A stretch of 64,000 bases of DNA, taken from NCBI GenBank assembly GCA_965238005.1, contig OZ250165.1, forward strand, positions 2,784,001 through 2,848,000, in the 5' to 3' direction. This document shows, in pieces, positions 1 through 64,000 of the stretch (positions are counted from its first letter, which is position 1; every line of letters begins with the position of its first letter). This DNA comes from Longimicrobiales bacterium (GTDB taxonomy: Bacteria > Gemmatimonadota > Gemmatimonadetes > Longimicrobiales > Gaopeijiaceae). The notes under the pieces were generated by a model that was not told the DNA's origin, made no database searches, and saw nothing but the letters and a program-made list of their open reading frames with translations. The position numbers and the translations under genes were made by a program.

Positions 1-149
1 CCGCGGCGGCAGGCGGTGACGCGGTCGCCGACGTGGACCGCGCTGGGTCCTTGAGGCGCGAGCGGAGCCGCCTGGTCAGGCTCCATCGGGCGCGACCGGA
101 CACGGCTCGCACGCTGGGCGAGCACGCACGCCGCAGCGGAGCGCGGGCG

Positions 150-244
150 TCCTTCGGGATCGAAGGGGCGGAGCCCCTCGCCAGCCCCTTTGTGGGTACA
201 AAGGGTAGGCTGGCTTAGGACCCTTAAGGGGTCATGAGCCAGCC
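150..244. promoter_or_regulatory. ColE1-like oriT module (copy 1) with terminal palindrome
   Basis: GGGTAGGCTGGCTTA contains the ColE1-type nic CTGG^CTTA; hairpin CCCTTTGT..ACAAAGGG; imperfect palindrome 208-244; homologous to the module upstream of mobC/relaxase at 18650-18770. Confidence 0.6.
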
Positions 245-282
245 GTGGATCGGCCTCGGATCGGGCCTCAACGGCTCGCGCC

Positions 283-1485
283 TCAGCGGCTGGGACCGGC
301 CTCCGGGTCTCGACGCTCGGTGGCCAGATACCCGGCCCACTCGGCCATCAGGACGCGCCTGCGCTCGAACAGGTCGGAACGCGCGTAGGCTGCCTCCACC
401 TTGTTGCGGACCACGTGCGCCAACGCCGCCTCCATGACCGCATGGGGGGTGTCCGTGCATTCGGCCGCCCAGTCCCTGAAGCTCGACCTGAAGCCGTGCG
501 GCACGGCCGCGATGCCGAGTCGTCGAAGCAGCGTGGGGAGTGTGCCGCCGGAAAACACGCGGCCCTCCGGCGACGGGAAGACCAGACCGCCGCCGCCGAG
601 CGGCCGCGCCTCGCTCAGGATCTCCATGGCGCGCCCGGAAAGCGGCACCCTGTGGGGGCGCTGGGCCTTCATGCGTTCACCGGGAACCGTCCACTCTCGA
701 GCCTCCAGATCGATTTCATCCCAGTGCGCCGAGCGAACCTCTCCCGAGCGGGCCGCCGTCAGCACCATGAACTCGAAGGCGAGTTTCGTGGCCGGGTACG
801 CGTTCGACTTCCGCACCGTTTCCATCGCGCCCGCGACCTTCGAGTGAGGCAACGCGCGCATGTGCTGGATTACGACGTGCTGTCGGCCGAGTGCTTGATC
901 GAGCACATCGCTGGCGGGGTTGTCCGGCCGAAGCCCCATCGCCACCGCCCACTTCATCACCGCCCCGATGCGCTGGCGCACCAGCCGGGCGGTCGCGTGC
1001 TTGTCGTGCCAGATCGGTGTCAGAACCGCCAGCACGTCGGCTGTCGTTATCTCGCCGACCGGTTGATGGCCGAGCTGCGGGAACGCATAGACGCGCAGGC
1101 TGGTGACCCAGGCCTTCGCATGCTTGGCGCTGCGCCAGCCCGGCCGCTGCTGTTCCAGAACACGGGCGGCCGCCTCGGCGAACGTGGGCATGTCCCGGAC
1201 CTTGTGCCGCTCGGTACGCGGATCGCCGCCCGAGCGCGCGATCTTGCGGTTCATGAATGCCTTCTCTCGCGCCTCGGCCAGCGATACCAGCCGGTAGCCC
1301 CCGAGCCCGAGCGTGCGGTTTCGATCGTGGATCCGCAGACGCTGCTCCCATCGGCGCGCGCCTGATCGGTCCACGCGCAGATAGAGGCCATTCCCGTCGC
1401 AATAGTATCCGGGCTTGGCACTGCGCACGAAGGCCGCGCTGAGTGCGTTGTGCGGGTGTCTCCCTCGGTGTTTGGGCAAATCCAT
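283..1485 (-). CDS. P4-type tyrosine integrase (arm-binding domain + catalytic domain), copy 1
   Basis: DGNGLYLRV arm-binding N-terminus; catalytic TAARSGE, HGFRSSFRDW, LAH, AAY motifs. Confidence 0.95.
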   Translation of the reverse strand: MDLPKHRGRHPHNALSAAFVRSAKPGYYCDGNGLYLRVDRSGARRWEQRLRIHDRNRTLGLGGYRLVSLAEAREKAFMNRKIARSGGDPRTERHKVRDMPTFAEAAARVLEQQRPGWRSAKHAKAWVTSLRVYAFPQLGHQPVGEITTADVLAVLTPIWHDKHATARLVRQRIGAVMKWAVAMGLRPDNPASDVLDQALGRQHVVIQHMRALPHSKVAGAMETVRKSNAYPATKLAFEFMVLTAARSGEVRSAHWDEIDLEAREWTVPGERMKAQRPHRVPLSGRAMEILSEARPLGGGGLVFPSPEGRVFSGGTLPTLLRRLGIAAVPHGFRSSFRDWAAECTDTPHAVMEAALAHVVRNKVEAAYARSDLFERRRVLMAEWAGYLATERRDPEAGPSR

Positions 1486-1642
1486 TTCCTATATCCCGTA
1501 TAGAATATCGTATGTCATGTACGGGAATATCGTGGACTTGCAGAGACAGCGCAACTGGGAGTGACCTATATAACCTACTGTGGTATCTGTAGTTAGATAG
1601 TCTTATGAGACACAGATGGATTGTATTGGAATCTATGTGCAG

Positions 1643-2047
1643 GAGACGTGGCGGAAGAAGAACGCCGCGCTGATCATGGCCACGCAGTCCGCGGTGGACG
1701 TGACGGCCACGCCGGGCGCTGCGGCGCTCCTCGAGTCGATCCCGACCAAGCTGTTCCTCGCGAACCCGGAGCTCCCCGACGCGGTCGGCGCGCTGTTCCG
1801 GCTGAGCGAGTCGGAACTCGCGCAGGTCCGGGGCCTGATCCCCAAACGCGAGCTCTATCTGCGCCGCCCCGACGGGGCGGCGGTGCTCCGGCTCGAGGTC
1901 GATCCGGAGAGCTACTGGCTCTACACCTCGTCCGCATTGGACGCCGAGGAGCGCGCCCGGGCCGTCGAGCGTCACGGGCTCGCCCGGGCCCTCGAGGTGC
2001 TCGCGAGCCGAGACGATCCCACCCCCACCCCCAACGCAAGGAGCTGA
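1643..2047 (+). pseudogene. virB4: VirB4/TrbE ATPase C-terminal fragment
   Basis: TWRKKNAALIMATQS...PTKLFLANP matches the VirB4 C-terminus; 5' part replaced by the integrase upstream region. Confidence 0.75.
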
Positions 2048-2053
2048 TACGCC

Positions 2054-2917
2054 ATGCGACCACCAATGACACCCATCGTTCTAACCGCCCTTCTCTTGGC
2101 TGCCCTCCCCGCCGGGGCTACCGCCCAGCAGGAGGACGACCAAGCGTTCCTCCGGGTGCCGGTCCCGGAGGAGGGGGAGGATCGGATCCATCGGCTCCGC
2201 ACCCAGGTCCGTCACACGACGGTGATCGTGCTCCCCGCCGATGAGAACATCCTGGATTTCGTGGTCGGCGACTCGGAGTACTGGCACCTGACCGGCGCGG
2301 CGAACGTCGCGTTCCTGAAGCCTCTGCGGCCGGACGCGGCGACGAATATCGCGCTCGTATGCGAGTCGGGGCGGATCTACTCGTTCCTGGTGGCCGAGCA
2401 CAGCGACGGGCCGCCTCATCTAGTCGTTCGCGTCGAGTCCGGAGCAGAGGCGGCGCGGCTCTCCGGAGGCACGGGCCGTCCCGCGTTCGTCGCACGGAGC
2501 GAGGTCGCGGCCTATCAGCAGATGGCCGCCGAGGCGGCCGAGGCGGCTCGCAGCGCCCGGGAAGCAGCCGAGGCCGGCATCCTGGAGGCCCGGTCGCAGG
2601 CTGAGTCGGCGATCGAGGAGTTCCGTGCCGGCTATCCGGAGCGCCTCGCCTTCGAGTACCGGCTCGACGGGGACGCGGCCGACCGGCCGTTCCTGGTCGA
2701 AGCGATGTGGCACGACGGGCAGTTCACCTACCTCCGGTCCCACGCCCAGGAGTCGCCGGCCCTCTATGAGCTCCGGGACGGCGAGCCGGCGCTCGTGGCT
2801 TACGATCTGACGGATGAGGGCCTCTACATCGCCCGCCACGTACTGGGAGACGGGTGGCTGCAGATCGGCGACAAGCGGGCCGCTTGGCGGTTCACGCCCA
2901 GGGACGGGCTCCGATGA
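2054..2917 (+). CDS. virB9: TrbG/VirB9-family T4SS protein
   Basis: Signal peptide; TTVIVLP..E.I.DFVVGDSEYW and MWHDGQFTY motifs; operon position. Confidence 0.8.
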   Translation: MRPPMTPIVLTALLLAALPAGATAQQEDDQAFLRVPVPEEGEDRIHRLRTQVRHTTVIVLPADENILDFVVGDSEYWHLTGAANVAFLKPLRPDAATNIALVCESGRIYSFLVAEHSDGPPHLVVRVESGAEAARLSGGTGRPAFVARSEVAAYQQMAAEAAEAARSAREAAEAGILEARSQAESAIEEFRAGYPERLAFEYRLDGDAADRPFLVEAMWHDGQFTYLRSHAQESPALYELRDGEPALVAYDLTDEGLYIARHVLGDGWLQIGDKRAAWRFTPRDGLR

Positions 2918-4191
2918 GCCGCTGGAAGCAGTGGGTCCGGCCCCCGGAAGGCGCGCTGCCCGGGGGCATCGTGACGAAGGCGGGCGTGGTGTTGATCGCC
3001 GTGCTCGTCGGCGGACTCCTCTTCTCGTGGGCGATGACGGGTCCCCAGGAAGCCGACACTCTCGTAGCCCTGCCCGAGGCGCAGGCGGTCGACGACGGGA
3101 TGGGGAGGTCGCTCCAAGACCGCATTCGGCAAGAGGCCGAGCGGCAGACTCTGGAGGCCGCCGCCCGGGCGCGCGCCGAGCTCGAGCGCCGGCAGGCTGC
3201 GGCCGCCGAAGAGATGGCTCGGCTCCAGACCGAGTCGGAGACGCCGAACACCGCAGCCTTGATCCCAGGCGTGAGCGCGGCCGAGTCGGAGCTTAGGGAG
3301 GCGCTTCGGCTGGAGGAGCTGGAGCGGAGGGCCCGCTCGCTCCGCGCCCTGCCGGTGGCCCACACGTACAGGACTCCGGACGCCGCGACCCGGCCGTCCG
3401 AACCCGACGGAGGTGCGGCCGACGCGGATGTGGCCCTCCTCGAGAACACGGTCCGAGCGGCTCTCGCCTCCTTCGAGCAGTCGCTCGGGGCGCTCGAGGG
3501 CGAGCTAGAAGCCGAAGAGCGGCTGCTCGCGGCTCTGGGGGCGACTGCACCCGCTCCCAACCCGGGAGCTGCCGCACCGCCAAGCTCTCCTCGCCCCCCC
3601 GGCACGGCTGAGCCCGGCCGGAGCGTCCGGCCTGCCGACCTGCCGGGTTGGGAGCGGATCTACGAGGGCTCGTTCCTCGAAGGGGTGCTGGTCACTCAGC
3701 TCACGGGCGATTTCCCGGGACCGGTGCTCGCCATGGTTTCGGTCCCGTTCTATTCGGCCGACCGCCAGCGGATCCTGATCCCGCGCGGCGCGCGTGTCGT
3801 CGGCACGGCCCGGGCCGTTCAGGACCCGGACCAGAGCCGGCTCGCCGTCGCGTTTCACCGGTTGCTGCTCCCCGACGGCAGCTGGATCGACCTCGAGTTC
3901 ACCGGCCTCAACCAAGCGGGCGAGGGGGCCCTTCAGGACGAGGTCGATCGCCACTACTTCAGCACGTTCGCTGCGGCCGGAGCCGTGGGCGTCGTGAGCG
4001 GACTCGCCCTGGCCGGCGGTTCGCCGTTCGGTCTCAGGGCGGGCGTCGGCCAGGGACTCGGCCAGAGCGCGACCTCGGTTCTCGACCGGTTCCTGAACCG
4101 GCTACCCACGATCACGATCCGCGCGGGCCATCGCCTGCGCATCTGGTTCACCTCCGATGTCCTGGTCCCCAGGGCCGGGACACGGCAATGA
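2914..4191 (+). CDS. virB10: TrbI/VirB10-family T4SS protein
   Basis: N-terminal TM; C-terminal EGSFLEGVL...IPRGARVVG...DEVDRHY...PTITIRAG. Confidence 0.85.
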   Translation: MSRWKQWVRPPEGALPGGIVTKAGVVLIAVLVGGLLFSWAMTGPQEADTLVALPEAQAVDDGMGRSLQDRIRQEAERQTLEAAARARAELERRQAAAAEEMARLQTESETPNTAALIPGVSAAESELREALRLEELERRARSLRALPVAHTYRTPDAATRPSEPDGGAADADVALLENTVRAALASFEQSLGALEGELEAEERLLAALGATAPAPNPGAAAPPSSPRPPGTAEPGRSVRPADLPGWERIYEGSFLEGVLVTQLTGDFPGPVLAMVSVPFYSADRQRILIPRGARVVGTARAVQDPDQSRLAVAFHRLLLPDGSWIDLEFTGLNQAGEGALQDEVDRHYFSTFAAAGAVGVVSGLALAGGSPFGLRAGVGQGLGQSATSVLDRFLNRLPTITIRAGHRLRIWFTSDVLVPRAGTRQ

Positions 4192-5117
4192 CAAACAAGG
4201 AGCTCATCATGCGTCACCGCAGCCTCACCACCGTCCTCCTCGTCTCCATCCTGATGCTCGCGAGCGCTGGGCCGGCCAACGCCCTCTTCGACATCGGCGG
4301 CGTGATCCAGCGAGCCCAGATGATCGTGAACCAGGCGACCCAGATCGCTAACCAGATCCGCCAGATGCGGACGATGACCCGCCAGCTCACCGAGCTCGAG
4401 GAGCAGCTCGACTACATGAAGGACGTCGCGCGGGGCGAGGTGGACGCGCTGATCGAACCGTTCGCCGAGCTGTCGGCCGGATCCATCGGCCTCGTCGGCG
4501 ACGGCCTCGACTGGGGCTCCGACTTCACCGGCGCAGCCGGCGAGCTGGTCGAAGCGGTGCGTGGCATGGGGAGCGGCAGCTCGTTCACCGACGTCTGGCG
4601 GAGCGCCCAAGGGGTGGCCGACCAGGTGAGCGAGGCGGACATCTTGGGGCTCTACCGTAACCGCCCGGCTGAGGTGTCGTCGCGCGCGGTTGAGGACTAC
4701 CGCCAGGCTCGTGAGGCCGCCGACCGCCAGCGCGTGCTCGACTACGCGATGATGGACGCCGCGGCCTCGCTCGCCTCGACCGTCGAGAGCGCGCAGGGCT
4801 CGTTCGACGACCTGACCGCGAACGGCAATCTGTCCAACACGGCACTCCAGCAGGCGCAGGTGGCTGCCGCGCTGACGCAGGGCCGGATCAACGCCGCCGT
4901 GGCGCAGGTGCTCGCCTATCAGGCGGTCGAGCAGGCGAACCGGATGCAGCAGGCCGAGATCGACCGGCTCGAGCGGCTCGCCGAGTGGAGGGACGCGCGG
5001 CTCCGTACGAACGCGATGGCCGATGCGATGCGGGCGGCCGCGTTCCAGAACCGCGACCGGCTCCGGGAAGGGCTCCTCTTCAAGATCCCTTCGTTCTACA
5101 TGGGCGGCCAAGTTTAG
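4188..5117 (+). CDS. TrbJ/VirB5-like secreted T4SS protein
   Basis: Signal peptide, Q-rich coiled coil (QIANQIRQ), position between virB10 and virB6. Confidence 0.55.
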   Translation: MTNKELIMRHRSLTTVLLVSILMLASAGPANALFDIGGVIQRAQMIVNQATQIANQIRQMRTMTRQLTELEEQLDYMKDVARGEVDALIEPFAELSAGSIGLVGDGLDWGSDFTGAAGELVEAVRGMGSGSSFTDVWRSAQGVADQVSEADILGLYRNRPAEVSSRAVEDYRQAREAADRQRVLDYAMMDAAASLASTVESAQGSFDDLTANGNLSNTALQQAQVAAALTQGRINAAVAQVLAYQAVEQANRMQQAEIDRLERLAEWRDARLRTNAMADAMRAAAFQNRDRLREGLLFKIPSFYMGGQV

Positions 5118-5135
5118 GCCCCGGGAGCGACTGTC

Positions 5136-6146
5136 ATGCAACTCCTGCCACCGCAGTCGATCGATCCGAACGTCCCGGCCCAGATCCCGGCGGATCAACT
5201 CCAGGACTTCAAGGGGTTCCTGGACATCGTGCTCGATACCGTGGCCGGCGGCGCCGCGCCCGACGTGCTGACGCTCGGCCACCAGCTGTGGGGCGGTCTC
5301 GCGGCGGTGGTCGTCGCGTGGAGCGGGCTCAAGATCGCGTACAGCGGCACGCTCGAACCGTGGGCGCTCGTGCGTGTCGTGCTCGGGATCGCGATCCCCC
5401 GGACGCTGCTCCATTACTACAGCGTCCCGATCCCGGGCGTGGGCTTCACGTTTCCGGCCATGGTGGCGGCCGGAGGGATCTGGCTCCAGAACCTGTTCAT
5501 CTCCGATGTCGTGTCGGTTGGCTACACGGAGATGACCGCGCTGGTCCAGGCGTTCGCCGCACGGCTCGGAGCGGCATGGTCCGGCGGGAGCCTGATGACC
5601 CTCATGACCGAGGGCGTGAGCGTGTTCTTCTCGTCCCTCGTCGCGCTGATGATGGGCGCGCCGCTCGTGCTCGGCCTGGTCGCGCTCTTCTGCCTGACCT
5701 ACGCGCAGGTGATCTGGGCGCAGGTGGCGCTCGCGATCGTGATCCTCTTGGGCCCCGTGTTCATCCCCTGGCTGCTGTTCGAGCCGCTCGCGTTCCTGTT
5801 CTGGGGATGGTTCCGCACGCTCATGGTCTACACGCTCTACGGCGTCGTGGCCGGAGCCATCCTCCGCGTGTTCATGGGCGTGGGCATGGGCTACGTCACG
5901 ACCTATACCGGCGCCTTGATGGGCACCGGCTCCTCCGACCCGGCCGAGCTAGGGCTCTGGGTCGTCGTCCTGCTCCCGCTCGTCGTCTCCGGCCTGATGG
6001 CCGGCATGAAGGTGGGCGAGCTCGCCGCGATGCTCGTCTCCGGCTCCGGGTCCGTCGGATCGGGGATGATGGCGGTCATGGCCCGCGGCGGCGGACGCCT
6101 CAGCGCTGCCGCGAACCCGGCCCGCCCCCCAATCCCCGGAGGCTGA
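5136..6146 (+). CDS. virB6: TrbL/VirB6-family polytopic membrane protein
   Basis: Multiple TMs; LLGPVFIPWLLF..LFWGW motif. Confidence 0.8.
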   Translation: MQLLPPQSIDPNVPAQIPADQLQDFKGFLDIVLDTVAGGAAPDVLTLGHQLWGGLAAVVVAWSGLKIAYSGTLEPWALVRVVLGIAIPRTLLHYYSVPIPGVGFTFPAMVAAGGIWLQNLFISDVVSVGYTEMTALVQAFAARLGAAWSGGSLMTLMTEGVSVFFSSLVALMMGAPLVLGLVALFCLTYAQVIWAQVALAIVILLGPVFIPWLLFEPLAFLFWGWFRTLMVYTLYGVVAGAILRVFMGVGMGYVTTYTGALMGTGSSDPAELGLWVVVLLPLVVSGLMAGMKVGELAAMLVSGSGSVGSGMMAVMARGGGRLSAAANPARPPIPGG

Positions 6147-6151
6147 AGGAG

Positions 6152-6430
6152 ATGTCCATGAACCGAGAACACGATGCCGGCCGCGAGTACGCGGAAATCT
6201 GGGGCGAGACCGTCGAGGCCAACCGGAAGCTCCGGACGCTGGCGACCATCCTCGCCACCGCGTGCCTCGCGCTCGGCGTGCTCCTGCTCCGGGTCGCGAC
6301 CGTCGAGCCGCCCCGGCCGATCGTCGTGCGGGTCGACGAGGTCGGCCGCGCCGAGGCCGTGGCCTACGAGGCCGCAACGGCGCAGGCGGATCCGCTCGAT
6401 CCCACGACCAAGTAGTTCCTGAACCGGCGA
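6152..6430 (+). pseudogene. virB8: VirB8/TrbF N-terminal fragment
   Basis: TM then PIVVRVDEVGRAEAV; premature TAG (TTK*FLNR) then truncation. Confidence 0.65.
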
Positions 6431-6988
6431 GTTATTCAGTAACCCATTGCTACGCTTGCGGTTAGCCGGTCACAGATACGCTGTGGATCACTTCGGGTAT
6501 ACAAAACGAACGGGCGACCGCGGAAGGGATCGGTCACACCCGACGGAAGGCTGGGCGCCTACCTGGCCGGAGCGACGCAAGAACCAGAGACCAAGACTCC
6601 CCGAGGGAATGCTGCCGAGCCCCGATGAGAAGCTTGGCCGGTCATCGGGGGCGCTGGTAATGGCCGACCGGATTCGCAGGTTACGGAAGTCGGCTACCGG
6701 GCTCACGGGACGATCGTGTGTCTTGGTGATGCCTGCCGGGATCATGATTCTCTCGGTTCACCGCTGGCGATTGTCAGTGAGTGCCGTTCGACAAGGCGGG
6801 CGCCGACCTGCTGTTCGGCTTCGGCTGTGAGCTCCTCAATCGGATGACCGAGCTCGGCCGACCAGTGTCGTATCGCATCGACAGGAGAGAATCCTGTCGG
6901 TTGGCATCGTGCGGGCCAGTGACGATTCGTGGAACAACGCCGGTCGCTCCCATGACGCGACGGACATCGTTGCAGGATATTCCGTCTG

Positions 6989-7210
6989 TCACATCTCGAA
7001 GATCGTGTTCCCATCGCTGTCTCGACGGACAACCAACGTTCCAAGGTCATGTGTGACCCTGCACACCGGACAGGTCGTCGTCGACGCCTGTTCCAAGTAG
7101 TCGGCGCCAAAATCATCGAGCGCCAAGTTAATCGACGCGCGATACCAGTCCTTATAGACGTGTCCGCAGTCCGGACAGGTGATCGTGATCTCTTCTGGTG
7201 GCGTCGACAT
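6989..7210 (-). CDS. Small Zn-ribbon (CpXC-like) protein
   Basis: ITCPDCG and TCPVC pairs. Confidence 0.55.
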   Translation of the reverse strand: MSTPPEEITITCPDCGHVYKDWYRASINLALDDFGADYLEQASTTTCPVCRVTHDLGTLVVRRDSDGNTIFEM

Positions 7211-7513
7211 GATATTGCCTGAGTTAGTCTCTGAGGATCGTCGTAACGGTTCGGTGATGCCGTGGCGGGGGGGTTGGATCTACCGGAGCCCATCGCGCCC
7301 CTCGGCCAGCGCTGCGTCCGCGCAAACATCCCCGTCGCCTATCGCCATGCGCGCGACGATAGCCCACATCGAATCGCGTTGCCAGATCTCTACCCGAACT
7401 CAGCCCGACACCGACGAACACTCCTCCCCCCGCCCGGCGACTCCGCCGGAGAGCGGGCCTCCGGGGATCCGGGGCGTGGCTCGGTTACCGAACTGTCCCG
7501 GATCGAACGCACT

Positions 7514-7712
7514 TCAACCGACCGCGATCGAGGCTCTACTCAGCGCGATCTCGAAGACCTCGGGAAGGTAGCTTTCCACCAGTGTCCCGCCCACCTGCAT
7601 CCTCACGTCGCGGTAAACGCCCCGAATTAAATCCACGCGGTCGTGTGTGGCGACGGGCCGCGAGGGGTTCTTTTCCTTCGGGATTCTGAGCCCCCGGATC
7701 GGGACGGTCAGG
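7514..7712 (-). pseudogene. Internal fragment of a tyrosine integrase
   Basis: PIRGLRIPKEKNPSRPV resembles PLRGLKTPREKNPKRVV of the 53434-54606 integrase. Confidence 0.5.
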
Positions 7713-7763
7713 CGGTACGTTTGGCCGGATGGGACCACAATCGTCAATTCTGCTGCTTGGCGC

Positions 7764-8168
7764 CTACCTGGGGGAGTCCTCGTAGGTAACAAGAGTGGCG
7801 GCGCTGCTCAGCTTTTGAGCGATGTTCATCCGGAGGGCTTTGCTTTCTCGTCCGGGATCCATGGGCCAACCGATGAGATTTCCATGGCGCTCGAAGGGGT
7901 GATCGTCCCGTACAAACTCAAGCCCAGCGGGGGGGAGGACCGCCGGAGAAAACGTGGCGTGTCCACGTGCATCTTGACCCCGCAACTCCGAGACGGTCTG
8001 AGAGAGTCCTAAGACCCCCGGTAAGGCGAGCCCTGTGACCTCTGCGACCGAAGTCTGGCCGTGGTCATTGGGGATGAACGCTCGCCACTTCGCGATTCCT
8101 TTCTGAGCAGCGATATCGTCCTTGTGGAACAGAAAGCGGGCGAGTTGCTCCTTATCCTGCTCCGTCAA
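7764..8168 (-). CDS. Hypothetical protein, possible ADP-ribosyltransferase-like toxin
   Basis: LARF...AFIP...TSV...RHGNLIGWP pattern; last gene of a tightly coupled 3-gene operon. Confidence 0.4.
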   Translation of the reverse strand: MTEQDKEQLARFLFHKDDIAAQKGIAKWRAFIPNDHGQTSVAEVTGLALPGVLGLSQTVSELRGQDARGHATFSPAVLPPAGLEFVRDDHPFERHGNLIGWPMDPGRESKALRMNIAQKLSSAATLVTYEDSPR

Positions 8169-8173
8169 TCGAG

Positions 8174-8662
8174 CTACGCTTCCTCATAGAGGCGCCTTAA
8201 GAAGTCGCCGATGCCAATAGGGAACCGCTCGCTGACTGGCTCCGTACCGAAGAACGAGCTCCCATCAAGGAGACCCGAGTAAGCGACTTGGACATCATTA
8301 CCAAAACTGACGGCGAACATCCGTCCTCGGTTGACGATCCAGTCGAACGCGATCTCCCCCTCCAGGTCCGCTGATACATGGGGGGTTGGGAATGCGCTTG
8401 GAAGCAATTCAAGGAATGTACGAGCGTGCACATAGGCGGTAACGGAAACGGGCGGAGCATCCTGACCATCCCAGCCTAGTTCGCGGCCGACGCGGAAGAC
8501 CTCGATGAGCTTGTGGCGAGCAACTAAATGCCGCTCTTCCCTGATACTGCTGAGCGCACCGACCAGCTGCTTGTGACCTCGGCGGGCATCACGGCTGACT
8601 GCAGCGGCGTGAGGAGTCGCCCCGCCAGTCGTTGTGTCTGCTCGCCGAACGATGAGTGTCAT
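8174..8662 (-). CDS. Hypothetical protein (possible antitoxin)
   Basis: GWDG..A...P.P.V..D.EGEI.FDW pattern; start overlaps the upstream stop. Confidence 0.45.
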   Translation of the reverse strand: MTLIVRRADTTTGGATPHAAAVSRDARRGHKQLVGALSSIREERHLVARHKLIEVFRVGRELGWDGQDAPPVSVTAYVHARTFLELLPSAFPTPHVSADLEGEIAFDWIVNRGRMFAVSFGNDVQVAYSGLLDGSSFFGTEPVSERFPIGIGDFLRRLYEEA

Positions 8663-9405
8663 TCAAACATCTCCGCAGTTCGCTCCGTGATGCTCTCGAA
8701 GAATATGAGGTTCTTGAACCCGCGCAGTTCCTCAAATGTTTCCCACAATGGTTCGGTCGTCGCATCCCGAACGCCCTCCGAGAAGGCGTCAATGTCCAAG
8801 ATAATACCGAGTCGGTCGGGATCGATGTCGTCTACCAGAGTATGGCCAACGTGCGCCGACAACTGCTTTTCTGCCTCAAAGAGTGTGACCCGGCTCAACA
8901 AGCTCGACAATACCTGGGGAAGGGCCTCAGGGACCCGAGGCAAGCCGGTGAAGTAGTCGTCAATATCCAGAATCGGGTGCGAAAGCCGGATGTGGTTGAT
9001 GTACCGCACCGCAATCCGCGTCACGGTTTCTGGTGCGACGACATCCGCATAGACCTGCCATAGGGTCTGCGCCTCGGCAGCAGCCTCCTCCCACGTCGTG
9101 TACGGAGCCAATCGACTGAAGCTAATGCCGTCAACCTTGAATTGGATGACCTTTAGGTCGTCTTCAGAGGATGCTCGAAATCCTCGGACCCCGTGGAGCA
9201 CGGCCGCGGCCGTCGGCTCCTCGTCGCCTGAAAGGCTTATGCTGCCCTCGAAGACGCGGAGCGGCGTGGGCTCTTTGTATCCCTCAAGCACTTCGACCAT
9301 TTCCTTAAGGGTCGGCTCAAGATGATCTCCCGTGAGAGGTGGTATGCGAAGCTCAAGCACGGCCTCACGGATTGGAGCGTTAGCTAAATGTCGTTGTCGG
9401 GCCAT
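8659..9405 (-). CDS. TIGR04255-family protein
   Basis: LANAPIREAVLELR, YTTWEE, RIAVRYINHI, ILDID, KNLIFFESIT motifs. Confidence 0.75.
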   Translation of the reverse strand: MARQRHLANAPIREAVLELRIPPLTGDHLEPTLKEMVEVLEGYKEPTPLRVFEGSISLSGDEEPTAAAVLHGVRGFRASSEDDLKVIQFKVDGISFSRLAPYTTWEEAAAEAQTLWQVYADVVAPETVTRIAVRYINHIRLSHPILDIDDYFTGLPRVPEALPQVLSSLLSRVTLFEAEKQLSAHVGHTLVDDIDPDRLGIILDIDAFSEGVRDATTEPLWETFEELRGFKNLIFFESITERTAEMFE

Positions 9406-9621
9406 TCAGTGGTGGGGTTAGGGGAGAAGGAGGTTAGGATCTCACCACACATCCATTATTGCAACTGTACCCCCCAAAACGGGGGGTCCAACCTCCCACT
9501 CTACTGGCAGGAGAAGCGCTTAGTGGTCGGCTCTAGCCCGATGAACACGGTGTCGCCGGAAGCCCTGAGACCTAATCGTCGCCTCCATCCGCTCCCTCCA
9601 GCCTTCCCCCAAGAATGTTGC

Positions 9622-10260
9622 TGGAGTTGCCCCAATTGAGTGGACACCCGATCTCTTGAGAGAGAAAGGAGTCCACAGTGCCAAGAACGAGACCACCGTA
9701 CGCGCCGGAGTTCCGGCGTCAAATAGTTGAAATGGTACGAGCGGGGCGGACGCCGGAAGAGCTGAGCCGAGAGGTCAAGCAGTTGAAGGTCGAGCGGGAG
9801 ATCTTAAAAAAAGCCGCAGCCTGGTTCGCGCGGGAGACCGACTCGGTGCCACCGAAGCATTCGAGTTCGTGAGCATGCATCAGGCGATGTATCCGGTGCG
9901 GACGATGTGCCGAGTGCTGGGTGTCTCCTCCAGCGGCTACTACGCATGGCGAGCCCGTCCGCAGTCGGCCACAGCACGGGCCAACGAACTGCTGCTCGAT
10001 CGGATCCGAGAGATCCATGCGATCTCCTACGAAACGTACGGCTCGCCGCGGATCCACGCGGAGCTCCAGGACGAGGGAGAGAGTGTGGGTCTGAACCGTG
10101 TCTCACGGCTGATGCGGCGTGGGGGTCCTGGTGGGTGTGACGAGACGACGGAAGTGGCGGACGACGAAGCGCGACAAGGATGCCCGATGTCGGCCACCCA
10201 GAGCTGGTCCGGTCCCTCGGCCGCGAAGTCACGCTGCACCAGATCCGGCGCCGGCCGTGG
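9622..10260 (+). mobile_element. Degenerate IS3-family element
   Basis: Left end TGGAGTTG..GTGGACAC like the 45660 IS; orfA with internal deletion; AAAAAAAG frameshift motif; truncated orfB with an inverted piece at ~10185-10255. Confidence 0.8.
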
Positions 10261-10644
10261 AGTAATCCGGCACCCGTATATCCAGCCCCAAGAGCGTGCC
10301 GATGGAGCCCATAAGTCCCTGCGTTTGCCGCAACGCAAGCCGATACGTCGTGCGCAGCGTCAGGCATGTCTCGATCGCCAAATCCGAGTATCTCCACTGG
10401 CCACCCCGTGACGTGCGGCGCGGCGCGCTCCACACACTTTGCGCCTCCTCACTGACCCAGATCGTCAGATCACCCCGCTGGCGCAGGCTCTCATTATATT
10501 CCGCCCAGTTGATCACCCGATACTGCGCCTTATCAAACTTGTGCCGTCGGGATGCGTTGAACTTATGTGGCATCTAAGTTATCCCCAGTGTTGAAAAACA
10601 CCATGATTAGACATCCTTCGGGATGATCCATGCAACAAGGTCCC
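10261..10644 (-). mobile_element. IS5-family (IS903-group) transposase 5' fragment
   Basis: YRVINWAEYNESLRQRGDLTIW...YSDLAIETCL...LRQTQG. Confidence 0.8.
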
Positions 10645-10729
10645 GTCAGGTAGACATCAATTTGGAGCTCAAGCGCCTGCGGACCAACCGTGATGTGGCG
10701 CGGGCCAGACTGTGAATCGAGAAGACCGT

Positions 10730-12682
10730 ATGAGTATGAAGAAGATCATTCTCAACGACCCAGAAACCCGCTCGGCCGATGTTGTAGCCGAGAATCTTGA
10801 ACATCTGAAAGTGCTGTTTCCCGAAGCGTTCACCGAAGGGAAAGTCGACTTCGAAGTGCTCCGGCAACTTCTGGGCGACGTGGTCGAGAAGCGCGAGGAG
10901 AAGTACGGCCTCAACTGGCATGGCAAGCGGCAGGCCCGGCAGCTCGCGCTGACACCCAGTGCTGGAACACTGCGGCCATGCCCGGAAGACAGCGTGGATT
11001 GGGACACCACCCAGAACCTCATGATCGAGGGCGACAACCTCGAAGTCCTCAAGCTCCTCCAGAAGTCCTACGCTGGGAAGGTCAAGCTCATCTACATCGA
11101 CCCGCCCTACAACACCGGCAAGGACTTCGTCTATCCCGACAACTTCCAGGACAACATCAAAAACTACCTCGAACTCACCGGCCAGACCGGCGAGGGTGGC
11201 AAGAAACTCTCCTCCAACACCGAAGCCTCCGGCCGCTTCCATACCGACTGGCTGAACATGATGTATCCGCGTCTGAAGCTCGCGCGAAACATGCTAAGAG
11301 ACGATGGAGTCCTCTTCGTCAGCATTGACGAGCGAGAAGTCGCCAACCTGCGAGCGGTCCTCGACGAGCTCTTTGGGGCGGAAAACGGTGTGTGCGAATT
11401 CGTGTGGCAGGCCAAGAAGGGAGGGGGTAGTGACAACCGTGGCGTTGTGTCGGAGCACGAGTACGTACTTTGCTATTGCCGGAACATTGATGCGGAGCCT
11501 CTCGGGCAGCTCACAATCGATGCGGAGCCGCTGGATCAGACGGACGCCAATGGACCCTATCGCCGTGGCCGCGAATTGAACAAGTGGGGTGCGAATTCTC
11601 TACGCAAGGACCGCCCTACGATGTTTTTTCCGATTCCTGGATTGAACGGCGTCGATGTGTTCCCTATCAGGAATGACGGCAAGGAGGGATGCTGGCGCTG
11701 GGGCAAGAAGAAGATCCTCCAAGCTGTGGCGGATGGCAACGTGGAGTTTGTTGCCAGAGAGAATGAGACCTATATCGCGTATGAGAAAATTAGATCCTCG
11801 GATGCCCGCAGGAAGCCATTTCGAACGTTGCTCACTGATTCTGGGCAAACGGCCGATGGCACAAAGGTGATCAAAGATCTCTTCGATGGCGAACGGGTCT
11901 TCGACTTCTCGAAGCCACTAGACTTGGTATCGGCATTGTTGACTATTGGAATGCCGCTATCAGATGACGATGACATAGACGCTGCACCGCTTGTGATGGA
12001 CTTCTTCGCCGGGTCTGGGACCTCTGGTCACTCGGCGATGCTGCGTTCTGCCGCTGACGGTGACTCCTCCTGCCGATTCGTTCTTGTTCAGCTACCCGAG
12101 ACACTGGACACCGACGATAAGGACCAGAACGTTGCTGCAAAATACTGCGACACTATCGGCAGGCCCCGCACGATCGCCGAACTGACCAAAGAGCGCCTGC
12201 GCCTGGCCGGGAAGAAGATTCGGGAGGAAAACCCAATGTTCGCGGGTGACCTCGGCTTCCGCGTGTTCAAACTTGCCAGCAGCAACATCCGGGCGTGGGA
12301 GCCGGACGGCGAGAAGCTTGCCGAAACCCTCGAAGCCTCTATTGAGCACCTCAAGACCGACCGCACGGAGCAGGACATCCTCTTCGAGCTGCTCCTCAAG
12401 CTCGGCCTCGATCTCACCGTGCCCATCGTTCAGCGCACCATTGCCGGTAAGGCCATCCACAGCATCGGCGGCGGCGTTCTCCTCGTCTGCCTTGCCGACT
12501 CCATCACGCAGGTTGAGGCCGAGCCCCTGGCTCTTGGCGTAGTCGCGTGGCACAAAGAGCAAGCCCCAGCTGGCGAGAGCACCGTGGTCTTCCGCGACAG
12601 CGCGTTCGCCGATGACGTGGCCAAGACCAACCTAGCGGCCATTCTCTACCAACACGGCCTCGAAAAGGTCAGCAGCCTGTAA
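10730..12682 (+). CDS. mod: Type III R-M DNA methyltransferase Mod
   Basis: IEGDNLEVLK, IYIDPPYNTG, DFFAGSGT motifs; directly upstream of res. Confidence 0.93.
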   Translation: MSMKKIILNDPETRSADVVAENLEHLKVLFPEAFTEGKVDFEVLRQLLGDVVEKREEKYGLNWHGKRQARQLALTPSAGTLRPCPEDSVDWDTTQNLMIEGDNLEVLKLLQKSYAGKVKLIYIDPPYNTGKDFVYPDNFQDNIKNYLELTGQTGEGGKKLSSNTEASGRFHTDWLNMMYPRLKLARNMLRDDGVLFVSIDEREVANLRAVLDELFGAENGVCEFVWQAKKGGGSDNRGVVSEHEYVLCYCRNIDAEPLGQLTIDAEPLDQTDANGPYRRGRELNKWGANSLRKDRPTMFFPIPGLNGVDVFPIRNDGKEGCWRWGKKKILQAVADGNVEFVARENETYIAYEKIRSSDARRKPFRTLLTDSGQTADGTKVIKDLFDGERVFDFSKPLDLVSALLTIGMPLSDDDDIDAAPLVMDFFAGSGTSGHSAMLRSAADGDSSCRFVLVQLPETLDTDDKDQNVAAKYCDTIGRPRTIAELTKERLRLAGKKIREENPMFAGDLGFRVFKLASSNIRAWEPDGEKLAETLEASIEHLKTDRTEQDILFELLLKLGLDLTVPIVQRTIAGKAIHSIGGGVLLVCLADSITQVEAEPLALGVVAWHKEQAPAGESTVVFRDSAFADDVAKTNLAAILYQHGLEKVSSL

Positions 12683-12691
12683 GCGAAAGCC

Positions 12692-15600
12692 ATGAAACTT
12701 CACTTAGAGCCCAACCTCGATTACCAGCTTCAGGCCATCGAGGCCGTCTGTGGCCTTTTCCACGGACAGGAAACCTGCCGAACCGAATTCACCGTCACCC
12801 AAGACACTGCCACTGGGCAAATGTCGCTGCTCGAAAACGACCTTGGGATCGGCAATCGGCTGACTCTTCTCGACGAAGAACTCCTCGCTAATCTGCACGC
12901 CATCCAACTCCGCCACGGCCTTGCCCCATCAGTCTCGCTCGCGTCCGGGGATTTCACCGTCGAGATGGAGACCGGTACCGGCAAGACCTATGTATATCTG
13001 CGGACCGTCTTTGAGTTGAACAAGCGTTACGGCTTCACCAAGTTCGTCATCGTCGTGCCCTCGGTGGCGATCAAGGAAGGCGTCTATCACACCATCGATA
13101 CCGCGGCGGAGCACCTCAAGGGGCTCTACGCGGGCGCGCCCTTCGACTTCTTCATCTACGACTCGGCGAAGCTAGGCCAGGTGCGCAACTTTGCGACCAG
13201 CCCGCAGATTCAGATCATGGTGATGACGGTGGGCTCGATCAACAAGTTCGGCGACGAGCAGCAGGCGCAGACGGAGGAAGCGGACGAGGCCGCCCGACGT
13301 GAGAAATCGAAGAACGTGATGTATCGCCCCAGCGAAAAGACGGGCGGGGAGAAGCCTATCGATCTGATCCGGGCGACGCGCCCCCTCCTCATCGTGGACG
13401 AGCCGCAGAGCGTGGAAGGCGGGCTCAACGGCAAGGGCAAGAAGGCCATGGAGCGGATGAATCCGCTGTGCAACCTGCGCTATTCCGCGACGCCGAAAGG
13501 GGCGCACCACATGGTGTTCAAGCTCGATGCGGTGGATGCCTACGAGCGGAAACTGGTGAAGCAGATTGAGGTAGCGGCAGCATCCGTGGAGGGCGGGCAC
13601 AACAAGGCGTATGTGCGGTTCATCGCGCCGGTATCCCGTGGCAAGAGCGTCGTGGGCGCCAGGGTGGAGCTGGACATCGCCAAGGCACACGGCGTGGACC
13701 GACAGACGGTCACCGTGGCACCGCTCGACAAGCTCGAAGAAGTGACCAAGCGGGAGATTTACCGGGACCACATCATCGGGCAGGACATCCGGGATGCCAA
13801 GGACGACAAGTTCATGGAACTCCGCTATCCCGGCGGCGAGGAATACCTCCGTCCCGGCCAAGCCTACGGCGACGTGGACGCGCTGGCTGTGCAGCGCCAG
13901 ATGATCCACCGCACCATCAAGGAGCACCTGGACAAGGAGAAGCGTCTCCGCCCGCAGGGCATCAAGGTGCTCAGCCTGTTTTTTATCGATGCCGTCGGGA
14001 AATACCGGCAGTACGACGCCGACGGCAACTCGGTGAAGGGCGACTACGCCCGCATCTTCGAGGAGGAATACCGTCGGCTCGCCAAGCATCCCGACTACCA
14101 GACCCTCTTCAAGGAAGTGGACCTGACCACCGCCGCCGAGGACGTGCACAGCGGCTATTTCTCCATCGATAAGAAAAAGGTCGGCACCAAGACGGTGGAG
14201 GTGTTCAAGGACACCAAGGGGACCACCCAGGCCGACGATGACACCTATGGCCTTATCATGCGGGACAAGGAGAAGCTGCTGAGCTTCGAAACCCCGCTGA
14301 AGTTCATCTTTTCCCACTCCGCCCTACGCGAAGGCTGGGACAACCCGAATGTCTTTCAAATCTGCGCATTGCGCGAGATGAGTTCAGAGCAGCAGCGACG
14401 CCAGACCATCGGACGCGGCCTGCGTCTCTGCGTCAATCAGAACGGCGAACGCCTGCGCGGCTTCGAGATCAACACGCTGACTGTGATTGCGACCGAGAGC
14501 TACGAACAGTTCGCCGAGAAACTCCAGAAGGAGATCGAAGAAGAAACGGGTATTCGCTTCGGCATCGTGGAGGCGCACCAATTCGCCGGGGTCACCGCCT
14601 CTGGAGCCGATGGCCAGCCTGCGCCGCTGGGCTTCAAGCAGTCGAAGGTGCTGTGGGAGCATTTGAAAACTGCGGGTCTCGTGAACGCCCAAGGCAAGGT
14701 GCAGGACGCGCTGCGGCAACAACTGAAGGACGGCACGCTGACCCTGCCAGAGCCGTTCGTTGCCCAACTCCCGCAGGTGAAAGAGATCCTCCGCAAACTG
14801 GCAGGACGCTTGGAGATCAAGAACGCCGACGAGCGCAAGCAGGTGAAGACCCGTCAGGCCGTCTTGCAGGGCGAGGACTTCAAGGCGCTGTGGGAGCGCA
14901 TCAAGTACAAGACCACGTACCGCGTCCAGTTCGACAACGAGGCCTTGCTCGCGACCTGTATCCAGGCGATCAAAGTCCCGAACTTCGCTATCACCAAGAC
15001 GCGCCTGCAATGGCGCAAGGCCGATCTCGCCATCGGGCGCTCCGGGGTAGACGCGAAGGCGACTGTTACCTCTGCCCCAGTGACGCTCGATGAGGGCGAC
15101 ATCGAGTTGCCCGACATCCTGACAGATCTCCAGGACAAGACCCAGCTCACGCGGCGTAGCATTCACCGCATCCTCGTGGACAGCGGCCGGCTCGATGACT
15201 TCAAACGCAACCCGCAGCAGTTCATCGATCTCGCGGCAGAGGTCATCAACCGTTCGAAGCGTCTCGCGCTCGTGGACGGCATTAAGTACCAGCGCATCGG
15301 CGTCGAGGATTACTACGCCCAGCAACTGTTCGAGACTGAAGAGCTAGTCGGCTACCTCAAATCCATGATCGACGCCAATAAATCGGTTCACGAGCAGGTG
15401 ATCTACCAGTCCGGCACCGAACGCACCTTTGCCGAGCAGCTGGAGATGAACGAAGCCATCAAGGTGTATGCCAAGCTCCCCGGTTGGTTCCGGGTGCCCA
15501 CGCCCCTCGGCCCCTACAACCCCGACTGGGCCGTGCTGGTGGAAAAAGACGGAGCCGAGCGCCTTTACTTCGTGGTCGAAACGAAGAGCGGACTCTTCAC

Positions 15601-15733
15601 GGATGATCTGCGTGACAAAGAGGAAGCGAAAATCGAGTGCGGAAGAGCGCACTTCAAAGCTCTGGCGGTGCGCGAGAGGCCGGCGAGATACACCGTCGCG
15701 CGCACGGTGGATGACGTGTTGTCTTCGACGTGA
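12692..15733 (+). CDS. res: Type III restriction endonuclease Res
   Basis: EMETGTGKT, DEPQ, SALREGWDNPNVFQIC, QTIGRGLR; C-terminal YNPDWA..VVETK nuclease. Confidence 0.93.
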   Translation: MKLHLEPNLDYQLQAIEAVCGLFHGQETCRTEFTVTQDTATGQMSLLENDLGIGNRLTLLDEELLANLHAIQLRHGLAPSVSLASGDFTVEMETGTGKTYVYLRTVFELNKRYGFTKFVIVVPSVAIKEGVYHTIDTAAEHLKGLYAGAPFDFFIYDSAKLGQVRNFATSPQIQIMVMTVGSINKFGDEQQAQTEEADEAARREKSKNVMYRPSEKTGGEKPIDLIRATRPLLIVDEPQSVEGGLNGKGKKAMERMNPLCNLRYSATPKGAHHMVFKLDAVDAYERKLVKQIEVAAASVEGGHNKAYVRFIAPVSRGKSVVGARVELDIAKAHGVDRQTVTVAPLDKLEEVTKREIYRDHIIGQDIRDAKDDKFMELRYPGGEEYLRPGQAYGDVDALAVQRQMIHRTIKEHLDKEKRLRPQGIKVLSLFFIDAVGKYRQYDADGNSVKGDYARIFEEEYRRLAKHPDYQTLFKEVDLTTAAEDVHSGYFSIDKKKVGTKTVEVFKDTKGTTQADDDTYGLIMRDKEKLLSFETPLKFIFSHSALREGWDNPNVFQICALREMSSEQQRRQTIGRGLRLCVNQNGERLRGFEINTLTVIATESYEQFAEKLQKEIEEETGIRFGIVEAHQFAGVTASGADGQPAPLGFKQSKVLWEHLKTAGLVNAQGKVQDALRQQLKDGTLTLPEPFVAQLPQVKEILRKLAGRLEIKNADERKQVKTRQAVLQGEDFKALWERIKYKTTYRVQFDNEALLATCIQAIKVPNFAITKTRLQWRKADLAIGRSGVDAKATVTSAPVTLDEGDIELPDILTDLQDKTQLTRRSIHRILVDSGRLDDFKRNPQQFIDLAAEVINRSKRLALVDGIKYQRIGVEDYYAQQLFETEELVGYLKSMIDANKSVHEQVIYQSGTERTFAEQLEMNEAIKVYAKLPGWFRVPTPLGPYNPDWAVLVEKDGAERLYFVVETKSGLFTDDLRDKEEAKIECGRAHFKALAVRERPARYTVARTVDDVLSST

Positions 15734-15748
15734 GCGGGAACGGGGAAA

Positions 15749-15890
15749 ATGCGACCGAACGGCGAGTCACTCATCGGTTCTGCCACCGATCTCTCCAACT
15801 TCCTCAGTTGCCGCCACCTCACGGCGCTGGAGATGCCAGTGGCGCGCGGCAAGCGGCAGCGGCCGCACAGGCACGACCCGCTTCTTGACT
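15749..15890 (+). pseudogene. N-terminal remnant of a TM0106-like RecB-family nuclease
   Basis: SATDLSNFLSCRHLTAL. Confidence 0.5.
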
Positions 15891-15970
15891 CAGATTCGCC
15901 GATCATATGGCGACCCGGATCGCGGACCAGAGTGCCTGATGGTGAAGTGCGCGAACCGTAGGATATCGAC

Positions 15971-16417
15971 GTGCCAGACACTGGAAATGTCGTAGCCATC
16001 TACCTCGCGCCCACGGCGGGAGGCCGTATAGTCTCGGTGGACGCCGCTCGTGCGGTTTACGGCCAGGGCCTCAAGGGCGACCGCTACGCTACCGCCGAAG
16101 GTACGTTCTCGCGACCGGGAGCCGCGGGACGCGAGGTCACGCTCATCGAGACCGAGGCGCTTGAAGCGCTCGAGCGCGAGTACGACGTCGCTCTCGGTCA
16201 GGGAGACAGTCGCCGGAACGTCGTCACGCGAGAGATCGCGCTCAATCATCTCGTCGGGCGCGTGTTCATGATCGGCGAGGTGACGCTGCGCGGAGTGAGG
16301 CTCTGCGAGCCCTGCGGACATCTCGAGAAGCTGACGCGGAAGGGAACGCGAGGCGGCTGCTGGCGTCGTGGAGAGGAAGATGGACGAGCTCGACGCCGGC
16401 ACGCTCCTGTTTCTTGA
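15971..16417 (+). CDS. MOSC-domain protein (C-terminus probably truncated)
   Basis: GLKGDRY, REVTLIE, SRRNVVT, LCEPCGHL. Confidence 0.75.
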   Translation: MPDTGNVVAIYLAPTAGGRIVSVDAARAVYGQGLKGDRYATAEGTFSRPGAAGREVTLIETEALEALEREYDVALGQGDSRRNVVTREIALNHLVGRVFMIGEVTLRGVRLCEPCGHLEKLTRKGTRGGCWRRGEEDGRARRRHAPVS

Positions 16418-16770
16418 GGGAGCGACATCGGTCGTGTTCGACAACGGAACGACAAGGCGGGAATTATTTCGGGAGTCCTCTGCCCTTGCGAGGATCGTCG
16501 AGCTGAAGGACCTGCTCCGGTCCGCGCGGCCCGGAACGGCGATCGACGGGTTCACGACATGGCGTTCGAGCCGGCTTCCAGTGGGCGGATCTTGACCCCC
16601 GGACGGCGGGCGTCGGTGGCGTGCCGCGCGTGCACATCGACATCGGGGTGCTTGTGCACGGCATCGCCATTCCGATGTGCGCGCCGCCGATTCCGCATGT
16701 CGCTGGCGGCGTTGCGGTTGCACCACGGCCGCCGGACCGGCGATGCCGTTCCGGAGGGTGCGGCCGTGGC

Positions 16771-17329
16771 GGGAGCGACCCCCCTCTTTCGATGCCTGGT
16801 ACGGCATCGGGGAGGGTTGGATGTGCACGCCCATCCACCCTCCGTCGGGAGGTCGCTCCCATCCAGCAATCCCGTGCGGGAAGGCCATCGGTCACTTGGG
16901 ACGGGCGCGTCCCGGACTTGGCGGCTTGGGCTGTGGCCCGAGCCATCGGGGGTACCCCGGCTTTGCTCGGTGATGCCCGGTTGCCAGACGGCCGGCCGGT
17001 CGGCGAACGGGTGACCCGCCGCCTCGAAGCGGCGCTCAAACCGCCTTCCCGCGTAGGGATTGCTGGATCGGGAGCGACCCCAAGGGACGGGGGCAGGTGC
17101 GCAAACACACCTGCGTCCGAGCCCGCACCAGGCCCTTGGACTGGGGGGTCGCTCCCCTCCACGTCGGTGCTGCCCAGTGCGGCACAGGCGGCCGGGTGGC
17201 AGCGACCGCAACTCCAAGCGCCCGCACGGGATAGGTGAATCCGGCGTCTGCGCATCTTCACGGGTGCATTGTGTGCATCGACCCCCAACGTCTCATGCAC
17301 GCTCCAGTACGGCACAAGGCGTGGGCTTC
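16771..17329. repeat. Repeat family B: GGGAGCGACC(CC) hairpin modules and conserved non-coding segment
   Basis: IR pairs 16771-16860 and 17070-17156; homologous segments at 21905-22012, 23030-23140, 36340-37995 (IS-split) and 47590-47900. Confidence 0.75.
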
Positions 17330-18304
17330 TCATCGGAAGCGTGCCCCCGCGAGCCGAACCGTCCGCCAGGTGTCGGTGCGTTGCATCAGCCCCCGCCCTG
17401 CCTGCCTGCGCGCCCGCTTCGTCAGCGCGACGCTGCGCTTCATCGCGGCCTGCAAGCCTCCGTACTCCATCAGGACCGGGACATCCCCCTTGATGATGGC
17501 CTGGTCGATAAGGTCGATCTCGCGGCCGATCCCGTGGTCGAATTCGGAGGGGCGGGGATCCCGCGCCCAGTTGGCGAGCACGGTCTCCGCCCGGCTGTCC
17601 TCCTCCGGTGTCCGGACGACGACCACGACCTCGATCCCGCAGCCGCGATCCCAGAGCGCCTTCCAGAGTTCGCGGTGCGCCGCGCCCCAGGAGCGGAGTG
17701 CCGTCGCTGTCTCGTGGCCCGGATCGAGGTAGACGAAAACGGCGCGCCGGGCGTCCAGCGCGACCGGCAGCCGGAGCGGGAAGTAGCGCCGGAGGTTCCC
17801 GGCCGCTCCCCGGTAGACCCGTTGGGGCAGGAGCGGGCGCTCGATGCCGAGCGCCTCGAAGGCGGCCACCTTCTCCGGCTCGGTCGCGAGCCAAGGCAGG
17901 CGGGAATGATCAAGCACATAGTCGAGCGAGAGCAGGCGCCGCATCAGCACTTCCGTGGAGGTGATCCGGCGGCGGCGGCGGTTCCCGACGCCGAGCGCCC
18001 GGTAGATCCGGCGCGCGTGGATTCGGCACACTCGACCGATGCCGTCGATGCCGGGCGGATCCTCTTCGACGGCCACGCCCTGCGCGACGAGGGCGCGGAC
18101 GGCGCGGCGCACCTTTTCGTGGTGGCAACCCAGAAAGCTCGTCCACTGAGCCCGAGTGAACACGCCGCCATGGAGACGGGCGAAGGCGATCCACTCGGCC
18201 TGACGGCCCGCCCAGCCAAATCCCTCGAGTGCCCGTTCGCGTCCCCGCAGGTGGACGATGGCTCCGCTCGCCGCCGAGTTGAACTGCTGCTTCAGCGTCT
18301 CCAT
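17330..18304 (-). CDS. Hypothetical element protein (possible wHTH + replication-relaxation-like domain)
   Basis: 324-aa ORF divergent from the mob module; family assignment tentative. Confidence 0.55.
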   Translation of the reverse strand: METLKQQFNSAASGAIVHLRGRERALEGFGWAGRQAEWIAFARLHGGVFTRAQWTSFLGCHHEKVRRAVRALVAQGVAVEEDPPGIDGIGRVCRIHARRIYRALGVGNRRRRRITSTEVLMRRLLSLDYVLDHSRLPWLATEPEKVAAFEALGIERPLLPQRVYRGAAGNLRRYFPLRLPVALDARRAVFVYLDPGHETATALRSWGAAHRELWKALWDRGCGIEVVVVVRTPEEDSRAETVLANWARDPRPSEFDHGIGREIDLIDQAIIKGDVPVLMEYGGLQAAMKRSVALTKRARRQAGRGLMQRTDTWRTVRLAGARFR

Positions 18305-18649
18305 GCCCCTAACGGTGAGGAGCCGTTTGCAAGGAAGTCAACCCGTAGGAAACCTCCTAAATGCCTGTGGCGTTCAGAGACGTTCAGTACGGTACAGGGG
18401 CTGTTGGACACCGCCGCCAGCGGCTTGCCAAACGCCCCGTCGGCCTTCGCCGAAGGCTCCGTCAATGGGTGCGGATCTCGACCGGACGTCGGCCTGCGCA
18501 CGAACGATGCTGGGAATCTTCGAACCGGAGTGCCGTGTTCCGGGTCTGCGGCAGTCCGCAGCCGCGTTACTGCGGCAGATAGCTTGGGCGGGCCTATCTG
18601 GACGGGTCACAGCCGAAGCCCTCCCCCGCTGCTTCGGCGGCGTCCGCCG

Positions 18650-18770
18650 GGCTGGCTCGGAGCACCTTACGGTGCAAGAGCCAGCCTACCCTTTGGGGCC
18701 ACGCTTCGCGGGTCCCCGGCAGGGGCTGGCAAGGGACTCCGCCCCTTCGATCCCCCCTTGAGGCCCGCAC
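18650..18770. promoter_or_regulatory. Probable oriT upstream of mobC/relaxase
   Basis: GGCTGGCTC..GCACC-TTAC-GGTGC..GAGCCAGCC palindrome plus CCCCTTCGATCCCCCC block; classic position. Confidence 0.6.
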
Positions 18771-18817
18771 TCGGGCGGAGGTCACGGGCGGCTGGCTCGC
18801 CCGTTCTTGTGTCCTAG

Positions 18818-19030
18818 CGGCGCGCCAAGGCCGCGGCAGCCGAGGTCGAGCACGAGCGCACCCGGCAGGTCGCGCGCATCGGCAACAACCTGAACCAGCT
18901 CGCGCGCTGGGCGAACACGCACGCCTCGGCGGTCGAGGCCGTCGCGGTGATCGCTAACCTCGTGTCGTTCGAGCGTTCGCTGCTCGCTGCCATGGCCCGC
19001 TTCGACGGAGATGGCGGCGATGCACATTAA
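18818..19030 (+). pseudogene. mobC: MobC/MbeC relaxosome protein, N-terminally truncated
   Basis: QVARIGNNLNQLARWAN motif; stop overlaps relaxase start; in-frame stop upstream. Confidence 0.75.
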
Positions 19031-20540
19031 GTGCCTCCGGCGCGGTAGGGGCTCGGCCCGGGCGGCGGTCGACTATCTCGTCGGCGAGCGGGACGCCGAG
19101 GGGCACAGGCGCGAGGGCGTCGAAGTCCTGCGCGGGAACCCGGACATGGTGGCCACCGTCGCCGACTCGCTGGAGTTCGAGCGCAAGTACACGTCGGTCG
19201 TGATCGCGTGGGCGCCGGACGACCAGCCAACCGACGCGCAGATCGGAGCCGTCCTCGACGAGTTCGAGCAGACGGCGTGGGCGGGATTGGAGCCGGACCG
19301 CTACGCGTGGACAGCCGTCCTGCACCGCGAGCGCGGGGGCGGCGTCCACGTGCACGTCCTCGCCGCGCAGTGCGACCTGGAGACGGGGCGCAGCCTGAAC
19401 ATCGCGCCGCCCGGCTGGCAGAGGACCTTCGACCCGCTACGCGACGCCTTCAACCACGAGCACGGCTGGAGCCGCCCGGACGACCCGGCGCGGGCCAGGG
19501 CGCAGCAGCCGGGCCACCTGGCCTACATCGAGGCGTCGAAGCTGCGGGCCGGGCTGGAACACGAAGCCGACCCGCGCGGATTGATCCGCGACTACCTGGT
19601 GCAGCGCGTCGAGCACGGCGCGGTCCGAAGCCGCGCCGACGTCGTCTCCGCCCTGGAGGCAGTCGGCCTTGAAGTGCCGCGCCAGGGCAAGAACTACGTC
19701 ACCGCCCGCGATCCGGACAGCGGAAAGCGGTGGCGGCTGAAGGGAGCGCTGTATGAGCATGACTTCCAACCCGAACGACTTGACTTCCCGGCTGGGCCGC
19801 CAGCTGGAGGCCGACCGCCGGCAGATCGAGGAGACGGCCACGCGCGAGCTCGAGCGGCTCGGCGAGAGCTTGAGCGCCGCCGCAAGCGGCGCGCTGCGTT
19901 CCATCGAGGCCGATACGGCGGCGGCGACCTCACGGGTGAGCGTCCTGCTGAGGCGCGCGTGGCTCCGGTCCCTGGTGATCGGCCTGAGCCTTTTTCTCGG
20001 TATCAGCGGCGGCAGCTGGGCGACGATGCACTGGTTGTCGACGAGCATCGAACGCCGGATCGAGACCTTGGCGACGGTGAACGTGCAAATAGAGCAGGCG
20101 CGGGAGACCCTGGCCGAGATCGAGGAGACGACCTGGGGCGTGACGCTGCGGGAGATCGGCGGGGAGCAGTTCGTGGTGCTGCCGACTGGCACGCTGGACT
20201 ACCCGCCTTGGACCGTGGGCGGGCGGCCTGCGGTGAAGCTGTCGAGAGAGTGAAGGAGCTATATGACCGAGCTAGAACGGCAGTTGACGAAGGCCTTGGA
20301 GAGGTTGTCCGCGCAGTACGAGATGGAACAGCAGCGGCACTCAGAGCAGGTCGAAGCCTTGGAGCAGCGGGTCGAGCAGCAAGCCGCGCAGAGCGAAACC
20401 TTGCGGCAGCAGGTCGCACAGCTGACCGGGCAAGTGACGCACTTGGCCCGGGACTACAGGACGCTCGCCGCGACGTTGCGCGGGCGCTGGAGCTGATGCG
20501 CCAGCGGAGCCGAGAGCGCGATCATGGTCCGAGCCGCTAG
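19020..20540 (+). CDS. MOBP (MbeA-like) relaxase
   Basis: AAVDYLV (catalytic Tyr), EVLRGNPD, KYTSVVI, VLH...HVHVL. Confidence 0.88.
   Translation: MHIKCLRRGRGSARAAVDYLVGERDAEGHRREGVEVLRGNPDMVATVADSLEFERKYTSVVIAWAPDDQPTDAQIGAVLDEFEQTAWAGLEPDRYAWTAVLHRERGGGVHVHVLAAQCDLETGRSLNIAPPGWQRTFDPLRDAFNHEHGWSRPDDPARARAQQPGHLAYIEASKLRAGLEHEADPRGLIRDYLVQRVEHGAVRSRADVVSALEAVGLEVPRQGKNYVTARDPDSGKRWRLKGALYEHDFQPERLDFPAGPPAGGRPPADRGDGHARARAARRELERRRKRRAAFHRGRYGGGDLTGERPAEARVAPVPGDRPEPFSRYQRRQLGDDALVVDEHRTPDRDLGDGERANRAGAGDPGRDRGDDLGRDAAGDRRGAVRGAADWHAGLPALDRGRAACGEAVERVKELYDRARTAVDEGLGEVVRAVRDGTAAALRAGRSLGAAGRAASRAERNLAAAGRTADRASDALGPGLQDARRDVARALELMRQRSRERDHGPSR
19753..20253 (+). CDS. MbeB-like mobilisation protein nested in the relaxase (alternate frame)
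   Basis: Coiled coil + TM + TWGVTL; same layout as ColE1 mbeB. Confidence 0.65.
   Translation: MSMTSNPNDLTSRLGRQLEADRRQIEETATRELERLGESLSAAASGALRSIEADTAAATSRVSVLLRRAWLRSLVIGLSLFLGISGGSWATMHWLSTSIERRIETLATVNVQIEQARETLAEIEETTWGVTLREIGGEQFVVLPTGTLDYPPWTVGGRPAVKLSRE
20263..20496 (+). CDS. MbeD/MobD-like protein nested in the relaxase
   Basis: MTELERQL..AL..L...Y start typical of MbeD; AAGGAG RBS. Confidence 0.7.
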   Translation: MTELERQLTKALERLSAQYEMEQQRHSEQVEALEQRVEQQAAQSETLRQQVAQLTGQVTHLARDYRTLAATLRGRWS

Positions 20541-20968
20541 TGGTTCTCGGCAGCGAATCGGTTCCGCCATTGGCGTAGCGCTTGGCCGGGGTGGGCTACG
20601 GAAGCGATCCCCTCGACACGTCCGTCGCATCGACCTCCCGGGTCCCTTACAGACTCTCGTACGGGGGTTGTGGGTTGGCTTTTCATCGAACTCCGCCCGG
20701 ACAAGCCGCATAGTCTGCCAAGTGGCGCCGCAGCGGACCAGCCCCTTGCCTCTTCGTCATCAGCTTGTCCCTCCCCTCTCCTGGGAAAAAGTCCGATGAG
20801 CTGTCAGGCGCCGGATGAGTCCCGGCCGACCCGTTTGACGATGAGGTCGTCCTCGGTGCGGACCGCTTAGTGACAGCCAACGTGCCGACGGCGGCTGGCG
20901 CGGCTGACGAGATTCGAACAGCCATCGACGATGGCAGGCCCTATGGATTCGCCCAGGACCTGGCATTT

Positions 20969-21796
20969 CTAGAATGGGACATCGTCATCCTCTTCATCAT
21001 CCTCTGGAGCTGAGTAGGAAAGGTCTCTAAACCTATCCAACCATTCGTCCAATTCCTTATTCATCCCTCGGTAGCGTCGGGAGATAAATGCGATTGGTTG
21101 ATGCATCTCTTTCAGATAGTCTAGAGTGTGTTGATAGCCTGCCTCCTTCTTGACCTGACTATCATGCACTTCGACGTAACTACTAAGCAGATCTTGGATT
21201 ACCGATTGGGGTAGAGTTTGACGTATCGCAGGTTGTGACGCGAGTCTTCTGTTAAGCTGAAGAATCTCCTCCAACAATTCTCTGTCCGACCGGATCGGCT
21301 CGTCCGGCTCGCCTGCCTCACCGAGGATCTGATTGATCTTTGTTTCAAGATCTGGCCACCATTTTCCGAACACCGTGTCGAGCGTCTTAGACGGCAGTTT
21401 GTTATCGCCGCTTCCGTTGTTGATGACACCGAGCAGCCGGTGCATATCACTCTTCTCAAATTCCGTCGTTTGAAACTGTTTTAACGGACCCGCAAGATCG
21501 GTGTTGTTGATTCCGAACAAGACCGGGCAAACATGAGATTTGTCCAAGCTCTTAGACAGGGCGCCAGCCTCGAACAGAATCCAATCACTGTGAATGTTTT
21601 CCCGTGTTATGCAAAGGATGCCGATCTGCGATTTTGCGAGTTCTGTCGAAATATCGGTCGACCAACGTGTTCCTTTCTCTAGATCTGACGGAGTGAAGTA
21701 CGGCCTAACGAGTTGAAGCACGCCCGGAATCCAATCTCGCAGAGCTTCGCCAACCTTCTTGCTGTACTGCCCCGACCAGCTGATAAACACTTTCAT
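20969..21796 (-). CDS. TIR-domain protein
   Basis: KVFISWSG...W...I...WILFEAGA with catalytic Glu; lower GC. Confidence 0.85.
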   Translation of the reverse strand: MKVFISWSGQYSKKVGEALRDWIPGVLQLVRPYFTPSDLEKGTRWSTDISTELAKSQIGILCITRENIHSDWILFEAGALSKSLDKSHVCPVLFGINNTDLAGPLKQFQTTEFEKSDMHRLLGVINNGSGDNKLPSKTLDTVFGKWWPDLETKINQILGEAGEPDEPIRSDRELLEEILQLNRRLASQPAIRQTLPQSVIQDLLSSYVEVHDSQVKKEAGYQHTLDYLKEMHQPIAFISRRYRGMNKELDEWLDRFRDLSYSAPEDDEEDDDVPF

Positions 21797-22213
21797 GATT
21801 TTTCCTCTAAATTCCGGATACCCTCTGGGAACTCTGCTCTTGCCAGTGGCCTGTGTATCCGTTTCTCACACAGGTCTGAACCGACTGCACTAGCTACAAT
21901 CGCATGAAGAGCCACGCCCGTGTGAATCGCTACCGGGGTAATCTGTGTAAAAGACCCGCGACGTGTGTTGCACATCGTAGTCCCGGCGCGGCGCGGCGGG
22001 TTCTAATCGGACCCGCGCTCCGGCGGAGTGCGCGGGCGGTGAGCTACCGCCCTTCCTCCGGCGCGTCCTGATACCTGATAGCCCACCGGCACCGCCGCCA
22101 TCAAGGCGGCTCCCTAGCGCACATGGTCCGGCACAAGACCGAGGCGGCGCACCGACGGCGCCAGCAGCTGCCCACTGCCCCGCTCTCTGAATCTCTACCG
22201 AGAGGTGCAGTCG

Positions 22214-22663
22214 CTAAGTGTGACGTTGAAGTCCGCGAGAGTACTCCCGATGCTTGTCGTGGTAGATGTAGCGCATCGTGACGCCTCTGTCGAGAAGTTC
22301 GGCCAGGGTGCAGGCGGTGCGCATGACCTCTGGCTTCCAGTCAGCGAGTACGGCACGGCGGAAAGTGGCGATGTCAAGCTCCGCGACCGAGACGTTCACA
22401 AGCCGGTAGTTGTAGGCCAGCACGTCGCCGAAGCCGTAGACGTTCATCATCTCCGTGTCGCGGTTCAGCTGATAGGGCGTGCTCTTGTTGATCTCGTTCG
22501 CAACTGTGGTCACCACTTCCGACGTAATTGGCACGCGGGAAAAGAAGGTCTGTTCGCCTACCACGTTACCTACCACGCGGCCGATGACACCGCCTACAGA
22601 GGAGAAGGCCAGGATGAGCAGGAGAGCGAAGACTCCACCAGCGATGGAGAGGCTCTTCCGCAT
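22214..22663 (-). CDS. Hypothetical membrane-anchored protein
   Basis: N-terminal TM; 149-aa ORF. Confidence 0.5.
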   Translation of the reverse strand: MRKSLSIAGGVFALLLILAFSSVGGVIGRVVGNVVGEQTFFSRVPITSEVVTTVANEINKSTPYQLNRDTEMMNVYGFGDVLAYNYRLVNVSVAELDIATFRRAVLADWKPEVMRTACTLAELLDRGVTMRYIYHDKHREYSRGLQRHT

Positions 22664-22666
22664 CAG

Positions 22667-22891
22667 CTACCTTCCATCCGCTGCCGTGACCTCGTCTGCC
22701 GTGGAGCGGAGCGCCGCAGCAATCTGCATCCGGGCGATCCTCTCCTCAACGTCGAGGAGGTGTCGTTGGTTCTCCACCGTTGCACTCCAGGGGCACGAGG
22801 GAGGTGAGACCCAACCAAGGTGCTCGAAGCGGGTCAGGTCGATGAGTCGGCCAAAGCGGTATTTCGCGTCTTTTGCGCTCGACGTCTGCAT
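22667..22891 (-). pseudogene. Phd/YefM antitoxin-like remnant
   Basis: MQTSSAKDAKYRFGRLID N-terminus, then loss of similarity. Confidence 0.45.
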
Positions 22892-23149
22892 GCGACTCCC
22901 CTGGCTGGTGGCAACTCAAATCTTGGCCAATTGGCCGACCGGCGCAAACCGGATTACACCCACGCAGAGCCCGCCGCCACACCTTCTAGGCTTGGGTCGT
23001 GAGGCGGACCAGGGTGGGGGAGGTTGCCTGGGAGCGACCCCCCATCTCGGCATGCCTCGATCGGCATCGGGGAGGATGGCGATGGGCATCCCCATCGTCC
23101 CCTCCGCCGCGGGGTCGCTCCCAGCCAGCAGTCCCTCCGGGAAGGGGGT

Positions 23150-23280
23150 TCGGGGGGCTCGCCCCCCGCCCGCGCACTCCGCCGGAGCGCGGGTCCTCAG
23201 GGGGGTCGAAGGGGGGGCGGAGCCACCCCTCGCCAGATGCCCAATGTTTTACATTGGGTAGGCTGGCTTAAGCACCTTAG
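23150..23280. promoter_or_regulatory. ColE1-like oriT module (copy next to integrase 2)
   Basis: CCCAATGT-TTT-ACATTGGG hairpin followed by TAGGCTGGCTTAA (CTGG^CTTA). Confidence 0.6.
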
Positions 23281-23315
23281 TCTCCGCCCAAGGTGCCGCG
23301 ACGGTGGGCTGCAAC

Positions 23316-24503
23316 CTATGGCTTGCGACTGTCGCCGGTGAGGTACGCAGCCCACTGCTCCATCAGGACGCGCCTGCGCTCGAACAGGTCCGAACGCGCA
23401 TAGGCAGCTTCCACCTTGTTGCGAACCGCATGCGCCAACGCGGCCTCGGCGACCTCACGCGGTGCGTTGGAACACTCGCCGCACCAGTCCCTGAAGCTCG
23501 AACGAAAGCCGTGCGGCACGGCCGCGATACCCAGGTCTCGAAGCAGCGTGGGGAGTCTGCTGCCGGGAAATGCGCGGCCCTCCGGCGACGGGAAAACGAG
23601 ACCGCTGCCGCCGCCGAGCGTCCGCGCCTCGCTCAGTATCTCCATGGCGCGCCCGGACAGCGGCACCCTGTGGGGGCGATGGGCTTTCGTGCGTTCGGCG
23701 GGAACCGTCCACTCCCGAGCCTCCAGGTCGATTTCATCCCAGTGCGCCAAGCGAACCTCTCCCGAGCGGGCCGCCGTCAACACCAGGAACTCGAAGGCGA
23801 GTTTCGTGGTCGGGTAAGCGTGCGACCTCCGCACCGTTTCCATCGCGCCCGCGACCTTCGAGTGAGGCAACGCGCGCATGTGCCGGACTACGGCTTGCTG
23901 TCGGCCGAGCGCTTGACCGAGCACGTCGCTGGCGGGGTTGTCCGGCCGAAGCCCCATCGCCACCGCCCACTTCATCACCGCCCCGATGCGCTGGCGCACC
24001 CGCCGGGCAGTCACCTGCTTGTCGTGCCAGATCGGTGTCAGCACCGCCAGAACGTCGGCTGTCGTTATCTCGCCAACCGGTCGATGGCCGAGCTGTGGGA
24101 ACGCATAGACGCGCAGGCTGGAGACCCAGTCCTTCGCATGCCTGGGGCTGCGCCAGCCCGGCCGCAGCTGTTCCAGAACACGGGCGGCCGCCTCGGCGAA
24201 CGTGGGCATGTCCCGGACCTTGTGCCGCTCGGTACGCGGATCGCCGCCCGAGCGCGCGATCTTGCGGTTCATGAATGCCTTCTCGCGCGCCTCGGCCAGC
24301 GATACCAGCTGGTAGCCCCCGAGCCCCAGCGTGCGGTTTCGACCCTGGATCCGTAGACGCTGCTCCCATCGGCGCGCGCCCGATCGGTCCACGCGCAGAT
24401 AGAGGCCGTTCCCATCGCAGTAGTATCCGGGCTTCGCACTGCGCACGAAGGCCGCGCTGAGTGCGTTATGCGGGCGCCTGCCTCGATGTTTGGGTAAATC
24501 CAT
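23316..24503 (-). CDS. P4-type tyrosine integrase, copy 2
   Basis: Near-identical to copy 1 except the C-terminus; catalytic motifs intact. Confidence 0.95.
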   Translation of the reverse strand: MDLPKHRGRRPHNALSAAFVRSAKPGYYCDGNGLYLRVDRSGARRWEQRLRIQGRNRTLGLGGYQLVSLAEAREKAFMNRKIARSGGDPRTERHKVRDMPTFAEAAARVLEQLRPGWRSPRHAKDWVSSLRVYAFPQLGHRPVGEITTADVLAVLTPIWHDKQVTARRVRQRIGAVMKWAVAMGLRPDNPASDVLGQALGRQQAVVRHMRALPHSKVAGAMETVRRSHAYPTTKLAFEFLVLTAARSGEVRLAHWDEIDLEAREWTVPAERTKAHRPHRVPLSGRAMEILSEARTLGGGSGLVFPSPEGRAFPGSRLPTLLRDLGIAAVPHGFRSSFRDWCGECSNAPREVAEAALAHAVRNKVEAAYARSDLFERRRVLMEQWAAYLTGDSRKP

Positions 24504-24660
24504 TTCCTAGGCCCCGTATAAAGTATCGTATGTTATGTACGGGAACATAGCGGACGTACAGGGACCCTGCAACCCGGAGTGTACTCCATAACTAACTGCA
24601 ATCATGATAGTTAGAGAATCATACTGGACACTCATGGAGTGTATCGGAATCCATGCGCAG

Positions 24661-25281
24661 CAGACGGTTGATCAGCTCGGAGAGAAGCCGCGAGGCTTCG
24701 GCGGGCTCGAGCATCTCGATCGGCGTGTGCTCCTCCACGAGCGCACGGCCCGCGTCCACCGTCGAGCGAAAGCGGGCGGCGGCCGCCTCGATCTCGGAAC
24801 CGAGGTAGGTCGGCGCGCCCCCTCGGCGGCGCTTCCACCACTGCATGAGCCGGGAGGCGCTTCCTGTTCTGGGCCCGTCTGCGACCGTGCGTAGACGGGG
24901 ATCGTGCGACCAGACCAGATAGGCTTCGAGCTGCTGGACGCGGCCCGACAGAAACGCACTCCGCTTCCGCTGCGACACCGCTACGATGCCGGAGCCCTCG
25001 TCGTCCGCGGCCTCGGGCACACTCGGCCGACGGAGCAGATAGAAGTAGAGGCGCGTGTCGGCGTCCAAACCCGAGAGCAACCGCTGCCAGCGGCCCAGCA
25101 CGCGGTCGATCTGTTCGGGCGAACGCCCATCCACCACCGCGGGCTCCAGCCGCCCGGCCGCGATCAGCTCGCCCGAGCGGGTCAGGCAGGTACGGCCGTC
25201 CTCGAGCCAGCCCCAGTAGGGCAGCTCCTCGGCCAACGAGCCGGCCGCCTCGTGGTCCCGGAGCTCCGCGGAGATCCTCAC
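24661..25281 (-). pseudogene. virB4: VirB4 N-terminal fragment
   Basis: Follows virB2-virB3; LAEELPYWGW..LTRSGEL; cut at 24661. Confidence 0.7.
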
Positions 25282-25580
25282 CGCCCGCTCCGGATCACGA
25301 GATACCAGGGCTCATCGGACCACTTGCCCGGATCGAAGCGGGCCGGGTAGCGGGTCCCGGCGCGGAGCACGCCAAGCATGTCCGGGTCTTTGCGGCCGGC
25401 GAGCCACCCGGCCCCATAGCCGACCGCGAACACCACGCCGCCCGTCACCAGCGAAGCCGTCGCGTTCCACATCGCGAGCCCGAGCGTGGCGACGAGCAGA
25501 AACCCCCTACGCTCCACACCCAGGATCGTGAGCGGACGGTTCAGCGCCGGATAGCCGGCCCAGCGCCTCAGACCCCTCAT
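25278..25580 (-). CDS. virB3: VirB3/TrbD
   Basis: ALNRPLTILGVER...TMs...KDP. Confidence 0.8.
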   Translation of the reverse strand: MRGLRRWAGYPALNRPLTILGVERRGFLLVATLGLAMWNATASLVTGGVVFAVGYGAGWLAGRKDPDMLGVLRAGTRYPARFDPGKWSDEPWYLVIRSGR

Positions 25581-25873
25581 CAGAAGAGCCACGCCAGGAA
25601 GTTGGCCGCGCCCATCGCCATCCCGAGACCGAAGATGATCCCGGCCAGCGTCCGCTTGCTACCGCCCTCGCCGAACGCGAACATCAGCCCGCCCACCACG
25701 ATCGCGATCAGCGACAGCCCCCGCGCGATCGGACCCGTGAACTGCGCCTGCAGCTCGTTCACCGCCTCAACCCACGGGCTCGTCCCCTGCGCCCACAGCA
25801 GCCCGGGGGACAGCAACCACAGCGTGAGCGTGGCCCAGGCCGCCGCTCGTACCGTCCTTATGAAAGGTTGCAT
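25580..25873 (-). CDS. virB2: TrbC/VirB2 pilin
   Basis: Signal peptide; SPW...FTGPIARGLSLIAIVVGGLMFAFGE. Confidence 0.88.
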   Translation of the reverse strand: MQPFIRTVRAAAWATLTLWLLSPGLLWAQGTSPWVEAVNELQAQFTGPIARGLSLIAIVVGGLMFAFGEGGSKRTLAGIIFGLGMAMGAANFLAWLF

Positions 25874-25908
25874 CGTCTTCTCCTTGGTCTCTCGCTGGGA
25901 TGCGCCGC

Positions 25909-26400
25909 TCACTCGGCCTCGCCGCGGCTCAACGCGATCTGTTTGCGGATCCACTCGTCCACCTCCTCCTCGATCCAGCCGACAGCGCGCGCGCCCAGCT
26001 GGACGGGTCTGGGGAAGGACCCCTCGGCCAGCCGCACGTAGATCGTGCTCCGCCCGAGCCCCGTGCGAGCTTGCACGGCCGGGAGCCGCACGATGCGGAT
26101 CGGCACCTCCATTTCCTGCACCATGGTTCTCGTCATCTCTCTGCCTCTCCGTTCTCTCGGGGATGAATCCCGGAGCCGGTCGCTCCGGGAGGAAACAGGG
26201 TCCACACCGGCCTCGTCGAAGCCTTCCATGAACGCCAGGAGCTGATCGGCCGTCGCGAGCGTCGGGGAGCGGCCAAGGCGTAGCTCACGCACCAGGTTCG
26301 GATCGCCAACCGCCTGGCGGCCAAGCGTCGCCGGACCCACTCCCGTGCGCTCGAGGAACGCATCCACTCGCGCCATGAAAAGCCCCTTCAGCGTCTCCAT
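25909..26400 (-). CDS. Cro-like HTH joined to an AlpA-family regulator/excisionase
   Basis: C-terminal IVRLPAVQARTGLGRSTIY...FPRPVQLGARAVGW. Confidence 0.75.
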   Translation of the reverse strand: METLKGLFMARVDAFLERTGVGPATLGRQAVGDPNLVRELRLGRSPTLATADQLLAFMEGFDEAGVDPVSSRSDRLRDSSPRERRGREMTRTMVQEMEVPIRIVRLPAVQARTGLGRSTIYVRLAEGSFPRPVQLGARAVGWIEEEVDEWIRKQIALSRGEAE

Positions 26401-26908
26401 GCGGGTAACGCTGAAGGCGCTTAGGCAACAATGTCAATCCGTAGGAAATGACCGACGTTCTTAGTGGATCTATTGGAATTGAAGTAGAACAGCGGCCTCT
26501 CCGGCCGCTCCGCCAGCGGGGCTTGGAGCGGGTGTGGGAGAGCCGCTCGAGGCTGTCGAGAACGTAAAACGGGGTGGGTCGAGACGCAGCCTATCCGGGG
26601 CGATCTATTCGCTGTGGCAAACCCAGGTGCTCAATCCTCCTGAGTCCGATTCATGCCGATCACGGATTCTCAGGCATGTCGCACACGGACAGACACCCAG
26701 CCGACTACAACTGGGCAAGGCCCAGCGACGGATTCGGCCTCAGCAGGTGGTTCTACACGAAGCGACGGCCAGCCGGGGGGTTCCGCCGCCGGCTATAGCG
26801 GAGTGCCTGAGCCCGAGGGTCGGGACGGGCCGTAGGGGTGCGGGAACAAGGCGAGCGTGGATGCCGCTGTGCCCCGGATGGCAAGACTGCCGCGGAGCGG
26901 CAGCGTCT

Positions 26909-27490
26909 TCAGTCGTTCGTCGAATCACGTGACTCAGCCTGGCTGTACTCCTGTGTCGTCGGGAGAGCTTGACCGGTGGGTGATGGCTCTTCAACGGACG
27001 GTACCCATACAGGCAGCACCCGTTTGCCTTCCAACAGCTCGCGCACACCGGTTCGAATAGCAACCTGGTCCGTCTCTGTTTCGCCGAACCCGCGAGGAAA
27101 GTACGCGTTGCGACGAAGGTGTGTCCGATCGAAGTCATAGCCAACGCCTACCGCGATATTGTAAAGTAGGTCAATAAAAAGATCGAGAGTCTTTTCGTGC
27201 CAAACTTCACTTGGCATGTTTGCAGAATTTAGGATGTCCAGGTATGCCTTCCACGCAGACCGTACCCGCTTGGACTTCGCATCCACTCCGCTGAACTCGA
27301 CATCGATCATGTTCAGAGCGTTCACATGATCTGGGGCGAGCCGGGAAGCCCGTGTCATCATGAGGGTGCGGAAGAGCGTCAGGCGACGCTGCCGCTTTTC
27401 TCGACGAGTCTCCAGAAAGACGGAGACTTGGATTGCGATCAGGGGCGCCAATAGGACCGCGTCGACCATCAGTACGTCAGTCAGGGACAT
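26909..27490 (-). CDS. DUF6680-like protein
   Basis: N-terminal TM, LFRTLMMTR...HVNALNMIDVEF...AWKAYLD. Confidence 0.55.
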   Translation of the reverse strand: MSLTDVLMVDAVLLAPLIAIQVSVFLETRREKRQRRLTLFRTLMMTRASRLAPDHVNALNMIDVEFSGVDAKSKRVRSAWKAYLDILNSANMPSEVWHEKTLDLFIDLLYNIAVGVGYDFDRTHLRRNAYFPRGFGETETDQVAIRTGVRELLEGKRVLPVWVPSVEEPSPTGQALPTTQEYSQAESRDSTND

Positions 27491-28180
27491 GCTGGTCTCC
27501 TAGGGATCCGTGTCGACAATCACCTTAACCCTGGATTGACTAGGTCTGCACCGGCCCGGGTGATGGACCGTTCTTGTTAGGCTCCGCGCAGGGGTCACCC
27601 GAAAGCCATTTCCGACTCATCGAGCATGTTGGAGAAAGTGGCTCATCGGTCTATCCCCATGTCGGGCGCCAATAGATATAGCCCAGTTTACCCTCACCCC
27701 CCTGCTCTTGGGCAGCGATGGCCAAACCATACGACGCCTGAAGGCCAGTGACGAACTCCCTCTGTCCGCGGTAACTCGGATAGCGTACGTGGCGCCCTTA
27801 CGCCCAGACCGGCAAGAGTAGTCTGTGCATGGGTCGATCCTTTCGGAGTGCTTGCCCCCCCACAACAGTGCTGTCACAACGCCAGAAGCACTGGTTGTCT
27901 TGGCCAACGGTCTCGTCCCAAACAACCTCGCCGGGCAAAAGATGAGTTTCCTCGATGAATGCCAGTCCAGTTTGCCGACCGCCACGGTACCCAAGGTCAC
28001 GGTCGGCCCGGAGCGCCTCAACTCCTTTGGCAAGTGCGCCGCCTCGAGGACTGGGTAGCCATTCCCCTACGGGGTCAGCAGGCGTTCCCACAACAACTTG
28101 AATACAATTATCGAAGTGAAGCGTCTCATAAGTTCTCTTGATTACTTGCCATAATTGTCAATTTCGGCCATTTCATCCGG

Positions 28181-29347
28181 CTATTTAAATGTAATCGTGC
28201 GTTCCTCTAGATCAGCGATAACAGTCCCTCCTCGATGTTTACACACTTCCCTGAATACTCGAAATCCCTCCAGTATCGCGACCTCCCACTGCCAAAGTGG
28301 GCGACTCTCCACTTCATACCCTTTCACAAGTTTCTGAATGGCCTTCAACAGTGAGTAGTCGAGGGCGTTGATATTCCGAAAATGATGGTTCTGGAGGCCG
28401 TGGTTAAAGATCCATGTAGAGATGCCTTCTTCAATCAGGCTGGCACGTGCACCATCTTCATTCTCATCGATCTCTGGGCGGCTCTTCCGTTTGGCTTTGA
28501 ACAGGCGCCGCACAACTGGGGACCAGCCAAGAATCGCTGCATATGCGAGATGAAACACGTCGTGAAAGCGGTAATTATCTGGCGTAGAACGGTTGTCCGT
28601 TAATGGGTCTCCGATAGCGATTCCATTGCACTTCTGGATAACGTACTTCTTTCCTAACACATCTTTTTCTTTGAATACAATCTCAATCCGACGTGGCAGA
28701 CGCTCATCTTCGTCAAAGTCGTCGTCATACAGTGCTTGCCATTTCTGTTCCCTCGGCCATCGACTTTGAGTTTTGTTCATATTGGAGCGTGCCGCCGCGT
28801 CGAGGCTTACATCAGCAGCGTCAGCAGTCGCAACGAGGGCGAGCAAGATATCGGATAGGTCGGCTAAGAGTGCATCTTGATTCGTATCGAATCTCCCATT
28901 GCTGAAGTTATCAATTACCTGGCCAACATTTGCCGCAAGGGCCATGAGACGCCTCTCGACGACTTCTGTCGAGTGAGGTCCTTCAAAATCATCTTTTCTC
29001 GTTTGGATATCAATGAACGTTGAAGCGGCCTCTTGTCCCCTATAGTCCCAATCCGATAGACCGGCAGGTAGGCGCGTGGCAATTTCGGAAAAAGGAAGGC
29101 CTGCGCGAAGCGCTGCATTTGCGAAGTACCAAAGCACATCGCCCAACTCCTCGATGACCGAATCCCGGTATGCAACGTACGACTCCTTGTCCCGTTGTTT
29201 CTTCTTCAACTGGCTGAGTAAGCTGCCAGTTTCACCAAAAAGACCAAAAAGAACGAACCCTAATCCTGATAATCCTGGGCGGTCGTTCTTGTCAGTTAGT
29301 GTCGTTGCGTGCTGGTACTCGTCTAGTCCCAGTGGTGACGATGCCAT
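28181..29347 (-). CDS. MazG-family nucleotide pyrophosphohydrolase with C-terminal MazG-associated domain
   Basis: GLFGETGSL...EELGDVLWY; a second degenerate MazG repeat; GDPLTDN..YRFHDVFH..EDGARA..EE. Confidence 0.8.
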   Translation of the reverse strand: MASSPLGLDEYQHATTLTDKNDRPGLSGLGFVLFGLFGETGSLLSQLKKKQRDKESYVAYRDSVIEELGDVLWYFANAALRAGLPFSEIATRLPAGLSDWDYRGQEAASTFIDIQTRKDDFEGPHSTEVVERRLMALAANVGQVIDNFSNGRFDTNQDALLADLSDILLALVATADAADVSLDAAARSNMNKTQSRWPREQKWQALYDDDFDEDERLPRRIEIVFKEKDVLGKKYVIQKCNGIAIGDPLTDNRSTPDNYRFHDVFHLAYAAILGWSPVVRRLFKAKRKSRPEIDENEDGARASLIEEGISTWIFNHGLQNHHFRNINALDYSLLKAIQKLVKGYEVESRPLWQWEVAILEGFRVFREVCKHRGGTVIADLEERTITFK

Positions 29348-29616
29348 GAATTCGTACCTCTCGTGCCAGAGTATTGGGGCTCGTTGTGTCTTTGTTCAGA
29401 ATTCGGTAGGATGGGCCAATCTTACACTGAGGCAGGGATCAGCGCAGGGATTCTGGGCATGACCCACTGACTTCAAGGGTCGGTTCGTTCCGAGAGCACA
29501 CGCGGGAGCTGCTAGGTTGACCCACCAGGACCGACCATGCATCTGGCTTCGTCTTCGAGAAACTGTTCACGTACTCGGAGCCGGAGATCGCCCACAGATG
29601 CGGCGCTGAACGCGAA

Positions 29617-30690
29617 TCAGACCTGCTCTCCGAGTCCACTCGCAATCCGGGAGTTGATCCCCCACTTGGGCGGGTACCAGGGTCGTGGCAGCTCGCCTGT
29701 CTCTCGGAACGACTGCTTGATACGAGTTCTCCCAGACACTCCGGGGAAGTCGGGATGTGCAACTCTGGCGTACTTGCCCACTTCACAGAAGAGGTTTTGA
29801 CAGTCTATATACTGGAGTGGTCTGCCCCATAGATCCTTGAACGTGATTCCGAATCCTTCGAACTCCTCATCTTGCCGATCCACCATGAGCTTTATCACGT
29901 CGACTTCGTTCAATCCTCCGAGGTCGTGAAAACATTTGTGGATGCCGTCGATAGCGCCGGGGCCCGGCACAACGAACTCAGACTCGGAGAAATCAACAAT
30001 GGGTCCATAGTTCAGGTCGGTCACGAACTGATATGCTAGGAAGTCTCCAATAGATGGAAACGAGCGAATCAGCATGAACGCGTCCTGCATCCGTTGGCAT
30101 TCTTGGAGTCGGTCCGGCACGTCTGCAGCCATCATCTGCTCCAGCAATCGAAGGTGGTTGCGGTGCTTTCGTCGAGATCCGAACAAACTGGGTGAGGGAA
30201 CGATGTAGGCAGCGGAGTAGAGTTTGTCTCCGCGTCGAAAGGCTCCGTCTAGGACTCGGTCGTACTCCCCGAAGCTGTATGTCGACCAAGAGACTTCTCC
30301 AAACTCACTTTCGAGCCTCTGCCAAGTGTGAATTCGATTAAAGAGCTTGAAGAGGATCGTTCGAAAAAAAAGTTCGATGGGCGTTTGGAGTGGCTGGTGG
30401 ATGACACGCCGAATCAAAAACTGACTCGTCCGATCTGAAGCACGATACGCGTTCGTGAACTTGAACTTCTGAAGAATAGGATCCTCCGTCCATGGTGCAG
30501 GATGACCCTGGACGCGACGGAAGAAGATCTCCTGTCGAGCAGCCGCTAGGCGCCAGTAGCTCTCGTATACAGGTGTCGGGATTGCCGGTCGCAGGCGCAC
30601 AAAGACCTCGGGTGCGACTTGCGAAGGGGCCTTTCGGGACGAAATCGCTAGCCGCAGCTGCGCGTCGCCCGCTGGCTTCTCACGGCCCAA
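29617..30690 (-). CDS. DNA base-hypermodification protein (aGPT-Pplase2 / 5-hmdU-kinase-associated helical family)
   Basis: RQEIFFRR..PWTEDPILQKFKFTNAYRASDR; HhH-like FPSIGDFLAYQ; GPGA; QNLFCEVGKY. Confidence 0.75.
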   Translation of the reverse strand: MGREKPAGDAQLRLAISSRKAPSQVAPEVFVRLRPAIPTPVYESYWRLAAARQEIFFRRVQGHPAPWTEDPILQKFKFTNAYRASDRTSQFLIRRVIHQPLQTPIELFFRTILFKLFNRIHTWQRLESEFGEVSWSTYSFGEYDRVLDGAFRRGDKLYSAAYIVPSPSLFGSRRKHRNHLRLLEQMMAADVPDRLQECQRMQDAFMLIRSFPSIGDFLAYQFVTDLNYGPIVDFSESEFVVPGPGAIDGIHKCFHDLGGLNEVDVIKLMVDRQDEEFEGFGITFKDLWGRPLQYIDCQNLFCEVGKYARVAHPDFPGVSGRTRIKQSFRETGELPRPWYPPKWGINSRIASGLGEQV

Positions 30691-31297
30691 CGGTTGCGGT
30701 CAGATCCAAGGCCGCTCTCACCTTTTCCTTTGCCTGCTTTAACGTTCCTTCGTTAACGATCCGTATGACGTTCAGTTCTCCCTCTGCTAGCCGTCCGTAG
30801 GCGAGAGACAGCTTCCTGAATTGATCTCGGTCGTGCTCCTCCCGAAAAGGCTGCCGACGCTCGACCAGAAAGATTGGAGTGGGGCTGAGTGCACCCCATG
30901 TGCTCTTCTCCAATTCCAACAGGGCCGTCATCTGCGACTCAGCAACACCGTTAGCCACGCCATAGACCCAGGCCGACCACCAATACCGATCCAAGAGCAC
31001 GGTTTTGCCAGATCGAATGGCTGGCTTGATACGCTTGTCGATCGCATCAATGTGTGCCGCAACGTGGAGCATCTGGAGTGCAAATGGCTCAATGTCGTAA
31101 CTACCGTGATGAAGGTCATAGACCCAGCGACCCAGTGAACCGGGATCGTTACCCGGGAAGGCCAGGCCGACGACCGGAAGGTTCGCCTCCTTCAGAAGAT
31201 CCAGGCAAAATGAATGCAGCGTCGACTTGCCGACCCCGTCGGGTCCCTCCAAGACGATCAATCTTCCGGGCCGTGAGCCTCCGCCGTCCGGGCTCAT
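30680..31297 (-). CDS. Thymidylate (dNMP) kinase
   Basis: IVLEGPDGVGKST P-loop; LLDRYWWS. Confidence 0.85.
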   Translation of the reverse strand: MSPDGGGSRPGRLIVLEGPDGVGKSTLHSFCLDLLKEANLPVVGLAFPGNDPGSLGRWVYDLHHGSYDIEPFALQMLHVAAHIDAIDKRIKPAIRSGKTVLLDRYWWSAWVYGVANGVAESQMTALLELEKSTWGALSPTPIFLVERRQPFREEHDRDQFRKLSLAYGRLAEGELNVIRIVNEGTLKQAKEKVRAALDLTATVGP

Positions 31298-32022
31298 TCC
31301 TTGCGGAGCTCGCTGGCCAACCCAGCAAGCTCACCCTTCGAAAATCTATTCGAAAGGCCCGCGACTGAGGAGACGCAGGTAATCCGAGTCAGGTTTCGAT
31401 CGAAGGCGTCGGCAACGAACTCTCCCAGCCTCGCGAGCCCAAGATAGTTTCCGTAGCCACGATCGAAGATGTCCTGTTTCGCATAGAAGCCAGTCACCGC
31501 AAAACCGTTATGAGCCTCTGGCACGAAGCAAACCTGGTGCATGCACGGGAATCCGAGAAAGGGAGTCGGGAGGTGGTCTGTAGAGGGATCGAAGAAGGAA
31601 GCTACGAAGGCACTTCGGCGTTTCACGTTCCGGTTCCAGGTCGCGATGATTCTCTCAAGTTGGTTGATCTCCTTAACTCCGAACGAGATGAGGCGCAGAA
31701 AGTATGTGCCACGACGATTTGCAGGAATCTTGCAGATTCTCTTCTCGTAGACTTTACGATACCTCTCATAGAGAGCGGCACGCGACGTGCCGCGTCGCCA
31801 CATGCTGCTAGGGAAGATCGTCGAAGCCGTCGTCCCCACCCTCCAGACGCCCGGCTGAGCACAGAGGAGCGCGTCAACAGCACTGCGGACGTGGAGATCC
31901 TCAGGAGGGAGACCAGAGAAGCCAGAAACGGTAATCACCAGAGGACTGATCTCGCGATGATCGTAAGTTGCCAAGAACGCATGGGTCCACGCCCCGCTCA
32001 AAGTGTCGGATTCGATCAACAT
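31294..32022 (-). CDS. Divergent thymidylate-synthase-family protein
   Basis: GTYFLRL, INQLE, catalytic FPCMHQ, GYGNYLGL. Confidence 0.7.
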   Translation of the reverse strand: MLIESDTLSGAWTHAFLATYDHREISPLVITVSGFSGLPPEDLHVRSAVDALLCAQPGVWRVGTTASTIFPSSMWRRGTSRAALYERYRKVYEKRICKIPANRRGTYFLRLISFGVKEINQLERIIATWNRNVKRRSAFVASFFDPSTDHLPTPFLGFPCMHQVCFVPEAHNGFAVTGFYAKQDIFDRGYGNYLGLARLGEFVADAFDRNLTRITCVSSVAGLSNRFSKGELAGLASELRKE

Positions 32023-32041
32023 CGCAGGCCGCCGTGAAGTC

Positions 32042-32893
32042 TTAGTCGGGAAGAAAACGAAAGCGCGCGCGTCCCTGATACTTGGCACGAGCTACCCGAA
32101 CGAAGGCAGCCTTCCCGGACTGGAAAAGCACCCTCCCCCTACCGGGAGTAGTCGCCTCGCTCAGCAGAAATCTGCTTGTGCTTAGCCGGCACTCCAAGAC
32201 ATCACCCTCAATGGATGTACACGGGGGCAAAGCAACGACTGATCCGGTCTGAAGATCGATGGCTCGATCCGACCAATCCGAACTTACTATGGTGACGGCG
32301 CCCTTGATATCGGATTTCAAGAGATCCGTGCAGAGGTCGATAGGACGTAGCTTCTTCAGGACGTCATACCGCGCGCGCGGGAGAAATCCCAGAGAAAGTG
32401 CCATTTGGTTCACGAGAGTCGAGTAGCCGACGCCAAGCCACTGGGCTACTTGGAGGATCTCAACAGGAGACGCTACGCCGGGCTCCCAGCCGCGCTCCCT
32501 GAACCCTCTAGACACTGCCGTCATCGGCATCATGAGGAAAGCGGCAAACATATTGGCAAGCCACTCTGCTTCAGTTGCCTGGTCAGTGGGGTCCTCAGCG
32601 ATAAACGCATCCAATCTCGAACCGTGACCGAAGACGTGGTGTCCTAGCTCGTGCGCGCAGGAAAAGGCTTGACGTCCTGGCGGCCTGTCGGATGGTAGCA
32701 GGATCGTCGGGGTCTCTCCCGAATAATACATACCCTCCAACGATCCCAGGGGAACGAACAAGACTTCGAGGCCCGCTGCTTCGGCTAGGTCAATCACATC
32801 CAACGCTTCCCAAGGCTGCTTACCGTGCTTCTGGCGAGTTTCCAGGGCTGCACGAGCAGCCTCTAAACTAAGAGTGCGCTTTAACTTAGACAC
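32042..32893 (-). CDS. ImmA/IrrE-family metallopeptidase
   Basis: FSCAHELGHH...EWLANMFAAFLMMP. Confidence 0.88.
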   Translation of the reverse strand: MSKLKRTLSLEAARAALETRQKHGKQPWEALDVIDLAEAAGLEVLFVPLGSLEGMYYSGETPTILLPSDRPPGRQAFSCAHELGHHVFGHGSRLDAFIAEDPTDQATEAEWLANMFAAFLMMPMTAVSRGFRERGWEPGVASPVEILQVAQWLGVGYSTLVNQMALSLGFLPRARYDVLKKLRPIDLCTDLLKSDIKGAVTIVSSDWSDRAIDLQTGSVVALPPCTSIEGDVLECRLSTSRFLLSEATTPGRGRVLFQSGKAAFVRVARAKYQGRARFRFLPD

Positions 32894-33230
32894 CGGCTTG
32901 ACGAGCCCCCTGGATCGCCTTGATGATTTGGATCAAGGCATCTAGATCTTCCCGGCTCATCTTCTGGAGTTCGCGCGCAGCCACAACTGCCTCAAGCCGA
33001 AGGTCGTCGTCGTCTTCGGCCGTCAGCCAGCCCGTCGAGACACCATAGAGATCCGCAAAGCAGGCCAGCTCATCTGCACGCACTCTTCGGCGGCCAGCCT
33101 CTATTTCCGAGATTGTCGGGCGATGAAGCTTCATCAATCTCGCCGCCTGAGCCTGAGATAGCCCGGCCAGCTTGCGGGCCTTCTGGAGCCTTTCGGCAAG
33201 ACCTGCCACTCTGCTAACCTCATCAGACAT
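32886..33230 (-). CDS. XRE-family HTH regulator
   Basis: RLQKARKLAGLSQAQAA...TISEIEAGRR. Confidence 0.88.
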   Translation of the reverse strand: MSDEVSRVAGLAERLQKARKLAGLSQAQAARLMKLHRPTISEIEAGRRRVRADELACFADLYGVSTGWLTAEDDDDLRLEAVVAARELQKMSREDLDALIQIIKAIQGARQAGV

Positions 33231-33510
33231 TCTCAGCTCCCCCAAATCCAGGTGTCTGAGCAATCCGTTCGGCCACCTCCGCCACGGTCAGGACGGTCCC
33301 TGGCTCGTCCTCAGGGATGAGGACTCCCTTCACTTCAAACTTCAACTTTTCTGAGACCAAGACCTCTAGCTCGAGGCACTTGAGGCTATCGAACTCGTCC
33401 AGGTCAAGGGGCTTCGAATGCTCGGTGAGCTCTGGAGCGGGCAGACCCGAGCTAATCTGTATCTCACACAGAGTTTCGATCAGGACCCTCACAACTCCAC
33501 TATGCTCCAT
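33223..33510 (-). CDS. Acyl-carrier-protein-like protein
   Basis: 95 aa, acidic; FDSL phosphopantetheine-site motif; C-terminal TVAEVAERI. Confidence 0.6.
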   Translation of the reverse strand: MEHSGVVRVLIETLCEIQISSGLPAPELTEHSKPLDLDEFDSLKCLELEVLVSEKLKFEVKGVLIPEDEPGTVLTVAEVAERIAQTPGFGGAENV

Positions 33511-34272
33511 GCGATCTCTCTCCTTCCAAGACGATGGGTAAGATTATCTTACCATGACATAAGATACAGCATCCGGCCAGATGCGAAACAGGGATCTTTC
33601 TGCCGGCACGTCGGCCCCGGTCTGAAACCAGTCGCACGTTTGCCGGGCGAGCAAAAAGCAGAAGTGCAGGAAGAGGGACGCGACGAGGAAGGCAAGCTCT
33701 GGAGATGCCTCCAGTTCAGGATGGACCGGCGCCCTTGGTGGGCTACCGACACTTGTCTCAAGGATTCCGGTGCATAATCAGTCAACGCTGAGACCATGGC
33801 GGACGGGAGCGACCCCAGGCCAAACCAATACCACGCCCCAGATGGGTGCCTCTTCTGCCGCAGATCGCCCGTCCTCTACCGCCTTGAGAGCGATCCGATA
33901 CGGGGTGGCCCTACCTTCCGGGGTTGGGACAAGAGAAGCGCGAGAATACCGGCTATCACTAGCGCAGCTTGCATCATCTCCGGGACCTCCCAAACGGAGA
34001 CACGAACCCCCCGCGGGGGGTTCGGAGCGTTTCCCTCCGGGCGCTATCTACCCGCAGGGGAAGCGACATACGGCCCCCTGGCCAGGATCGGTAGGATTTC
34101 AAATCGCCGGACCATCATCGGGCCGTAGCCATCATCGCCGTCCAGGTCGGGCCGGTCGATCAGCCCAACCGTCAAAGCCAGGCAAACAGCCTCGGGATCT
34201 CGAGCCAGCGCCCGCTCACCACCGCGCCCCACACTCCGGCCGTCAGCTCTTCGCGGTCCAGCTGGTCAATTC

Positions 34273-34358
34273 TCATTCCCCGGTCACGTAGGCCGCCCAG
34301 TCACCCATGAGCCGGCGGCGGCGCTCGAACAGGTCCGTACGCCGATAGGCCGCCTCGG
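34273..34358 (-). pseudogene. P4-integrase 3' remnant
   Basis: EAAYRRTDLFERRRRLMGDWAAYVTGE*. Confidence 0.75.
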
Positions 34359-34840
34359 CAGAGTACCGGTGGCGTGATTCACGGCAAGATATCGTCTAAA
34401 GTCAACCAGGACTGCACGATCTGCGTTTCTTGCCGTTCGACCATACCTGAGTCCACCGCACTAGAATGGCGGGGAAATCGCATCAAATCGCGGGAACCCC
34501 GGTCGGCTCGAACTGCTAACGGTACCTGCCGGAATAGACGGTCGCCGGCGACCGGATAGGCCGCCAAGGCAAGAACGGTTGGCGATCTCTTCGCTCGGTA
34601 GCTCCGGCCGTTCCACAAATGAGCGATTCCCAAACGCCCCACCGCAAAAAGCACGTGGAGTACCGCCGCCAAGCGGGAAGGCGAGATGCCAACGGTCTCC
34701 AGTTGGGGTCCAGCCGCGCCTCGGTCAAGTGGAAGTTGGGCAGCGACGACCAACGCCATGGCCACACGGACCTGAAGGCGTGTCCTGAGCTCTACCTATT
34801 CTCCTTCGGCTACGACCCAGACAAGAGATAGCACCTGCGA

Positions 34841-36124
34841 TTGACGCGGAATCGCCAGTGTGCTCTCAAAGAGTTCAACGGGCTGGCGTTGCTCGATCTC
34901 AAGGCACGCGTAGAACGACCTCCGCAACGCAAGCCGCGCGGCCGGCATCCCAACAACGCGCTCACGCCGGTCTTCGTCCGCAACGTGAGCCGGGCCGGGC
35001 GCTATTGTGACGGCCAGGGCCTCTATCTCGATGTCCGGCCCACGGGGAGCCGGGGCTGGATCCAGCGCCTCACGATCCGGGGCCGCCGAACCGAACTCGG
35101 GCTCGGCGGATTCCCTCTGGTCTCGCTGAAGGAGGCGCGCGCGAAGGCGTTCGCGAACCGGAAGCTGGCCCGCGACGGTGGCGACCTCCTAGCCGAGAAG
35201 CGGCGGGCCGAGTCGATGCCCACCTTCGCGGAGGCGACACGGCAGGTCTGGACGCAGTTGCGGCCGGGCTGGCGCTCCGCGCAGCATGCGCAGCTATGGA
35301 TGAGCAGCCTGAAGCGCTTCGCCTTCCCCCGCATCGGCGGGATGCCGATTTCGGAGGTGACGAGCGCCGACGTGATCGGGATTCTGGCCCCGATCTGGCA
35401 CGACAAGGCAACCACCGCCCGGAAGCTGCGCCAGCGCATCCGCGCGGTCATGGAGTGGGCGGTGGCGATGGACCTTCGGCCCGACAACCCGTGCGATCGG
35501 ATCGCCCCGGTGCTCGGAGCCCACCGGAATGTTGTGCGTCACATGCGGGCGTTGCCTCACGGCGAGGTGGCGTCCGCGATCGAGAAGGTGCGGGGGTCCA
35601 ACTCGGGGCCGGTCGTGAAGCTGGCCTTCGAGCTGCTGGTGCTGACGGCGACGCGCTCCGGCGAGGTCCGTGGGGCGGTGTGGACGGAGATCGACCGGGA
35701 CGAGGGCGTGTGGACCATCCCGGCCGAGCGCACGAAGGGGAGCCGCGAGCACCGCCTCCCGCTCAGCGGTCGAGCGCTGGAGATTCTCGAGGAGGCGCGC
35801 GCGCTCGGTCGCGGCAGCCCGCTCGTGTTTCCGAGCGTGCGCGGCAAGCCGCTCGGGAATACGTCGTTGTGGGACCTGCTCAGGGGGCTGAAGATCGCGG
35901 CTGTGCCGCACGGCTTCCGGTCGTCGTTCCGGGACTGGGCGGCCGAGGAAACCGATCATCCACCCGAGGTGGCGGAGGCGGCGCTGGCGCACAAGGTCCG
36001 CAACCGGGTCGAGGCCGCGTACCGTCGCACGGATCTGTTCGAGCGGCGGCGTCGGCTGATGAACGATTGGGCCGCGTATCTGGCCGGCGAGCGTCGAGAC
36101 CCGGAGGCCGGTCCCAGCCGCTGA
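34841..36124 (+). CDS. P4-type tyrosine integrase, copy 3 (native start apparently lost; homology begins ~34915)
   Basis: Close to copy 4 from RPPQRKPRG onward; catalytic motifs present. Confidence 0.85.
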   Translation: MTRNRQCALKEFNGLALLDLKARVERPPQRKPRGRHPNNALTPVFVRNVSRAGRYCDGQGLYLDVRPTGSRGWIQRLTIRGRRTELGLGGFPLVSLKEARAKAFANRKLARDGGDLLAEKRRAESMPTFAEATRQVWTQLRPGWRSAQHAQLWMSSLKRFAFPRIGGMPISEVTSADVIGILAPIWHDKATTARKLRQRIRAVMEWAVAMDLRPDNPCDRIAPVLGAHRNVVRHMRALPHGEVASAIEKVRGSNSGPVVKLAFELLVLTATRSGEVRGAVWTEIDRDEGVWTIPAERTKGSREHRLPLSGRALEILEEARALGRGSPLVFPSVRGKPLGNTSLWDLLRGLKIAAVPHGFRSSFRDWAAEETDHPPEVAEAALAHKVRNRVEAAYRRTDLFERRRRLMNDWAAYLAGERRDPEAGPSR

Positions 36125-36163
36125 GGCGCGAGCCGTTGAGGCCCGATCCGAGGCCGATCCACG

Positions 36164-36300
36164 GCTGGCTCTTGACCCTTAAGGGTCAAGAGCCAGCATA
36201 CCCTTTGTACCCACAAAGGGGCTGGCGAGGGGGGCGCTCCGCTCCCCCTTCGATCCCCCCGAGGCCCGCGCTCCGGCGGAGCTCGCGGGTAGGGGGCGAG
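36164..36300. promoter_or_regulatory. oriT module with perfect 34-bp palindrome
   Basis: GCTGGCTCTTGACCCTT|AAGGGTCAAGAGCCAGC (36164-36197), then the conserved GC-rich block. Confidence 0.65.
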
Positions 36301-36524
36301 CCCCCCTTCCCCCCTGCCGGTGCGCTGCCCGCATCAGCGCTCGGTGGCCTTCCCGCCAAGGGATCCATGGAACGGGAGTATCCATGTCAAGAGGGTACCG
36401 TCAGGAGCGGGGCCGGGGAGACAGGGCGGGACGGTACCGGTGAACGCGGGATGCGGTCGCTGAGTCAGGCGAGAGCTCGCGGATGGAGCTGTTCGACCTG
36501 GCTCGCCGGTTGGGTGCATGGCGC

Positions 36525-37478
36525 TCATGCGTGGTGTCCAGGCGCGTACGCCGTCCAGATGCGATCCTGCTGCACGAGGGCGTTGGCGAGGACGAGGAGC
36601 TTCCGCATCACCGCCGTAAGGGCAACCTTCGGCGGTTTCCCCTTGGCCACGAGAGCCGCGTACTTCCGCTTGAAGTCGGGATTGTACCGGATCGCGACTA
36701 ACGCGGGCATGTAGAGCAATCGGCGCACCGGGTGCCTGCCACCCTGGATGAAGCTGCGTCCCTTCCAGGAGCCGGACTCCCGGGTCACTGGGGCGAGTCC
36801 GGCGAGGCTGGCGGCACGGGACCCGGTGAGAGTGCCCAGTTCAGGCATATGGACGATCAGTCCTGCGGCGGTGATGTCCGAGATGCCGGGGATGGAGGTC
36901 AGGATCTCGGACTGGCGCTCCAGAGCCTCCTCTGCCCGGAGCCGATTGCGGATCTCGGCGTCGATGCGCTTCAACTGGCGCTCGATCTGCTTCAGCCGTT
37001 GCTTGTTGAGCTGCTTGGCCACGGAGGTGCGCAAGTGCTTGCCGCGGTTGGTGATGGCGACCCGATCCCCGACCAGCGCATCGCGGACCAGCTGGAGTTC
37101 GGCAAGGTCGCGCTGCCCTTCGGACTTCGCTTGAGTCGGGCGGAGATCCTCGATGGCCGCCGCCATGGCGGCCAGCATCCGGGCGTCCACGGCATCGGTC
37201 TTGGCGCGCCGGCCGAGCGAGCGGGCGAAGGAGCGGACCTGGTAGGGGTTGATCGCGTAGAGGGGGAGCTTGGCCTTCAGGAGGGCATCCTCGAAGTCGC
37301 GGTGGAAGGGTCCGGTGGGTTCGTAGGCGATCCGGTCGACCTCGGAGCCGATCCAGGCGATCAGCTTCCGGAAGCCCGTCGGGTCATTCGAGAACCGGGA
37401 TGCTCTCCCCTCGGATACGGCGAAGACGTCGAGCCAGTCCTTGGAGATGTCGATCCCGATGGTGCGAAGGATGCTCAT
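36525..37478 (-). CDS. IS110 DEDD recombinase
   Basis: IGIDISK, YEPTG, AKTDAVDA, SIPGI, RESG (catalytic Ser). Confidence 0.93.
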   Translation of the reverse strand: MSILRTIGIDISKDWLDVFAVSEGRASRFSNDPTGFRKLIAWIGSEVDRIAYEPTGPFHRDFEDALLKAKLPLYAINPYQVRSFARSLGRRAKTDAVDARMLAAMAAAIEDLRPTQAKSEGQRDLAELQLVRDALVGDRVAITNRGKHLRTSVAKQLNKQRLKQIERQLKRIDAEIRNRLRAEEALERQSEILTSIPGISDITAAGLIVHMPELGTLTGSRAASLAGLAPVTRESGSWKGRSFIQGGRHPVRRLLYMPALVAIRYNPDFKRKYAALVAKGKPPKVALTAVMRKLLVLANALVQQDRIWTAYAPGHHA

Positions 37479-37484
37479 CTTCCC

Positions 37485-37705
37485 TTCTCCTGTGCTTGTC
37501 ATGCGAGCCTCGATGCTCATGTATCCATTCAGGACGTAGGGAAGGACGGTGGCGACCATACTCCCGTGCGGCCCCTCACGGCCCAGCGACCCGCGGTCCG
37601 ACCACCGTCCCTGTTCGGCGCCCGCTCCGGCTCGCTACGCTCGCCTCCTCGGGTGCCGAACAGCCCGGGCCTTCCCCGTGACCCGGACCTGCAGATCAAA
37701 CAGAC
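37485..37705 (-). ncRNA. Predicted bridge RNA
   Basis: Guides GGGTCGCT and ACGGGAG match the target; ATGGATAC and GACAAG match the donor junction; boundaries approximate. Confidence 0.75.
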
Positions 37706-38024
37706 ATACCTAAGAATGCAATAGACAAGCGACCCCAGGGGGCGGAGGCGGGCGCGTGAAAACGCGCACGGCTCCGCGCCCGTACCGGATCGTCAGATCG
37801 GGGGGTCGCTCCCGTCCCGGTCGGCGCGCCCTGATGCGCCCCCGCCGACCGGGCAAAACCTGGCGTAAACGCAACAACCGCAAAGAGATCGCGAGCTACG
37901 CCCCTGTGAATCGCGACCGGGGTAATCTGTGTATCGACCCCCGACGTGTCTTGCACATCGCAGTCCTGGCGTGGCGCGTCGGCTTCTCATCGGAATCGGG
38001 CCCGCCTATGCGAAGGAGGAGACG

Positions 38025-38510
38025 TTACGCCGGGCACGCCACCTGCCGAAGCATATCGGTGGTGTCCTCCAGGTCGAAGGTGGCCGTGACGGCCCCCCTG
38101 TTTGTCGTGACCTCAAGCTCTAGGGATTGGAAGCGGGCGAGCAGCCCGAGGAACCTGAGCCTCTCGGCCTCCAGGTGGAACGTGAGCCACGAGAGACCGT
38201 TGTTCCACCGGACGCGCTCCTGCGCTCCGTCGTCGAAGCGGTAGAGGACGGCGCCGCTGGTGAACTGCTCGCCGTCGTTGCCCTCGATGTAGAGATCCAG
38301 GCTGTCCATATAGCTTCCCGACAACGCGCGGAAGCACGCGTACTCCCAGACCAGGCGGTGCTCGGTGTCGTAGAGGCTCGCGGCCATAGCGGCCGGGCGC
38401 GAGCGGAGGGGATCGGTCTCTGCCGACTCCTCCATCTCCCACTGAGCCGAGACGGGAGTGACGTAGAGTAGAGCGAGCACGGCCCCGAGGGTCGCCTTGT
38501 TGACCAGCAT
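38025..38510 (-). CDS. Hypothetical secreted protein
   Basis: Signal peptide MLVNKATLGAVLALLYVTPVSAQW. Confidence 0.55.
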   Translation of the reverse strand: MLVNKATLGAVLALLYVTPVSAQWEMEESAETDPLRSRPAAMAASLYDTEHRLVWEYACFRALSGSYMDSLDLYIEGNDGEQFTSGAVLYRFDDGAQERVRWNNGLSWLTFHLEAERLRFLGLLARFQSLELEVTTNRGAVTATFDLEDTTDMLRQVACPA

Positions 38511-38775
38511 CTTCCCGCCTCCTGGATGCCGTGGACGTCGCGCCCGGACATGGTGCCGGGATGTACGCCCTGATCTCGACATTCGCTCCTCTCCCCCTTA
38601 TCAATAGGGCATTACATAGGAAACTAGACATTTCTGGGCTTGTGCTTCCGCTTCGTCGGGTCTGGCGGTTTCGCGTTAGCGAAGATCTGCCGTGCTATTT
38701 CCTCAGGAGTGGCGTCGAGTTTCACACCGAATGTGGACGGCCTCTTGGGCGCTCGGGCCTGGGCTCTTTCATGGT

Positions 38776-39072
38776 TTAATCGTCGCCACAGGTAACGGTG
38801 ATCTCCATGGGCGTGAAGATGCCGACGGTGAGGAATGATACAATCTGGTTCAGAAACGAGAGTTGGGTTTCGACACTTGCCACTCCCGCGTCATCACACT
38901 CGTCCATGGCGTTTATAGGATTCGGCGGTACTAGGCCATAAATGAAACCCTTTGCCCAAGGCTGTTGTACCTGTCTCGCTCCCGGCTCAATGCCGGTGTT
39001 GACCGTGGCGTGGTAACAGCCACTCAGGCCGATCACTGCTAGTCCGACTGCAAACATCCTTACTCTACACAT
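38776..39072 (-). CDS. Bor/Iss-family lipoprotein
   Basis: Lipobox LSGC; FIYGLVP...C...VETQLSFLN..LTVGIFTP..VTC. Confidence 0.75.
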   Translation of the reverse strand: MCRVRMFAVGLAVIGLSGCYHATVNTGIEPGARQVQQPWAKGFIYGLVPPNPINAMDECDDAGVASVETQLSFLNQIVSFLTVGIFTPMEITVTCGDD

Positions 39073-39376
39073 CAGTCTCCCTCTCTCCTTCCCGTAGTAG
39101 CTGTGCGGCCCGAAGGTGCCGGGCCTTTTGCGAACCTCGGATATGTGGATAGCCCGCCTATTCGCGCCGAGGAGCTGTTCGCAGGGGGAGGGCATCCTAG
39201 GTCCGTTGCATGGTCAGGCGCAAGGAGATAGCTTTACCCATCCAAAAAACCAGGGCCAGATCATCCATCTCCGGCCTCGTCCCAACTGAGCTAGCACGAG
39301 CGCAGGCTTATTCGCCTAGTCTTGAGGGCATGGACTAGCAACAGGTCAGCTGCTTCTCGGCGGTGCTGATCTGGTC

Positions 39377-40084
39377 CTACTCGTTCGTACGAAATCCCAC
39401 AGATACGCCGAGTCCCACTGTCCAGAAATTCGTCTCGCTCTGTTGGGGATCCAGGACGACGTTTCCGTCGGGCTGGTCCTGGATATCTCCCTTGCGAAGG
39501 TAGCGTGCCTCGCCGTTCCCGTGGTATCGAGTGAACAGGTCGAACGAGACGGACGCCCTCTCGCCCGTCCAGACCCTGAGCTGTGCACCCGGCCCCACCG
39601 TCCACGCGAATGTGACATCGTCGAAGTTGGTCGATGACGCAAAGGGATCCCCGAAGTCGTTTTCTCCCTCAACAGATGAGGTCGTAGCAAAGTAGGCGAG
39701 CCCGATCGATGCGTTGGCGTACAGCCGCACCGCGCCGGAGCCGACCCCAACCTCCGGTCCGATGCCGAGAAGCAAGATGTTGTTCTCGGTGGTCAGATCT
39801 CCGGTAACCCGGCAAGGCTGGGTGATACAGATACGGATCGTTTCATTCCCATAGTTGATGAACCCGAGATCGAGCCGGAGGCTGAGGGTCTCGTTGTCAT
39901 CCAAGGGGAGACGCCCGTGCGCACCCAGGCCAAAGCCGAAGTCGACGTTCTCGTCGAACTCCCCCACCGGTCCTGCGAAGAGAAGATGGCCACCGACGGA
40001 TAAAGGGAACGTGTCGGGACCCTGCGCCTCCAGGGACGGCGGCCCGAAGGCAGCGACGAGTATGAGCAGCAGATACGGGCGCAT
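39377..40084 (-). CDS. Outer-membrane beta-barrel protein
   Basis: Signal peptide; alternating beta-strands; C-terminal VGLGVSVGF. Confidence 0.65.
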   Translation of the reverse strand: MRPYLLLILVAAFGPPSLEAQGPDTFPLSVGGHLLFAGPVGEFDENVDFGFGLGAHGRLPLDDNETLSLRLDLGFINYGNETIRICITQPCRVTGDLTTENNILLLGIGPEVGVGSGAVRLYANASIGLAYFATTSSVEGENDFGDPFASSTNFDDVTFAWTVGPGAQLRVWTGERASVSFDLFTRYHGNGEARYLRKGDIQDQPDGNVVLDPQQSETNFWTVGLGVSVGFRTNE

Positions 40085-41177
40085 GGCAGACCGGAGAGTA
40101 AGAGGGGAACACAGAAGACAGGGATTGGAAAGATATTCTCATATGGTGTGAAGCTGCACGCTTAGATTTACCGCGTCGAGAGGAGAGGGCCCCGCAGAGG
40201 GCTTGTTCCCCTCGGTACGCCCCCCGTTCAGTCACGCGGTAATGGCGCTATGGACCACCTTGGCTGAGCGGAATCGCGGACCTGCGCACGCGGACGTTGT
40301 CAAGTCCCCTCGCGCGCAGGTAGTGCGTAAGGTCCCGCTCCTTGGGAGCGGCACCCGGACCGGGGCCGATGACAATGCAGGAAATCGAAAGCTGTTCTCC
40401 GATTCCTCAGGGCCCAGCGTGATGCCCAGGAGCCGGCGGTGGCCGTCCGGGCCCACGGCGTGCTCACGTTCTCGACCTTTCGGGCCCAGCGGGCATCGAG
40501 GAACGTCGCGTGTACAGGTAGGGGTGGGCCCCCTCGATGGGTGCACTCCGCAGCGTTTGCACGCCCTCGTACGCTGCGGAGACGCGATGTAGGGCACGAG
40601 GGCGCCGTTCCTCGCGAAACACGCTACTGGACTTCAAATCCTGACGCAGCTCGTCTTGCGTGGCGCGTGTCCTTCTGACCCGCGAAGTACACGCTCAGCC
40701 TAACCTCCGCCTCCTCGCCGAAGCCGGATCTTTGGTGCTCGCGAGGTACCCGAAGTACGTCCTGACGACGTTCCGCGGCTGCGGCGCGGCTGTCTTCGAG
40801 CGCCGATGCCAAGACGCCAAGGAGCAAGCATCGGCCCGGCAACCGCCCCGATTCCGCTGGCGACAACGTTCACCAGTTTCTCGAGCGCGGGCACCTTGAC
40901 CGTGACGTTTACGTCAACTAATTCGCCATTTCCTCTTCTACGAGGTTTCCCCGTGTTCGTGACCTTGCATCGGGACAGGGTATACTGATCGCCAGCTGAG
41001 CTCAAGGAGTTGCGAACTGCGCGACCACGATGCCAGGAGGAGCAAGGCGACCGCCGAGCCCTTGAAGAAACTCCCGCTACCCCGGAGGCGTGAAGACGGG
41101 GGAGCCGGACATCTTGACTACTACGGTGAGTGAGGAGAGACGGAATGGCGGAGCGTCATCTGTGCAGGACCTGTTGG

Positions 41178-41320
41178 GCCTGGCACATGTGGTCCAGAAA
41201 AGGGTCGAGGCGGCCTACAGGCGCACGGACCTGTTCGAGCGCCGGCGTCGGCTCATGGACGATTGGGCCGTGTACCTAGCCCGCGAGCGTCGAGAATCGG
41301 AGGCCGATCCGGTCCGCTGA
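41178..41320 (+). pseudogene. P4-integrase 3' remnant followed by palindrome 41324-41358
   Basis: LAHVVQKRVEAAYRRTDLFERRRRLMDDW. Confidence 0.8.
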
Positions 41321-41363
41321 GGCGCTGGCTCTTGACCCCTTAAGGGTCAAGAGCCAGCCTACC

Positions 41364-42843
41364 TATGTGGACGCCCCCCTGGTTGGCAAGCCTGACGTCG
41401 TACCGAAGTCGCTGGCAGTCAGGTCAGGTACGGTACGGTCGTATGTGCGGCCTCTTGGTGCGGCACTTCTGGCCGCGGGCCCGTATGGTGTTCGTGAGAT
41501 CGGATCCAAATCGCAATGGCGGGCTCGGTGGCCCATCGTAGGCTACTGGTTTTTCCGACCCCGTCTTGTCGACCGTTTGCCCCTACCTTGTCCGCCGTCC
41601 TGCCTGCCCTCTCCAGTTGGGACCTTCCCAGCTCATGCCCATTCGGGTGATCGAGCCGTCAGCCCCGATGATCTCATCTCTCGCCTCCTCCGGGTTCCGG
41701 GTCTGGCCAACGCCTCTTCGCTACACGGATCCGACTCGCAACCCTACGCCGCGGCAGAAACGGCCTTCGTCACTCCCCGTGCCCTGTAGTTCTCCCCCCT
41801 CACCGTCACGGCCCAGATGATGCGCTCCATCCTGTTGGCCAGAGCCACCGCAACCACCTTCCTCGGCTTCTCGTCCAGCATCCGCCGAAGCCAGGGATCA
41901 GTGACTGGACCCCGCCGGATGGCACTCGAGATGACTGCCGTCGCCCCCAGGTACAGGAGCCTCCGGATGTCGCGCTGTCCCATCTTCGTGATCCGCCCCA
42001 GCCGCTGGCGGCCACCCGCCGAGGATTCACGAGGCGTGAGCCCGACCCATGCCGCGAAGTCGCGTCCATTGCGGAAGCTCTCCATCGGCGGAGCAAAGGT
42101 GTGGACCGCCATCGCCGTGCGCTCTCCCACCCCCGGGATCGTCATCAGGCGCCCGAGCGCCTCATCTTCCCTCGCAATGCGACGGATCTCCCGGTCCATC
42201 TCATGGATCTCCCCATCCAGCTCGTGGATCCGCTCGATGAGGAGGCGTATGGCGGGAGGCCCCATCGCCGGGAAATGCTCCTCACACCTGGCGAACGCCT
42301 CCTCCAGTCTCCCGATGTTGTCGGTCCCACGCGGAGCGACGAGGCCGAACTCCGCGAGGTGACCCCGCAGCGCGTTGATCGTCTGGGTCCGCTGGCGCAC
42401 GAGGAGCGCCCGGCTCCGGAACACCACCGAGCACGCCTGCGCTTCCTCGGTCTTCACGGCCACGAACCGCATCGTCGGCCGCTGGGCCGCCTCGACGATC
42501 GCCCCCGCGTCGTTCGCGTCGTTCTTCTGCCTCTTGACGTACGGCTTCACGTACACCGGGGAATCAAACGGACCACATGGCCGAGTTCCTGGATCTGCCG
42601 CCCCCAATAGTGGGCGCTACCGCACACCTCTAACACGACCCGACAGGCGGGCTGCCTGGCGAGGAACCCGAGCAGCTTCGAGCGCGTGAGCTTCCTGCGC
42701 AGCACAGGCTCACCGCCCGCAGTGGCTCCGTGCAGTTGGAAGTACCTCTTCGAGATGTCTATACCGATGATGCTGACCACCTTGTCCATGGATCCCCCCT
42801 CTCGTGTCCCGAACGCGCCCGGTGTGGGGGGCGTCCACTCCAT
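41364..42843 (-). mobile_element. IS110-family element, IS1111-type, inserted in an oriT module
   Basis: Subterminal IRs GTGGACGCCCCC / GGGGGCGTCCAC; long downstream non-coding region; flanks rejoin into the module seen at 23240-23270. Confidence 0.82.
41744..42789 (-). pseudogene. IS110/IS1111 recombinase, frameshifted near 42555
   Basis: IGIDISK...LEVCG in one frame; YVKPYVKRQKNDANDA...TIPGVG...SAGG in another. Confidence 0.85.
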
Positions 42844-43004
42844 CGCAATGTGATACATTGGAGCCTGGCGAGGGGGCGCTCCGCCCCCCCTTCGATCCCC
42901 CGGAGGCCCGAGCTCCGGCGGAGTTCGCGGGCGGGGGGCTCGGCCCCCGAACCCCCTTGCCGGTGCGCTGATGGCTGATCGCCCTGCAGCAATCGTCACC
43001 GCCA

Positions 43005-43130
43005 CCATCGAGGCGGCCCCTGGTGCATGTGGTCCAGAACGGGGTCGAGGCAAGCCTATCGGCGCACGGACCTTCTTCGAGCGCTGGCGTCGGCTGATGA
43101 ACGACTGGGCGGCCTACGTTAGTGGGGAGC
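43005..43130 (+). pseudogene. Degenerate P4-integrase 3' remnant
   Basis: Frameshifted match to HVVQN.VEAAYRRTDLFERWRRLMNDWAAY. Confidence 0.65.
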
Positions 43131-43283
43131 CGCCTCGTTGACGGTCTTTCGACTTGGCACTCTGCGCGGCTTGCCGGACGGGTCTTGAGCGTGGTGCTGA
43201 GGGACCCTCGAACCCGACCGCCTCGACTTCCGCACCCCGAACGAGTGCCTATGACTCACACCGCGCCTAAGCCGTGTTGCACT

Positions 43284-43940
43284 TCAAAGTTGATCCCTAG
43301 TGGCACCCCCCTCGAACGCGATTCGCCAACGCTCCTGAGGATCGTCAAAGTGCACGTCGGTGGCAGAAAAGGCCGTTGGATCAAGCGGCCCACCGGTCCA
43401 CTCAATCGAGTCTCTGTGCTCCGGATGTCCGGGGTCAGCTAGGGCAGCCAGCAAATTCGCGTAACCGTGGGACCCGCCGCTGTCCTCGGGAGGACAGGCC
43501 CCGGCGCCTCCGACACATTCGGGGCCAGTCCTCGGGCCGCCGGCCTGCTCAAAGCCTTCAAAGATCACCGCGTGGTCCCAGTTGTCGCCGAAGTCGTAGG
43601 TGTAGTGCATCGGCGGTAGGTCGCCCGCCGTAAAGTCGAGCGGAAACTCCATCCATCCAGCGGCGACTGAGAGATCATTGGGCACGTCCGAATCTGGGAT
43701 TCCGAGCAGCATTGCGGTGCCCGAACCGGGATCGAGGACACGGAATCTATGGAGGTGGCAGTCGAGCCATCCCATCGCGTCCTGGATCGCGACGTGGAGA
43801 TCCCAGAAGGAATAGGTCGCGGGAACCTGGATTCGTCGCCAAACGAGCGGGTTGGTCCCGGCCAGGACCACGAGGTATTGGAGCATCAGACCCGGAGGAA
43901 CCGGCCCGCCCCTAGGTTGATCCTGCGTCGACATCATCAC
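43284..43940 (-). CDS. pRiA4b ORF-3 family protein
   Basis: VWRRIQVP..SFWDLHVAIQDAMGWLDCHLH; YTYDFGDNW; CPPEDSGG. Confidence 0.88.
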   Translation of the reverse strand: MMMSTQDQPRGGPVPPGLMLQYLVVLAGTNPLVWRRIQVPATYSFWDLHVAIQDAMGWLDCHLHRFRVLDPGSGTAMLLGIPDSDVPNDLSVAAGWMEFPLDFTAGDLPPMHYTYDFGDNWDHAVIFEGFEQAGGPRTGPECVGGAGACPPEDSGGSHGYANLLAALADPGHPEHRDSIEWTGGPLDPTAFSATDVHFDDPQERWRIAFEGGATRDQL

Positions 43941-43965
43941 CCTGCTTGGAGCTTAATTAGGTGCA

Positions 43966-44024
43966 ATCTAACCGTTTGAGTTCAGCGGACGCCGGAGGTG
44001 GTCCGCTGCAACGAAGGGTTAGCC
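43966..44024 (-). other. Integron attC site (59 bp)
   Basis: GGCTAAC-ccttc-GTTGCAGCGGAC...GTCCGCTGAAC-tcaaacg-GTTAGAT: R''/L''/L'/R' layout with an extrahelical base. Confidence 0.7.
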
Positions 44025-44123
44025 GACACTCCGGTTCAGCCTACCCTAATCCTTTACACAATGGCCTACACTGATGGTTGACAGGTTCCTATCAACCAAG
44101 GGTTCTAAACCTAGGAGAGCCCG

Positions 44124-44201
44124 ATGCAATGGAACCAGTCGACTATGTACGAACAGAGAGTACGCTTCATCCTCGAAGTACAGCAAGGCACGTTCAGTTA
44201 C
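44124..44201 (+). pseudogene. IS481-like transposase N-terminal remnant
   Basis: MQWNQSTMYEQRVRFI..GTFS, cut by IS256. Confidence 0.45.
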
Positions 44202-45580
44202 GGAGCTAGGATCAAAGGGTGTGTAAAAGAGAGGCGACGTACCTTTCCGCTGACCATTAACCAGCGAGTCCCGAGTTGAGGCCCGGGGGAAAGGAACGTC
44301 GCCTCATGAGGAAGGATATCGCGGGACCCGAGACCGAGTCCACCATGCCGCTGTGGGAGGGCCTGGAGGGAGTGGTCCGTGAGAAGGCCCAGGAGTTCAT
44401 CCAAGAGATCTTGGAGGAGGAAGTCACCGAACTCCTGGGTCGGCCCAAGTCGGAGCGGAAGGCAGCCGTGGATGCGGCGCCTGGCTACCGCAACGGGTAC
44501 GGCAAGGCGCGGCGGCTGTCGATGAGTTCGGGCACGATCACGGTGCGACGCCCCCGGGTACGGGGTCTGGAGGAACGCTTCGAGAGTCGGGTGTTGCCGC
44601 TGTTCGCGAGACGGACGAAGGAGGTAGGTGAGTTGATACCGGAGCTGTACCTACACGGGTTGGCCGAGGGGGATTTCGAGCTGGCACTCAGGGGCCTACT
44701 CGGTGAGGGGGCGCCGCTGTCGAAGGCTTCGATCCGCAGGCTCAGGGCCGTGTGGTCGAGTGAGTTCGAGACGTGGGCGAAGCGGTCCTTGGCGGACCGT
44801 GAGGTCGTCTACGTATGGGCGGACGGGATCTACGTGAAGGCGGGCCTGGAGCGAGACAAAGCGGCGCTGCTGGTGGTGATGGGAGCCATGCGCGACGGGA
44901 CGAAAGAGGTTCTGGCCGTCACATCAGGCTACCGGGAGTCAACGGACTCGTGGGCGGAGGTCTTTCGGGGTCTCAAGGCTCGAGGCCTCGCAGCGCCGAA
45001 GCTACTGATGGCCGACGGTAACGCAGCGATCTGGGGCGCGGCGAGGACGGTGTGGCCTGAGGCCGGCGAGCAGCGGTGCTGGAATCACAAGATGAGGAAC
45101 GTCCTGGATCGGCTGCCGCAGCGCGAGCAGTCAGAGGCCAAGGAACTGCTGCGCACAGTCGTCTACGCCTCGACACGGGCCGCGGCGCTCAAAGCTCGTC
45201 AGGCGTTCGGCAAGCGTTATGGGCCGTGGTACCCGAAAGCTGTGACGGTGCTCGAGGATGACTGGGACCGCATGGTCACGTACTACGACTTCCCCGAAGC
45301 CCACTGGAAGCATCTACGGACGACGAATGTGGTGGAAAGCCCGTTCGCTTCGGTACGGATCCGCACGTCGGCAGCAAAACGATTTAAGCGCGTCGACAGT
45401 GCTACCGCCCTCATCTGGAAGCTCCTGACGGTGGCGGAGAAACGCTTCAGAAGGCTTGACGCTCCAAACCTGCTCAAGGACGTGTTTGAAGAAAGGAAGT
45501 TCAGGGACGGTAAGCCCGTCTCAGCTCATCAGCGCAAAGCAGCCGCCTGAAACGTTTACACACCTATTGACCCGACCTCC
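44202..45580 (+). mobile_element. IS256-family element (transposase 44306-45550)
   Basis: YRNGY, WADGIY, MADG, QRCWNHK, RTTNVVES; imperfect 26-bp IRs ending GGTGTGTAAA. Confidence 0.9.
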
Positions 45581-45659
45581 GTTGGCAGTCAAGCATTCAC
45601 TGGAGCATCTCGCTGAAATCGCAGCAAGCCACCCTGGTTCCAAGGAGATGATCAGCGAC

Positions 45660-47004
45660 TGGAGTTGACCCGCTTTGGTGGACACCTCAGTAGTGAGGGA
45701 GACAGGAGGAGTCCACGATGCCAAGAACACATGCGCCGTACCCGCCGGAGTTTCGGCGGCAGATGGTCGAGTTGGTCAGGTCGGGCCGCTCCGTGGAGGA
45801 GCTGGCCCGGGAGTTCGAGCCCTCAAACGGGGCGATACGGAACTGGGTCAAACAAGCTGACTTGGATGAAGGCCGTCGCAGTGACGGGCTGACGACGGAG
45901 GAGCGTGGGGAACTCAGGCAGCTTCGGCGTGACAACAAGCGTCTGCGCATGGAGCAGGAGATTCTAAAAAAAGCCGCCGCCTGGTTTGCTCGGGAGAGCA
46001 ACTCGATCCCGGAACGGGGTTCGAGTTCATGAAGACGAATCAGGCCGACTTCCCTGTGCGGGCGATGTGCCGTGTGCTGGATCTCTCCCCCAGCGGCTAC
46101 TACGCCTGGTTGGATCGCGAGCCTTCGGCTCGGGCGAAGCGAGATGAGGAGCTCACAGAGCGGATCGAGACGGTCTGGCGCGAGAACCGAAGGGTCTATG
46201 GCCGGCCCCGCATCTACGCGGACCTCAAGGAAGCTGGCGAGCGGGTCGGTGAGAAGCGGGTGGGCCGGCTCATGAAGCAGGCCGAGATTGTGGGAGCTAG
46301 CCGGAGGCGGCGCGGCCCGAAGACGACCAGGCGCAACGAGGACGCCCGTCCCGCGCCGGATCTCATCGAGCGGGACTTCAGCGCAGACGGGCCAGACCAG
46401 TTGTGGGTGGCCGACATCACCTACATCCCGACCTGGGCGGGGTTCTTGTACCTCGCGGTTGTGCTCGACGTCTGGAGCAGGCGGGTGGTCGGGTGGTCGA
46501 TGGCTACGCACCTGCGCACCGAGCTCGTCCTGGACGCGCTGAACATGGCGACCTGGCAGCGCCGGCCCGAATGCGTCATCCATCACAGTGATCAGGGAAC
46601 CCAGTACACCTCGATCGCCTTCGGCCTACGCTGCAACGATGTCGGTGTGCGGCCCTCGATGGGCTCCGTGGGCGACGCCTACGACAACGCGATGTGCGAG
46701 AGCTTCTTCGCGACGCTCGAGTGCGAGCTACTCGACCGGCAGCGCTTCCGGACCCAGGCCGAGGCGAAGATGGCCGTGTTCGACTTCATCGAGGGCTTCT
46801 ACAACCCCCGGAGGCGACACTCGGCACTGGGTCAGCTGTCGCCCATCAACTTCGAGCGTCGCCACGGAGCGGCAGCATGAGAAACCTGCGTGGCCAAGTT
46901 GCCCTTTACTCCCCCGCTGCGCGGGGGAAGCTTTCCTCTCCCCAGCGAGGGGGACAGACTATAAACCTCAGTGTTCACCCGTCCACTGAAACGGGACAGC
47001 TCCA
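45660..47004 (+). mobile_element. IS3-family element (orfA 45718-46032, orfB 46029-46880)
   Basis: TG...CA ends with IRs; AAAAAAAG -1 frameshift site; WVADIT, HHSDQG, DNAMCESFF DDE motifs. Confidence 0.93.
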
Positions 47005-47014
47005 CTGTGACCAG

Positions 47015-47568
47015 GTTGCACCGGGCTTAGTGCCGGGTGAGGATTGAAACGAGGGCACGGTCCACGTTGTTGGCGTCATCGAAAGTGTTGCACCGGGCTT
47101 AGTGCCGGGTGAGGATTGAAACGGCGGCGAGGTGGGCGGCAAGACGGCGCTCTACGAGGTTGCACCGGGCTTAGTGCCGGGTGAGGATTGAAACGAATCA
47201 TAGTCGCTGAGCGCCTGCGCGACTGACAGGTGTTGCACCGGGCTTAGTGCCGGGTGAGGATTGAAACGGGTCGATGCCCATCCGTTTGCACAGTGCCTCT
47301 GACAGTGTTGCACCGGGCTTAGTGCCGGGTGAGGAGTGAAACACGGACAACGGCGAGACGCCGGACGACGGGCGCCTGGTTGCACCCGGCTTATTAGTGC
47401 CGGGTGAGGATTGAAACGCGGTAGACAACTTCACCGAGGCGCGTGCGACGGGCGAAGGTGGTTGCACCCGGCTTAGTGCCGGGTGAGGATTGAAACGTTG
47501 TCGGATATCTTGGAGACTGGCGACCACCTGCGGCTCCACCCGGCTTAGTGCCGGGTGAGCACTGCGCG
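47015..47568 (+). CRISPR. Orphan CRISPR array: 8 repeats (last degenerate), 7 spacers of 36-43 nt
   Basis: 36-nt repeat GTTGCACCGGGCTTAGTGCCGGGTGAGGATTGAAAC at 47015, 47087, 47159, 47232, 47307, 47379, 47461, 47533. Confidence 0.95.
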
Positions 47569-48324
47569 GGTGAGCGCTTCGATCATGGACGTTCCGATGA
47601 GAAGCCGACGGGCCACGCCAGGACTACGACGTGCAAGACACGTCAGGGGTCGATGCACAAACTTCTCGGGTTGCGATTCACACGGGCATGGCTTGCTAAC
47701 CCCTTGTGGCCGCTTGCAGTTGCGCACGTCGCTGCCCGGCCGTCGGTGCCAAACGGGGCGGCAGCGACGCGGAGGGGAGCGACCCCCCAGGCCGAGGGCC
47801 TGGAGATGGCGCGGGCCATGCGCGTTTTCACGCGCCTGCCCCCGCCCCCTCGGGGTCGCTCCCGAGCCATCAATCCCTTGGCGGGAAGGCCATCGAGCGC
47901 CGCCGGAGCGCGCAGTCGGGGGCTCCGCCCCCTTCCCCCGGCGCGTCCCGATGCCCGATCGCCGCAGCGGCACCGTCGCCCCCTGAACGTCCGCCGGACC
48001 CCGCTTTCCCACAAGCCGAGGAGGCACGGTCCGAGGGGGGAACCCGAGCACGAGGGACCAAGCGAGGGATCCCCACGGTGCTCGAGTCGAGCGAGGATTC
48101 AGGCTGCGAGTGGCGCAAGAGACCGTCTTGCTCCGAGGTCGGCGGCCCGCCTATGGTTGAGGGTGCTCAGAGAACCGGGGGTGGCACAGCCTGCCCCACG
48201 AAGCTCGCGGTCCACGTCAGCGCGTGAAGATCAACGCCGGGGGCAAGAAAGCTGCCGGAATCCACTTTCGCTGTGCCCTCGGACTGTCCAGCAAGGTAGG
48301 ACCACCCCACCCGGACTCCTCGAC

Positions 48325-49473
48325 ATGAGACCACTCTACGTTGCCTGCGTCGCGGCGATCGTATTGGCCGCTTGTGACGATGAGACTGCCCCGACTTCCA
48401 TTTTGGAACCCGGCGATAGCGCCGTGAAAATTGGATTCCTGGTTTCGGGCGACCGGATCACCTATCCGAACGGAGCCAGGATTGCGGTGGACGAGGTCAA
48501 CGAGCGCGGAGGGTTGCTGGGTCGCTCCGTCGAACTGGTCATCCAGATGGACCTGCAGGAGGAGGAGGCGGCGGTCCAGGCCGCAGAGACCATGATTCTC
48601 GCCGATGAGGTCGTTGCCCTCATTGGCCCCAACCGCTCGTCGCACGCCATCGAGGTAGGGGCCGTGGCCCAGAGTCATGGTGTGCCGATGGTTACGACGG
48701 CGGCCACCAACCCAGCCGTGACCGAAGCCGGCGACCTTGTCTTCATGGCCGCGTTCACCGACCAGTTTCAAGGGCGAGTCATGGCGCAATTCGCCTCGGA
48801 GACCCTCGGGGTGACCGCAGCCGCTGTCCTGACGCAGCAGGGAGAAGTCTATAGCGAGGGGATCGGTGAATTCTTCATCGACCATTTCGGTGGCCTTGGA
48901 GGGACGATCGTCGCCGACGAGTCCTACGAGGGCGGTGCGACGGAGTTTACCTCGCAATTGGCGCGCATCGCGGCGGCTACTCCTGGGGCCATGTTTCTCC
49001 CGGGTCTGCCGGCGGAAGTGGCGCTCGTGACCACGCAGGCGCGCGCCCTACCGCTGCAAGACGGTGCCGGGGAACCGACGCTCTTTCTCGGGGCGGATGC
49101 GTGGGACAATCCGACGCTGCTGGACAATGAAGAAGCCGCCATCGATGGCAGCTTCTTCAGCAGCCACTTTTCGCCGGACACGAGCGAGCCAAGCGCACGC
49201 GCATTCGTCGACACGTATCAGGGTCTGTACGGGACTGTCCCCACCGGCGGCGATGCGGTGAGCTACGATGCGGTCCGGTTGCTCTTGGAAGCCGCAGAGC
49301 GAGCGGGCAGCCTCGACGCAGACGCCGTGCGCCAGGAACTGCTAGCTACCGAAGGATACGCCGGGGCAACCCACATCGCCCATTACAATGAACAGCGCCA
49401 TCCGACAAAAAGCGCGGTCATCATGACCATCGAGAACGGCGTCAAGAGGTTCCTTCAGCATGTGGATCCGTAA
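48325..49473 (+). CDS. Branched-chain amino-acid ABC transporter substrate-binding lipoprotein (LivJ-like)
   Basis: Lipobox LAAC; VKIG..AVDEVNERGGLLGR; SYDAV. Confidence 0.85.
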   Translation: MRPLYVACVAAIVLAACDDETAPTSILEPGDSAVKIGFLVSGDRITYPNGARIAVDEVNERGGLLGRSVELVIQMDLQEEEAAVQAAETMILADEVVALIGPNRSSHAIEVGAVAQSHGVPMVTTAATNPAVTEAGDLVFMAAFTDQFQGRVMAQFASETLGVTAAAVLTQQGEVYSEGIGEFFIDHFGGLGGTIVADESYEGGATEFTSQLARIAAATPGAMFLPGLPAEVALVTTQARALPLQDGAGEPTLFLGADAWDNPTLLDNEEAAIDGSFFSSHFSPDTSEPSARAFVDTYQGLYGTVPTGGDAVSYDAVRLLLEAAERAGSLDADAVRQELLATEGYAGATHIAHYNEQRHPTKSAVIMTIENGVKRFLQHVDP

Positions 49474-49797
49474 GGAGGCGTGCCGGCACTAAGCGCGGGA
49501 TCTGAGGGATCCGGAGCCGCTCGCCCGCAGGCATGCCGCCCAGAGCCCGGGTCGGAGGCGGTCTGAGTACGGGTTATGGACCCCCAAGGGGACCCTCCCC
49601 GCGGACGAGGGACCGCGGGCGGGGGCGAAGAAACGACGCCCATCCTTGATCTTCGGGGCAGTCTCATCGTCACAAGCGGCCAAGACGATCGCCAGCGCAC
49701 TGCCCGGAGGGCTTCCGCATTCAGGCCCGGACCGTCGATCTCGATCAGGCCCGGCGCCGGGATCGTGTCTTGGCCATGCGGTCGGAGGCTGTCGCGC

Positions 49798-50163
49798 TCA
49801 TGCCCCACGTTGCCGCAGCAGCGCCAGCGCGTAGACCACTCCGATGACCGGAACCACCGCGAAGGCCAGCGCCAGTCCCGACTCGCCCAGCACGCGTCCC
49901 GCAGCAATCAGCTGCGCAAGGACCAGGTCGGCTATCACGTTCGCCGTCAGGAGTGCCGCCAGGGCAAGGATCGTCGTCGTGGCGAGGCGGGGCCGCAACA
50001 CTAGCACGAGCACGCCCACGGCGCCAAGCGGATGCAGGAGGACGACCAGCAGCCGTTGCCAGACATCTCCACCGTCCGCGAATGCACCCGCCATGGCCGT
50101 GAAGCCGACGAATACCGCGTGCATCACCGCGAGCACCCTCACCGCCATCCGGAAGCCGATCAT
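49798..50163 (-). CDS. Small 4-TM membrane protein
   Basis: Hydrophobic ORF. Confidence 0.55.
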   Translation of the reverse strand: MIGFRMAVRVLAVMHAVFVGFTAMAGAFADGGDVWQRLLVVLLHPLGAVGVLVLVLRPRLATTTILALAALLTANVIADLVLAQLIAAGRVLGESGLALAFAVVPVIGVVYALALLRQRGA

Positions 50164-50359
50164 GGAAGACACCCCGGCAGGGTATGGGCCCAGGCCCACA
50201 TGGCACAAGCGGGGGTCGCCGGGGCGGTCCGCGTCCGCGTGTGCGCCATGGCCTGCCGCAGCCGCGCCGACAGAGCGACACGCCAGCGGCTGCGGCCCGT
50301 CAGGTGGCGAGCGCGGCCGGTGGCGGTGACGGCCCGGCGATCGGGCATCGGGGGAAGGG

Positions 50360-50499
50360 GGGGCGAGCCCCCGCCCGCGAGCTTCGCCGGAGCGCGGGCC
50401 TCGGGGGGATCGAAGGGGGAGCGGAGCGCCCCCCTCGCCAGCCCCTTTGTGGGTACAAGGGGTATGCTGGCTCTTGACCCCTAACGGTCATGAGCCAGC
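50360..50499. promoter_or_regulatory. oriT module next to integrase 4
   Basis: Near-identical (inverted) to 36164-36300; palindrome 50466-50499. Confidence 0.62.
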
Positions 50500-50502
50500 G
50501 CC

Positions 50503-51726
50503 TCAGCGGATCGGTCCGGCCTCCGCGTCTCGACGCTCTCTGGCTAGGTAGGCAGCCCAGTCGTTAATCAGTCGGCGTCGGCGCTCGAACAGGTCCGAGC
50601 GCCGGTACGCCGCCTCGATCTGGTTGCGGACCTTGTGCGCCAGCGCCGCCTCCGCCACCTCGCGAGGGTGGTCCGTCTCTTCGGCCGCCCAGTCGCGAAA
50701 GCTCGACCGGAAGCCGTGCGGCACGGCCGCGATCTTCAACTCCCCGAGCAGTTCCGACAGCGCCGTGCTCGCGAATGGCTTCCCGCGCACGCCCGGAAAC
50801 ACGAGCGGGCTGCCGCGACCGAGCATCCGCGTCTCCTCGAGGATCTCCAACGCACGGCGGCATAGCGGGACCCGGTGCTCGCGGTTCCCCTTCGTGCGCA
50901 GCGCCGGGATGGTCCACACGCCTGCGTCCCGGTCGATCTCCGTCCAGACCGCCCCCCGGACCTCGCCGGAGCGTACCGCCGTCAGCACCAGCAACTCGAA
51001 GGCCAGCTTGACCACTGGCCGCGCGTTCGACGCCCGCACCGTCTCGATCGCGGACGCCACCTCACCGTGCGGCAACGCCGGCATGTGCCGGACAAGCCCC
51101 CCCTGCGCTCCGAGCACCGGACCGATCCGGTCGCACGGGTTGTCGGGCCTGAGATCCATCGCCACGGCCCACTCCATGACCGCGCGGATGCGCTGGCGCA
51201 ATTTCCGGGCGGTGGGCGGCATGTCGTGCCAGATCGGAGCGAGAATCCCGATCACGTCGGCGCTCGTCACTTCCGCAATCGGCATCTCACCGATGCGGGG
51301 GATCGCGTAGCGCTCCAGGCTCTTCAGCCAGAGCTGCGCATGCTGAGGGGAGCGCCAGCCCGGCCGCAGTTGGTTCCAGACCTGCCCCGCCGCCTCCGCG
51401 AAGGTGGGCATCGACTCGGCCCGCCGCTTCTCGGCCAGGAGGTCGCCACCGTCGCGGGCCAGCTTCCGGTTCGCGAACGCCTTCTCGCGCGCTTCCTTCA
51501 GCGAGACGAGGGGGAATCCTCCGAGCCCAAGCTCGGTTCGGCGGCCCCGGATCGTGAGGCGCTGCACCCAGCCCCGGCTACCCGTGGGCCGGACATCGAG
51601 ATAGAGCCCCTGGCCGTCGCAATAGCGTCCGGCCTGGCTCACGTTGCGGACGAAGGCGGGCGTGAGCGCGTTGTGGGGATGCTGGCCGCGCGGCTTGCGT
51701 TGCGGAGGTCGGTTGGGGAGTGTCAT
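50503..51726 (-). CDS. P4-type tyrosine integrase, copy 4
   Basis: Arm-binding DGQGLYL; TAVRSGE, HGFRSSFRDW, LAH, AAY. Confidence 0.95.
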   Translation of the reverse strand: MTLPNRPPQRKPRGQHPHNALTPAFVRNVSQAGRYCDGQGLYLDVRPTGSRGWVQRLTIRGRRTELGLGGFPLVSLKEAREKAFANRKLARDGGDLLAEKRRAESMPTFAEAAGQVWNQLRPGWRSPQHAQLWLKSLERYAIPRIGEMPIAEVTSADVIGILAPIWHDMPPTARKLRQRIRAVMEWAVAMDLRPDNPCDRIGPVLGAQGGLVRHMPALPHGEVASAIETVRASNARPVVKLAFELLVLTAVRSGEVRGAVWTEIDRDAGVWTIPALRTKGNREHRVPLCRRALEILEETRMLGRGSPLVFPGVRGKPFASTALSELLGELKIAAVPHGFRSSFRDWAAEETDHPREVAEAALAHKVRNQIEAAYRRSDLFERRRRLINDWAAYLARERRDAEAGPIR

Positions 51727-51912
51727 ACCCGCCAATATATCCACCATCATATAGTGGATGCAAGGGTGTGTAACGCGTCGGTACGGGACAGGGAATACCT
51801 TCATGTCTCGTGGTAAGTCAATATAAACAAGTCAGTTATGTGCGTTACGGGCCTTGGCTGGACATAATGGTAATATCCTACCATGCAGCCCTCCGGGAAG
51901 GGTGTCGGACCG

Positions 51913-52615
51913 ATGAGGCCCTGGACGCTCCTCATCATCGGGGTGGCCCTGACGGCGGCCACGGTCCGCGCGTTCCTGGCGCCGTTTCCGGGCATCGGCG
52001 GGAACCCCGTGCTGGACCTGATCGCCTACCACGACCCGGGCCTGCACACGGTGATCCACGTCTGGTACTACGCGGCGCCAGCCGTCGCCTTGCTGCTCGC
52101 CGGCAGCGTCTGCCTCTCGGTCTCGAGGGTCTGGCTCGAGCCGCGTACCCGGCGCGGCGCTCGCGGGAAGCTGCCCGCCTGGCCCACCTCGGCCGGCGAC
52201 GAGGCGCCCTCGCTCGTCGTCGGCGAACTGCACCATCCGACCGTGCCGCGCGAGAGCGAGCGGCCGTCGTGGCTCGTCGTCCCCGAGAAGGGGCTCTACA
52301 CCGGCATCCTCATCGTAGGGGCCGTCGGCACCGGCAAGACCACCGCCTGCATGTACCCGTTCGCCCAACAACTGCTCTCCTGGCGGGCCGACGAGCCGGG
52401 CCGCAGGGCGGGCGCGCTCGTGCTCGAAGTCAAGGGGGATTTCTGCCACCAGGTCCGCCGCATCCTGGGCGACGCCGGGCGCGGGGACGACTACCTCGAG
52501 ATCGGACTCGACGGCTCGTGGCAGTGGAACCCGCTCGACGATCCCCTGCTCGACTCCTATTCGCTCGCCTACGGCGTCGCGTCCCTCATCAACCAGCTCT
52601 TCGGCAAGAGCCGGG
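51913..52615 (+). pseudogene. VirD4/TraD-like coupling protein, N-terminal fragment
   Basis: Two TMs; Walker A GAVGTGKT; LVLEVKGDF; WNPL; homology ends at ~52615. Confidence 0.75.
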
Positions 52616-52726
52616 AAACTCCTCAGCAAGCTCGGCCTGAGCGGCGACGGCGGCTCCTGGCTGCGCGGACCGGCCGACCGCGACCCGGCCGCGGTCGAAC
52701 TCTGACGACCCGGAGGACTTTAGCCC

Positions 52727-53041
52727 ATGCAACCTTGGAAGATCAGCGCGGGACTCACCGCCGCGATAGCCGGGACCGCCTTCCTCCTCGGCGGCGCCCA
52801 CCTCGAATACCTCGCACCGTTCTGGCCGGTCATCCTCGCCGAATACGGTGTCTTGCTCTCCCTACACCTCGCACTCGCGCTCACAACCGTCGCGGCCGCC
52901 ATCTACGCCGTCGCGCGCGCCACGGGGCTCGCCGACCTCGGGCGCCGCGTCGATCTCGCCGAGCGCTCCGTTCGGCGCGGCGAGGGGGACCCGGCCCTCA
53001 CCGAAGCGCTCCGCAGGGACGCCGAGGGGGACTGGGAGTGA
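52727..53041 (+). CDS. Hypothetical membrane protein
   Basis: Two TMs; coupled to downstream genes. Confidence 0.55.
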   Translation: MQPWKISAGLTAAIAGTAFLLGGAHLEYLAPFWPVILAEYGVLLSLHLALALTTVAAAIYAVARATGLADLGRRVDLAERSVRRGEGDPALTEALRRDAEGDWE

Positions 53042-53047
53042 ACGCGC

Positions 53048-53437
53048 ATGAGTGAGAGAACATCCGTCAAGGCCCTGCCCGCCAACTGGCGCAGGCACGC
53101 CAAGGCGCTCCGACGCTACGGGGGCGAGACTCCGGCCACCGCGCTCGAAAGCTGCGCCGCCGAACTCGAAGCCACGCTCGTCGAGCGGGACGAGACCACC
53201 TTCTCGCTCGTCGAGGCGGCCACGGAGAGCGGCTACTCCGCCGACCACCTCGGCCGCCTGGCCCGCGACGGCAGGATCCCCAACGCCGGACGCCCCGGCG
53301 CGCCCAGGATCGCCCGCGGAGACCTGCCCCGGAAGGCTCACGCGCCAACGGAGCCGCGACTGGCGGAGCAGCCCCGCCGACGCGACGTTTCAAACGTGCA
53401 GATCGTGCAGTCCATCATCGAAAAAGGAATCGAATGA
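53048..53437 (+). CDS. Excisionase-like HTH protein
   Basis: FSLVEAATESGYSADHLGRLARDGRIP; overlaps the integrase start. Confidence 0.6.
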   Translation: MSERTSVKALPANWRRHAKALRRYGGETPATALESCAAELEATLVERDETTFSLVEAATESGYSADHLGRLARDGRIPNAGRPGAPRIARGDLPRKAHAPTEPRLAEQPRRRDVSNVQIVQSIIEKGIE

Positions 53438-54606
53438 TGGCACGCACGAAACGAGTCCGGCGCAGCTATGGCGCCGGCGAATGGGGCCGGAACCGGGTAC
53501 GGGTCTTTCCCGATCCCAAGACCGGCTTGTACCAGATCGAGTGGCGCGAGGACGGGCGCAGGCTCACCCGGTCGCTGAAACACCGCGACTGGAGGCGGGC
53601 GAAGCGGCAGGCGGACGAGGTCGCCGCGGGCTTCGCCGGGCCGGAGCTGAACGGCAAGAAAAACGCCGAGCCCGAGCCGCTCACCCTGGAGACGCTTTTT
53701 GACATCTACGGTGAGGAGGTGACGCCCACCAAGGGCAGGCATTCGCGGCAGCACGACAGGGCCGCGATGAGGATGTTCCTGGGTTGCTTCGGCAGGGACC
53801 GAAAGCCAGTAACGCTCTCACAGCGGGACTGGGACCGGTTCATCCGGGAGCGTAGGGCGGGCAGGGTCGGGCCGAGCGGGAAGCCCGTGTCCGATCGAAT
53901 GATTGAATACGACCTGAAGTTCCTGCTCGCGATCCTCAATTGGGCCGCGAAGTCGAGGGACGAGGAGGGAAGGCTCCTCCTCGAGTCGAACCCGCTGAGG
54001 GGCTTGAAAACGCCCAGGGAGAAGAATCCGAAACGAGTGGTCCTCATCCAGGCGGAGTACGAGGCTTTGCTCCAAGTGTCTCGCGCCTTGGATTGGCGGT
54101 TCCGCGTGGCGCTGGTGATCGCGCACGAGACGGGACACCGCATCGGTGCCATCCGCCAGCTCCGGTGGTCGGACATCGACATGGAGGGCAAGACCATCCG
54201 ATGGTGTGGCGAGCACGAGAAGACCGGTTACGAGCACCGGACGCCCGTGACGGCCGAGGTGCTCGCCGTCTTGGACGAAGTGCGGAGACAAAACCCCGGG
54301 ACCGGGGACGTTCCTCTGCTTCCCGCGCCGAAGGACCCCTCCGTGTGTGTGGGCCGCTGGCTCACCCGTGGCTGGTGGAACAAGGCTGTGGCGCGCGCCG
54401 GGTTGCAACCCAAGCGTGGGCGGGGCTGGCACTCACTGAGGCGGAAGTTCGCTTCGGACCTCATGAATCAGCCGCTCAAGGTGCTCTGCGAACTCGGCGG
54501 CTGGAAGACGGCCCAGACGGTGCTGCAGTGCTACCAGAGGGCCGACGAGGGGCAGCTCAGGAAGGCCCTTGGGCACCGGCGGAGGGCCGTTTTTCCCGCC
54601 AATTAG
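53434..54606 (+). CDS. Tyrosine integrase adjacent to tRNA-Ile
   Basis: ETGHRIG, HSLRR, GGW, catalytic Y (QCY). Confidence 0.9.
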   Translation: MMARTKRVRRSYGAGEWGRNRVRVFPDPKTGLYQIEWREDGRRLTRSLKHRDWRRAKRQADEVAAGFAGPELNGKKNAEPEPLTLETLFDIYGEEVTPTKGRHSRQHDRAAMRMFLGCFGRDRKPVTLSQRDWDRFIRERRAGRVGPSGKPVSDRMIEYDLKFLLAILNWAAKSRDEEGRLLLESNPLRGLKTPREKNPKRVVLIQAEYEALLQVSRALDWRFRVALVIAHETGHRIGAIRQLRWSDIDMEGKTIRWCGEHEKTGYEHRTPVTAEVLAVLDEVRRQNPGTGDVPLLPAPKDPSVCVGRWLTRGWWNKAVARAGLQPKRGRGWHSLRRKFASDLMNQPLKVLCELGGWKTAQTVLQCYQRADEGQLRKALGHRRRAVFPAN

Positions 54607-54656
54607 CGGGAATCAATTAGCTGGAACTCCACCTCGAAATCCCGTAAGTTCAATAG

Positions 54657-54730
<74 letters not shown>

Positions 54731-54924
54731 CTTTTTAAGTACTAGCCCCGTAAGACCTTAGGGCTTGGCCGGCGGCTCGCCGTAAGGGCGCGGTGACATT
54801 CATGGTGGACAACCTGGCCATTGGGTTGTTCCCGGTACTGGTTACACTGCTGGGCTCGTACGTGAACTTTTTACAGGCAAACCCGGCGATGTTTGGAGTG
54901 GTGGCGGGAATCTACTGGGCGCCG

Positions 54925-55430
54925 TGTACCGGTTCCGGTTTGCTGGACAAGTCGGCGGCCTAATCAAGCCGCCTTCAGGGTGAGCTCCTGACGGACCTGG
55001 GCCGGGGTCCGATACCCATGCCGCTCTAGGAGCCACCCGCGGTTGTAGCGTTCGATAAACGCGTCGATCTCCTGTCTGGCCTCCTCGAGACTCTTGAAGT
55101 CGTGGAGGTACAAGCACTCCTCCTTCAGCGTCCGCATGAAGCGCTCTGCGACGCCGTTGCACTCCGGCTCTCCCACGTACGAGGCCGTCGAGCGGATCCC
55201 GAGCCAGGCCAGCTCCCCCTGGAACTGATGCGCCGTGTACTGCGGTCCCCAGTCGTGCCGTAGGCCGAGCCCCAGAGCGATCTTGGGCGCGTAGTCGTCC
55301 ATGTGGGTCCGTACGCCCTGGCGGATCGGCTCGAGCGCTGCCCACCGATCGCCCTTCTTCGCCACGTGCCAGCCCACCACGTCCGTGACGCAGTGATCCA
55401 CCGCCACGAAAAACCAGCACCACCCAGCCG
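54925..55430 (-). mobile_element. IS integrase-core (IS3/IS481-like) 3' fragment with its end
   Basis: RHDWGPQY...NGVAERFMRTLKEE; terminal ~110 bp repeated at 59651-59762. Confidence 0.75.
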
Positions 55431-55494
55431 CTGCTTCGGAAGATCACGGTTCCGCGGTTTGCGTCTTAAAGGCAGACGGAGAAAGGCGCAGCGG

Positions 55495-56841
55495 CTACTG
55501 TAGTGACACCCATATGGAGCCCTCGGACAGGCGAACCGGAAAGATCGACAGAGGTCGTTGGTTCTTGCTCACATCTCCTGCCTCTTCATGGCCTAGCGCC
55601 GTGCCATCCGCCGCCAACGCTCCGGTCCACACCCGTATCTCACCCGTCTCCAGATCGAAACAGCTCTCGTGCCAGCGGCAAGTGATGGAGTCGTCATCTC
55701 CCACCTCGCTATCGTTCAGCGGAGGCATCAGGTGGGGGCAAGCATTGTTGATTGCATGAAGACTGTCCGCCGTACGTATGAGGAGGAGATCGAACTCCTC
55801 GAGTTCGACGACCTTACGCGTGCCGATGGGCAATTCGGCCTCGCTGAGGACGCGCACCCAGTCCAGGCCTGCATATCTGTGCCTCGTCTCGTCTGGTTCT
55901 TCGACCTCGTCCGACAGGGCCGCCGCGGCCGATGGAGCCAGTCCCGAGATCTCGTATAGGCTCCAGCGCCCACTCGCCCCGGGCAGCTTTACCCGCACGA
56001 AGTCCTCGATCGTCACGCTTTCCTTCACCTCTTTGTACAGATCTTCGGAAACGAGCAAGCGGGTGTCGGCGGATTTGTTGGCGGCCTCGATTCGGCTGGC
56101 GACGTTGATGGTCTCACCGACCCCAGTGAGCTTCTCCGTCTTGGCGGATCCGACGGTACCGATCACGGCCGGGCCGTAATGCATACCGATCCCGACGTCG
56201 AAGCTTTGGCTGTACATCGCCTCCAGGTAGGGCTTGAGGCGATCTACCACATGGAGGATCTCCATCGCGGCCATCACACCTCGCAAGGGCGCGTGGGCGT
56301 CGTCCTCGATACCGAAGAGAGCCAGGACGCCATCCCCGTAGAAGTCGACGATATAGCCGCCGTTGCGCTCGATGACATCGCCTACCTGGAAGAAGTAGCG
56401 ATTCAGGATGAAGATGACGTCGTATGCAGACAGGGTTTCGGTCAGGGCCGTGAAACCACGTATGTCACAAAACAGAACGGCGACGTTCTTGACTGCGCCG
56501 CAACGCCCCAAGCGCTTCCGCGATAACTGGCTGGTGATCTCTAGATCCGTCTCGTCGAGCACTAGGCGTCGGAGCTTCACGTCGCCGACTACCTTGGTCT
56601 GGCAAGCCAAGCGTACCTCCGGCCCGAACCCGAGTCGATCTGCGAGGGAGCGTTCCCGATCCGAGCGTGCGACACAGTTCTCTAGTCCCTCCAGGATCCA
56701 GACACGGCAAGTGGAGCATCTGGCGTGGCCGCCGCACGCGTGTGCGTGTGCAAGGTTCGCCCGAAGTGTCGCTTCCAGAATCGTGTCGCCGTCCCTGGCA
56801 TCGATTCCCTTCCGGTCGGGAAGGCATGTGATTTTTGGCAT
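55495..56841 (-). CDS. 2Fe-2S ferredoxin / class III nucleotide cyclase / Rieske fusion
   Basis: CGGHARCSTC..RLAC; LFCDIRGFT, GDG, NVASRIE; CPH..CRWH. Confidence 0.85.
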   Translation of the reverse strand: MPKITCLPDRKGIDARDGDTILEATLRANLAHAHACGGHARCSTCRVWILEGLENCVARSDRERSLADRLGFGPEVRLACQTKVVGDVKLRRLVLDETDLEITSQLSRKRLGRCGAVKNVAVLFCDIRGFTALTETLSAYDVIFILNRYFFQVGDVIERNGGYIVDFYGDGVLALFGIEDDAHAPLRGVMAAMEILHVVDRLKPYLEAMYSQSFDVGIGMHYGPAVIGTVGSAKTEKLTGVGETINVASRIEAANKSADTRLLVSEDLYKEVKESVTIEDFVRVKLPGASGRWSLYEISGLAPSAAAALSDEVEEPDETRHRYAGLDWVRVLSEAELPIGTRKVVELEEFDLLLIRTADSLHAINNACPHLMPPLNDSEVGDDDSITCRWHESCFDLETGEIRVWTGALAADGTALGHEEAGDVSKNQRPLSIFPVRLSEGSIWVSLQ

Positions 56842-57269
56842 CGGCTAGTGACCCATAACAGCTGAACGTTAAGCGACGTTGATCGGTCGCGAGGGTCATC
56901 ATACTGCCATTTGAAAGGATGAACGAATCATTAGCTCGTCCTTTCAGCGAGCCCGATCACGCCTGCGGCGGGAACATCACGGTGATCAGCCGGGCCTAAG
57001 GCAGCTAGGTTCCTTCAGGGTCCTAACGACCCACCGCGTGCGCTTCCGGTTCAAGAGAGTGACTAGGAAGCTCAGTAACATCGCACGTGGCGACATGGAG
57101 GATCGAGTTGATCGATGCCTAACAGGGCGGGTTCGCTCGGCGTGACGAGAAACCTGTAACACAACCTGTATCATCGCCCACCAGCGCTCATGAGCGCCCA
57201 CGAGCGCAGAATAGGCCAAATCCTCCGATTTCCAGCGCCCACGAGCGCCCACGAGCGCTCGACTCATAT

Positions 57270-57313
57270 CTGATAAGCGTGAGGTCGGAAGTTCAAGTCT
57301 TCCCAGGCCCACT
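57270..57313 (+). other. 3' half of tRNA-Ile (att-site duplication)
   Basis: CTGATAAGCGTGAGGTCGG..CCAGGCCCACT matches the tRNA from the anticodon loop onward. Confidence 0.85.
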
Positions 57314-57397
57314 GTTCCAAGAGTAAGCCCCGGCACCAGTTACGGTGTCGGGGCTGTCTTGTTGGAATTGTCCACGTGTCCGAAACGTGTCCTGGAT

Positions 57398-57760
57398 TCA
57401 GCTTGCGTTGACTGCGGCCAAGACCCCTGCGGGGTCTGCATGTTGATACGACAGCCGCAAAGCCTGTGTGTCTTTCCAGCCACCGGCCGCCGCTACGTCC
57501 GCGTCCGGCAGGCTCTTCCGCTCGGTCGCCCAAAGGCGTCTGTAGGGATGAAAAACCCCACCCACGAGCTTGGGGAGTCCGGCGAGTTTCTCGGCTTTGA
57601 GCACCCACTTGGCGACGGTGTCACGTCGAATCGGCCTGGAGTCGTCCCTCGGGGCTGGGAATAGTGGTGCGTTTCCCATTCGTGGGCGTTTGCGGCGGTC
57701 GCATGGGCATACCCTGCTGGGGCAGCTTCGGGTTTGGCGCAGTTCAGCCGAAGCAATCAA
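57398..57760 (-). pseudogene. Tyrosine integrase C-terminal fragment
   Basis: FHPYRR...AGGWKD...SYQH, pointing toward the tRNA fragment. Confidence 0.7.
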
Positions 57761-57873
57761 CCCGCACTCCTCGCCTCCCTTCGCATCTCACACCAAGCTG
57801 ACGCTGCGTCGATCGGGGTCCGAGTGTCCTTCGTGGTGGCTCTTTCGGACATGACGTACCTCCATACCGAGCC

Positions 57874-58488
57874 TCACACCCCCACGGCCGCGATCGGGAT
57901 CCGCACCTCGGTCCGCTCCCAGGACAGCACCATGTGGGCGCCGCCTTCGGCGGTCTCAAACGCGATCGTGAACTGATCTACATCCTCCGCGAGGGAGCCC
58001 GAGGGAATTTCGACAACGAGCACGTCGTCGGCTTCGTCGTAGCTCGGGGTGACCTGGCGGGTCTCGGCATCGAACCGGCCGGTTCCGTCCATCCCGAGCT
58101 GCGTGTTGAAGCGCACTGTCCAGCTCGATGCCCCGGGAACGGTGAAGACTGAATAGGTGCCGGCTTCTAGCCGCTCCCCAGCGATCAGCACGGGCCGCGT
58201 CACGGTGATTTCGGTCGCTTCGTTGGCGCCGGTCCTCCAGAGCTCTCCGAGCGGCACCAAATACGTGCCCCCGTCCGCTGGGTTACCGAATACATCCCGC
58301 CCGCGCACGTAGGGCCGGCCGTACGTCACCTTGACATACGTATCGCCGACGAAGGTCTTGGCGATCCCGACGGGGGAGGGGCGCCGGGAGCGGTGGAGAT
58401 CCTGTGCGGCGCCGCTCTCGGCGGAAAGCACGACGGCGGTCAGCGCGAGCAGGACCAGCAGCGCGCCGGCAGGGAATCGGTACGTCAT
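57874..58488 (-). CDS. DUF2911-family protein
   Basis: RPSP..VTYGRPYVRGR..WRTGANEAT..AGTYS. Confidence 0.85.
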   Translation of the reverse strand: MTYRFPAGALLVLLALTAVVLSAESGAAQDLHRSRRPSPVGIAKTFVGDTYVKVTYGRPYVRGRDVFGNPADGGTYLVPLGELWRTGANEATEITVTRPVLIAGERLEAGTYSVFTVPGASSWTVRFNTQLGMDGTGRFDAETRQVTPSYDEADDVLVVEIPSGSLAEDVDQFTIAFETAEGGAHMVLSWERTEVRIPIAAVGV

Positions 58489-58693
58489 GGTGCGTCTCCA
58501 GCGTAGGTGGAAGAGAACAGACAGCGGAACACCAAGCCGCGGCTGCGTGAAGTCCGCCGATCGAACCGGAAAGTGAACTCCTCTGGCCTCCTCCACGAAC
58601 ATGCCCGCGAGCCGGAAGCCATGGACCGCATCCGCTGCGCCAATTCTACGGTCGTCCGGCTGGTGTGGGAAGATGGCCGAGTGAGCACCCATT

Positions 58694-58876
58694 GTGCGCC
58701 GGGATAAACCGGCATGGAGAAGCGGATGAAAGAGCCGTACACCGAAGAGCTAGCGACTCACGGTGGCCCCGAGTCATGCGTGGGTGTCAGCGAGGGCATC
58801 GGCGAAGCGTTGACAGGGGCTCGTGTAGGCGAGGTATCGAGCCGCGAAATCATTCCTTCGGGACGCCGACAGGGTA
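58694..58876 (+). mobile_element. Group II intron 5' fragment
   Basis: GTGCG start; CCCCGAGTCATGCG...GAAGCGTTGACAGGGG..GAGCCGCGAAA domain-I-like sequence; no RT ORF. Confidence 0.6.
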
Positions 58877-59173
58877 ATGGGCTTGATACCGGGCTGCCTA
58901 CTGTGCAACACGGCCACCGAACTCGGAGCTAGCGATCCCGAAATCGCCCGCCGCGTGGAAGACTATTTTCAGAGGCTCGAGCAGGCCTTTATCTCTTGCC
59001 TGACGCGGGCGAAGAAGCTCGATGAGATCCAAGGCAGCCCCGCCGAGCTCCGCGCACGTGCGCTTATGACGCGATCTAGTATCCAAGGGATATTAGTGGC
59101 GCTCCGACTCTCCAAAAACGAGCGGCAGGCTCGACGCACACTGGCAGCGGTCGAGTCCTATTGCCTCGATTAA
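58877..59173 (+). pseudogene. TetR-family C-terminal fragment
   Basis: GCLLCNTATEL...L.RA...EI. Confidence 0.6.
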
Positions 59174-59249
59174 TGTGCCAACGCTCGTCATGGCCGGCGA
59201 CCACGACCTTATTTTCGATGAGCACCCCAGCTTCGGCCGAGGTACCTCG

Positions 59250-59650
59250 TCACTTCGCTGCCTTGGCAGCTGCCTTCACCATCTCGCTCAACGTTGGATG
59301 GGCGTGGACGGACTTCCCGATGCGCTCGATGCGGCCGTGGTCGTGCATGGCCGCCACGACCTCGTGGAGCAGCTCGTCCCCGTGAAGGGCCAGGATATGA
59401 AATCCGAGGATTTCGCCATCGGCTTGATTGACCACGGCCTTGAGCCGGCCACGGGGATCCCCGATCGCAAGGGACCTGGCGCCCTGGACTGGGACGCTCC
59501 CCACCGCCACGTCGTAGCCCTGCTCGCTGGCCTCGGTCTCCGTCAGACCTACGGCGGAGAGGGCCGGATCGCTGAAGATGACGCGTGGCACCACCCGATA
59601 GTCAACGCTGCGCCCTGTCCCCTTTACCGCATTGCGAGCGGCGATGGTCA
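59250..59650 (-). pseudogene. Pyridine nucleotide-disulfide oxidoreductase C-terminal fragment
   Basis: VPRVIFSDP..VGLTE...HAHPTLSE; cut by an IS end. Confidence 0.75.
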
Positions 59651-59988
59651 GTGTACCGGTTCCGGTTTGCTGGACAAGTCGGCGGCCTAATCAAGCCGCC
59701 TTCAGGGTGAGCTCCTGACGGACCTGGGCCGGGGTCCGATACCCATGCCGCTCTAGGAGCCATTGACACACCCCGAGCAAATGAGGATGAGGACGAAGCG
59801 GGACTGAGCTAGGCGCATGACGACTCTCCTCCAGCGTGCCAACGGGCTGGCATCCGCCTAAGATGCACTTTTGCGCTCAAGTCGCGCCAGTGGGGAAATC
59901 CCTGATATTTACGGGTTTGGTGGTGCGAATGCTAGAAGGCTCCGAACATCCAGAGAATGGATTCCTTCGATTGGGGGGCATCGGGACA

Positions 59989-60273
59989 CTATACCCACCG
60001 GGCCAACTCGATCACGCCACACGAAATCCTAGCACCTGCATTTCCCGCTGGCTGAGAGGTCAAGTCGTCCTCATCAACATGCAGGATGAAACCCTTGCCA
60101 ATTATCGAGTTGGCACCATCAAAGGTCAATATGATGTCTACGAATTCAGCCTTTGCACCGTCATGGGCGTCGGCCCTCACCTGCTTGACCGTCTCACTCG
60201 CAAACGGCACCGGCCACTCCCCCGCCTCATCCGTCTCCACCTCGGACTCCTCATGCTCCTGCATCATGCTCAA
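59989..60273 (-). pseudogene. Cu/Zn superoxide dismutase C-terminal fragment
   Basis: SIIGKGFILHVDEDDL.SQPAGNAGARISCGVI. Confidence 0.7.
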
Positions 60274-60488
60274 AAACCAATCGTGGGCCTCACGGGCAGA
60301 GTGGATGCCGTAGCGAGAGTGACGACAACCGCAGCCAATTCAGGTTTCAAGACCTTGAGCGCGACCTTCCGCTCGTGCTTCAGGTCATCGGCCAGGAAGA
60401 CCGTGGCCATGCCGCCTTCACCGAGCTCACGCTCGATGGCGTAGCGGCCTTCGAGGGCGGTGTTCAGGCGGACAACTGGATCGGACAC
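60270..60488 (-). pseudogene. Ser/Thr protein kinase N-terminal fragment
   Basis: RYAIERELGEGGMATVFLA..VALKVL. Confidence 0.8.
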
Positions 60489-60555
60489 GGGCGCACTCCG
60501 GGATCAGACCGAGGTCAACATCCGAGAGCAGAGTTGATCCTGAGTGGCATGATCA

Positions 60556-60876
60556 CTAGTGGATCTGAACATCATTAACGTACCGCCCCTCGCTAAAATC
60601 AGTGAAGTAGCGCTCAACTAGGGGATGTTGAATGGGGAGGCCACTGTGATCTGGTTCGAGGTTTCGTTCGGCTACATACGTTTGATGTTGGGCTCTGTGT
60701 GGCAATACGTGATACCAAGGATGGTGCTTGGGTGGCCTCGAACGGGCTACGGCTTCGTACCATGCCTCGGTTCCTCGAAACTGCGTATCGACATCAACGA
60801 TCACACCTCGGTAATCGAACAGTTTGTGTTGCACCACGTCACCAACTGAAAAGCGTGCACTCGGCATCCTTATCAT
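60556..60876 (-). CDS. hspQ: Heat shock protein HspQ
   Basis: FSVGDVVQHKLFDYRGVIVDVD...PWYHVL..TYVAERNL. Confidence 0.88.
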   Translation of the reverse strand: MIRMPSARFSVGDVVQHKLFDYRGVIVDVDTQFRGTEAWYEAVARSRPPKHHPWYHVLPHRAQHQTYVAERNLEPDHSGLPIQHPLVERYFTDFSEGRYVNDVQIH

Positions 60877-61151
60877 TGATTCATGGCCGATCCCAATAAG
60901 CGACCGCTAACGTCTCTGCGATTCTGATCTTATAAGGCGAAGGGCTGGCCTCACTCGGGCTGGGCGTTACGCTGGGCTTACTCAAGGTCCTGCGGCACCC
61001 GAACCCAAGGAGGCCAGCCATGTTTGTCGCAGGAATCGACGCTCACGCAACGTATTGAGTGATAGCCATCGTAGGCAACACAGGTCAGCTCGATCAACAT
61101 GCAAACCGTGAGTGAAGTGATCGAGCTCGACAGGCACGTCGTGGGTCGGGG

Positions 61152-61551
61152 CTACGCCCTACCCGTTTCTCGCCGCATCACATCCATCAGGATGTCGTGG
61201 ATGATGCCCGTGGCCACCTCCACGAGCAGAACGTCCAGCCCCACCTCGACGAGCTCGTATTCCTCAGGCACGGTCACTTTGGACCATAGCTCTTCGGGGG
61301 CGACCTTCTTGGCGATGCCCGGAGGGAGGGGCTTCCCCTTCGCCAGCCTCTTCCGAATCCCGGGAGGGAGCGCGTCCAACTCAGGCTGCGGATTGGCCAT
61401 GTAGTACTCGCGGATCTGCTCACGGACGCCAATCGTCAGCGTGAACTCCGCCGTGATCTCCGCGGTGACCTTCGCCTCTTCCTTTGCCTTCTTGCCTCGG
61501 CGCTGGCCTTCAGCGTCCTGGGTGGAGAGCAGGAGGAAGGGAAAACCAGAG
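61152..61551 (-). pseudogene. RcnB-like periplasmic protein with 5' end interrupted by IS1182
   Basis: LPPGIRKRLAKGKPLPPGIAKK; probable start lies beyond the IS at ~63194. Confidence 0.55.
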
Positions 61552-61555
61552 CTAG

Positions 61556-63157
61556 GAGTCTGCGCCGCAGAAGCACAGCTGACTGAGCCGAATGGTCATC
61601 GAGCCGTCCGCGGCGAGGCGGATCCGGGTGATTGGGAGGTTGAGGACTTGTGTCTGCGACGGATCGGGAGAGCGGAATGGATGCGTTGGGGGGGGCAAGA
61701 GAGCTACGAGAGCCCTCGCGCCGGCAGATGCGGGTGAACCCTCGTGCAGTCATGCCGCCTGAAGGGTGTGCAGCCGCTTCACATTGAGTGCCAGGCACAC
61801 GAGGGTCCACTCGGCCCGGACCTTCTCGAGGCCCCGGAAGCTGAATCGTCGAAAGCCCATCACTTCCTTGATCCAGCCGATGGGCGCCTCGGCCTGCGAC
61901 TTTCGCCGTGCGTAGCGTCTGCGGCCATCTTCGCTCGCCAGCTTCTCCGCCATGCGGACTTTCGCCGGATATTCCTCCTTGTCAACCGTGGGGGCGGCCT
62001 TGCCCTCCCGGGCCAGCGCCACATACCCGTCGATGTCTCGCTCTTCCAGTTCCTCGAGATCCCGCTCGTTGCAATAGCCCGTGTCCGCCAGCACCTGCGC
62101 CGGCGTCTCGCCGTACGCTTGCGCCACCGCGTCGACCATGGGCACCAGCTGGCCCTGGTCGCTCGCGTTGTCCGTCACCTCGGCCCCGACCACCAGCTGG
62201 TTCTCCCCCTCCACGACCGTCTGTGCGTTGTAGCACTGCTGGAACCCCTCCGAACTCGTCTTCATGATCCGGCTCTCAGGGTCCGTGAAGTTGCTCTGCG
62301 CCGCCTCGTCCGGCTCTCCGTACTCCCGCTTGTAGGGCCTGCCGCCCTTCGGGTTGCGCGTCTGCCCCGGCTTGCGGCCCCGTGCGTCGTCCGCCGCTCT
62401 CTGCTCGGCTTCCAGGCGCGCCTTCGCCTCCCGGATCGCCGCCAGCCGGTCCTCGCGCCGCTTGAGCTCCTCCGGCACCTCGTCTCCGCATGCTTCCTCG
62501 CCGTAGCGCTCGTCTTCCGCTTCGTCCACCGCCTCGGCCCTCTCCAACAGCCCCCGGATCTCCGCCTCCAGCCGAGGCTCCCCGGTCACCATCCGGCCGT
62601 AGCTCATCGCCTTGCGCTTGTTCGCGTTCGCCCGAACCTTCGTCCCGTCCACCGACACCCTGCCAAGCCCCGCCAGCCCCAAGGCCCGCGCGAGCATCAC
62701 CACCTCCACAAACACCGCCCGGAAATCCCCGAGATGGCGCTTGCGGAACTCGCACAGCGTCCGGTGCTTCGGGAAGTTCTCCGCCGCCAGCATCCGAAAC
62801 GCGACATCCTCCTCCAGCTTCCTCGCCATCTTCCGCGACGAGAAGGTGCCCGTCGCATACGCGTAGATCAGCACCTTGACCATCATCCGAGGGTCGTACG
62901 GCGAGTTGCGCCGCCCGTCCCCCCGGTACCGCCCGTAGAACGCGCTCAGCTCCACCGCGTCCACCAGGTCGCTCACATGGTGCGCCAAATGACCCTCCGA
63001 CACCCACTCCCGAAGATCCGGAGGCAGCAACAACATCTGCTCCGGATCGTACGGTCGAAATGTCGTTCCCATTCACCCCCCTCGGTGATCCGCAAGCCTT
63101 CCCAATGCCTTCGCTACCACCAAAGATAGCCGCCGCAGGGTTCTGCGGCGCAGACTC
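61556..63157 (-). mobile_element. IS1182-family element (transposase 61750-63072)
   Basis: Perfect IRs GAGTCTGCGCCGCAGAA flanked by CTAG; SVDGTKV, TDPESRIM, YNAQ, LADTGY. Confidence 0.92.
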
Positions 63158-63395
63158 CTAGCCCAATGGCATGGCGTTGGAGTGTCGCGCGCATAATCTG
63201 CAAGCCTATCTCGGGGAACAGACCACCCAAGGAACGGTGGAAGCACTACTTCAAAGGTAGTTTCGGTATCGGAGGACCTCCATTGAAATCTCAGAGGGGG
63301 ACCTGCTGCATTTCTGCTGCGCCTTCCGTTGTTGATCGCCTAGAAGCGCGCGAGCCTGATGCCTAGGGATAGGCATCATAGTGGCCTGGCGTCCG

Positions 63396-64000
<605 letters not shown>

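Follow-up and report, generated by a model that had tools for sequence, protein, structure and literature searches.

The closest known system to the gene cassette examined here is DS-4 ('NTTI', DefensePredictor; DeWeirdt, Mahoney & Laub, Science 2026; PMC13092281), the only system of the PF18723-centred family whose anti-phage activity has been validated by experiment. According to section 5 and Tables S7/S8 of that paper, DS-4 consists of a thymidylate synthase (TS), a dNMP kinase, a PF18723 protein, an NDT/TIR-like protein and Nmad2, the fourth protein being assigned by the authors to a MilB-type hmCMP N-glycosidase fold (Table S8). The system was scored as defensive and replicated, and the cloned set alone protected E. 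coli against phage, which makes outdated the statement in the original prediction that no functional characterisation was known. No account of the mechanism was found in the part of the paper that deals with DS-4. Systems with aGPT-Pplase, MazG and MazG-C domains are presented there as predicted and unvalidated (Fig. 6F, referring to Burroughs et al. 2015). The CapP/CapH pair is described as regulating immune operons in response to ssDNA (PMC13228613). In phages, a PF18723-kinase fusion is reported for the SP10 5-hmdU DNA kinase (PMC5889632 Table 3; PMC8989533 Table 1), and the in-vitro reaction did not need the PF18723 homologue M6 gp55 (PMC8989533). According to the abstract of PMC6457204, bacterial transcription is switched off when 5hmU in the template is phosphorylated enzymatically.

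Layout, setting and regulatory genes

The window, a 64,000-nucleotide stretch of contig OZ250165.1 from a Longimicrobiales bacterium, carries on its minus strand seven tightly packed, co-oriented ORFs at 28181-33510 (Table 1). ORFs 1-6 overlap or are separated by at most about 19 nt, and a 269-nt spacer lies ahead of ORF7. This agrees with the predicted arrangement, as does the AT-richer composition, GC being 0.50-0.59 over 28000-34000 vs 0.65-0.71 at 23000-26500 and 34500-37500. Four phage-type integrases, T4SS fragments, a relaxase and IS110 copies bear out the description of the surroundings as a mobile defence island, as do the type III R-M system and the TIR-TM protein encoded in the window itself, and, also as predicted, no phage structural domain was detected among the 39 window ORFs scanned. 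The island is decayed, with an integrase C-terminal relic at 34276-34368 and truncated T4SS genes and IS110 copies near the cassette. PF18723 was found in one of 40 relatives and in neither of two within the same genus; given this rarity and the low GC, the operon is accessory and horizontally acquired.

Table 1 Features of the cassette (window coordinates).
Feature	Position	Strand	Details
Candidate operator	33537..33553	-	Perfect palindrome GGTAAGATAATCTTACC; 26 nt upstream of ORF1 ATG
ORF1, acidic ACP-like carrier protein	33223..33510	-	95 aa; invariant Ser42 (FDS motif)
XRE-family repressor (CapH-like)	32886..33263	-	125 aa; HTH_3 1.3e-14; alternative ATG at 33230
ImmA/IrrE-type M78 zinc peptidase (CapP-like)	32042..32893	-	283 aa; Peptidase_M78 1e-15; HELGH motif
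TSl, divergent protein of predicted thymidylate-synthase fold	31294..32088	-	264 aa from GTG; likely start ATG 32022
Thymidylate-kinase-family P-loop kinase	30680..31297	-	205 aa; PF02223 (Thymidylate_kin) 2.7e-14
PF18723 (HMUDK_hel) protein	29617..30690	-	357 aa; PF18723 2.4e-110; HhH-glycosylase-like helical fold
TS2 relic, second TS gene	29431..29610	-	About 60 N-terminal codons, two in-frame stops, remainder deleted
MazG + degenerate second MazG-like domain + MazG_C	28181..29347	-	388 aa; PF18722 2.7e-79; N-terminal EELGD

Conservation was assessed in 80 related loci from many phyla, anchored on PF18723. Of 81 loci amounting to 1.21 Mb, 40 had a single copy of the palindrome core, GTAAGA-N3-TCTTAC; all 40 copies lay at most 50 nt from the start called for the carrier gene, with none elsewhere in the 81 loci. 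The carrier family itself was found in 58 of the 80 loci, every time together with XRE, and directly upstream of it on the same strand in 56 of these. ORF1 is ACP-like: it had no Pfam match, its family profile A1 matched acyl carrier proteins in the PDB (best E 1.2e-4), Ser42, the sole invariant residue of the family, was aligned with the DSL serine, and the homologue in locus L031 passed the Pfam PP-binding cut-off (21.6 vs 20.8 bits). No dedicated PPTase accompanies the cassette, the two in the genome being about 0.8 and 1.8 Mb away. The XRE protein (61/80 loci) matched PADLOC capH at 1.1e-13 over residues 21-117, and the M78 peptidase (63/80 loci) matched capP at 1.7e-15, the capP HMM spanning the peptidase domain only; in an alignment of 36 peptidase sequences H81, H85 and E110 were invariant, and E82 and C79 nearly so.

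Enzymes of the cassette

TSl, present in 66 of the 80 related loci, had no Pfam match and reached NCBIfam thy_syn_methano at 6.7e-10, under the family cut-off. Its predicted structure (pLDDT 95.6) has the TS fold, the Foldseek matches (1.6e-9 and below, prob 1.00) being headed by the CMP hydroxymethylase MilA (1.6e-9) and including many thymidylate synthases. Alignment A2 of the family disclosed as invariant C161 (GFPC), N193 (YGNY), Y108 and R111, the Asn being aligned with the base-specifying Asp of MilA; the motifs GFPC, YGNY and AKQD quoted in the original prediction are all present. Equivalents of TS Glu58 and Arg166 are absent (family consensus ATQ), so activity and substrate of TSl are uncertain.

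The TS2 relic is located inside the spacer ahead of MazG. When 29 TS2 proteins were compared with it by tblastn, the best score was 32.3 bits and 16 queries gave at least 23 bits; none of 1000 dinucleotide shuffles reached either this best score or the 16-query count. The relic was also the best match of the TS2 profile in a six-frame search of the whole window (HMM positions 5-65, E 0.01), and intact TS2 occupies the same position in L031 and L059. Intact TS2 of related loci was 39% identical (E 2e-46) to PaMx11_51, the TS beside the phage 5-hmdU kinase cluster. Because the spacer holds this relic, the cassette copy is partly decayed, and it may work as natural TS2-less variants do or may be impaired.

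Complete inactivity, with TS2 lost in a decaying island and the remaining genes forming no working pathway, appears rather unlikely. In its favour are the two in-frame stops, the integrase relic, the truncated T4SS genes and IS110 copies close by, the distant PPTases, and the retention of TS2 in three of the four other loci with a full-length MazG-MazG_C gene (L031, L059, L066, L080). Against it, the seven remaining ORFs are all full length with respect to their homologues, TS2 is missing in 10 of the 36 Tmk-bearing related loci (TS2-less loci with both Tmk and MazG include L012, L038, L047, L062 and L064), and the same TS2-less arrangement recurs on a contig that another study produced and that diverges by about 1.2% (68 differences, 28078-33931).

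The kinase matched TIGR00041 at 1.7e-15, under cut-off, and PADLOC PDC-M51B at 4.3e-11; Tmk was found in 36 of the 80 loci and in 25 cases formed a fusion with the PF18723 protein. Its assignment to the phage 5-hmdU DNA kinase type was ruled out by the comparison with PaMx11 gp49 (BLASTP E 0.35). The MazG ORF also matched PF03819 (1.6e-7), PF12643 (1.4e-3) and phrog_229 (1.4e-44). The family is present in 47 of the 80 loci, mainly in a short form spanning residues 134-387, and the full-length proteins of L031, L059 and L080 are 53-54% identical to that of the cassette.

The sixth gene had been proposed to encode an aGPT-Pplase2, an assignment that was rejected: in the Pfam scan it matched nothing besides PF18723 at E<=0.01, whereas the characterised aGPT-Pplase2, PaMx11 gp46, matches the amino-acid:DNA transferase family PF18724 (ADDT) and PaMx11_50 matches PF18723. 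The gene apparently belongs to aGPT-Pplase clade 1. The other domain calls, namely ACP-like carrier, XRE, ImmA/M78 peptidase, TS fold, dTMP-kinase family and MazG with MazG_C, held. Relatives of the PF18723 protein across phyla share 52-58% identity, with C253, C297, C302 and E303 invariant. Its model (pLDDT 86.8) gave in VIA-align a best match to PaMx11 gp46, a 5-PmdU glycinyltransferase (Z 10.6, 223 residues, rmsd 3.9), followed by queuine-salvage DUF2419 (Z about 10) and HhH DNA glycosylases (Z 6-8.7), levels at which, by VIA-align's own warning, helical proteins may match one another generically. DUF2419, an equally good match, cleaves free queuosine-5'-monophosphate, not DNA.

The best structural match of TSl, the fit of the PF18723 model to DUF2419 as well as to gp46, and the MilB-type fold assigned to the fourth DS-4 protein would also suit sabotage of the pyrimidine pool without DNA modification, by which phage would be starved or poisoned at the precursor level. 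The TS-fold enzyme and the kinase would divert dUMP/dCMP-type nucleotides, MazG would hydrolyse dNTPs, and the PF18723 protein would cleave or rearrange the free modified nucleotide. Consistent with this are dCTP-deaminase-like genes in 18 of the 80 related loci and the established nucleotide-depleting defences, e.g. dGTPase, which is a PADLOC family and a neighbour in L010. We consider it unlikely, as PF18723 genes also occur in phages needing their modified nucleotides (502 phage records), PF18723 is reportedly fused to the kinase in SP10, and the family is not known to have glycosidase activity.

Conservation and proposed mode of action

XRE, ImmA and TSl occurred together in 61 of the 80 PF18723-anchored loci. 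In the reverse test, anchored on TSl and run on 400 further genomes from the phylum, five had TSl, and PF18723 adjoined it in four of the five. The gene set is thus conserved as a unit with the palindrome in front, and the gene order is kept elsewhere. Relatives of the cassette adjoin known defence genes: PADLOC matches at E<=1e-10, obtained for 34 of the 90 large ORFs in the flanks and spread over 21 of 34 loci, included Gabija, Hachiman, AbiE, dGTPase and R-M.

The mosaic character of the window, with its integrases, T4SS genes and relaxase, together with one plasmid-borne relative (L027), might instead point to an element that modifies its own DNA, XRE/ImmA acting as an ICE induction switch like ImmR/ImmA and hypermodified transfer DNA evading restriction in recipients. 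ImmR/ImmA-type modules are described, in the abstract of 10.1101/2022.05.11.491493, as controlling ICEs, and the enzyme families derive from phage self-protection pathways (PMC8989533). This is very improbable, considering that regulators, enzymes and conserved operator move as one block through unrelated contexts, many of them chromosomal defence islands, that DS-4 was protective when cloned alone, and that the cassette lacks PF18724, the characterised family of DNA transferases.

Inducible defence by the cassette is likely; as originally predicted, an inducible anti-phage role is favoured by the conserved unit, the CapH/CapP match and the defence neighbours, and the pathway analogy, built in part on an aGPT-Pplase2, was weakened. 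We see about an even chance that the cassette is a PF18723-centred nucleotide/DNA-modification family operon under a CapH/CapP-type switch, acting as follows. The XRE repressor on the palindrome would hold the operon off until infection or DNA damage switched on the M78 peptidase and the repressor was cleaved. The TS-fold enzyme, which keeps the catalytic Cys and Asn, would put a one-carbon group on C5 of a uracil-type nucleotide, a step at which the second, phage-like TS would act in intact relatives, and the thymidylate-kinase-type enzyme would phosphorylate the product. MazG would strip out a rival canonical dNTP, letting the odd base into phage DNA during replication, and on this base the PF18723 protein, with its base-flipping HhH-type fold, invariant Cys and frequent kinase fusion, may act to yield unusable DNA.

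This explanation draws on the conserved unit, the operator, the switch, the defence context, the accessory status, DS-4, the likeness to the phage toolkit, the enzyme features and the transcription shut-off reported for phosphorylated 5hmU. Counted against it were the lack of DS-4-type NDT/TIR-like or Nmad2 genes, the TS2 relic, the missing TSl residues, the kinase unlike gp49, the dispensability of M6 gp55, the possibly generic structural Z, the DUF2419 match and the decayed island; moreover, the mechanism leaves the carrier protein without a role, yet the carrier occurs in 58 of the 80 loci.

Comparison with described systems

Among the phage thymidine-hypermodification clusters compared (M6, PaMx11, ViI and SP10; PMC5889632, PMC8989533, PMC11472151), in PaMx11 the kinase is followed by PF18723 and then TS (gp49, gp50, gp51), an order corresponding to Tmk, PF18723, TS2 in L031 and L059. 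Unlike these clusters, the cassette has no PF18724 amino-acid:DNA transferase, its kinase is of another family, and its locus is devoid of PLP, radical-SAM and FAD tailoring genes; the cassette is set in a bacterial island and controlled by a repressor/protease switch, the phage clusters in a replication module. The predicted analogy with the phage pathway is weakened by the missing aGPT-Pplase2, by the unlike kinase and by the reduction of the phage-like TS to a relic in the cassette.

As in CapH/CapP (10.1101/2022.04.27.489752; PMC13228613), the regulated genes follow an XRE repressor and an M78 peptidase downstream, in the same orientation; the cassette pair has its best PADLOC matches in capH and capP, and the peptidase resembles CapP in length (283 vs 288 aa) and in its HExxH...E ligands. 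It differs in that the loop leading from the second His to the Glu ligand, the site of the CapP cysteine switch, has no Cys, and a carrier-protein gene stands ahead of the repressor.

With the predicted aGPT-Pplase/MazG/MazG-C systems, as named in the figure of PMC13092281, the cassette shares the same domain families, a likeness by named domains only. With DS-4, as listed in that paper and compared by domain annotation, it shares a TS-fold enzyme, a P-loop dNMP kinase and a PF18723 protein, consecutive and co-oriented. In DS-4, by contrast, the TS is of the canonical PF00303 type, the kinase is T4-Dek-like, and NDT/TIR-like and Nmad2 genes are present, neither of which was found in the cassette locus; the DS-4 listing includes no XRE, ImmA, carrier protein or MazG. 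The cassette adds to the DS-4 set the switch, the carrier protein, the divergent TS-fold protein and MazG-MazG_C. In L067, the five domain types of DS-4 are all present around a PF18723 protein 55% identical to that of the cassette, and loci of this type unite the DS-4 and cassette gene sets.

A low-GC cassette in mobile DNA

The cassette comprises seven co-oriented genes with a GC content of 0.50-0.59, as opposed to 0.65-0.71 in the flanks, encoding a small carrier-like protein (ORF1), an XRE regulator, an ImmA-type peptidase, a divergent protein of the thymidylate synthase (TS) fold, here designated TSl, a kinase, a PF18723 protein of 357 aa and a MazG-MazG_C protein of 388 aa. ORF reading and base composition bear out the co-orientation and low GC described in the original prediction, whose observations were largely right: one gene had been misnamed, the PF18723 gene having been called aGPT-Pplase2, and one relic had been missed, that of TS2, the second, canonical TS gene of related loci. 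A PADLOC scan of the cassette returned no match for TSl, the PF18723 protein or MazG-MazG_C, for which the library holds no models.

Features of the cassette and its surroundings, with positions in the window and best supporting match
Feature	Position	Strand	Evidence
Type III R-M pair, complete	10712-15733	+	MTase_III 4.7e-208; REase_III E 0
TIR-TM protein	20969-21796	-	PADLOC PDLC03016 4.1e-78; Pfam TIR_2
TrbC/VirB2 pilin, VirB3, AlpA regulator and ORF 24619-25281	24619-26400	-	ORF 24619-25281 without Pfam match
DUF6680 protein	26909-27490	-	3.4e-55
MazG-MazG_C	28181-29347	-	MazG 1.6e-7; MazG_C 2.7e-79
PF18723 protein	29617-30690	-	HMUDK_hel 2.4e-110
Kinase	30680-31297	-	Thymidylate_kin 2.7e-14
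TSl	31294-32088; likeliest start ATG 32022, 19 nt past ImmA stop	-	ORF reading
ImmA	32042-32893	-	Peptidase_M78 1e-15
XRE	32886-33263	-	HTH_3 1.3e-14
ORF1 (ACP-like carrier)	33223-33510	-	ORF reading
Palindrome upstream of ORF1	33553-33537		
Integrase C-terminus relic, 31 codons	34276-34368	-	81% identical to the integrase at 34841-36124
Integrase	34841-36124		
2Fe-2S ferredoxin, nucleotide cyclase and Rieske domains	55495-56841	-	Cyclase resembles Pycsar PycC models (3.6e-21)

In the window, mobile DNA forms a mosaic beside a tRNA-Ile gene, with four phage-type integrases, VirB2/VirB3/CagX-type T4SS genes, a relaxase, an AlpA regulator, and two IS110 and one Mutator-family transposases. The integrase relic bounds the low-GC segment; metagenome contigs stack over it to a depth in the thousands, as expected of a conserved integrase motif. 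A search for att sites found that 26351-27000 and 33501-34900 share no direct repeat reaching 12 nt, so that none could be assigned. The window also holds the type III R-M pair and the TIR-TM gene, the latter in a separate low-GC patch (0.51-0.58) some 6 kb away from the cassette. The DUF6680 gene just downstream was considered as a further cassette member and rejected, since none of the 80 related loci has a similar gene near PF18723; it probably represents cargo unconnected with the cassette. The pilin, VirB3 and AlpA genes beside an integrase look like a decayed conjugative element, and the ferredoxin-cyclase-Rieske protein lies outside the island, adjoining the tRNA-Ile gene. The source genome, one contig of 4.84 Mb, has a single PF18723 gene. 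Among 40 relatives searched a single one had PF18723, and it was not found in either of the two same-genus genomes; the cassette is therefore accessory and acquired.

Recurrence in related loci and a candidate operator

At least 590 relatives of the PF18723 protein were found in species-representative genomes, and the loci around the best 80 of these, 54-62% identical to the window protein, were analysed. By database label they derive from Pseudomonadota, Chloroflexota, Cyanobacteria, Acidobacteriota, Planctomycetota, Verrucomicrobiota, Bacteroidota-type lineages and others. Profile HMMs built from the loci and applied within 7 kb of the PF18723 anchor, loci cut by contig ends included, detected TSl in 66 of the 80, ImmA in 63, XRE in 61, the carrier in 58, the MazG family in 47, the kinase in 36, a phosphopantetheinyl transferase (PPTase) in 30, TS2 in 28, and dCTP-deaminase-like, ThsB-TIR-like and Nmad2 proteins in 18, 12 and 11, respectively. 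XRE, ImmA and TSl occurred together in 61 loci, and the carrier was never present without this block (58/58), its gene being placed immediately upstream of XRE in 56 of them. The kinase and TS2 co-occurred in 26 loci, MazG and TS2 rarely (4 loci), and the PPTase accompanied MazG in 27 of its 30 loci. Fusions to PF18723 involved the kinase in 25 loci and MazG in 4.

The full gene set of the window was found again in nine loci. Its order, which the original prediction had expected to be conserved elsewhere, recurs exactly in L031 and L059, with TS2 in addition between PF18723 and a full-length MazG (54% identical). In the reverse direction, a TSl profile run against 400 other genomes of the phylum found TSl in five, with PF18723 immediately downstream in four of them; the fifth TSl is on a 3-kb contig. 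Two other arrangements were observed. Locus L072 (1417-6436), and likewise L058, has a fused kinase-PF18723 gene followed by a radical-SAM enzyme, a CTP-dependent riboflavin-kinase-like protein and a Type ISP restriction enzyme of 1116 aa, which may couple modification with restriction, while in L006 (9577-11760), L018 and L020 the cassette includes a 727-aa protein in which a calcineurin-like metallophosphatase is fused to a TS-like domain.

The flanks of these loci were scanned with PADLOC (E<=1e-10), taking the first 90 of 228 non-cassette ORFs of at least 250 aa, from 34 loci. Matches were obtained for 34 of the 90 ORFs, in 21 of the 34 loci, as raw counts without background control, and included Gabija, Hachiman, AbiE, dGTPase, DISARM, type I R-M, SIR2-pAgo partners and bSEFIR. 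It is in this setting, with mobile genes around the window copy and defence-type genes around its relatives, that a mobile element modifying its own DNA has to be weighed as the role of the cassette; we regard this as distinctly unlikely.

Upstream of ORF1 lies a perfect palindrome, GGTAAGATAATCTTACC. The core GTAAGA-N3-TCTTAC occurs 40 times in 81 loci (1.21 Mb), never twice in one locus, never more than 50 nt from a called carrier-gene start and nowhere else in these loci, while rough arithmetic predicts fewer than one such site by chance. Because the core recurs solely at carrier-gene starts, the cassette appears to carry its own candidate control site across phyla, and the carrier gene would be the first gene of the regulated unit, with the candidate operator ahead of it.

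The naming of ORF1 as an acyl carrier protein gained support. Searched against the PDB, its family profile matches acyl carrier proteins by the dozen (best E 1.2e-4), one homologue exceeds the Pfam PP-binding cut-off, and its sole invariant residue, Ser42 (38 of 38 aligned sequences; 59 of 59 in another count), aligns with the serine that is phosphopantetheinylated in these proteins. Family HMM searches found no ACPS/PPTase gene in the window; the genome has two PPTases, both away from the cassette, and in the related loci the ACPS-type gene (PF01648, 1.4e-17) stood alongside the carrier in 27 of 30 cases. A related clade-2 enzyme is reported to couple the thiol beta-mercaptoethanol in vitro to the exocyclic methylene (PMC8989533). 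This thiol addition, the constant company of the carrier with XRE-ImmA-TSl, the PPTase genes and the invariant serine together are the grounds for a speculative role of the phosphopantetheinylated carrier in the chemistry itself: the TS-fold or PF18723 enzyme would attach its thiol or a carried group to the pyrimidine C5-methylene, and the resulting protein-nucleotide or protein-DNA adduct would act as immune effector or as signal to the protease switch. We hold this to be a long shot. A literature search found no link of a carrier protein and a phosphopantetheinyl transferase to phage defence. When a complex of ImmA, TSl and the carrier was predicted, a control equalled its score, so that the prediction speaks neither for nor against binding.

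Enzymes of the cassette and the TS2 relic

TSl gave no PF00303 match in the Pfam scan, and its profile matched PDB sequences only at E 0.22, to MilA, so that a fold search was needed. With the TSl model (pLDDT 95.6), Foldseek retrieved MilA together with numerous thymidylate synthases (E 1.6e-9 and below, probability 1.00, TM 0.55-0.66, 12-16% identity). Invariant in 47 family members are the GFPC cysteine (C161), which aligns with the MilA cysteine, the YGNY asparagine, Y108 and R111. The RSxD motif of TS is replaced, by ATQ in the consensus and AKQD in the window copy, and the position aligned with the MilA glutamate is variable, being serine in the window copy. Equivalents of TS Glu58, to which this glutamate corresponds, and of Arg166 (E. 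coli numbering) were sought by alignment and found absent. Since cysteine and asparagine are invariant while the RSxD and glutamate positions are changed, TSl is a TS-fold protein retaining the nucleophile and the uracil-type Asn, with an altered phosphate and acid-base site.

The 357-aa protein matched PF18723 only, at E<=0.01, and the designation aGPT-Pplase2 was thus not borne out. Indeed, the aGPT-Pplase2 characterised by biochemistry and structure, the glycine:DNA transferase gp46 of phage PaMx11 (PMC8989533 Table 1; PMC11472151), matches a different family, PF18724 (ADDT), at 1.6e-27. The homologue of the window protein in this phage, PaMx11_50, also matches PF18723, and its gene sits between those of gp49, a P-loop 5-hmdU DNA kinase, and gp51, a TS. 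Together with this homology, one phage record labelling its PF18723 match "aGPT-Pplase1 domain-containing protein" and the listing of SP10 gp186 as an N-terminal kinase fused to a C-terminal PPlase1 (PMC5889632 Table 3) place the window protein apparently in aGPT-Pplase clade 1. Phage M6 entries carry different names in the 2018 and 2021 tables (PMC5889632, PMC8989533), and M6 gp55 is dispensable for the in-vitro reaction (PMC8989533).

With the PF18723 model (pLDDT 86.8) Foldseek found nothing significant, the top match being gp46 at E 0.053; VIA-align also ranked gp46 best (Z 10.6, 223 residues aligned, rmsd 3.9), followed by DUF2419, an enzyme of queuine salvage, at Z about 10 and by HhH DNA glycosylases at Z 6-8.7, values that, as the tool warns, can be generic among helical proteins. 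A phmmer search of PDB sequences gave nothing at E<=10. In a non-significant hhalign comparison of the family alignment with gp46 (probability 0.12), the invariant C302 falls on the catalytic Cys247 and Q298/N299 on the metal ligands Glu243/Thr244; C302 as the counterpart of Cys247 is a lead only.

The PF18723 and MazG-MazG_C ORFs are separated by 269 nt. Directly after the PF18723 stop, this spacer contains about 60 codons resembling the N-terminus of TS2, with a DPxQRWVxSRxPAxNPA-like stretch and two in-frame stops. Against 29 TS2 queries it scored up to 32.3 bits, and 16 queries scored at least 23 bits; in 1000 dinucleotide shuffles of the spacer neither figure was attained. It is also the top TS2-profile match in the six-frame window (profile positions 5-65, E 0.01). 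Intact TS2 is of the PF00303 type (1.1e-23, Pfam on related loci); that of L031 had no BLASTP similarity to TSl and is 39% identical (E 2e-46) to PaMx11 gp51, the TS gene that follows PF18723 in the phage. As the spacer holds a relic of this gene, the window cassette has lost its gene most like the phage TS. A 6165-nt contig from another study, which covers 28078-33931, rules out an assembly artefact: it has 68 differences, and nothing is inserted at the spacer. Set between this decay and the TS2-less architectures that occur among relatives (e.g. L012, L038, L047, L062 and L064), the view that the window copy is an inactive remnant, which is compatible with the other readings, seems rather doubtful. 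For comparison with intact relatives the window copy is a natural TS2-deletion variant.

The kinase is a P-loop protein of the thymidylate-kinase family (PADLOC PDC-M51B, 4.3e-11) and matched the proven 5-hmdU DNA kinase PaMx11 gp49 in BLASTP only at E 0.35. The last protein exceeds the cut-offs of both MazG (PF03819; 31.9 bits, cut-off 22) and MazG_C (PF18722; 265.6 bits, cut-off 29.7). A phmmer search of PDB sequences reached only E of about 0.6, tblastn against a phage collection gave no match at 1e-5, and the tie to phages is a PHROG profile only. For a cassette combining such a kinase and MazG with a TS-fold enzyme, sabotage of the pyrimidine pool without DNA modification is the reading to be set beside a modifying one, and we judge it unlikely.

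Proposed function and known defence systems

The most likely reading, though an even call, is that the cassette is an inducible anti-phage system making and using a C5-modified pyrimidine; the observations establish only its anatomy, and the chemistry is inferred from the families involved and the pathway known in phages. If the family works in this way, the DNA-hypermodification toolkit of phages would have been turned into an inducible bacterial weapon, a mode of defence that would differ from cleavage, depletion and signalling. The family is large, with at least 590 relatives in species-representative genomes, and has its own conserved candidate operator; few-gene bacterial cassettes are a tractable place for finding the activity of PF18723 proteins. 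The original interpretation, an inducible defence by nucleotide or DNA hypermodification, was partly supported, and it was partly overtaken by the 2026 DefensePredictor paper, which reports DS-4 as validated (PMC13092281).

The regulator pair resembles CapH/CapP, described in PMC13228613 as an ssDNA-activated switch of immune operons. PADLOC assigned capH (1.1e-13) to XRE and capP (1.7e-15) to ImmA, and the cassette shares with that pair an XRE HTH repressor and an M78 peptidase with HExxH and a downstream Glu, H81, H85 and E110 being invariant and E82 nearly so. A cysteine such as that of the cysteine-switch loop of CapP, a loop that the same paper calls not universal, was looked for between H85 and E110 and found neither in the window ImmA nor in the family consensus.

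DS-4 (DeWeirdt et al. 2026, PMC13092281) is made up of a TS of 361 aa, a dNMP kinase, a PF18723 protein, an NDT/TIR-like protein and Nmad2; aGPT-Pplase, MazG and MazG-C domains are listed in the same paper among predicted, unvalidated systems. Family HMMs for the NDT/TIR-like and Nmad2 genes, built from related loci, detected neither in the six-frame window (best E 0.31 and 0.62). DS-4 has a canonical PF00303-type TS, whereas the window has TSl and the relic of TS2; its kinase, DS-4B, is assigned to T4 Dek (1DEK) and that of the window to the thymidylate-kinase family, a comparison at the level of descriptions. The PF18723 HMUDK_hel protein is shared by the cassette and DS-4, DS-4C having been assigned to PF18723 by its authors. 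The absence of NDT/TIR-like and Nmad2 genes and of an intact canonical TS, together with the result on aGPT-Pplase2, lowers the case for identity with either and leaves that for working in a related way where it was.

Follow-up and report, generated by a model that had tools for sequence, protein, structure and literature searches.

The insertion sequence IS621 of E. coli carries its bridge RNA in a long left end, with a target-binding loop followed by a donor-binding loop. Within both loops the bottom strand is paired by the 5′ side and the top strand by the 3′ side, and the core lies within the guides; a promoter is rebuilt over the circle junction, and in nature the element targets a palindromic repeat, as described in PMC11208160. 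Other IS110 members target REP/BIME mosaics (PMC11208160; PMC12288879). The REP-targeting ISPpu9 and ISPpu10 from Pseudomonas putida, also of the IS110 family, insert at one fixed spot of a repeated intergenic palindrome, and the ISPpu10 targets are described as having a GC-rich stem-loop 5′ of the paired sequence (10.64898/2026.03.19.712850). The IS1111 group likewise consists of DEDD-family insertion sequences with an RNA guide. Its members IS4321 and IS5075, found at the inverted repeats of the Tn21 family, and ISKpn4 and ISPst6, found at integron attC sites, naturally target cis-acting sequences that belong to other mobile elements, and guide replacement among close relatives in this group is a documented natural re-direction (PMC11187229). 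Elements of the IS1111 group possess sub-terminal inverted repeats of 7-17 bp, and in them both the longer non-coding region and the RNA follow the gene (PMC11208160, PMC11187229).

The window, by which we mean the whole stretch of 64,000 nucleotides that was analysed, harbors a related element on the minus strand (Table 1). We assign it, with a probability of about 0.9, to the IS110 group as a complete insertion sequence whose movement relies on recombination guided by a bridge RNA, as in IS621. It is a new but ordinary member of a family of bridge-RNA transposons that is already known. The encoded recombinase contains the Pfam domains PF01548 (E 1.1e-22) and PF02371 (E 4.9e-19), both passing the curated cut-offs, and is homologous to the IS621 (PDB 8wt6, phmmer E 1.4e-31) and ISCro4 (9t56) proteins, with E values of about 1e-31. 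Residues D10, E53, D95, D98 and S235-G236 align to D11, E60, D102, D105 and S241-G242 of IS621, for which the catalytic roles are given in PMC11208158, and by this alignment the active site is intact. The preliminary description, made from the sequence alone, had called the recombinase ORF intact, and we agree: the frame is open and full length as compared to homologues of 315-333 amino acids, with both Pfam domains and the catalytic residues retained. As judged from these alignments, the product belongs to the serine-assisted recombinases of the DEDD/Tnp type. The domain pair, the catalytic residues and the CT core are thus the same as in IS621, but the two elements are distant in sequence, and the present one comes from a Gemmatimonadota-type lineage.

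Comparison of related loci showed that the ends CTTGTCT... and ...ATGGATA are common to the homologous loci. On the minus strand the left flank reads GGGGTCG, CT, and then TGTC..., whereas the right end reads ...ATGGATA, CT (36378-36377) and CCCGT (36376-36372). The core dinucleotide CT is present at both sides, and the element ends are ambiguous by the 2-nt core (36379-37729 or 36377-37727). All letters of the removal product (GGGGTCG-CT-CCCGT) and of the circle junction (ATGGATA-CT-TGTC) that had been proposed earlier are located at the corresponding minus-strand positions. Inverted repeats of at least 6 nt were not found in the terminal 45 nt of the element, and at 251 nt the left end exceeds the right end, which measures 146 nt. 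Membership of the IS1111 group was ruled out because such inverted repeats are lacking and the left end is the longer one.

Table 1. Features of the insertion sequence, its putative bridge RNA and its surroundings (positions in the window).
Feature	Position	Strand	Remarks
IS110-group insertion sequence	36379..37729	-	1351 bp with one CT core copy counted
Left target half GGGGTCG	37730..37736	-	core CT next at 37729-37728
Second CT core copy and right target half CCCGT	36372..36378	-	core at 36378-36377
Left non-coding end, 251 nt, predicted to encode the bridge RNA	37479..37729	-	folding and consensus structure
-10-like CATTCT	37713..37718	-	left end; 17 nt from right-end TTGACA after joining
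5′ stem-loop of the RNA	37611..37663	-	helix 2; upstream of both binding loops
Target-binding loop	37544..37610	-	outer stem, left guide, inner hairpin (37582-37570), right guide
Left target guide CGGGTCGCT	37593-37585	-	8-nt form GGGTCGCT at 37592-37585
Right target guide ACGGGAG	37567-37561	-	
Donor-binding loop	37480..37543	-	outer stem including ribosome-binding stretch, left guide, inner hairpin (37519-37504), right guide
Left donor guide ATGGATAC	37528-37521	-	
Right donor guide GACAAG	37500-37495	-	
Recombinase gene, 317 aa	36525..37478	-	start ATG at 37478; PF01548 and PF02371
Right non-coding end, 146 nt	36379..36524	-	holds TTGACA (36390-36385) and left donor half ATGGATA (36385-36379)
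Remaining target palindrome	37737..37815	-	inner GC-rich stem-loop and partner arm
Conserved right-hand module of target repeat (TCCATGGATCCCTTGGCGGGAAGGCC...)	36330..36371	-	common to other genomic copies
Tyrosine integrase gene	34841..36124	+	PF22022, PF13356, PF00589; convergent with repeat
Conserved 324-aa gene upstream of a repeat copy	17330-18304	-	

The left end folds with a minimum free energy of -118.8 kcal/mol (z -3.31) and is predicted to encode a structured RNA of roughly 230 nt, in which stems enclose two internal loops; as in IS621, the target loop precedes the donor loop. The outer stem of the target loop is formed by pairing of GGACGGTGG (37610-37602) with CCACCGTCC (37552-37544). 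Folding and comparison over homologues, proposed as a check in the preliminary description, showed that the helices co-vary. The consensus fold comprises 52 pairs, and paired cells amount to 99.1% versus 95.2 ± 0.2 in shuffles. Compensatory changes, affecting both sides of a pair, are present in 17 pairs as compared to 6.3 ± 1.6 after shuffling (0/500 shuffles reach 17) and to 2-5 in slid controls. Helix 2, a 5′ stem-loop that is extra as compared to IS621, has both-side changes in 11 of its 12 pairs. The only Rfam hits in the whole window at gathering thresholds were a tRNA and a group II intron, and at E up to 1 there was no match over 36100-38100 or 16400-17400. Neither the RNA nor the target repeat is thus named by an Rfam model, and for the RNA there is no independent model-based call.

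All four guides fall in the predicted loops, and in both loops the 5′ side is in top-strand sense and the 3′ side is its complement, similar to IS621. The left target guide CGGGTCGCT agrees with GGGGTCG plus core at 8 of 9 positions, the mismatch being the first one (C versus G). The right target guide ACGGGAG is fully complementary to CT plus CCCGT (7/7); with the core included it measures 7 nt, unlike its IS621 counterpart. The donor guides ATGGATAC and GACAAG fit the circle junction, the left one pairing with the first core base only (ATGGATAC followed by A). The guides and the stem had been pointed out before, and each was found in its place when read on the minus strand.

The comparison set consisted of 80 related loci, mostly from Longimicrobiales MAGs. 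Across these the RNA scaffold and the donor loop are conserved, and in an alignment of 36 sequences the donor-loop columns and the matching element ends are invariant, whereas the target-guide columns are hypervariable and follow the flanks of the respective copies. For a quantitative guide-flank test 70 of 81 loci were usable, which gave 59 distinct guide/site pairs. Left target guides match their flanks at 6.66 of 8 positions as compared to 5.34 ± 0.14 for shuffled pairs (maximum 5.88 in 2000 permutations), and right target guides at 5.22 of 7 as compared to 3.65 ± 0.13 (maximum 4.08; 0/2000 reach the observed value), both without correction for kinship among copies. At least five guide classes with cognate flanks are found (GGGTCG-CT, GGCTGG-CT, CACGGG-CT/GCTAA, TTCAGG-CT and CTGGCTG-CT/ACCAG), and the guides change across these classes while the proteins are 75-93% identical. 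Insertion of copies at unrelated sites, which the preliminary description had named as evidence against its reading, was looked for, and 13 of the 13 loci with GGTCGC-type left guides turned out to be located at xGGGTCG-CT, 8 of them with the right half matching at 7/7.

The guides are short (6-9 nt), the genome has a G+C content of 65%, and certain copies are located at sites unlike their guides: loci L023 and L024 score 4/8 and 3/7, L037, L038 and L062 as well as L070 and L072 have weak left halves, and the right halves of the largest clade agree at just 3-5 of 7 positions. The guide-flank matches might thus be due to chance or be a by-product of site recognition by the protein only, with an RNA that has no guiding role. 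We regard this as very improbable, as the four segments occur in the correct order, loops and strand sense, the guides track the flanks over all these classes at high protein identity, and the homologous IS621 system has been proven experimentally (PMC11208160). Domains, residues, end lengths, the two loops, guide-flank and helix co-variation all agree with guided recombination in the IS621-type layout with a CT core, which was also the assignment made in the preliminary description.

By analogy with the family, the element would excise as a circle, thereby placing a -35 sequence of the right end beside a -10 sequence of the left end, and the resulting promoter would drive the bridge RNA. The complex of recombinase and RNA would pair with the donor junction and with GGGGTCG-CT-CCCGT, followed by strand exchange at the CT core. 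The first loop carries the left target half and the core in sense, and the core and right target half in antisense; the second loop has the same arrangement for the joined element ends. The target chosen is either arm of the palindromic repeat discussed below. Similar to the rebuilt promoter of IS621, a junction promoter TTGACA-17 nt-CATTCT had been proposed for the present element, and both a hand count and script scoring retrieved it as a sequence pattern. Each of the 70 loci scored has a -35-like hexamer in its right end, and all of them have a hexamer pair that scores at least 9/12 with a spacing of 17-18 nt across the junction, again as a sequence pattern; the largest clade has an altered pair, TTGTGA/CATAAT. 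A promoter scan of the integrated, linear element revealed no sigma-70-like promoter.

The 4.84-Mb genome contains one full copy and one 57-nt left-end relic of the element. No second full copy was found anywhere in this genome, although it offers five further exact 14-nt target sites and 40 copies of the 12-nt arm, and a DNA search of 61 related genomes likewise detected no further copy of full length, the next best match covering 88 nt at 77% identity. These counts, together with the missing promoter in the integrated arrangement, would fit a resting or dead passenger, in which the bridge-RNA anatomy is real but which came once with the island and has lost transposition in this host. We find such inactivity rather unlikely: the ORF is full length, the catalytic residues are retained, the guides as well as the two ends and the two halves of the promoter are undamaged, and a low copy number is usual for site-specific insertion sequences and no sign of inactivity. 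Relatives are multi-copy at differing sites inside single assemblies, and the lineage is thus mobile. Among the assembled contigs of four public runs that were compared with the locus, one (X1) connects 36376 with 37728, with exactly 1351 bases missing and 2 ambiguous letters. This contig was not taken as an excision product, since its shorter side has 21 letters and the target is repetitive; most likely it represents a different, uninterrupted copy of the repeat.

The sequence GGGAGCGACC has 11 exact occurrences in the window, as compared to 0.46 ± 0.69 expected (maximum 3 in 100 shuffles), which corresponds to the ten or so additional occurrences of the target motif noted before; with up to 2 mismatches the 14-nt target has 12 matches versus 1.89 ± 1.51 expected (maximum 7). 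The target is one arm of a GC-rich extragenic palindromic repeat with two inner-hairpin variants, of which there are 20 intact copies and the interrupted one. Its partner arm reads GGGGTCGCTCCCGT on the plus strand (37802-37815, an exact 14-mer), and the palindrome folds as DNA with -27.4 kcal/mol (z -2.33). Similar to the ISPpu10 targets, a predicted GC-rich stem-loop is located directly 5′ of GGGGTCG, and as with ISPpu9 and ISPpu10 a fixed spot of a repeated intergenic palindrome is hit, but in another host phylum and another repeat family. Since the repeat begins with GGGG, a Tn3-family inverted repeat or a MITE was considered as well; this was dropped because the GGGG ends point inward and the conserved sequence reaches outward on a single side.

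The repeat is restricted to integrase- and T4SS-rich islands of the genome, unlike the genome-wide REP targeted by IS621: 34 of the 40 arm copies are found in four 200-kb bins. Genes for AlpA, NikA/MobC, a VirB11-like ATPase and a TraG/TrwB coupling protein are located nearby, and the stop of the tyrosine integrase gene is about 250 nt from the insertion point. Ten repeat copies sit ca. 170 nt after a full or truncated copy of one island gene, as do five related loci in other MAGs. The full-length copy in the window encodes 324 amino acids. The protein has no NCBIfam match, a single PHROGs match of unknown function (E 0.033), only AbiEi_4 below the cut-off in Pfam (E 0.013), and no named neighbours in the Atlas. 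Its AlphaFold model (pLDDT 77.6, pTM 0.73) gave no Foldseek match at E ≤0.001, and VIA-align returned only MarR-type winged-helix matches covering residues of about 26-108 (best Z 7.3), with no match for the C-terminal half.

An ordinary intergenic palindrome of the host, REP-like or a terminator, that is common at this place by chance and has no functional part in mobile elements would also be GC-rich and extragenic, with two inner-hairpin variants as described for REP/BIME mosaics (PMC11208160, PMC12288879). An integrase is found within 755 nt for just 6 of 21 repeat copies, and none of 12 related loci with a GGTCGC guide has an integrase in its flanks. This explanation is a real possibility, although we hold it to be below even odds, given the clustering of the arms, the neighbouring conjugation genes, the linkage to the same island gene in this and other MAGs, and the occurrence of the exact-arm pattern in just 4 of 61 related genomes. 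Furthermore, no RAYT gene (PF01797) was found in the genome, which is 95.85% complete. The label of a classical REP was rejected because the repeat is island-confined, often follows the conserved winged-helix gene, and occurs without PF01797. The earlier proposal, in which the target would serve other mobile elements as a cis-element, is only partly supported, by the island confinement and the linkage to a conserved island gene.

Two repeat families are hit by this lineage, GGGAGCGACCCC...GGGGTCGCTCCC and the ...GCTGG-CT... hairpins. Tentatively, and with more doubt than confidence, we suggest that both might act in cis as working sites, such as an attachment region, element end or origin, of a widespread, undescribed family of integrative/conjugative elements in Gemmatimonadota, Acidobacteriota and Chloroflexota MAGs, marked by the conserved 324-aa winged-helix gene. 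The insertion sequences might then have diversified their guides to live specifically on those elements, which would make them RNA-guided parasites of other mobile elements, beyond the integron and Tn21 examples of the IS1111 group.

The understanding of how IS110 elements work is unchanged by these findings. The element provides a natural bridge-RNA example outside the Proteobacteria in which the four guides can be read by eye, and its close relatives, which swap guides on a conserved scaffold, are ready natural orthologues and guide variants for the testing of bridge recombinases; given its family, it may reasonably be expected to be a candidate programmable tool, as the preliminary description put it. 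Less ordinary is its target, a palindromic repeat after a conserved, unannotated winged-helix gene and near integrases in islands rich in conjugation genes. If the repeat is a working site of these islands, they would be interrupted or tagged by the insertion sequence, and a new family of integrative elements could be delimited with the help of the repeat.

The insertion element, an IS110-type element on the minus strand, is very probably (about 0.9) a bridge-RNA-guided member of the IS110 family aimed at the site GGGGTCG-CT-CCCGT. Element and flanks read GGGGTCG-CT-TGTCTATTGC ... CTCTTGACATGGATA-CT-CCCGT on this strand, with ends that are ambiguous by the CT dinucleotide, and removal of the block leaves GGGGTCGCTCCCGT, which confirms the flanks, CT core and restored target read in the preliminary description. 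The 14-mer has two further exact copies in the window and, with up to two mismatches, is found there 12 times (1.89 ± 1.51 expected); the recurrence claimed for the 10-mer GGGAGCGACC is borne out as well, with 11 occurrences in the window against 0.46 ± 0.69 expected. The left non-coding end is 251 nt long and the right one 146 nt, and the terminal 45 nt lack any inverted repeat of at least 6 nt, so that the element falls in the IS110 group and the IS1111 group is ruled out.

Features of the element and its surroundings (window positions unless a contig is named)
Feature	Position	Strand or orientation	Remark
IS block	37729-36379	minus	1351 bp with one CT counted
Recombinase start (ATG)	37478	minus	317 aa
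Left target guide CGGGTCGCT	37593-37585	minus	5' side of first loop
Right target guide ACGGGAG	37567-37561	minus	3' side of first loop
Left donor guide ATGGATAC	37528-37521	minus	second loop
Right donor guide GACAAG	37500-37495	minus	second loop
Exact target 14-mer	33803-33816	minus	
Exact target 14-mer	37802-37815	plus	
Second palindromic repeat	36150-36290	minus	between integrase stop and IS
Conserved gene, 324 aa	17330-18304	minus	ends ca. 170 nt ahead of target palindrome
Tyrosine integrase	34841-36124	convergent with repeat	adjoins IS
Tyrosine integrase	283-1485		
Tyrosine integrase	23316-24503		
Tyrosine integrase	50503-51804		
Tyrosine integrase	53434-54606		
Second IS110-family ORF	41744-42607	minus	
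Low-G+C block (52-58%)	28181-33263	minus	
tRNA-Ile	54657-54731		adjoins one integrase
Group II intron domain	58729-58964		
Left-end relic (L002)	G000:C1:526202-526258		57 nt

The block holds one long ORF, of which the 344-aa form listed begins too far upstream; the shorter start was chosen because homologues and the AGGAGAAGGGAAG stretch ahead of its ATG point there. Both PF01548 and PF02371 are found on the 317-aa protein, residues 4-302 align to the IS621 and ISCro4 recombinases of known structure (E about 1e-31), and D10, E53, D95, D98 and S235-G236 align with IS621 active-site positions, the roles of which are described in the available part of PMC11208158. Of 8000 scored candidates, at least 7547 are homologues with E values no higher than 1e-20. 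The source genome has ten further PF01548 matches, all different from this protein. A second, unrelated IS110-family ORF in the window is 31% identical to part of the first; it matches only positions 87-152 of the DEDD-domain profile and may be truncated or frameshifted.

Judged from its sequence, the anatomy of the element is complete. The source genome (4.84 Mb, one contig) has this one full copy; five exact 14-nt targets lie elsewhere in it, a second full copy is absent, and a DNA search of 60 other related genomes (G037 included) found no full copy. The left-end relic is 89% identical over 55 nt, follows GGGGGGGGCG and is truncated by another insertion. The public runs listed include none of RNA, and those compared are assembled contigs. 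One contig skipping exactly 1351 bases was considered as a sign of excision and rejected, since its short side has just 21 letters and the contig most likely stems from another repeat copy.

The left end folds at -118.8 kcal/mol (z -3.31), a value reached in none of 200 shuffles. RNAalifold gave a consensus of 52 pairs for 36 distinct left ends (our own and 35 from related loci), in which a 5' stem-loop precedes two internal loops, both enclosed by stems and both carrying a small inner hairpin. In this structure 99.1% of cells are paired (95.2 ± 0.2 in shuffles) and 17 pairs show changes on both sides, as compared to 6.3 ± 1.6 in shuffles, none of 500 reaching 17, and 2-5 in a slid control with partners moved by 1-3 columns; the fold and covariation across homologues, for which the preliminary description suggested a check, are present. 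The four guides that it had pointed out are located in the predicted loops, target loop first and donor loop second. The 5' loop sides carry the sense of the left target or left donor half plus core, and the 3' sides the reverse complement of the core plus the right halves. In IS621, according to the portion of PMC11208160 at hand, loop 1 serves the target and loop 2 the donor, the 5' side pairing with the bottom strand over 8-9 nt and the 3' side with the top strand over 4-7 nt, core included. The predicted RNA described here shares this loop order, strand pairing and inclusion of the core within the guides; it departs slightly from the IS621 arrangement in that the left target guide begins with C where the site has G and the left donor guide spans just the first core base. 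Domains, catalytic residues, loop order and guide/flank covariation all support the proposed IS621 layout.

With the ends joined, TTGACA of the right end would lie 17 nt from CATTCT of the left end. The predicted junction promoter is present, as a sequence pattern, in all 70 loci scored: the right end carries a hexamer resembling a -35 box and the left end one resembling a -10 box, spaced by 17-18 nt and together agreeing with the consensus at 9 or more of 12 positions. Both hexamers are changed in the largest clade (TTGTGA and CATAAT, 27 loci) and the spacing is retained. A promoter scan of the integrated arrangement revealed no such site; rebuilding of a promoter in the circle is known for the family (PMC11208160, in part).

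Related elements allow guides and flanks to be compared. A one-genome-per-species scan confirmed 148 related stretches, and the best 80 of these were kept; almost all are from MAGs of Longimicrobiales or other Gemmatimonadota and a few from records titled Acidobacteriota, Bryobacterales or Gammaproteobacteria, their proteins being 75-93% identical, frequently with several per assembly. Complete copies all start with CTTGT(C/T)T and finish with ATGGATA. In the alignment of 36 left ends the donor-loop columns are invariant, and variability is greatest in the two target-loop guides. Both ends and both loops are present in 70 of the 81 loci (our own and the 80), which represent 59 distinct guide/site pairs; the 11 left out (L020, L027, L029, L042, L069, L071, L086, L087, L089, L090 and L091) are truncated or lack an anchor. 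Left guides match their own left flank at a mean of 6.66 of 8 positions (5.34 ± 0.14 on random re-pairing, largest 5.88 in 2000) and right guides their own site at 5.22 of 7 (3.65 ± 0.13, largest 4.08), figures which overstate independence because the copies are related.

The class-by-class picture is stronger evidence than these averages. Insertion at unrelated sites, which the preliminary description had named as refuting its reading, is not seen among copies with the same guide: GGGTCGCT-type guides are found at xGGGTCG-CT in 13 of 13 loci, with right halves that match perfectly in eight, at 6/7 in two, at 5/7 in one and at 4/7 in one. Guides of the CTGGCTGCT/CTGGTAG class occur at CTGGCTG-CT-ACCAG, those of the TCACGGGCT/TTAGCAG class at (A/C)CACGGG-CT-GCTA(G/A), the TTCAGGCT guide at GTTCAGG-CT and the large (A/T)(A/G/T)GCTGGC clade at ...GCTGG-CT. 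Loci L023 and L024 count against the model, having CTGGCTGCT guides yet a GGGGTCG-CT-CTCGT site (4/8 left, 3/7 right), as do L037/L038/L062 and L070/L072, where left halves match the guides poorly. A further result against it comes from the largest multi-copy clade (L043-L053, L073, L085 and others), where the left half matches at 5-8 of 8 and the right half often at just 3-5 of 7. Such mismatches could have arisen if copies exchanged guides once inserted, or if the element inserted at a partly matching site, as reported for IS621 in the accessible text of a preprint (10.64898/2026.08.31.748434). L023 and L024 are two places in one Longimicrobiales assembly with identical flanks; their guides spell CTGGCTG-CT-ACCAG and they are seated in an arm of the palindromic target repeat (the first repeat). 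Short GCTT repeats precede the element at some left junctions of the largest sister clade.

The first repeat is defined by the 12-mer GGGGTCGCTCCC, which has 40 copies in the genome, nearly all of them arranged as inverted pairs that face inward, 74-82 nt apart; 20 pairs are intact and one is split by the element. All 20 oriented pairs have in common the two arms, a GC-rich inner hairpin of either of two kinds and ca. 40 nt past one arm, ca. 150 nt on the other side are common to 17 of them, and 8-10 run on into a conserved gene ending ca. 170 nt ahead of the first arm. A classical REP was weighed as an alternative. Copies of the arm are clustered (34 of 40 in four 200-kb bins, at 0.6-1.0 and 2.6-3.0 Mb) and a search of the genome found no RAYT gene; in view of these two results, the shared modules and the gene linkage, we reject a REP and read the target as the palindromic tail of a conserved island module. 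The exact-arm pattern is found in 4 of 61 related genomes (16 in the source genome, 24 and 11 in genomes of the same genus, 7 in one of another genus), the reversed control pattern giving 0. Directly 5' of the paired target lies a GC-rich stem-loop, as is likewise described for ISPpu10 targets in the available part of 10.64898/2026.03.19.712850.

The genome contains 8 full and 6 partial copies of the conserved 324-aa gene (loci L114 and L116-L121 among them). Of 8000 candidates, at least 2598 are homologues with an E value no higher than 1e-5, and not one has an informative name; Pfam, NCBIfam and PHROGs gave no above-threshold family. The protein model suggests an N-terminal MarR-like winged helix (VIA Z 7.3), and comparison of the model yielded no structural assignment for the C-terminal half. 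In other MAGs, five related IS copies in the first repeat adjoin a homologue of this gene, either arm being used.

To survey the surroundings of the repeat, 30 of the 70 ORFs closest to intact copies were scanned and combined with the annotation of the window. Tyrosine integrases lie 52-755 nt from 6 of 21 copies, five of them convergent with the repeat, and AlpA, NikA/MobC, a VirB11-like ATPase, a TraG/TrwB-like coupling protein, an MmeI-type enzyme and IS3 occur near other copies. The proposal that the target is a cis-element of other mobile elements is plausible: the repeat is island-bound and linked to the conserved gene. An integrase was found in the flanks of 0 of 12 related GGTCGC-guide loci.

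A second palindromic repeat family reads ...CTCGCCAGCCCC, hairpin, GGGTATGCTGG-CT-CTTGACCC TTAA GGGTCAAGAGCCAGCC and is a vacant site of the class hit by a sister IS clade with ATATGCTGGC-type left guides; of the 30 copies of GTANGCTGGCT in the genome, 22 fall in the four bins of the first repeat. The window is a mosaic of stacked islands, with five tyrosine integrase genes, dispersed T4SS genes (CagX, TrbI, TrbL, VirB3, TrbC), a type III restriction-modification pair, a TIR-domain protein and IS256-, IS3- and IS5-type transposases. The low-G+C block encodes MazG/MazG_C, 5-hmdU DNA kinase helical-domain and thymidylate-kinase-like proteins, a set which we take to be of the kind linked to thymidine DNA hypermodification, after which come an IrrE-like M78 peptidase and an HTH protein.

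Published work on the IS110 family already covers bridge or seeker RNAs, the targeting of REPs, junction promoters and the natural replacement of guides between closely related elements (PMC11208160, PMC11208158, PMC11187229, each in part; see also the available part of PMC12288879). The lineage, the two island-bound repeat targets and the associated gene were not found in the portions of the IS110 literature searched. Every family feature that was examined is present in the element; it therefore belongs to the known IS110 bridge-RNA kind, and the preliminary interpretation is supported, its view of the nature of the target being plausible. For the use of other mobile elements as targets, precedent is provided by IS1111-group members aimed at attC sites or Tn21-family inverted repeats (PMC11187229, in part).
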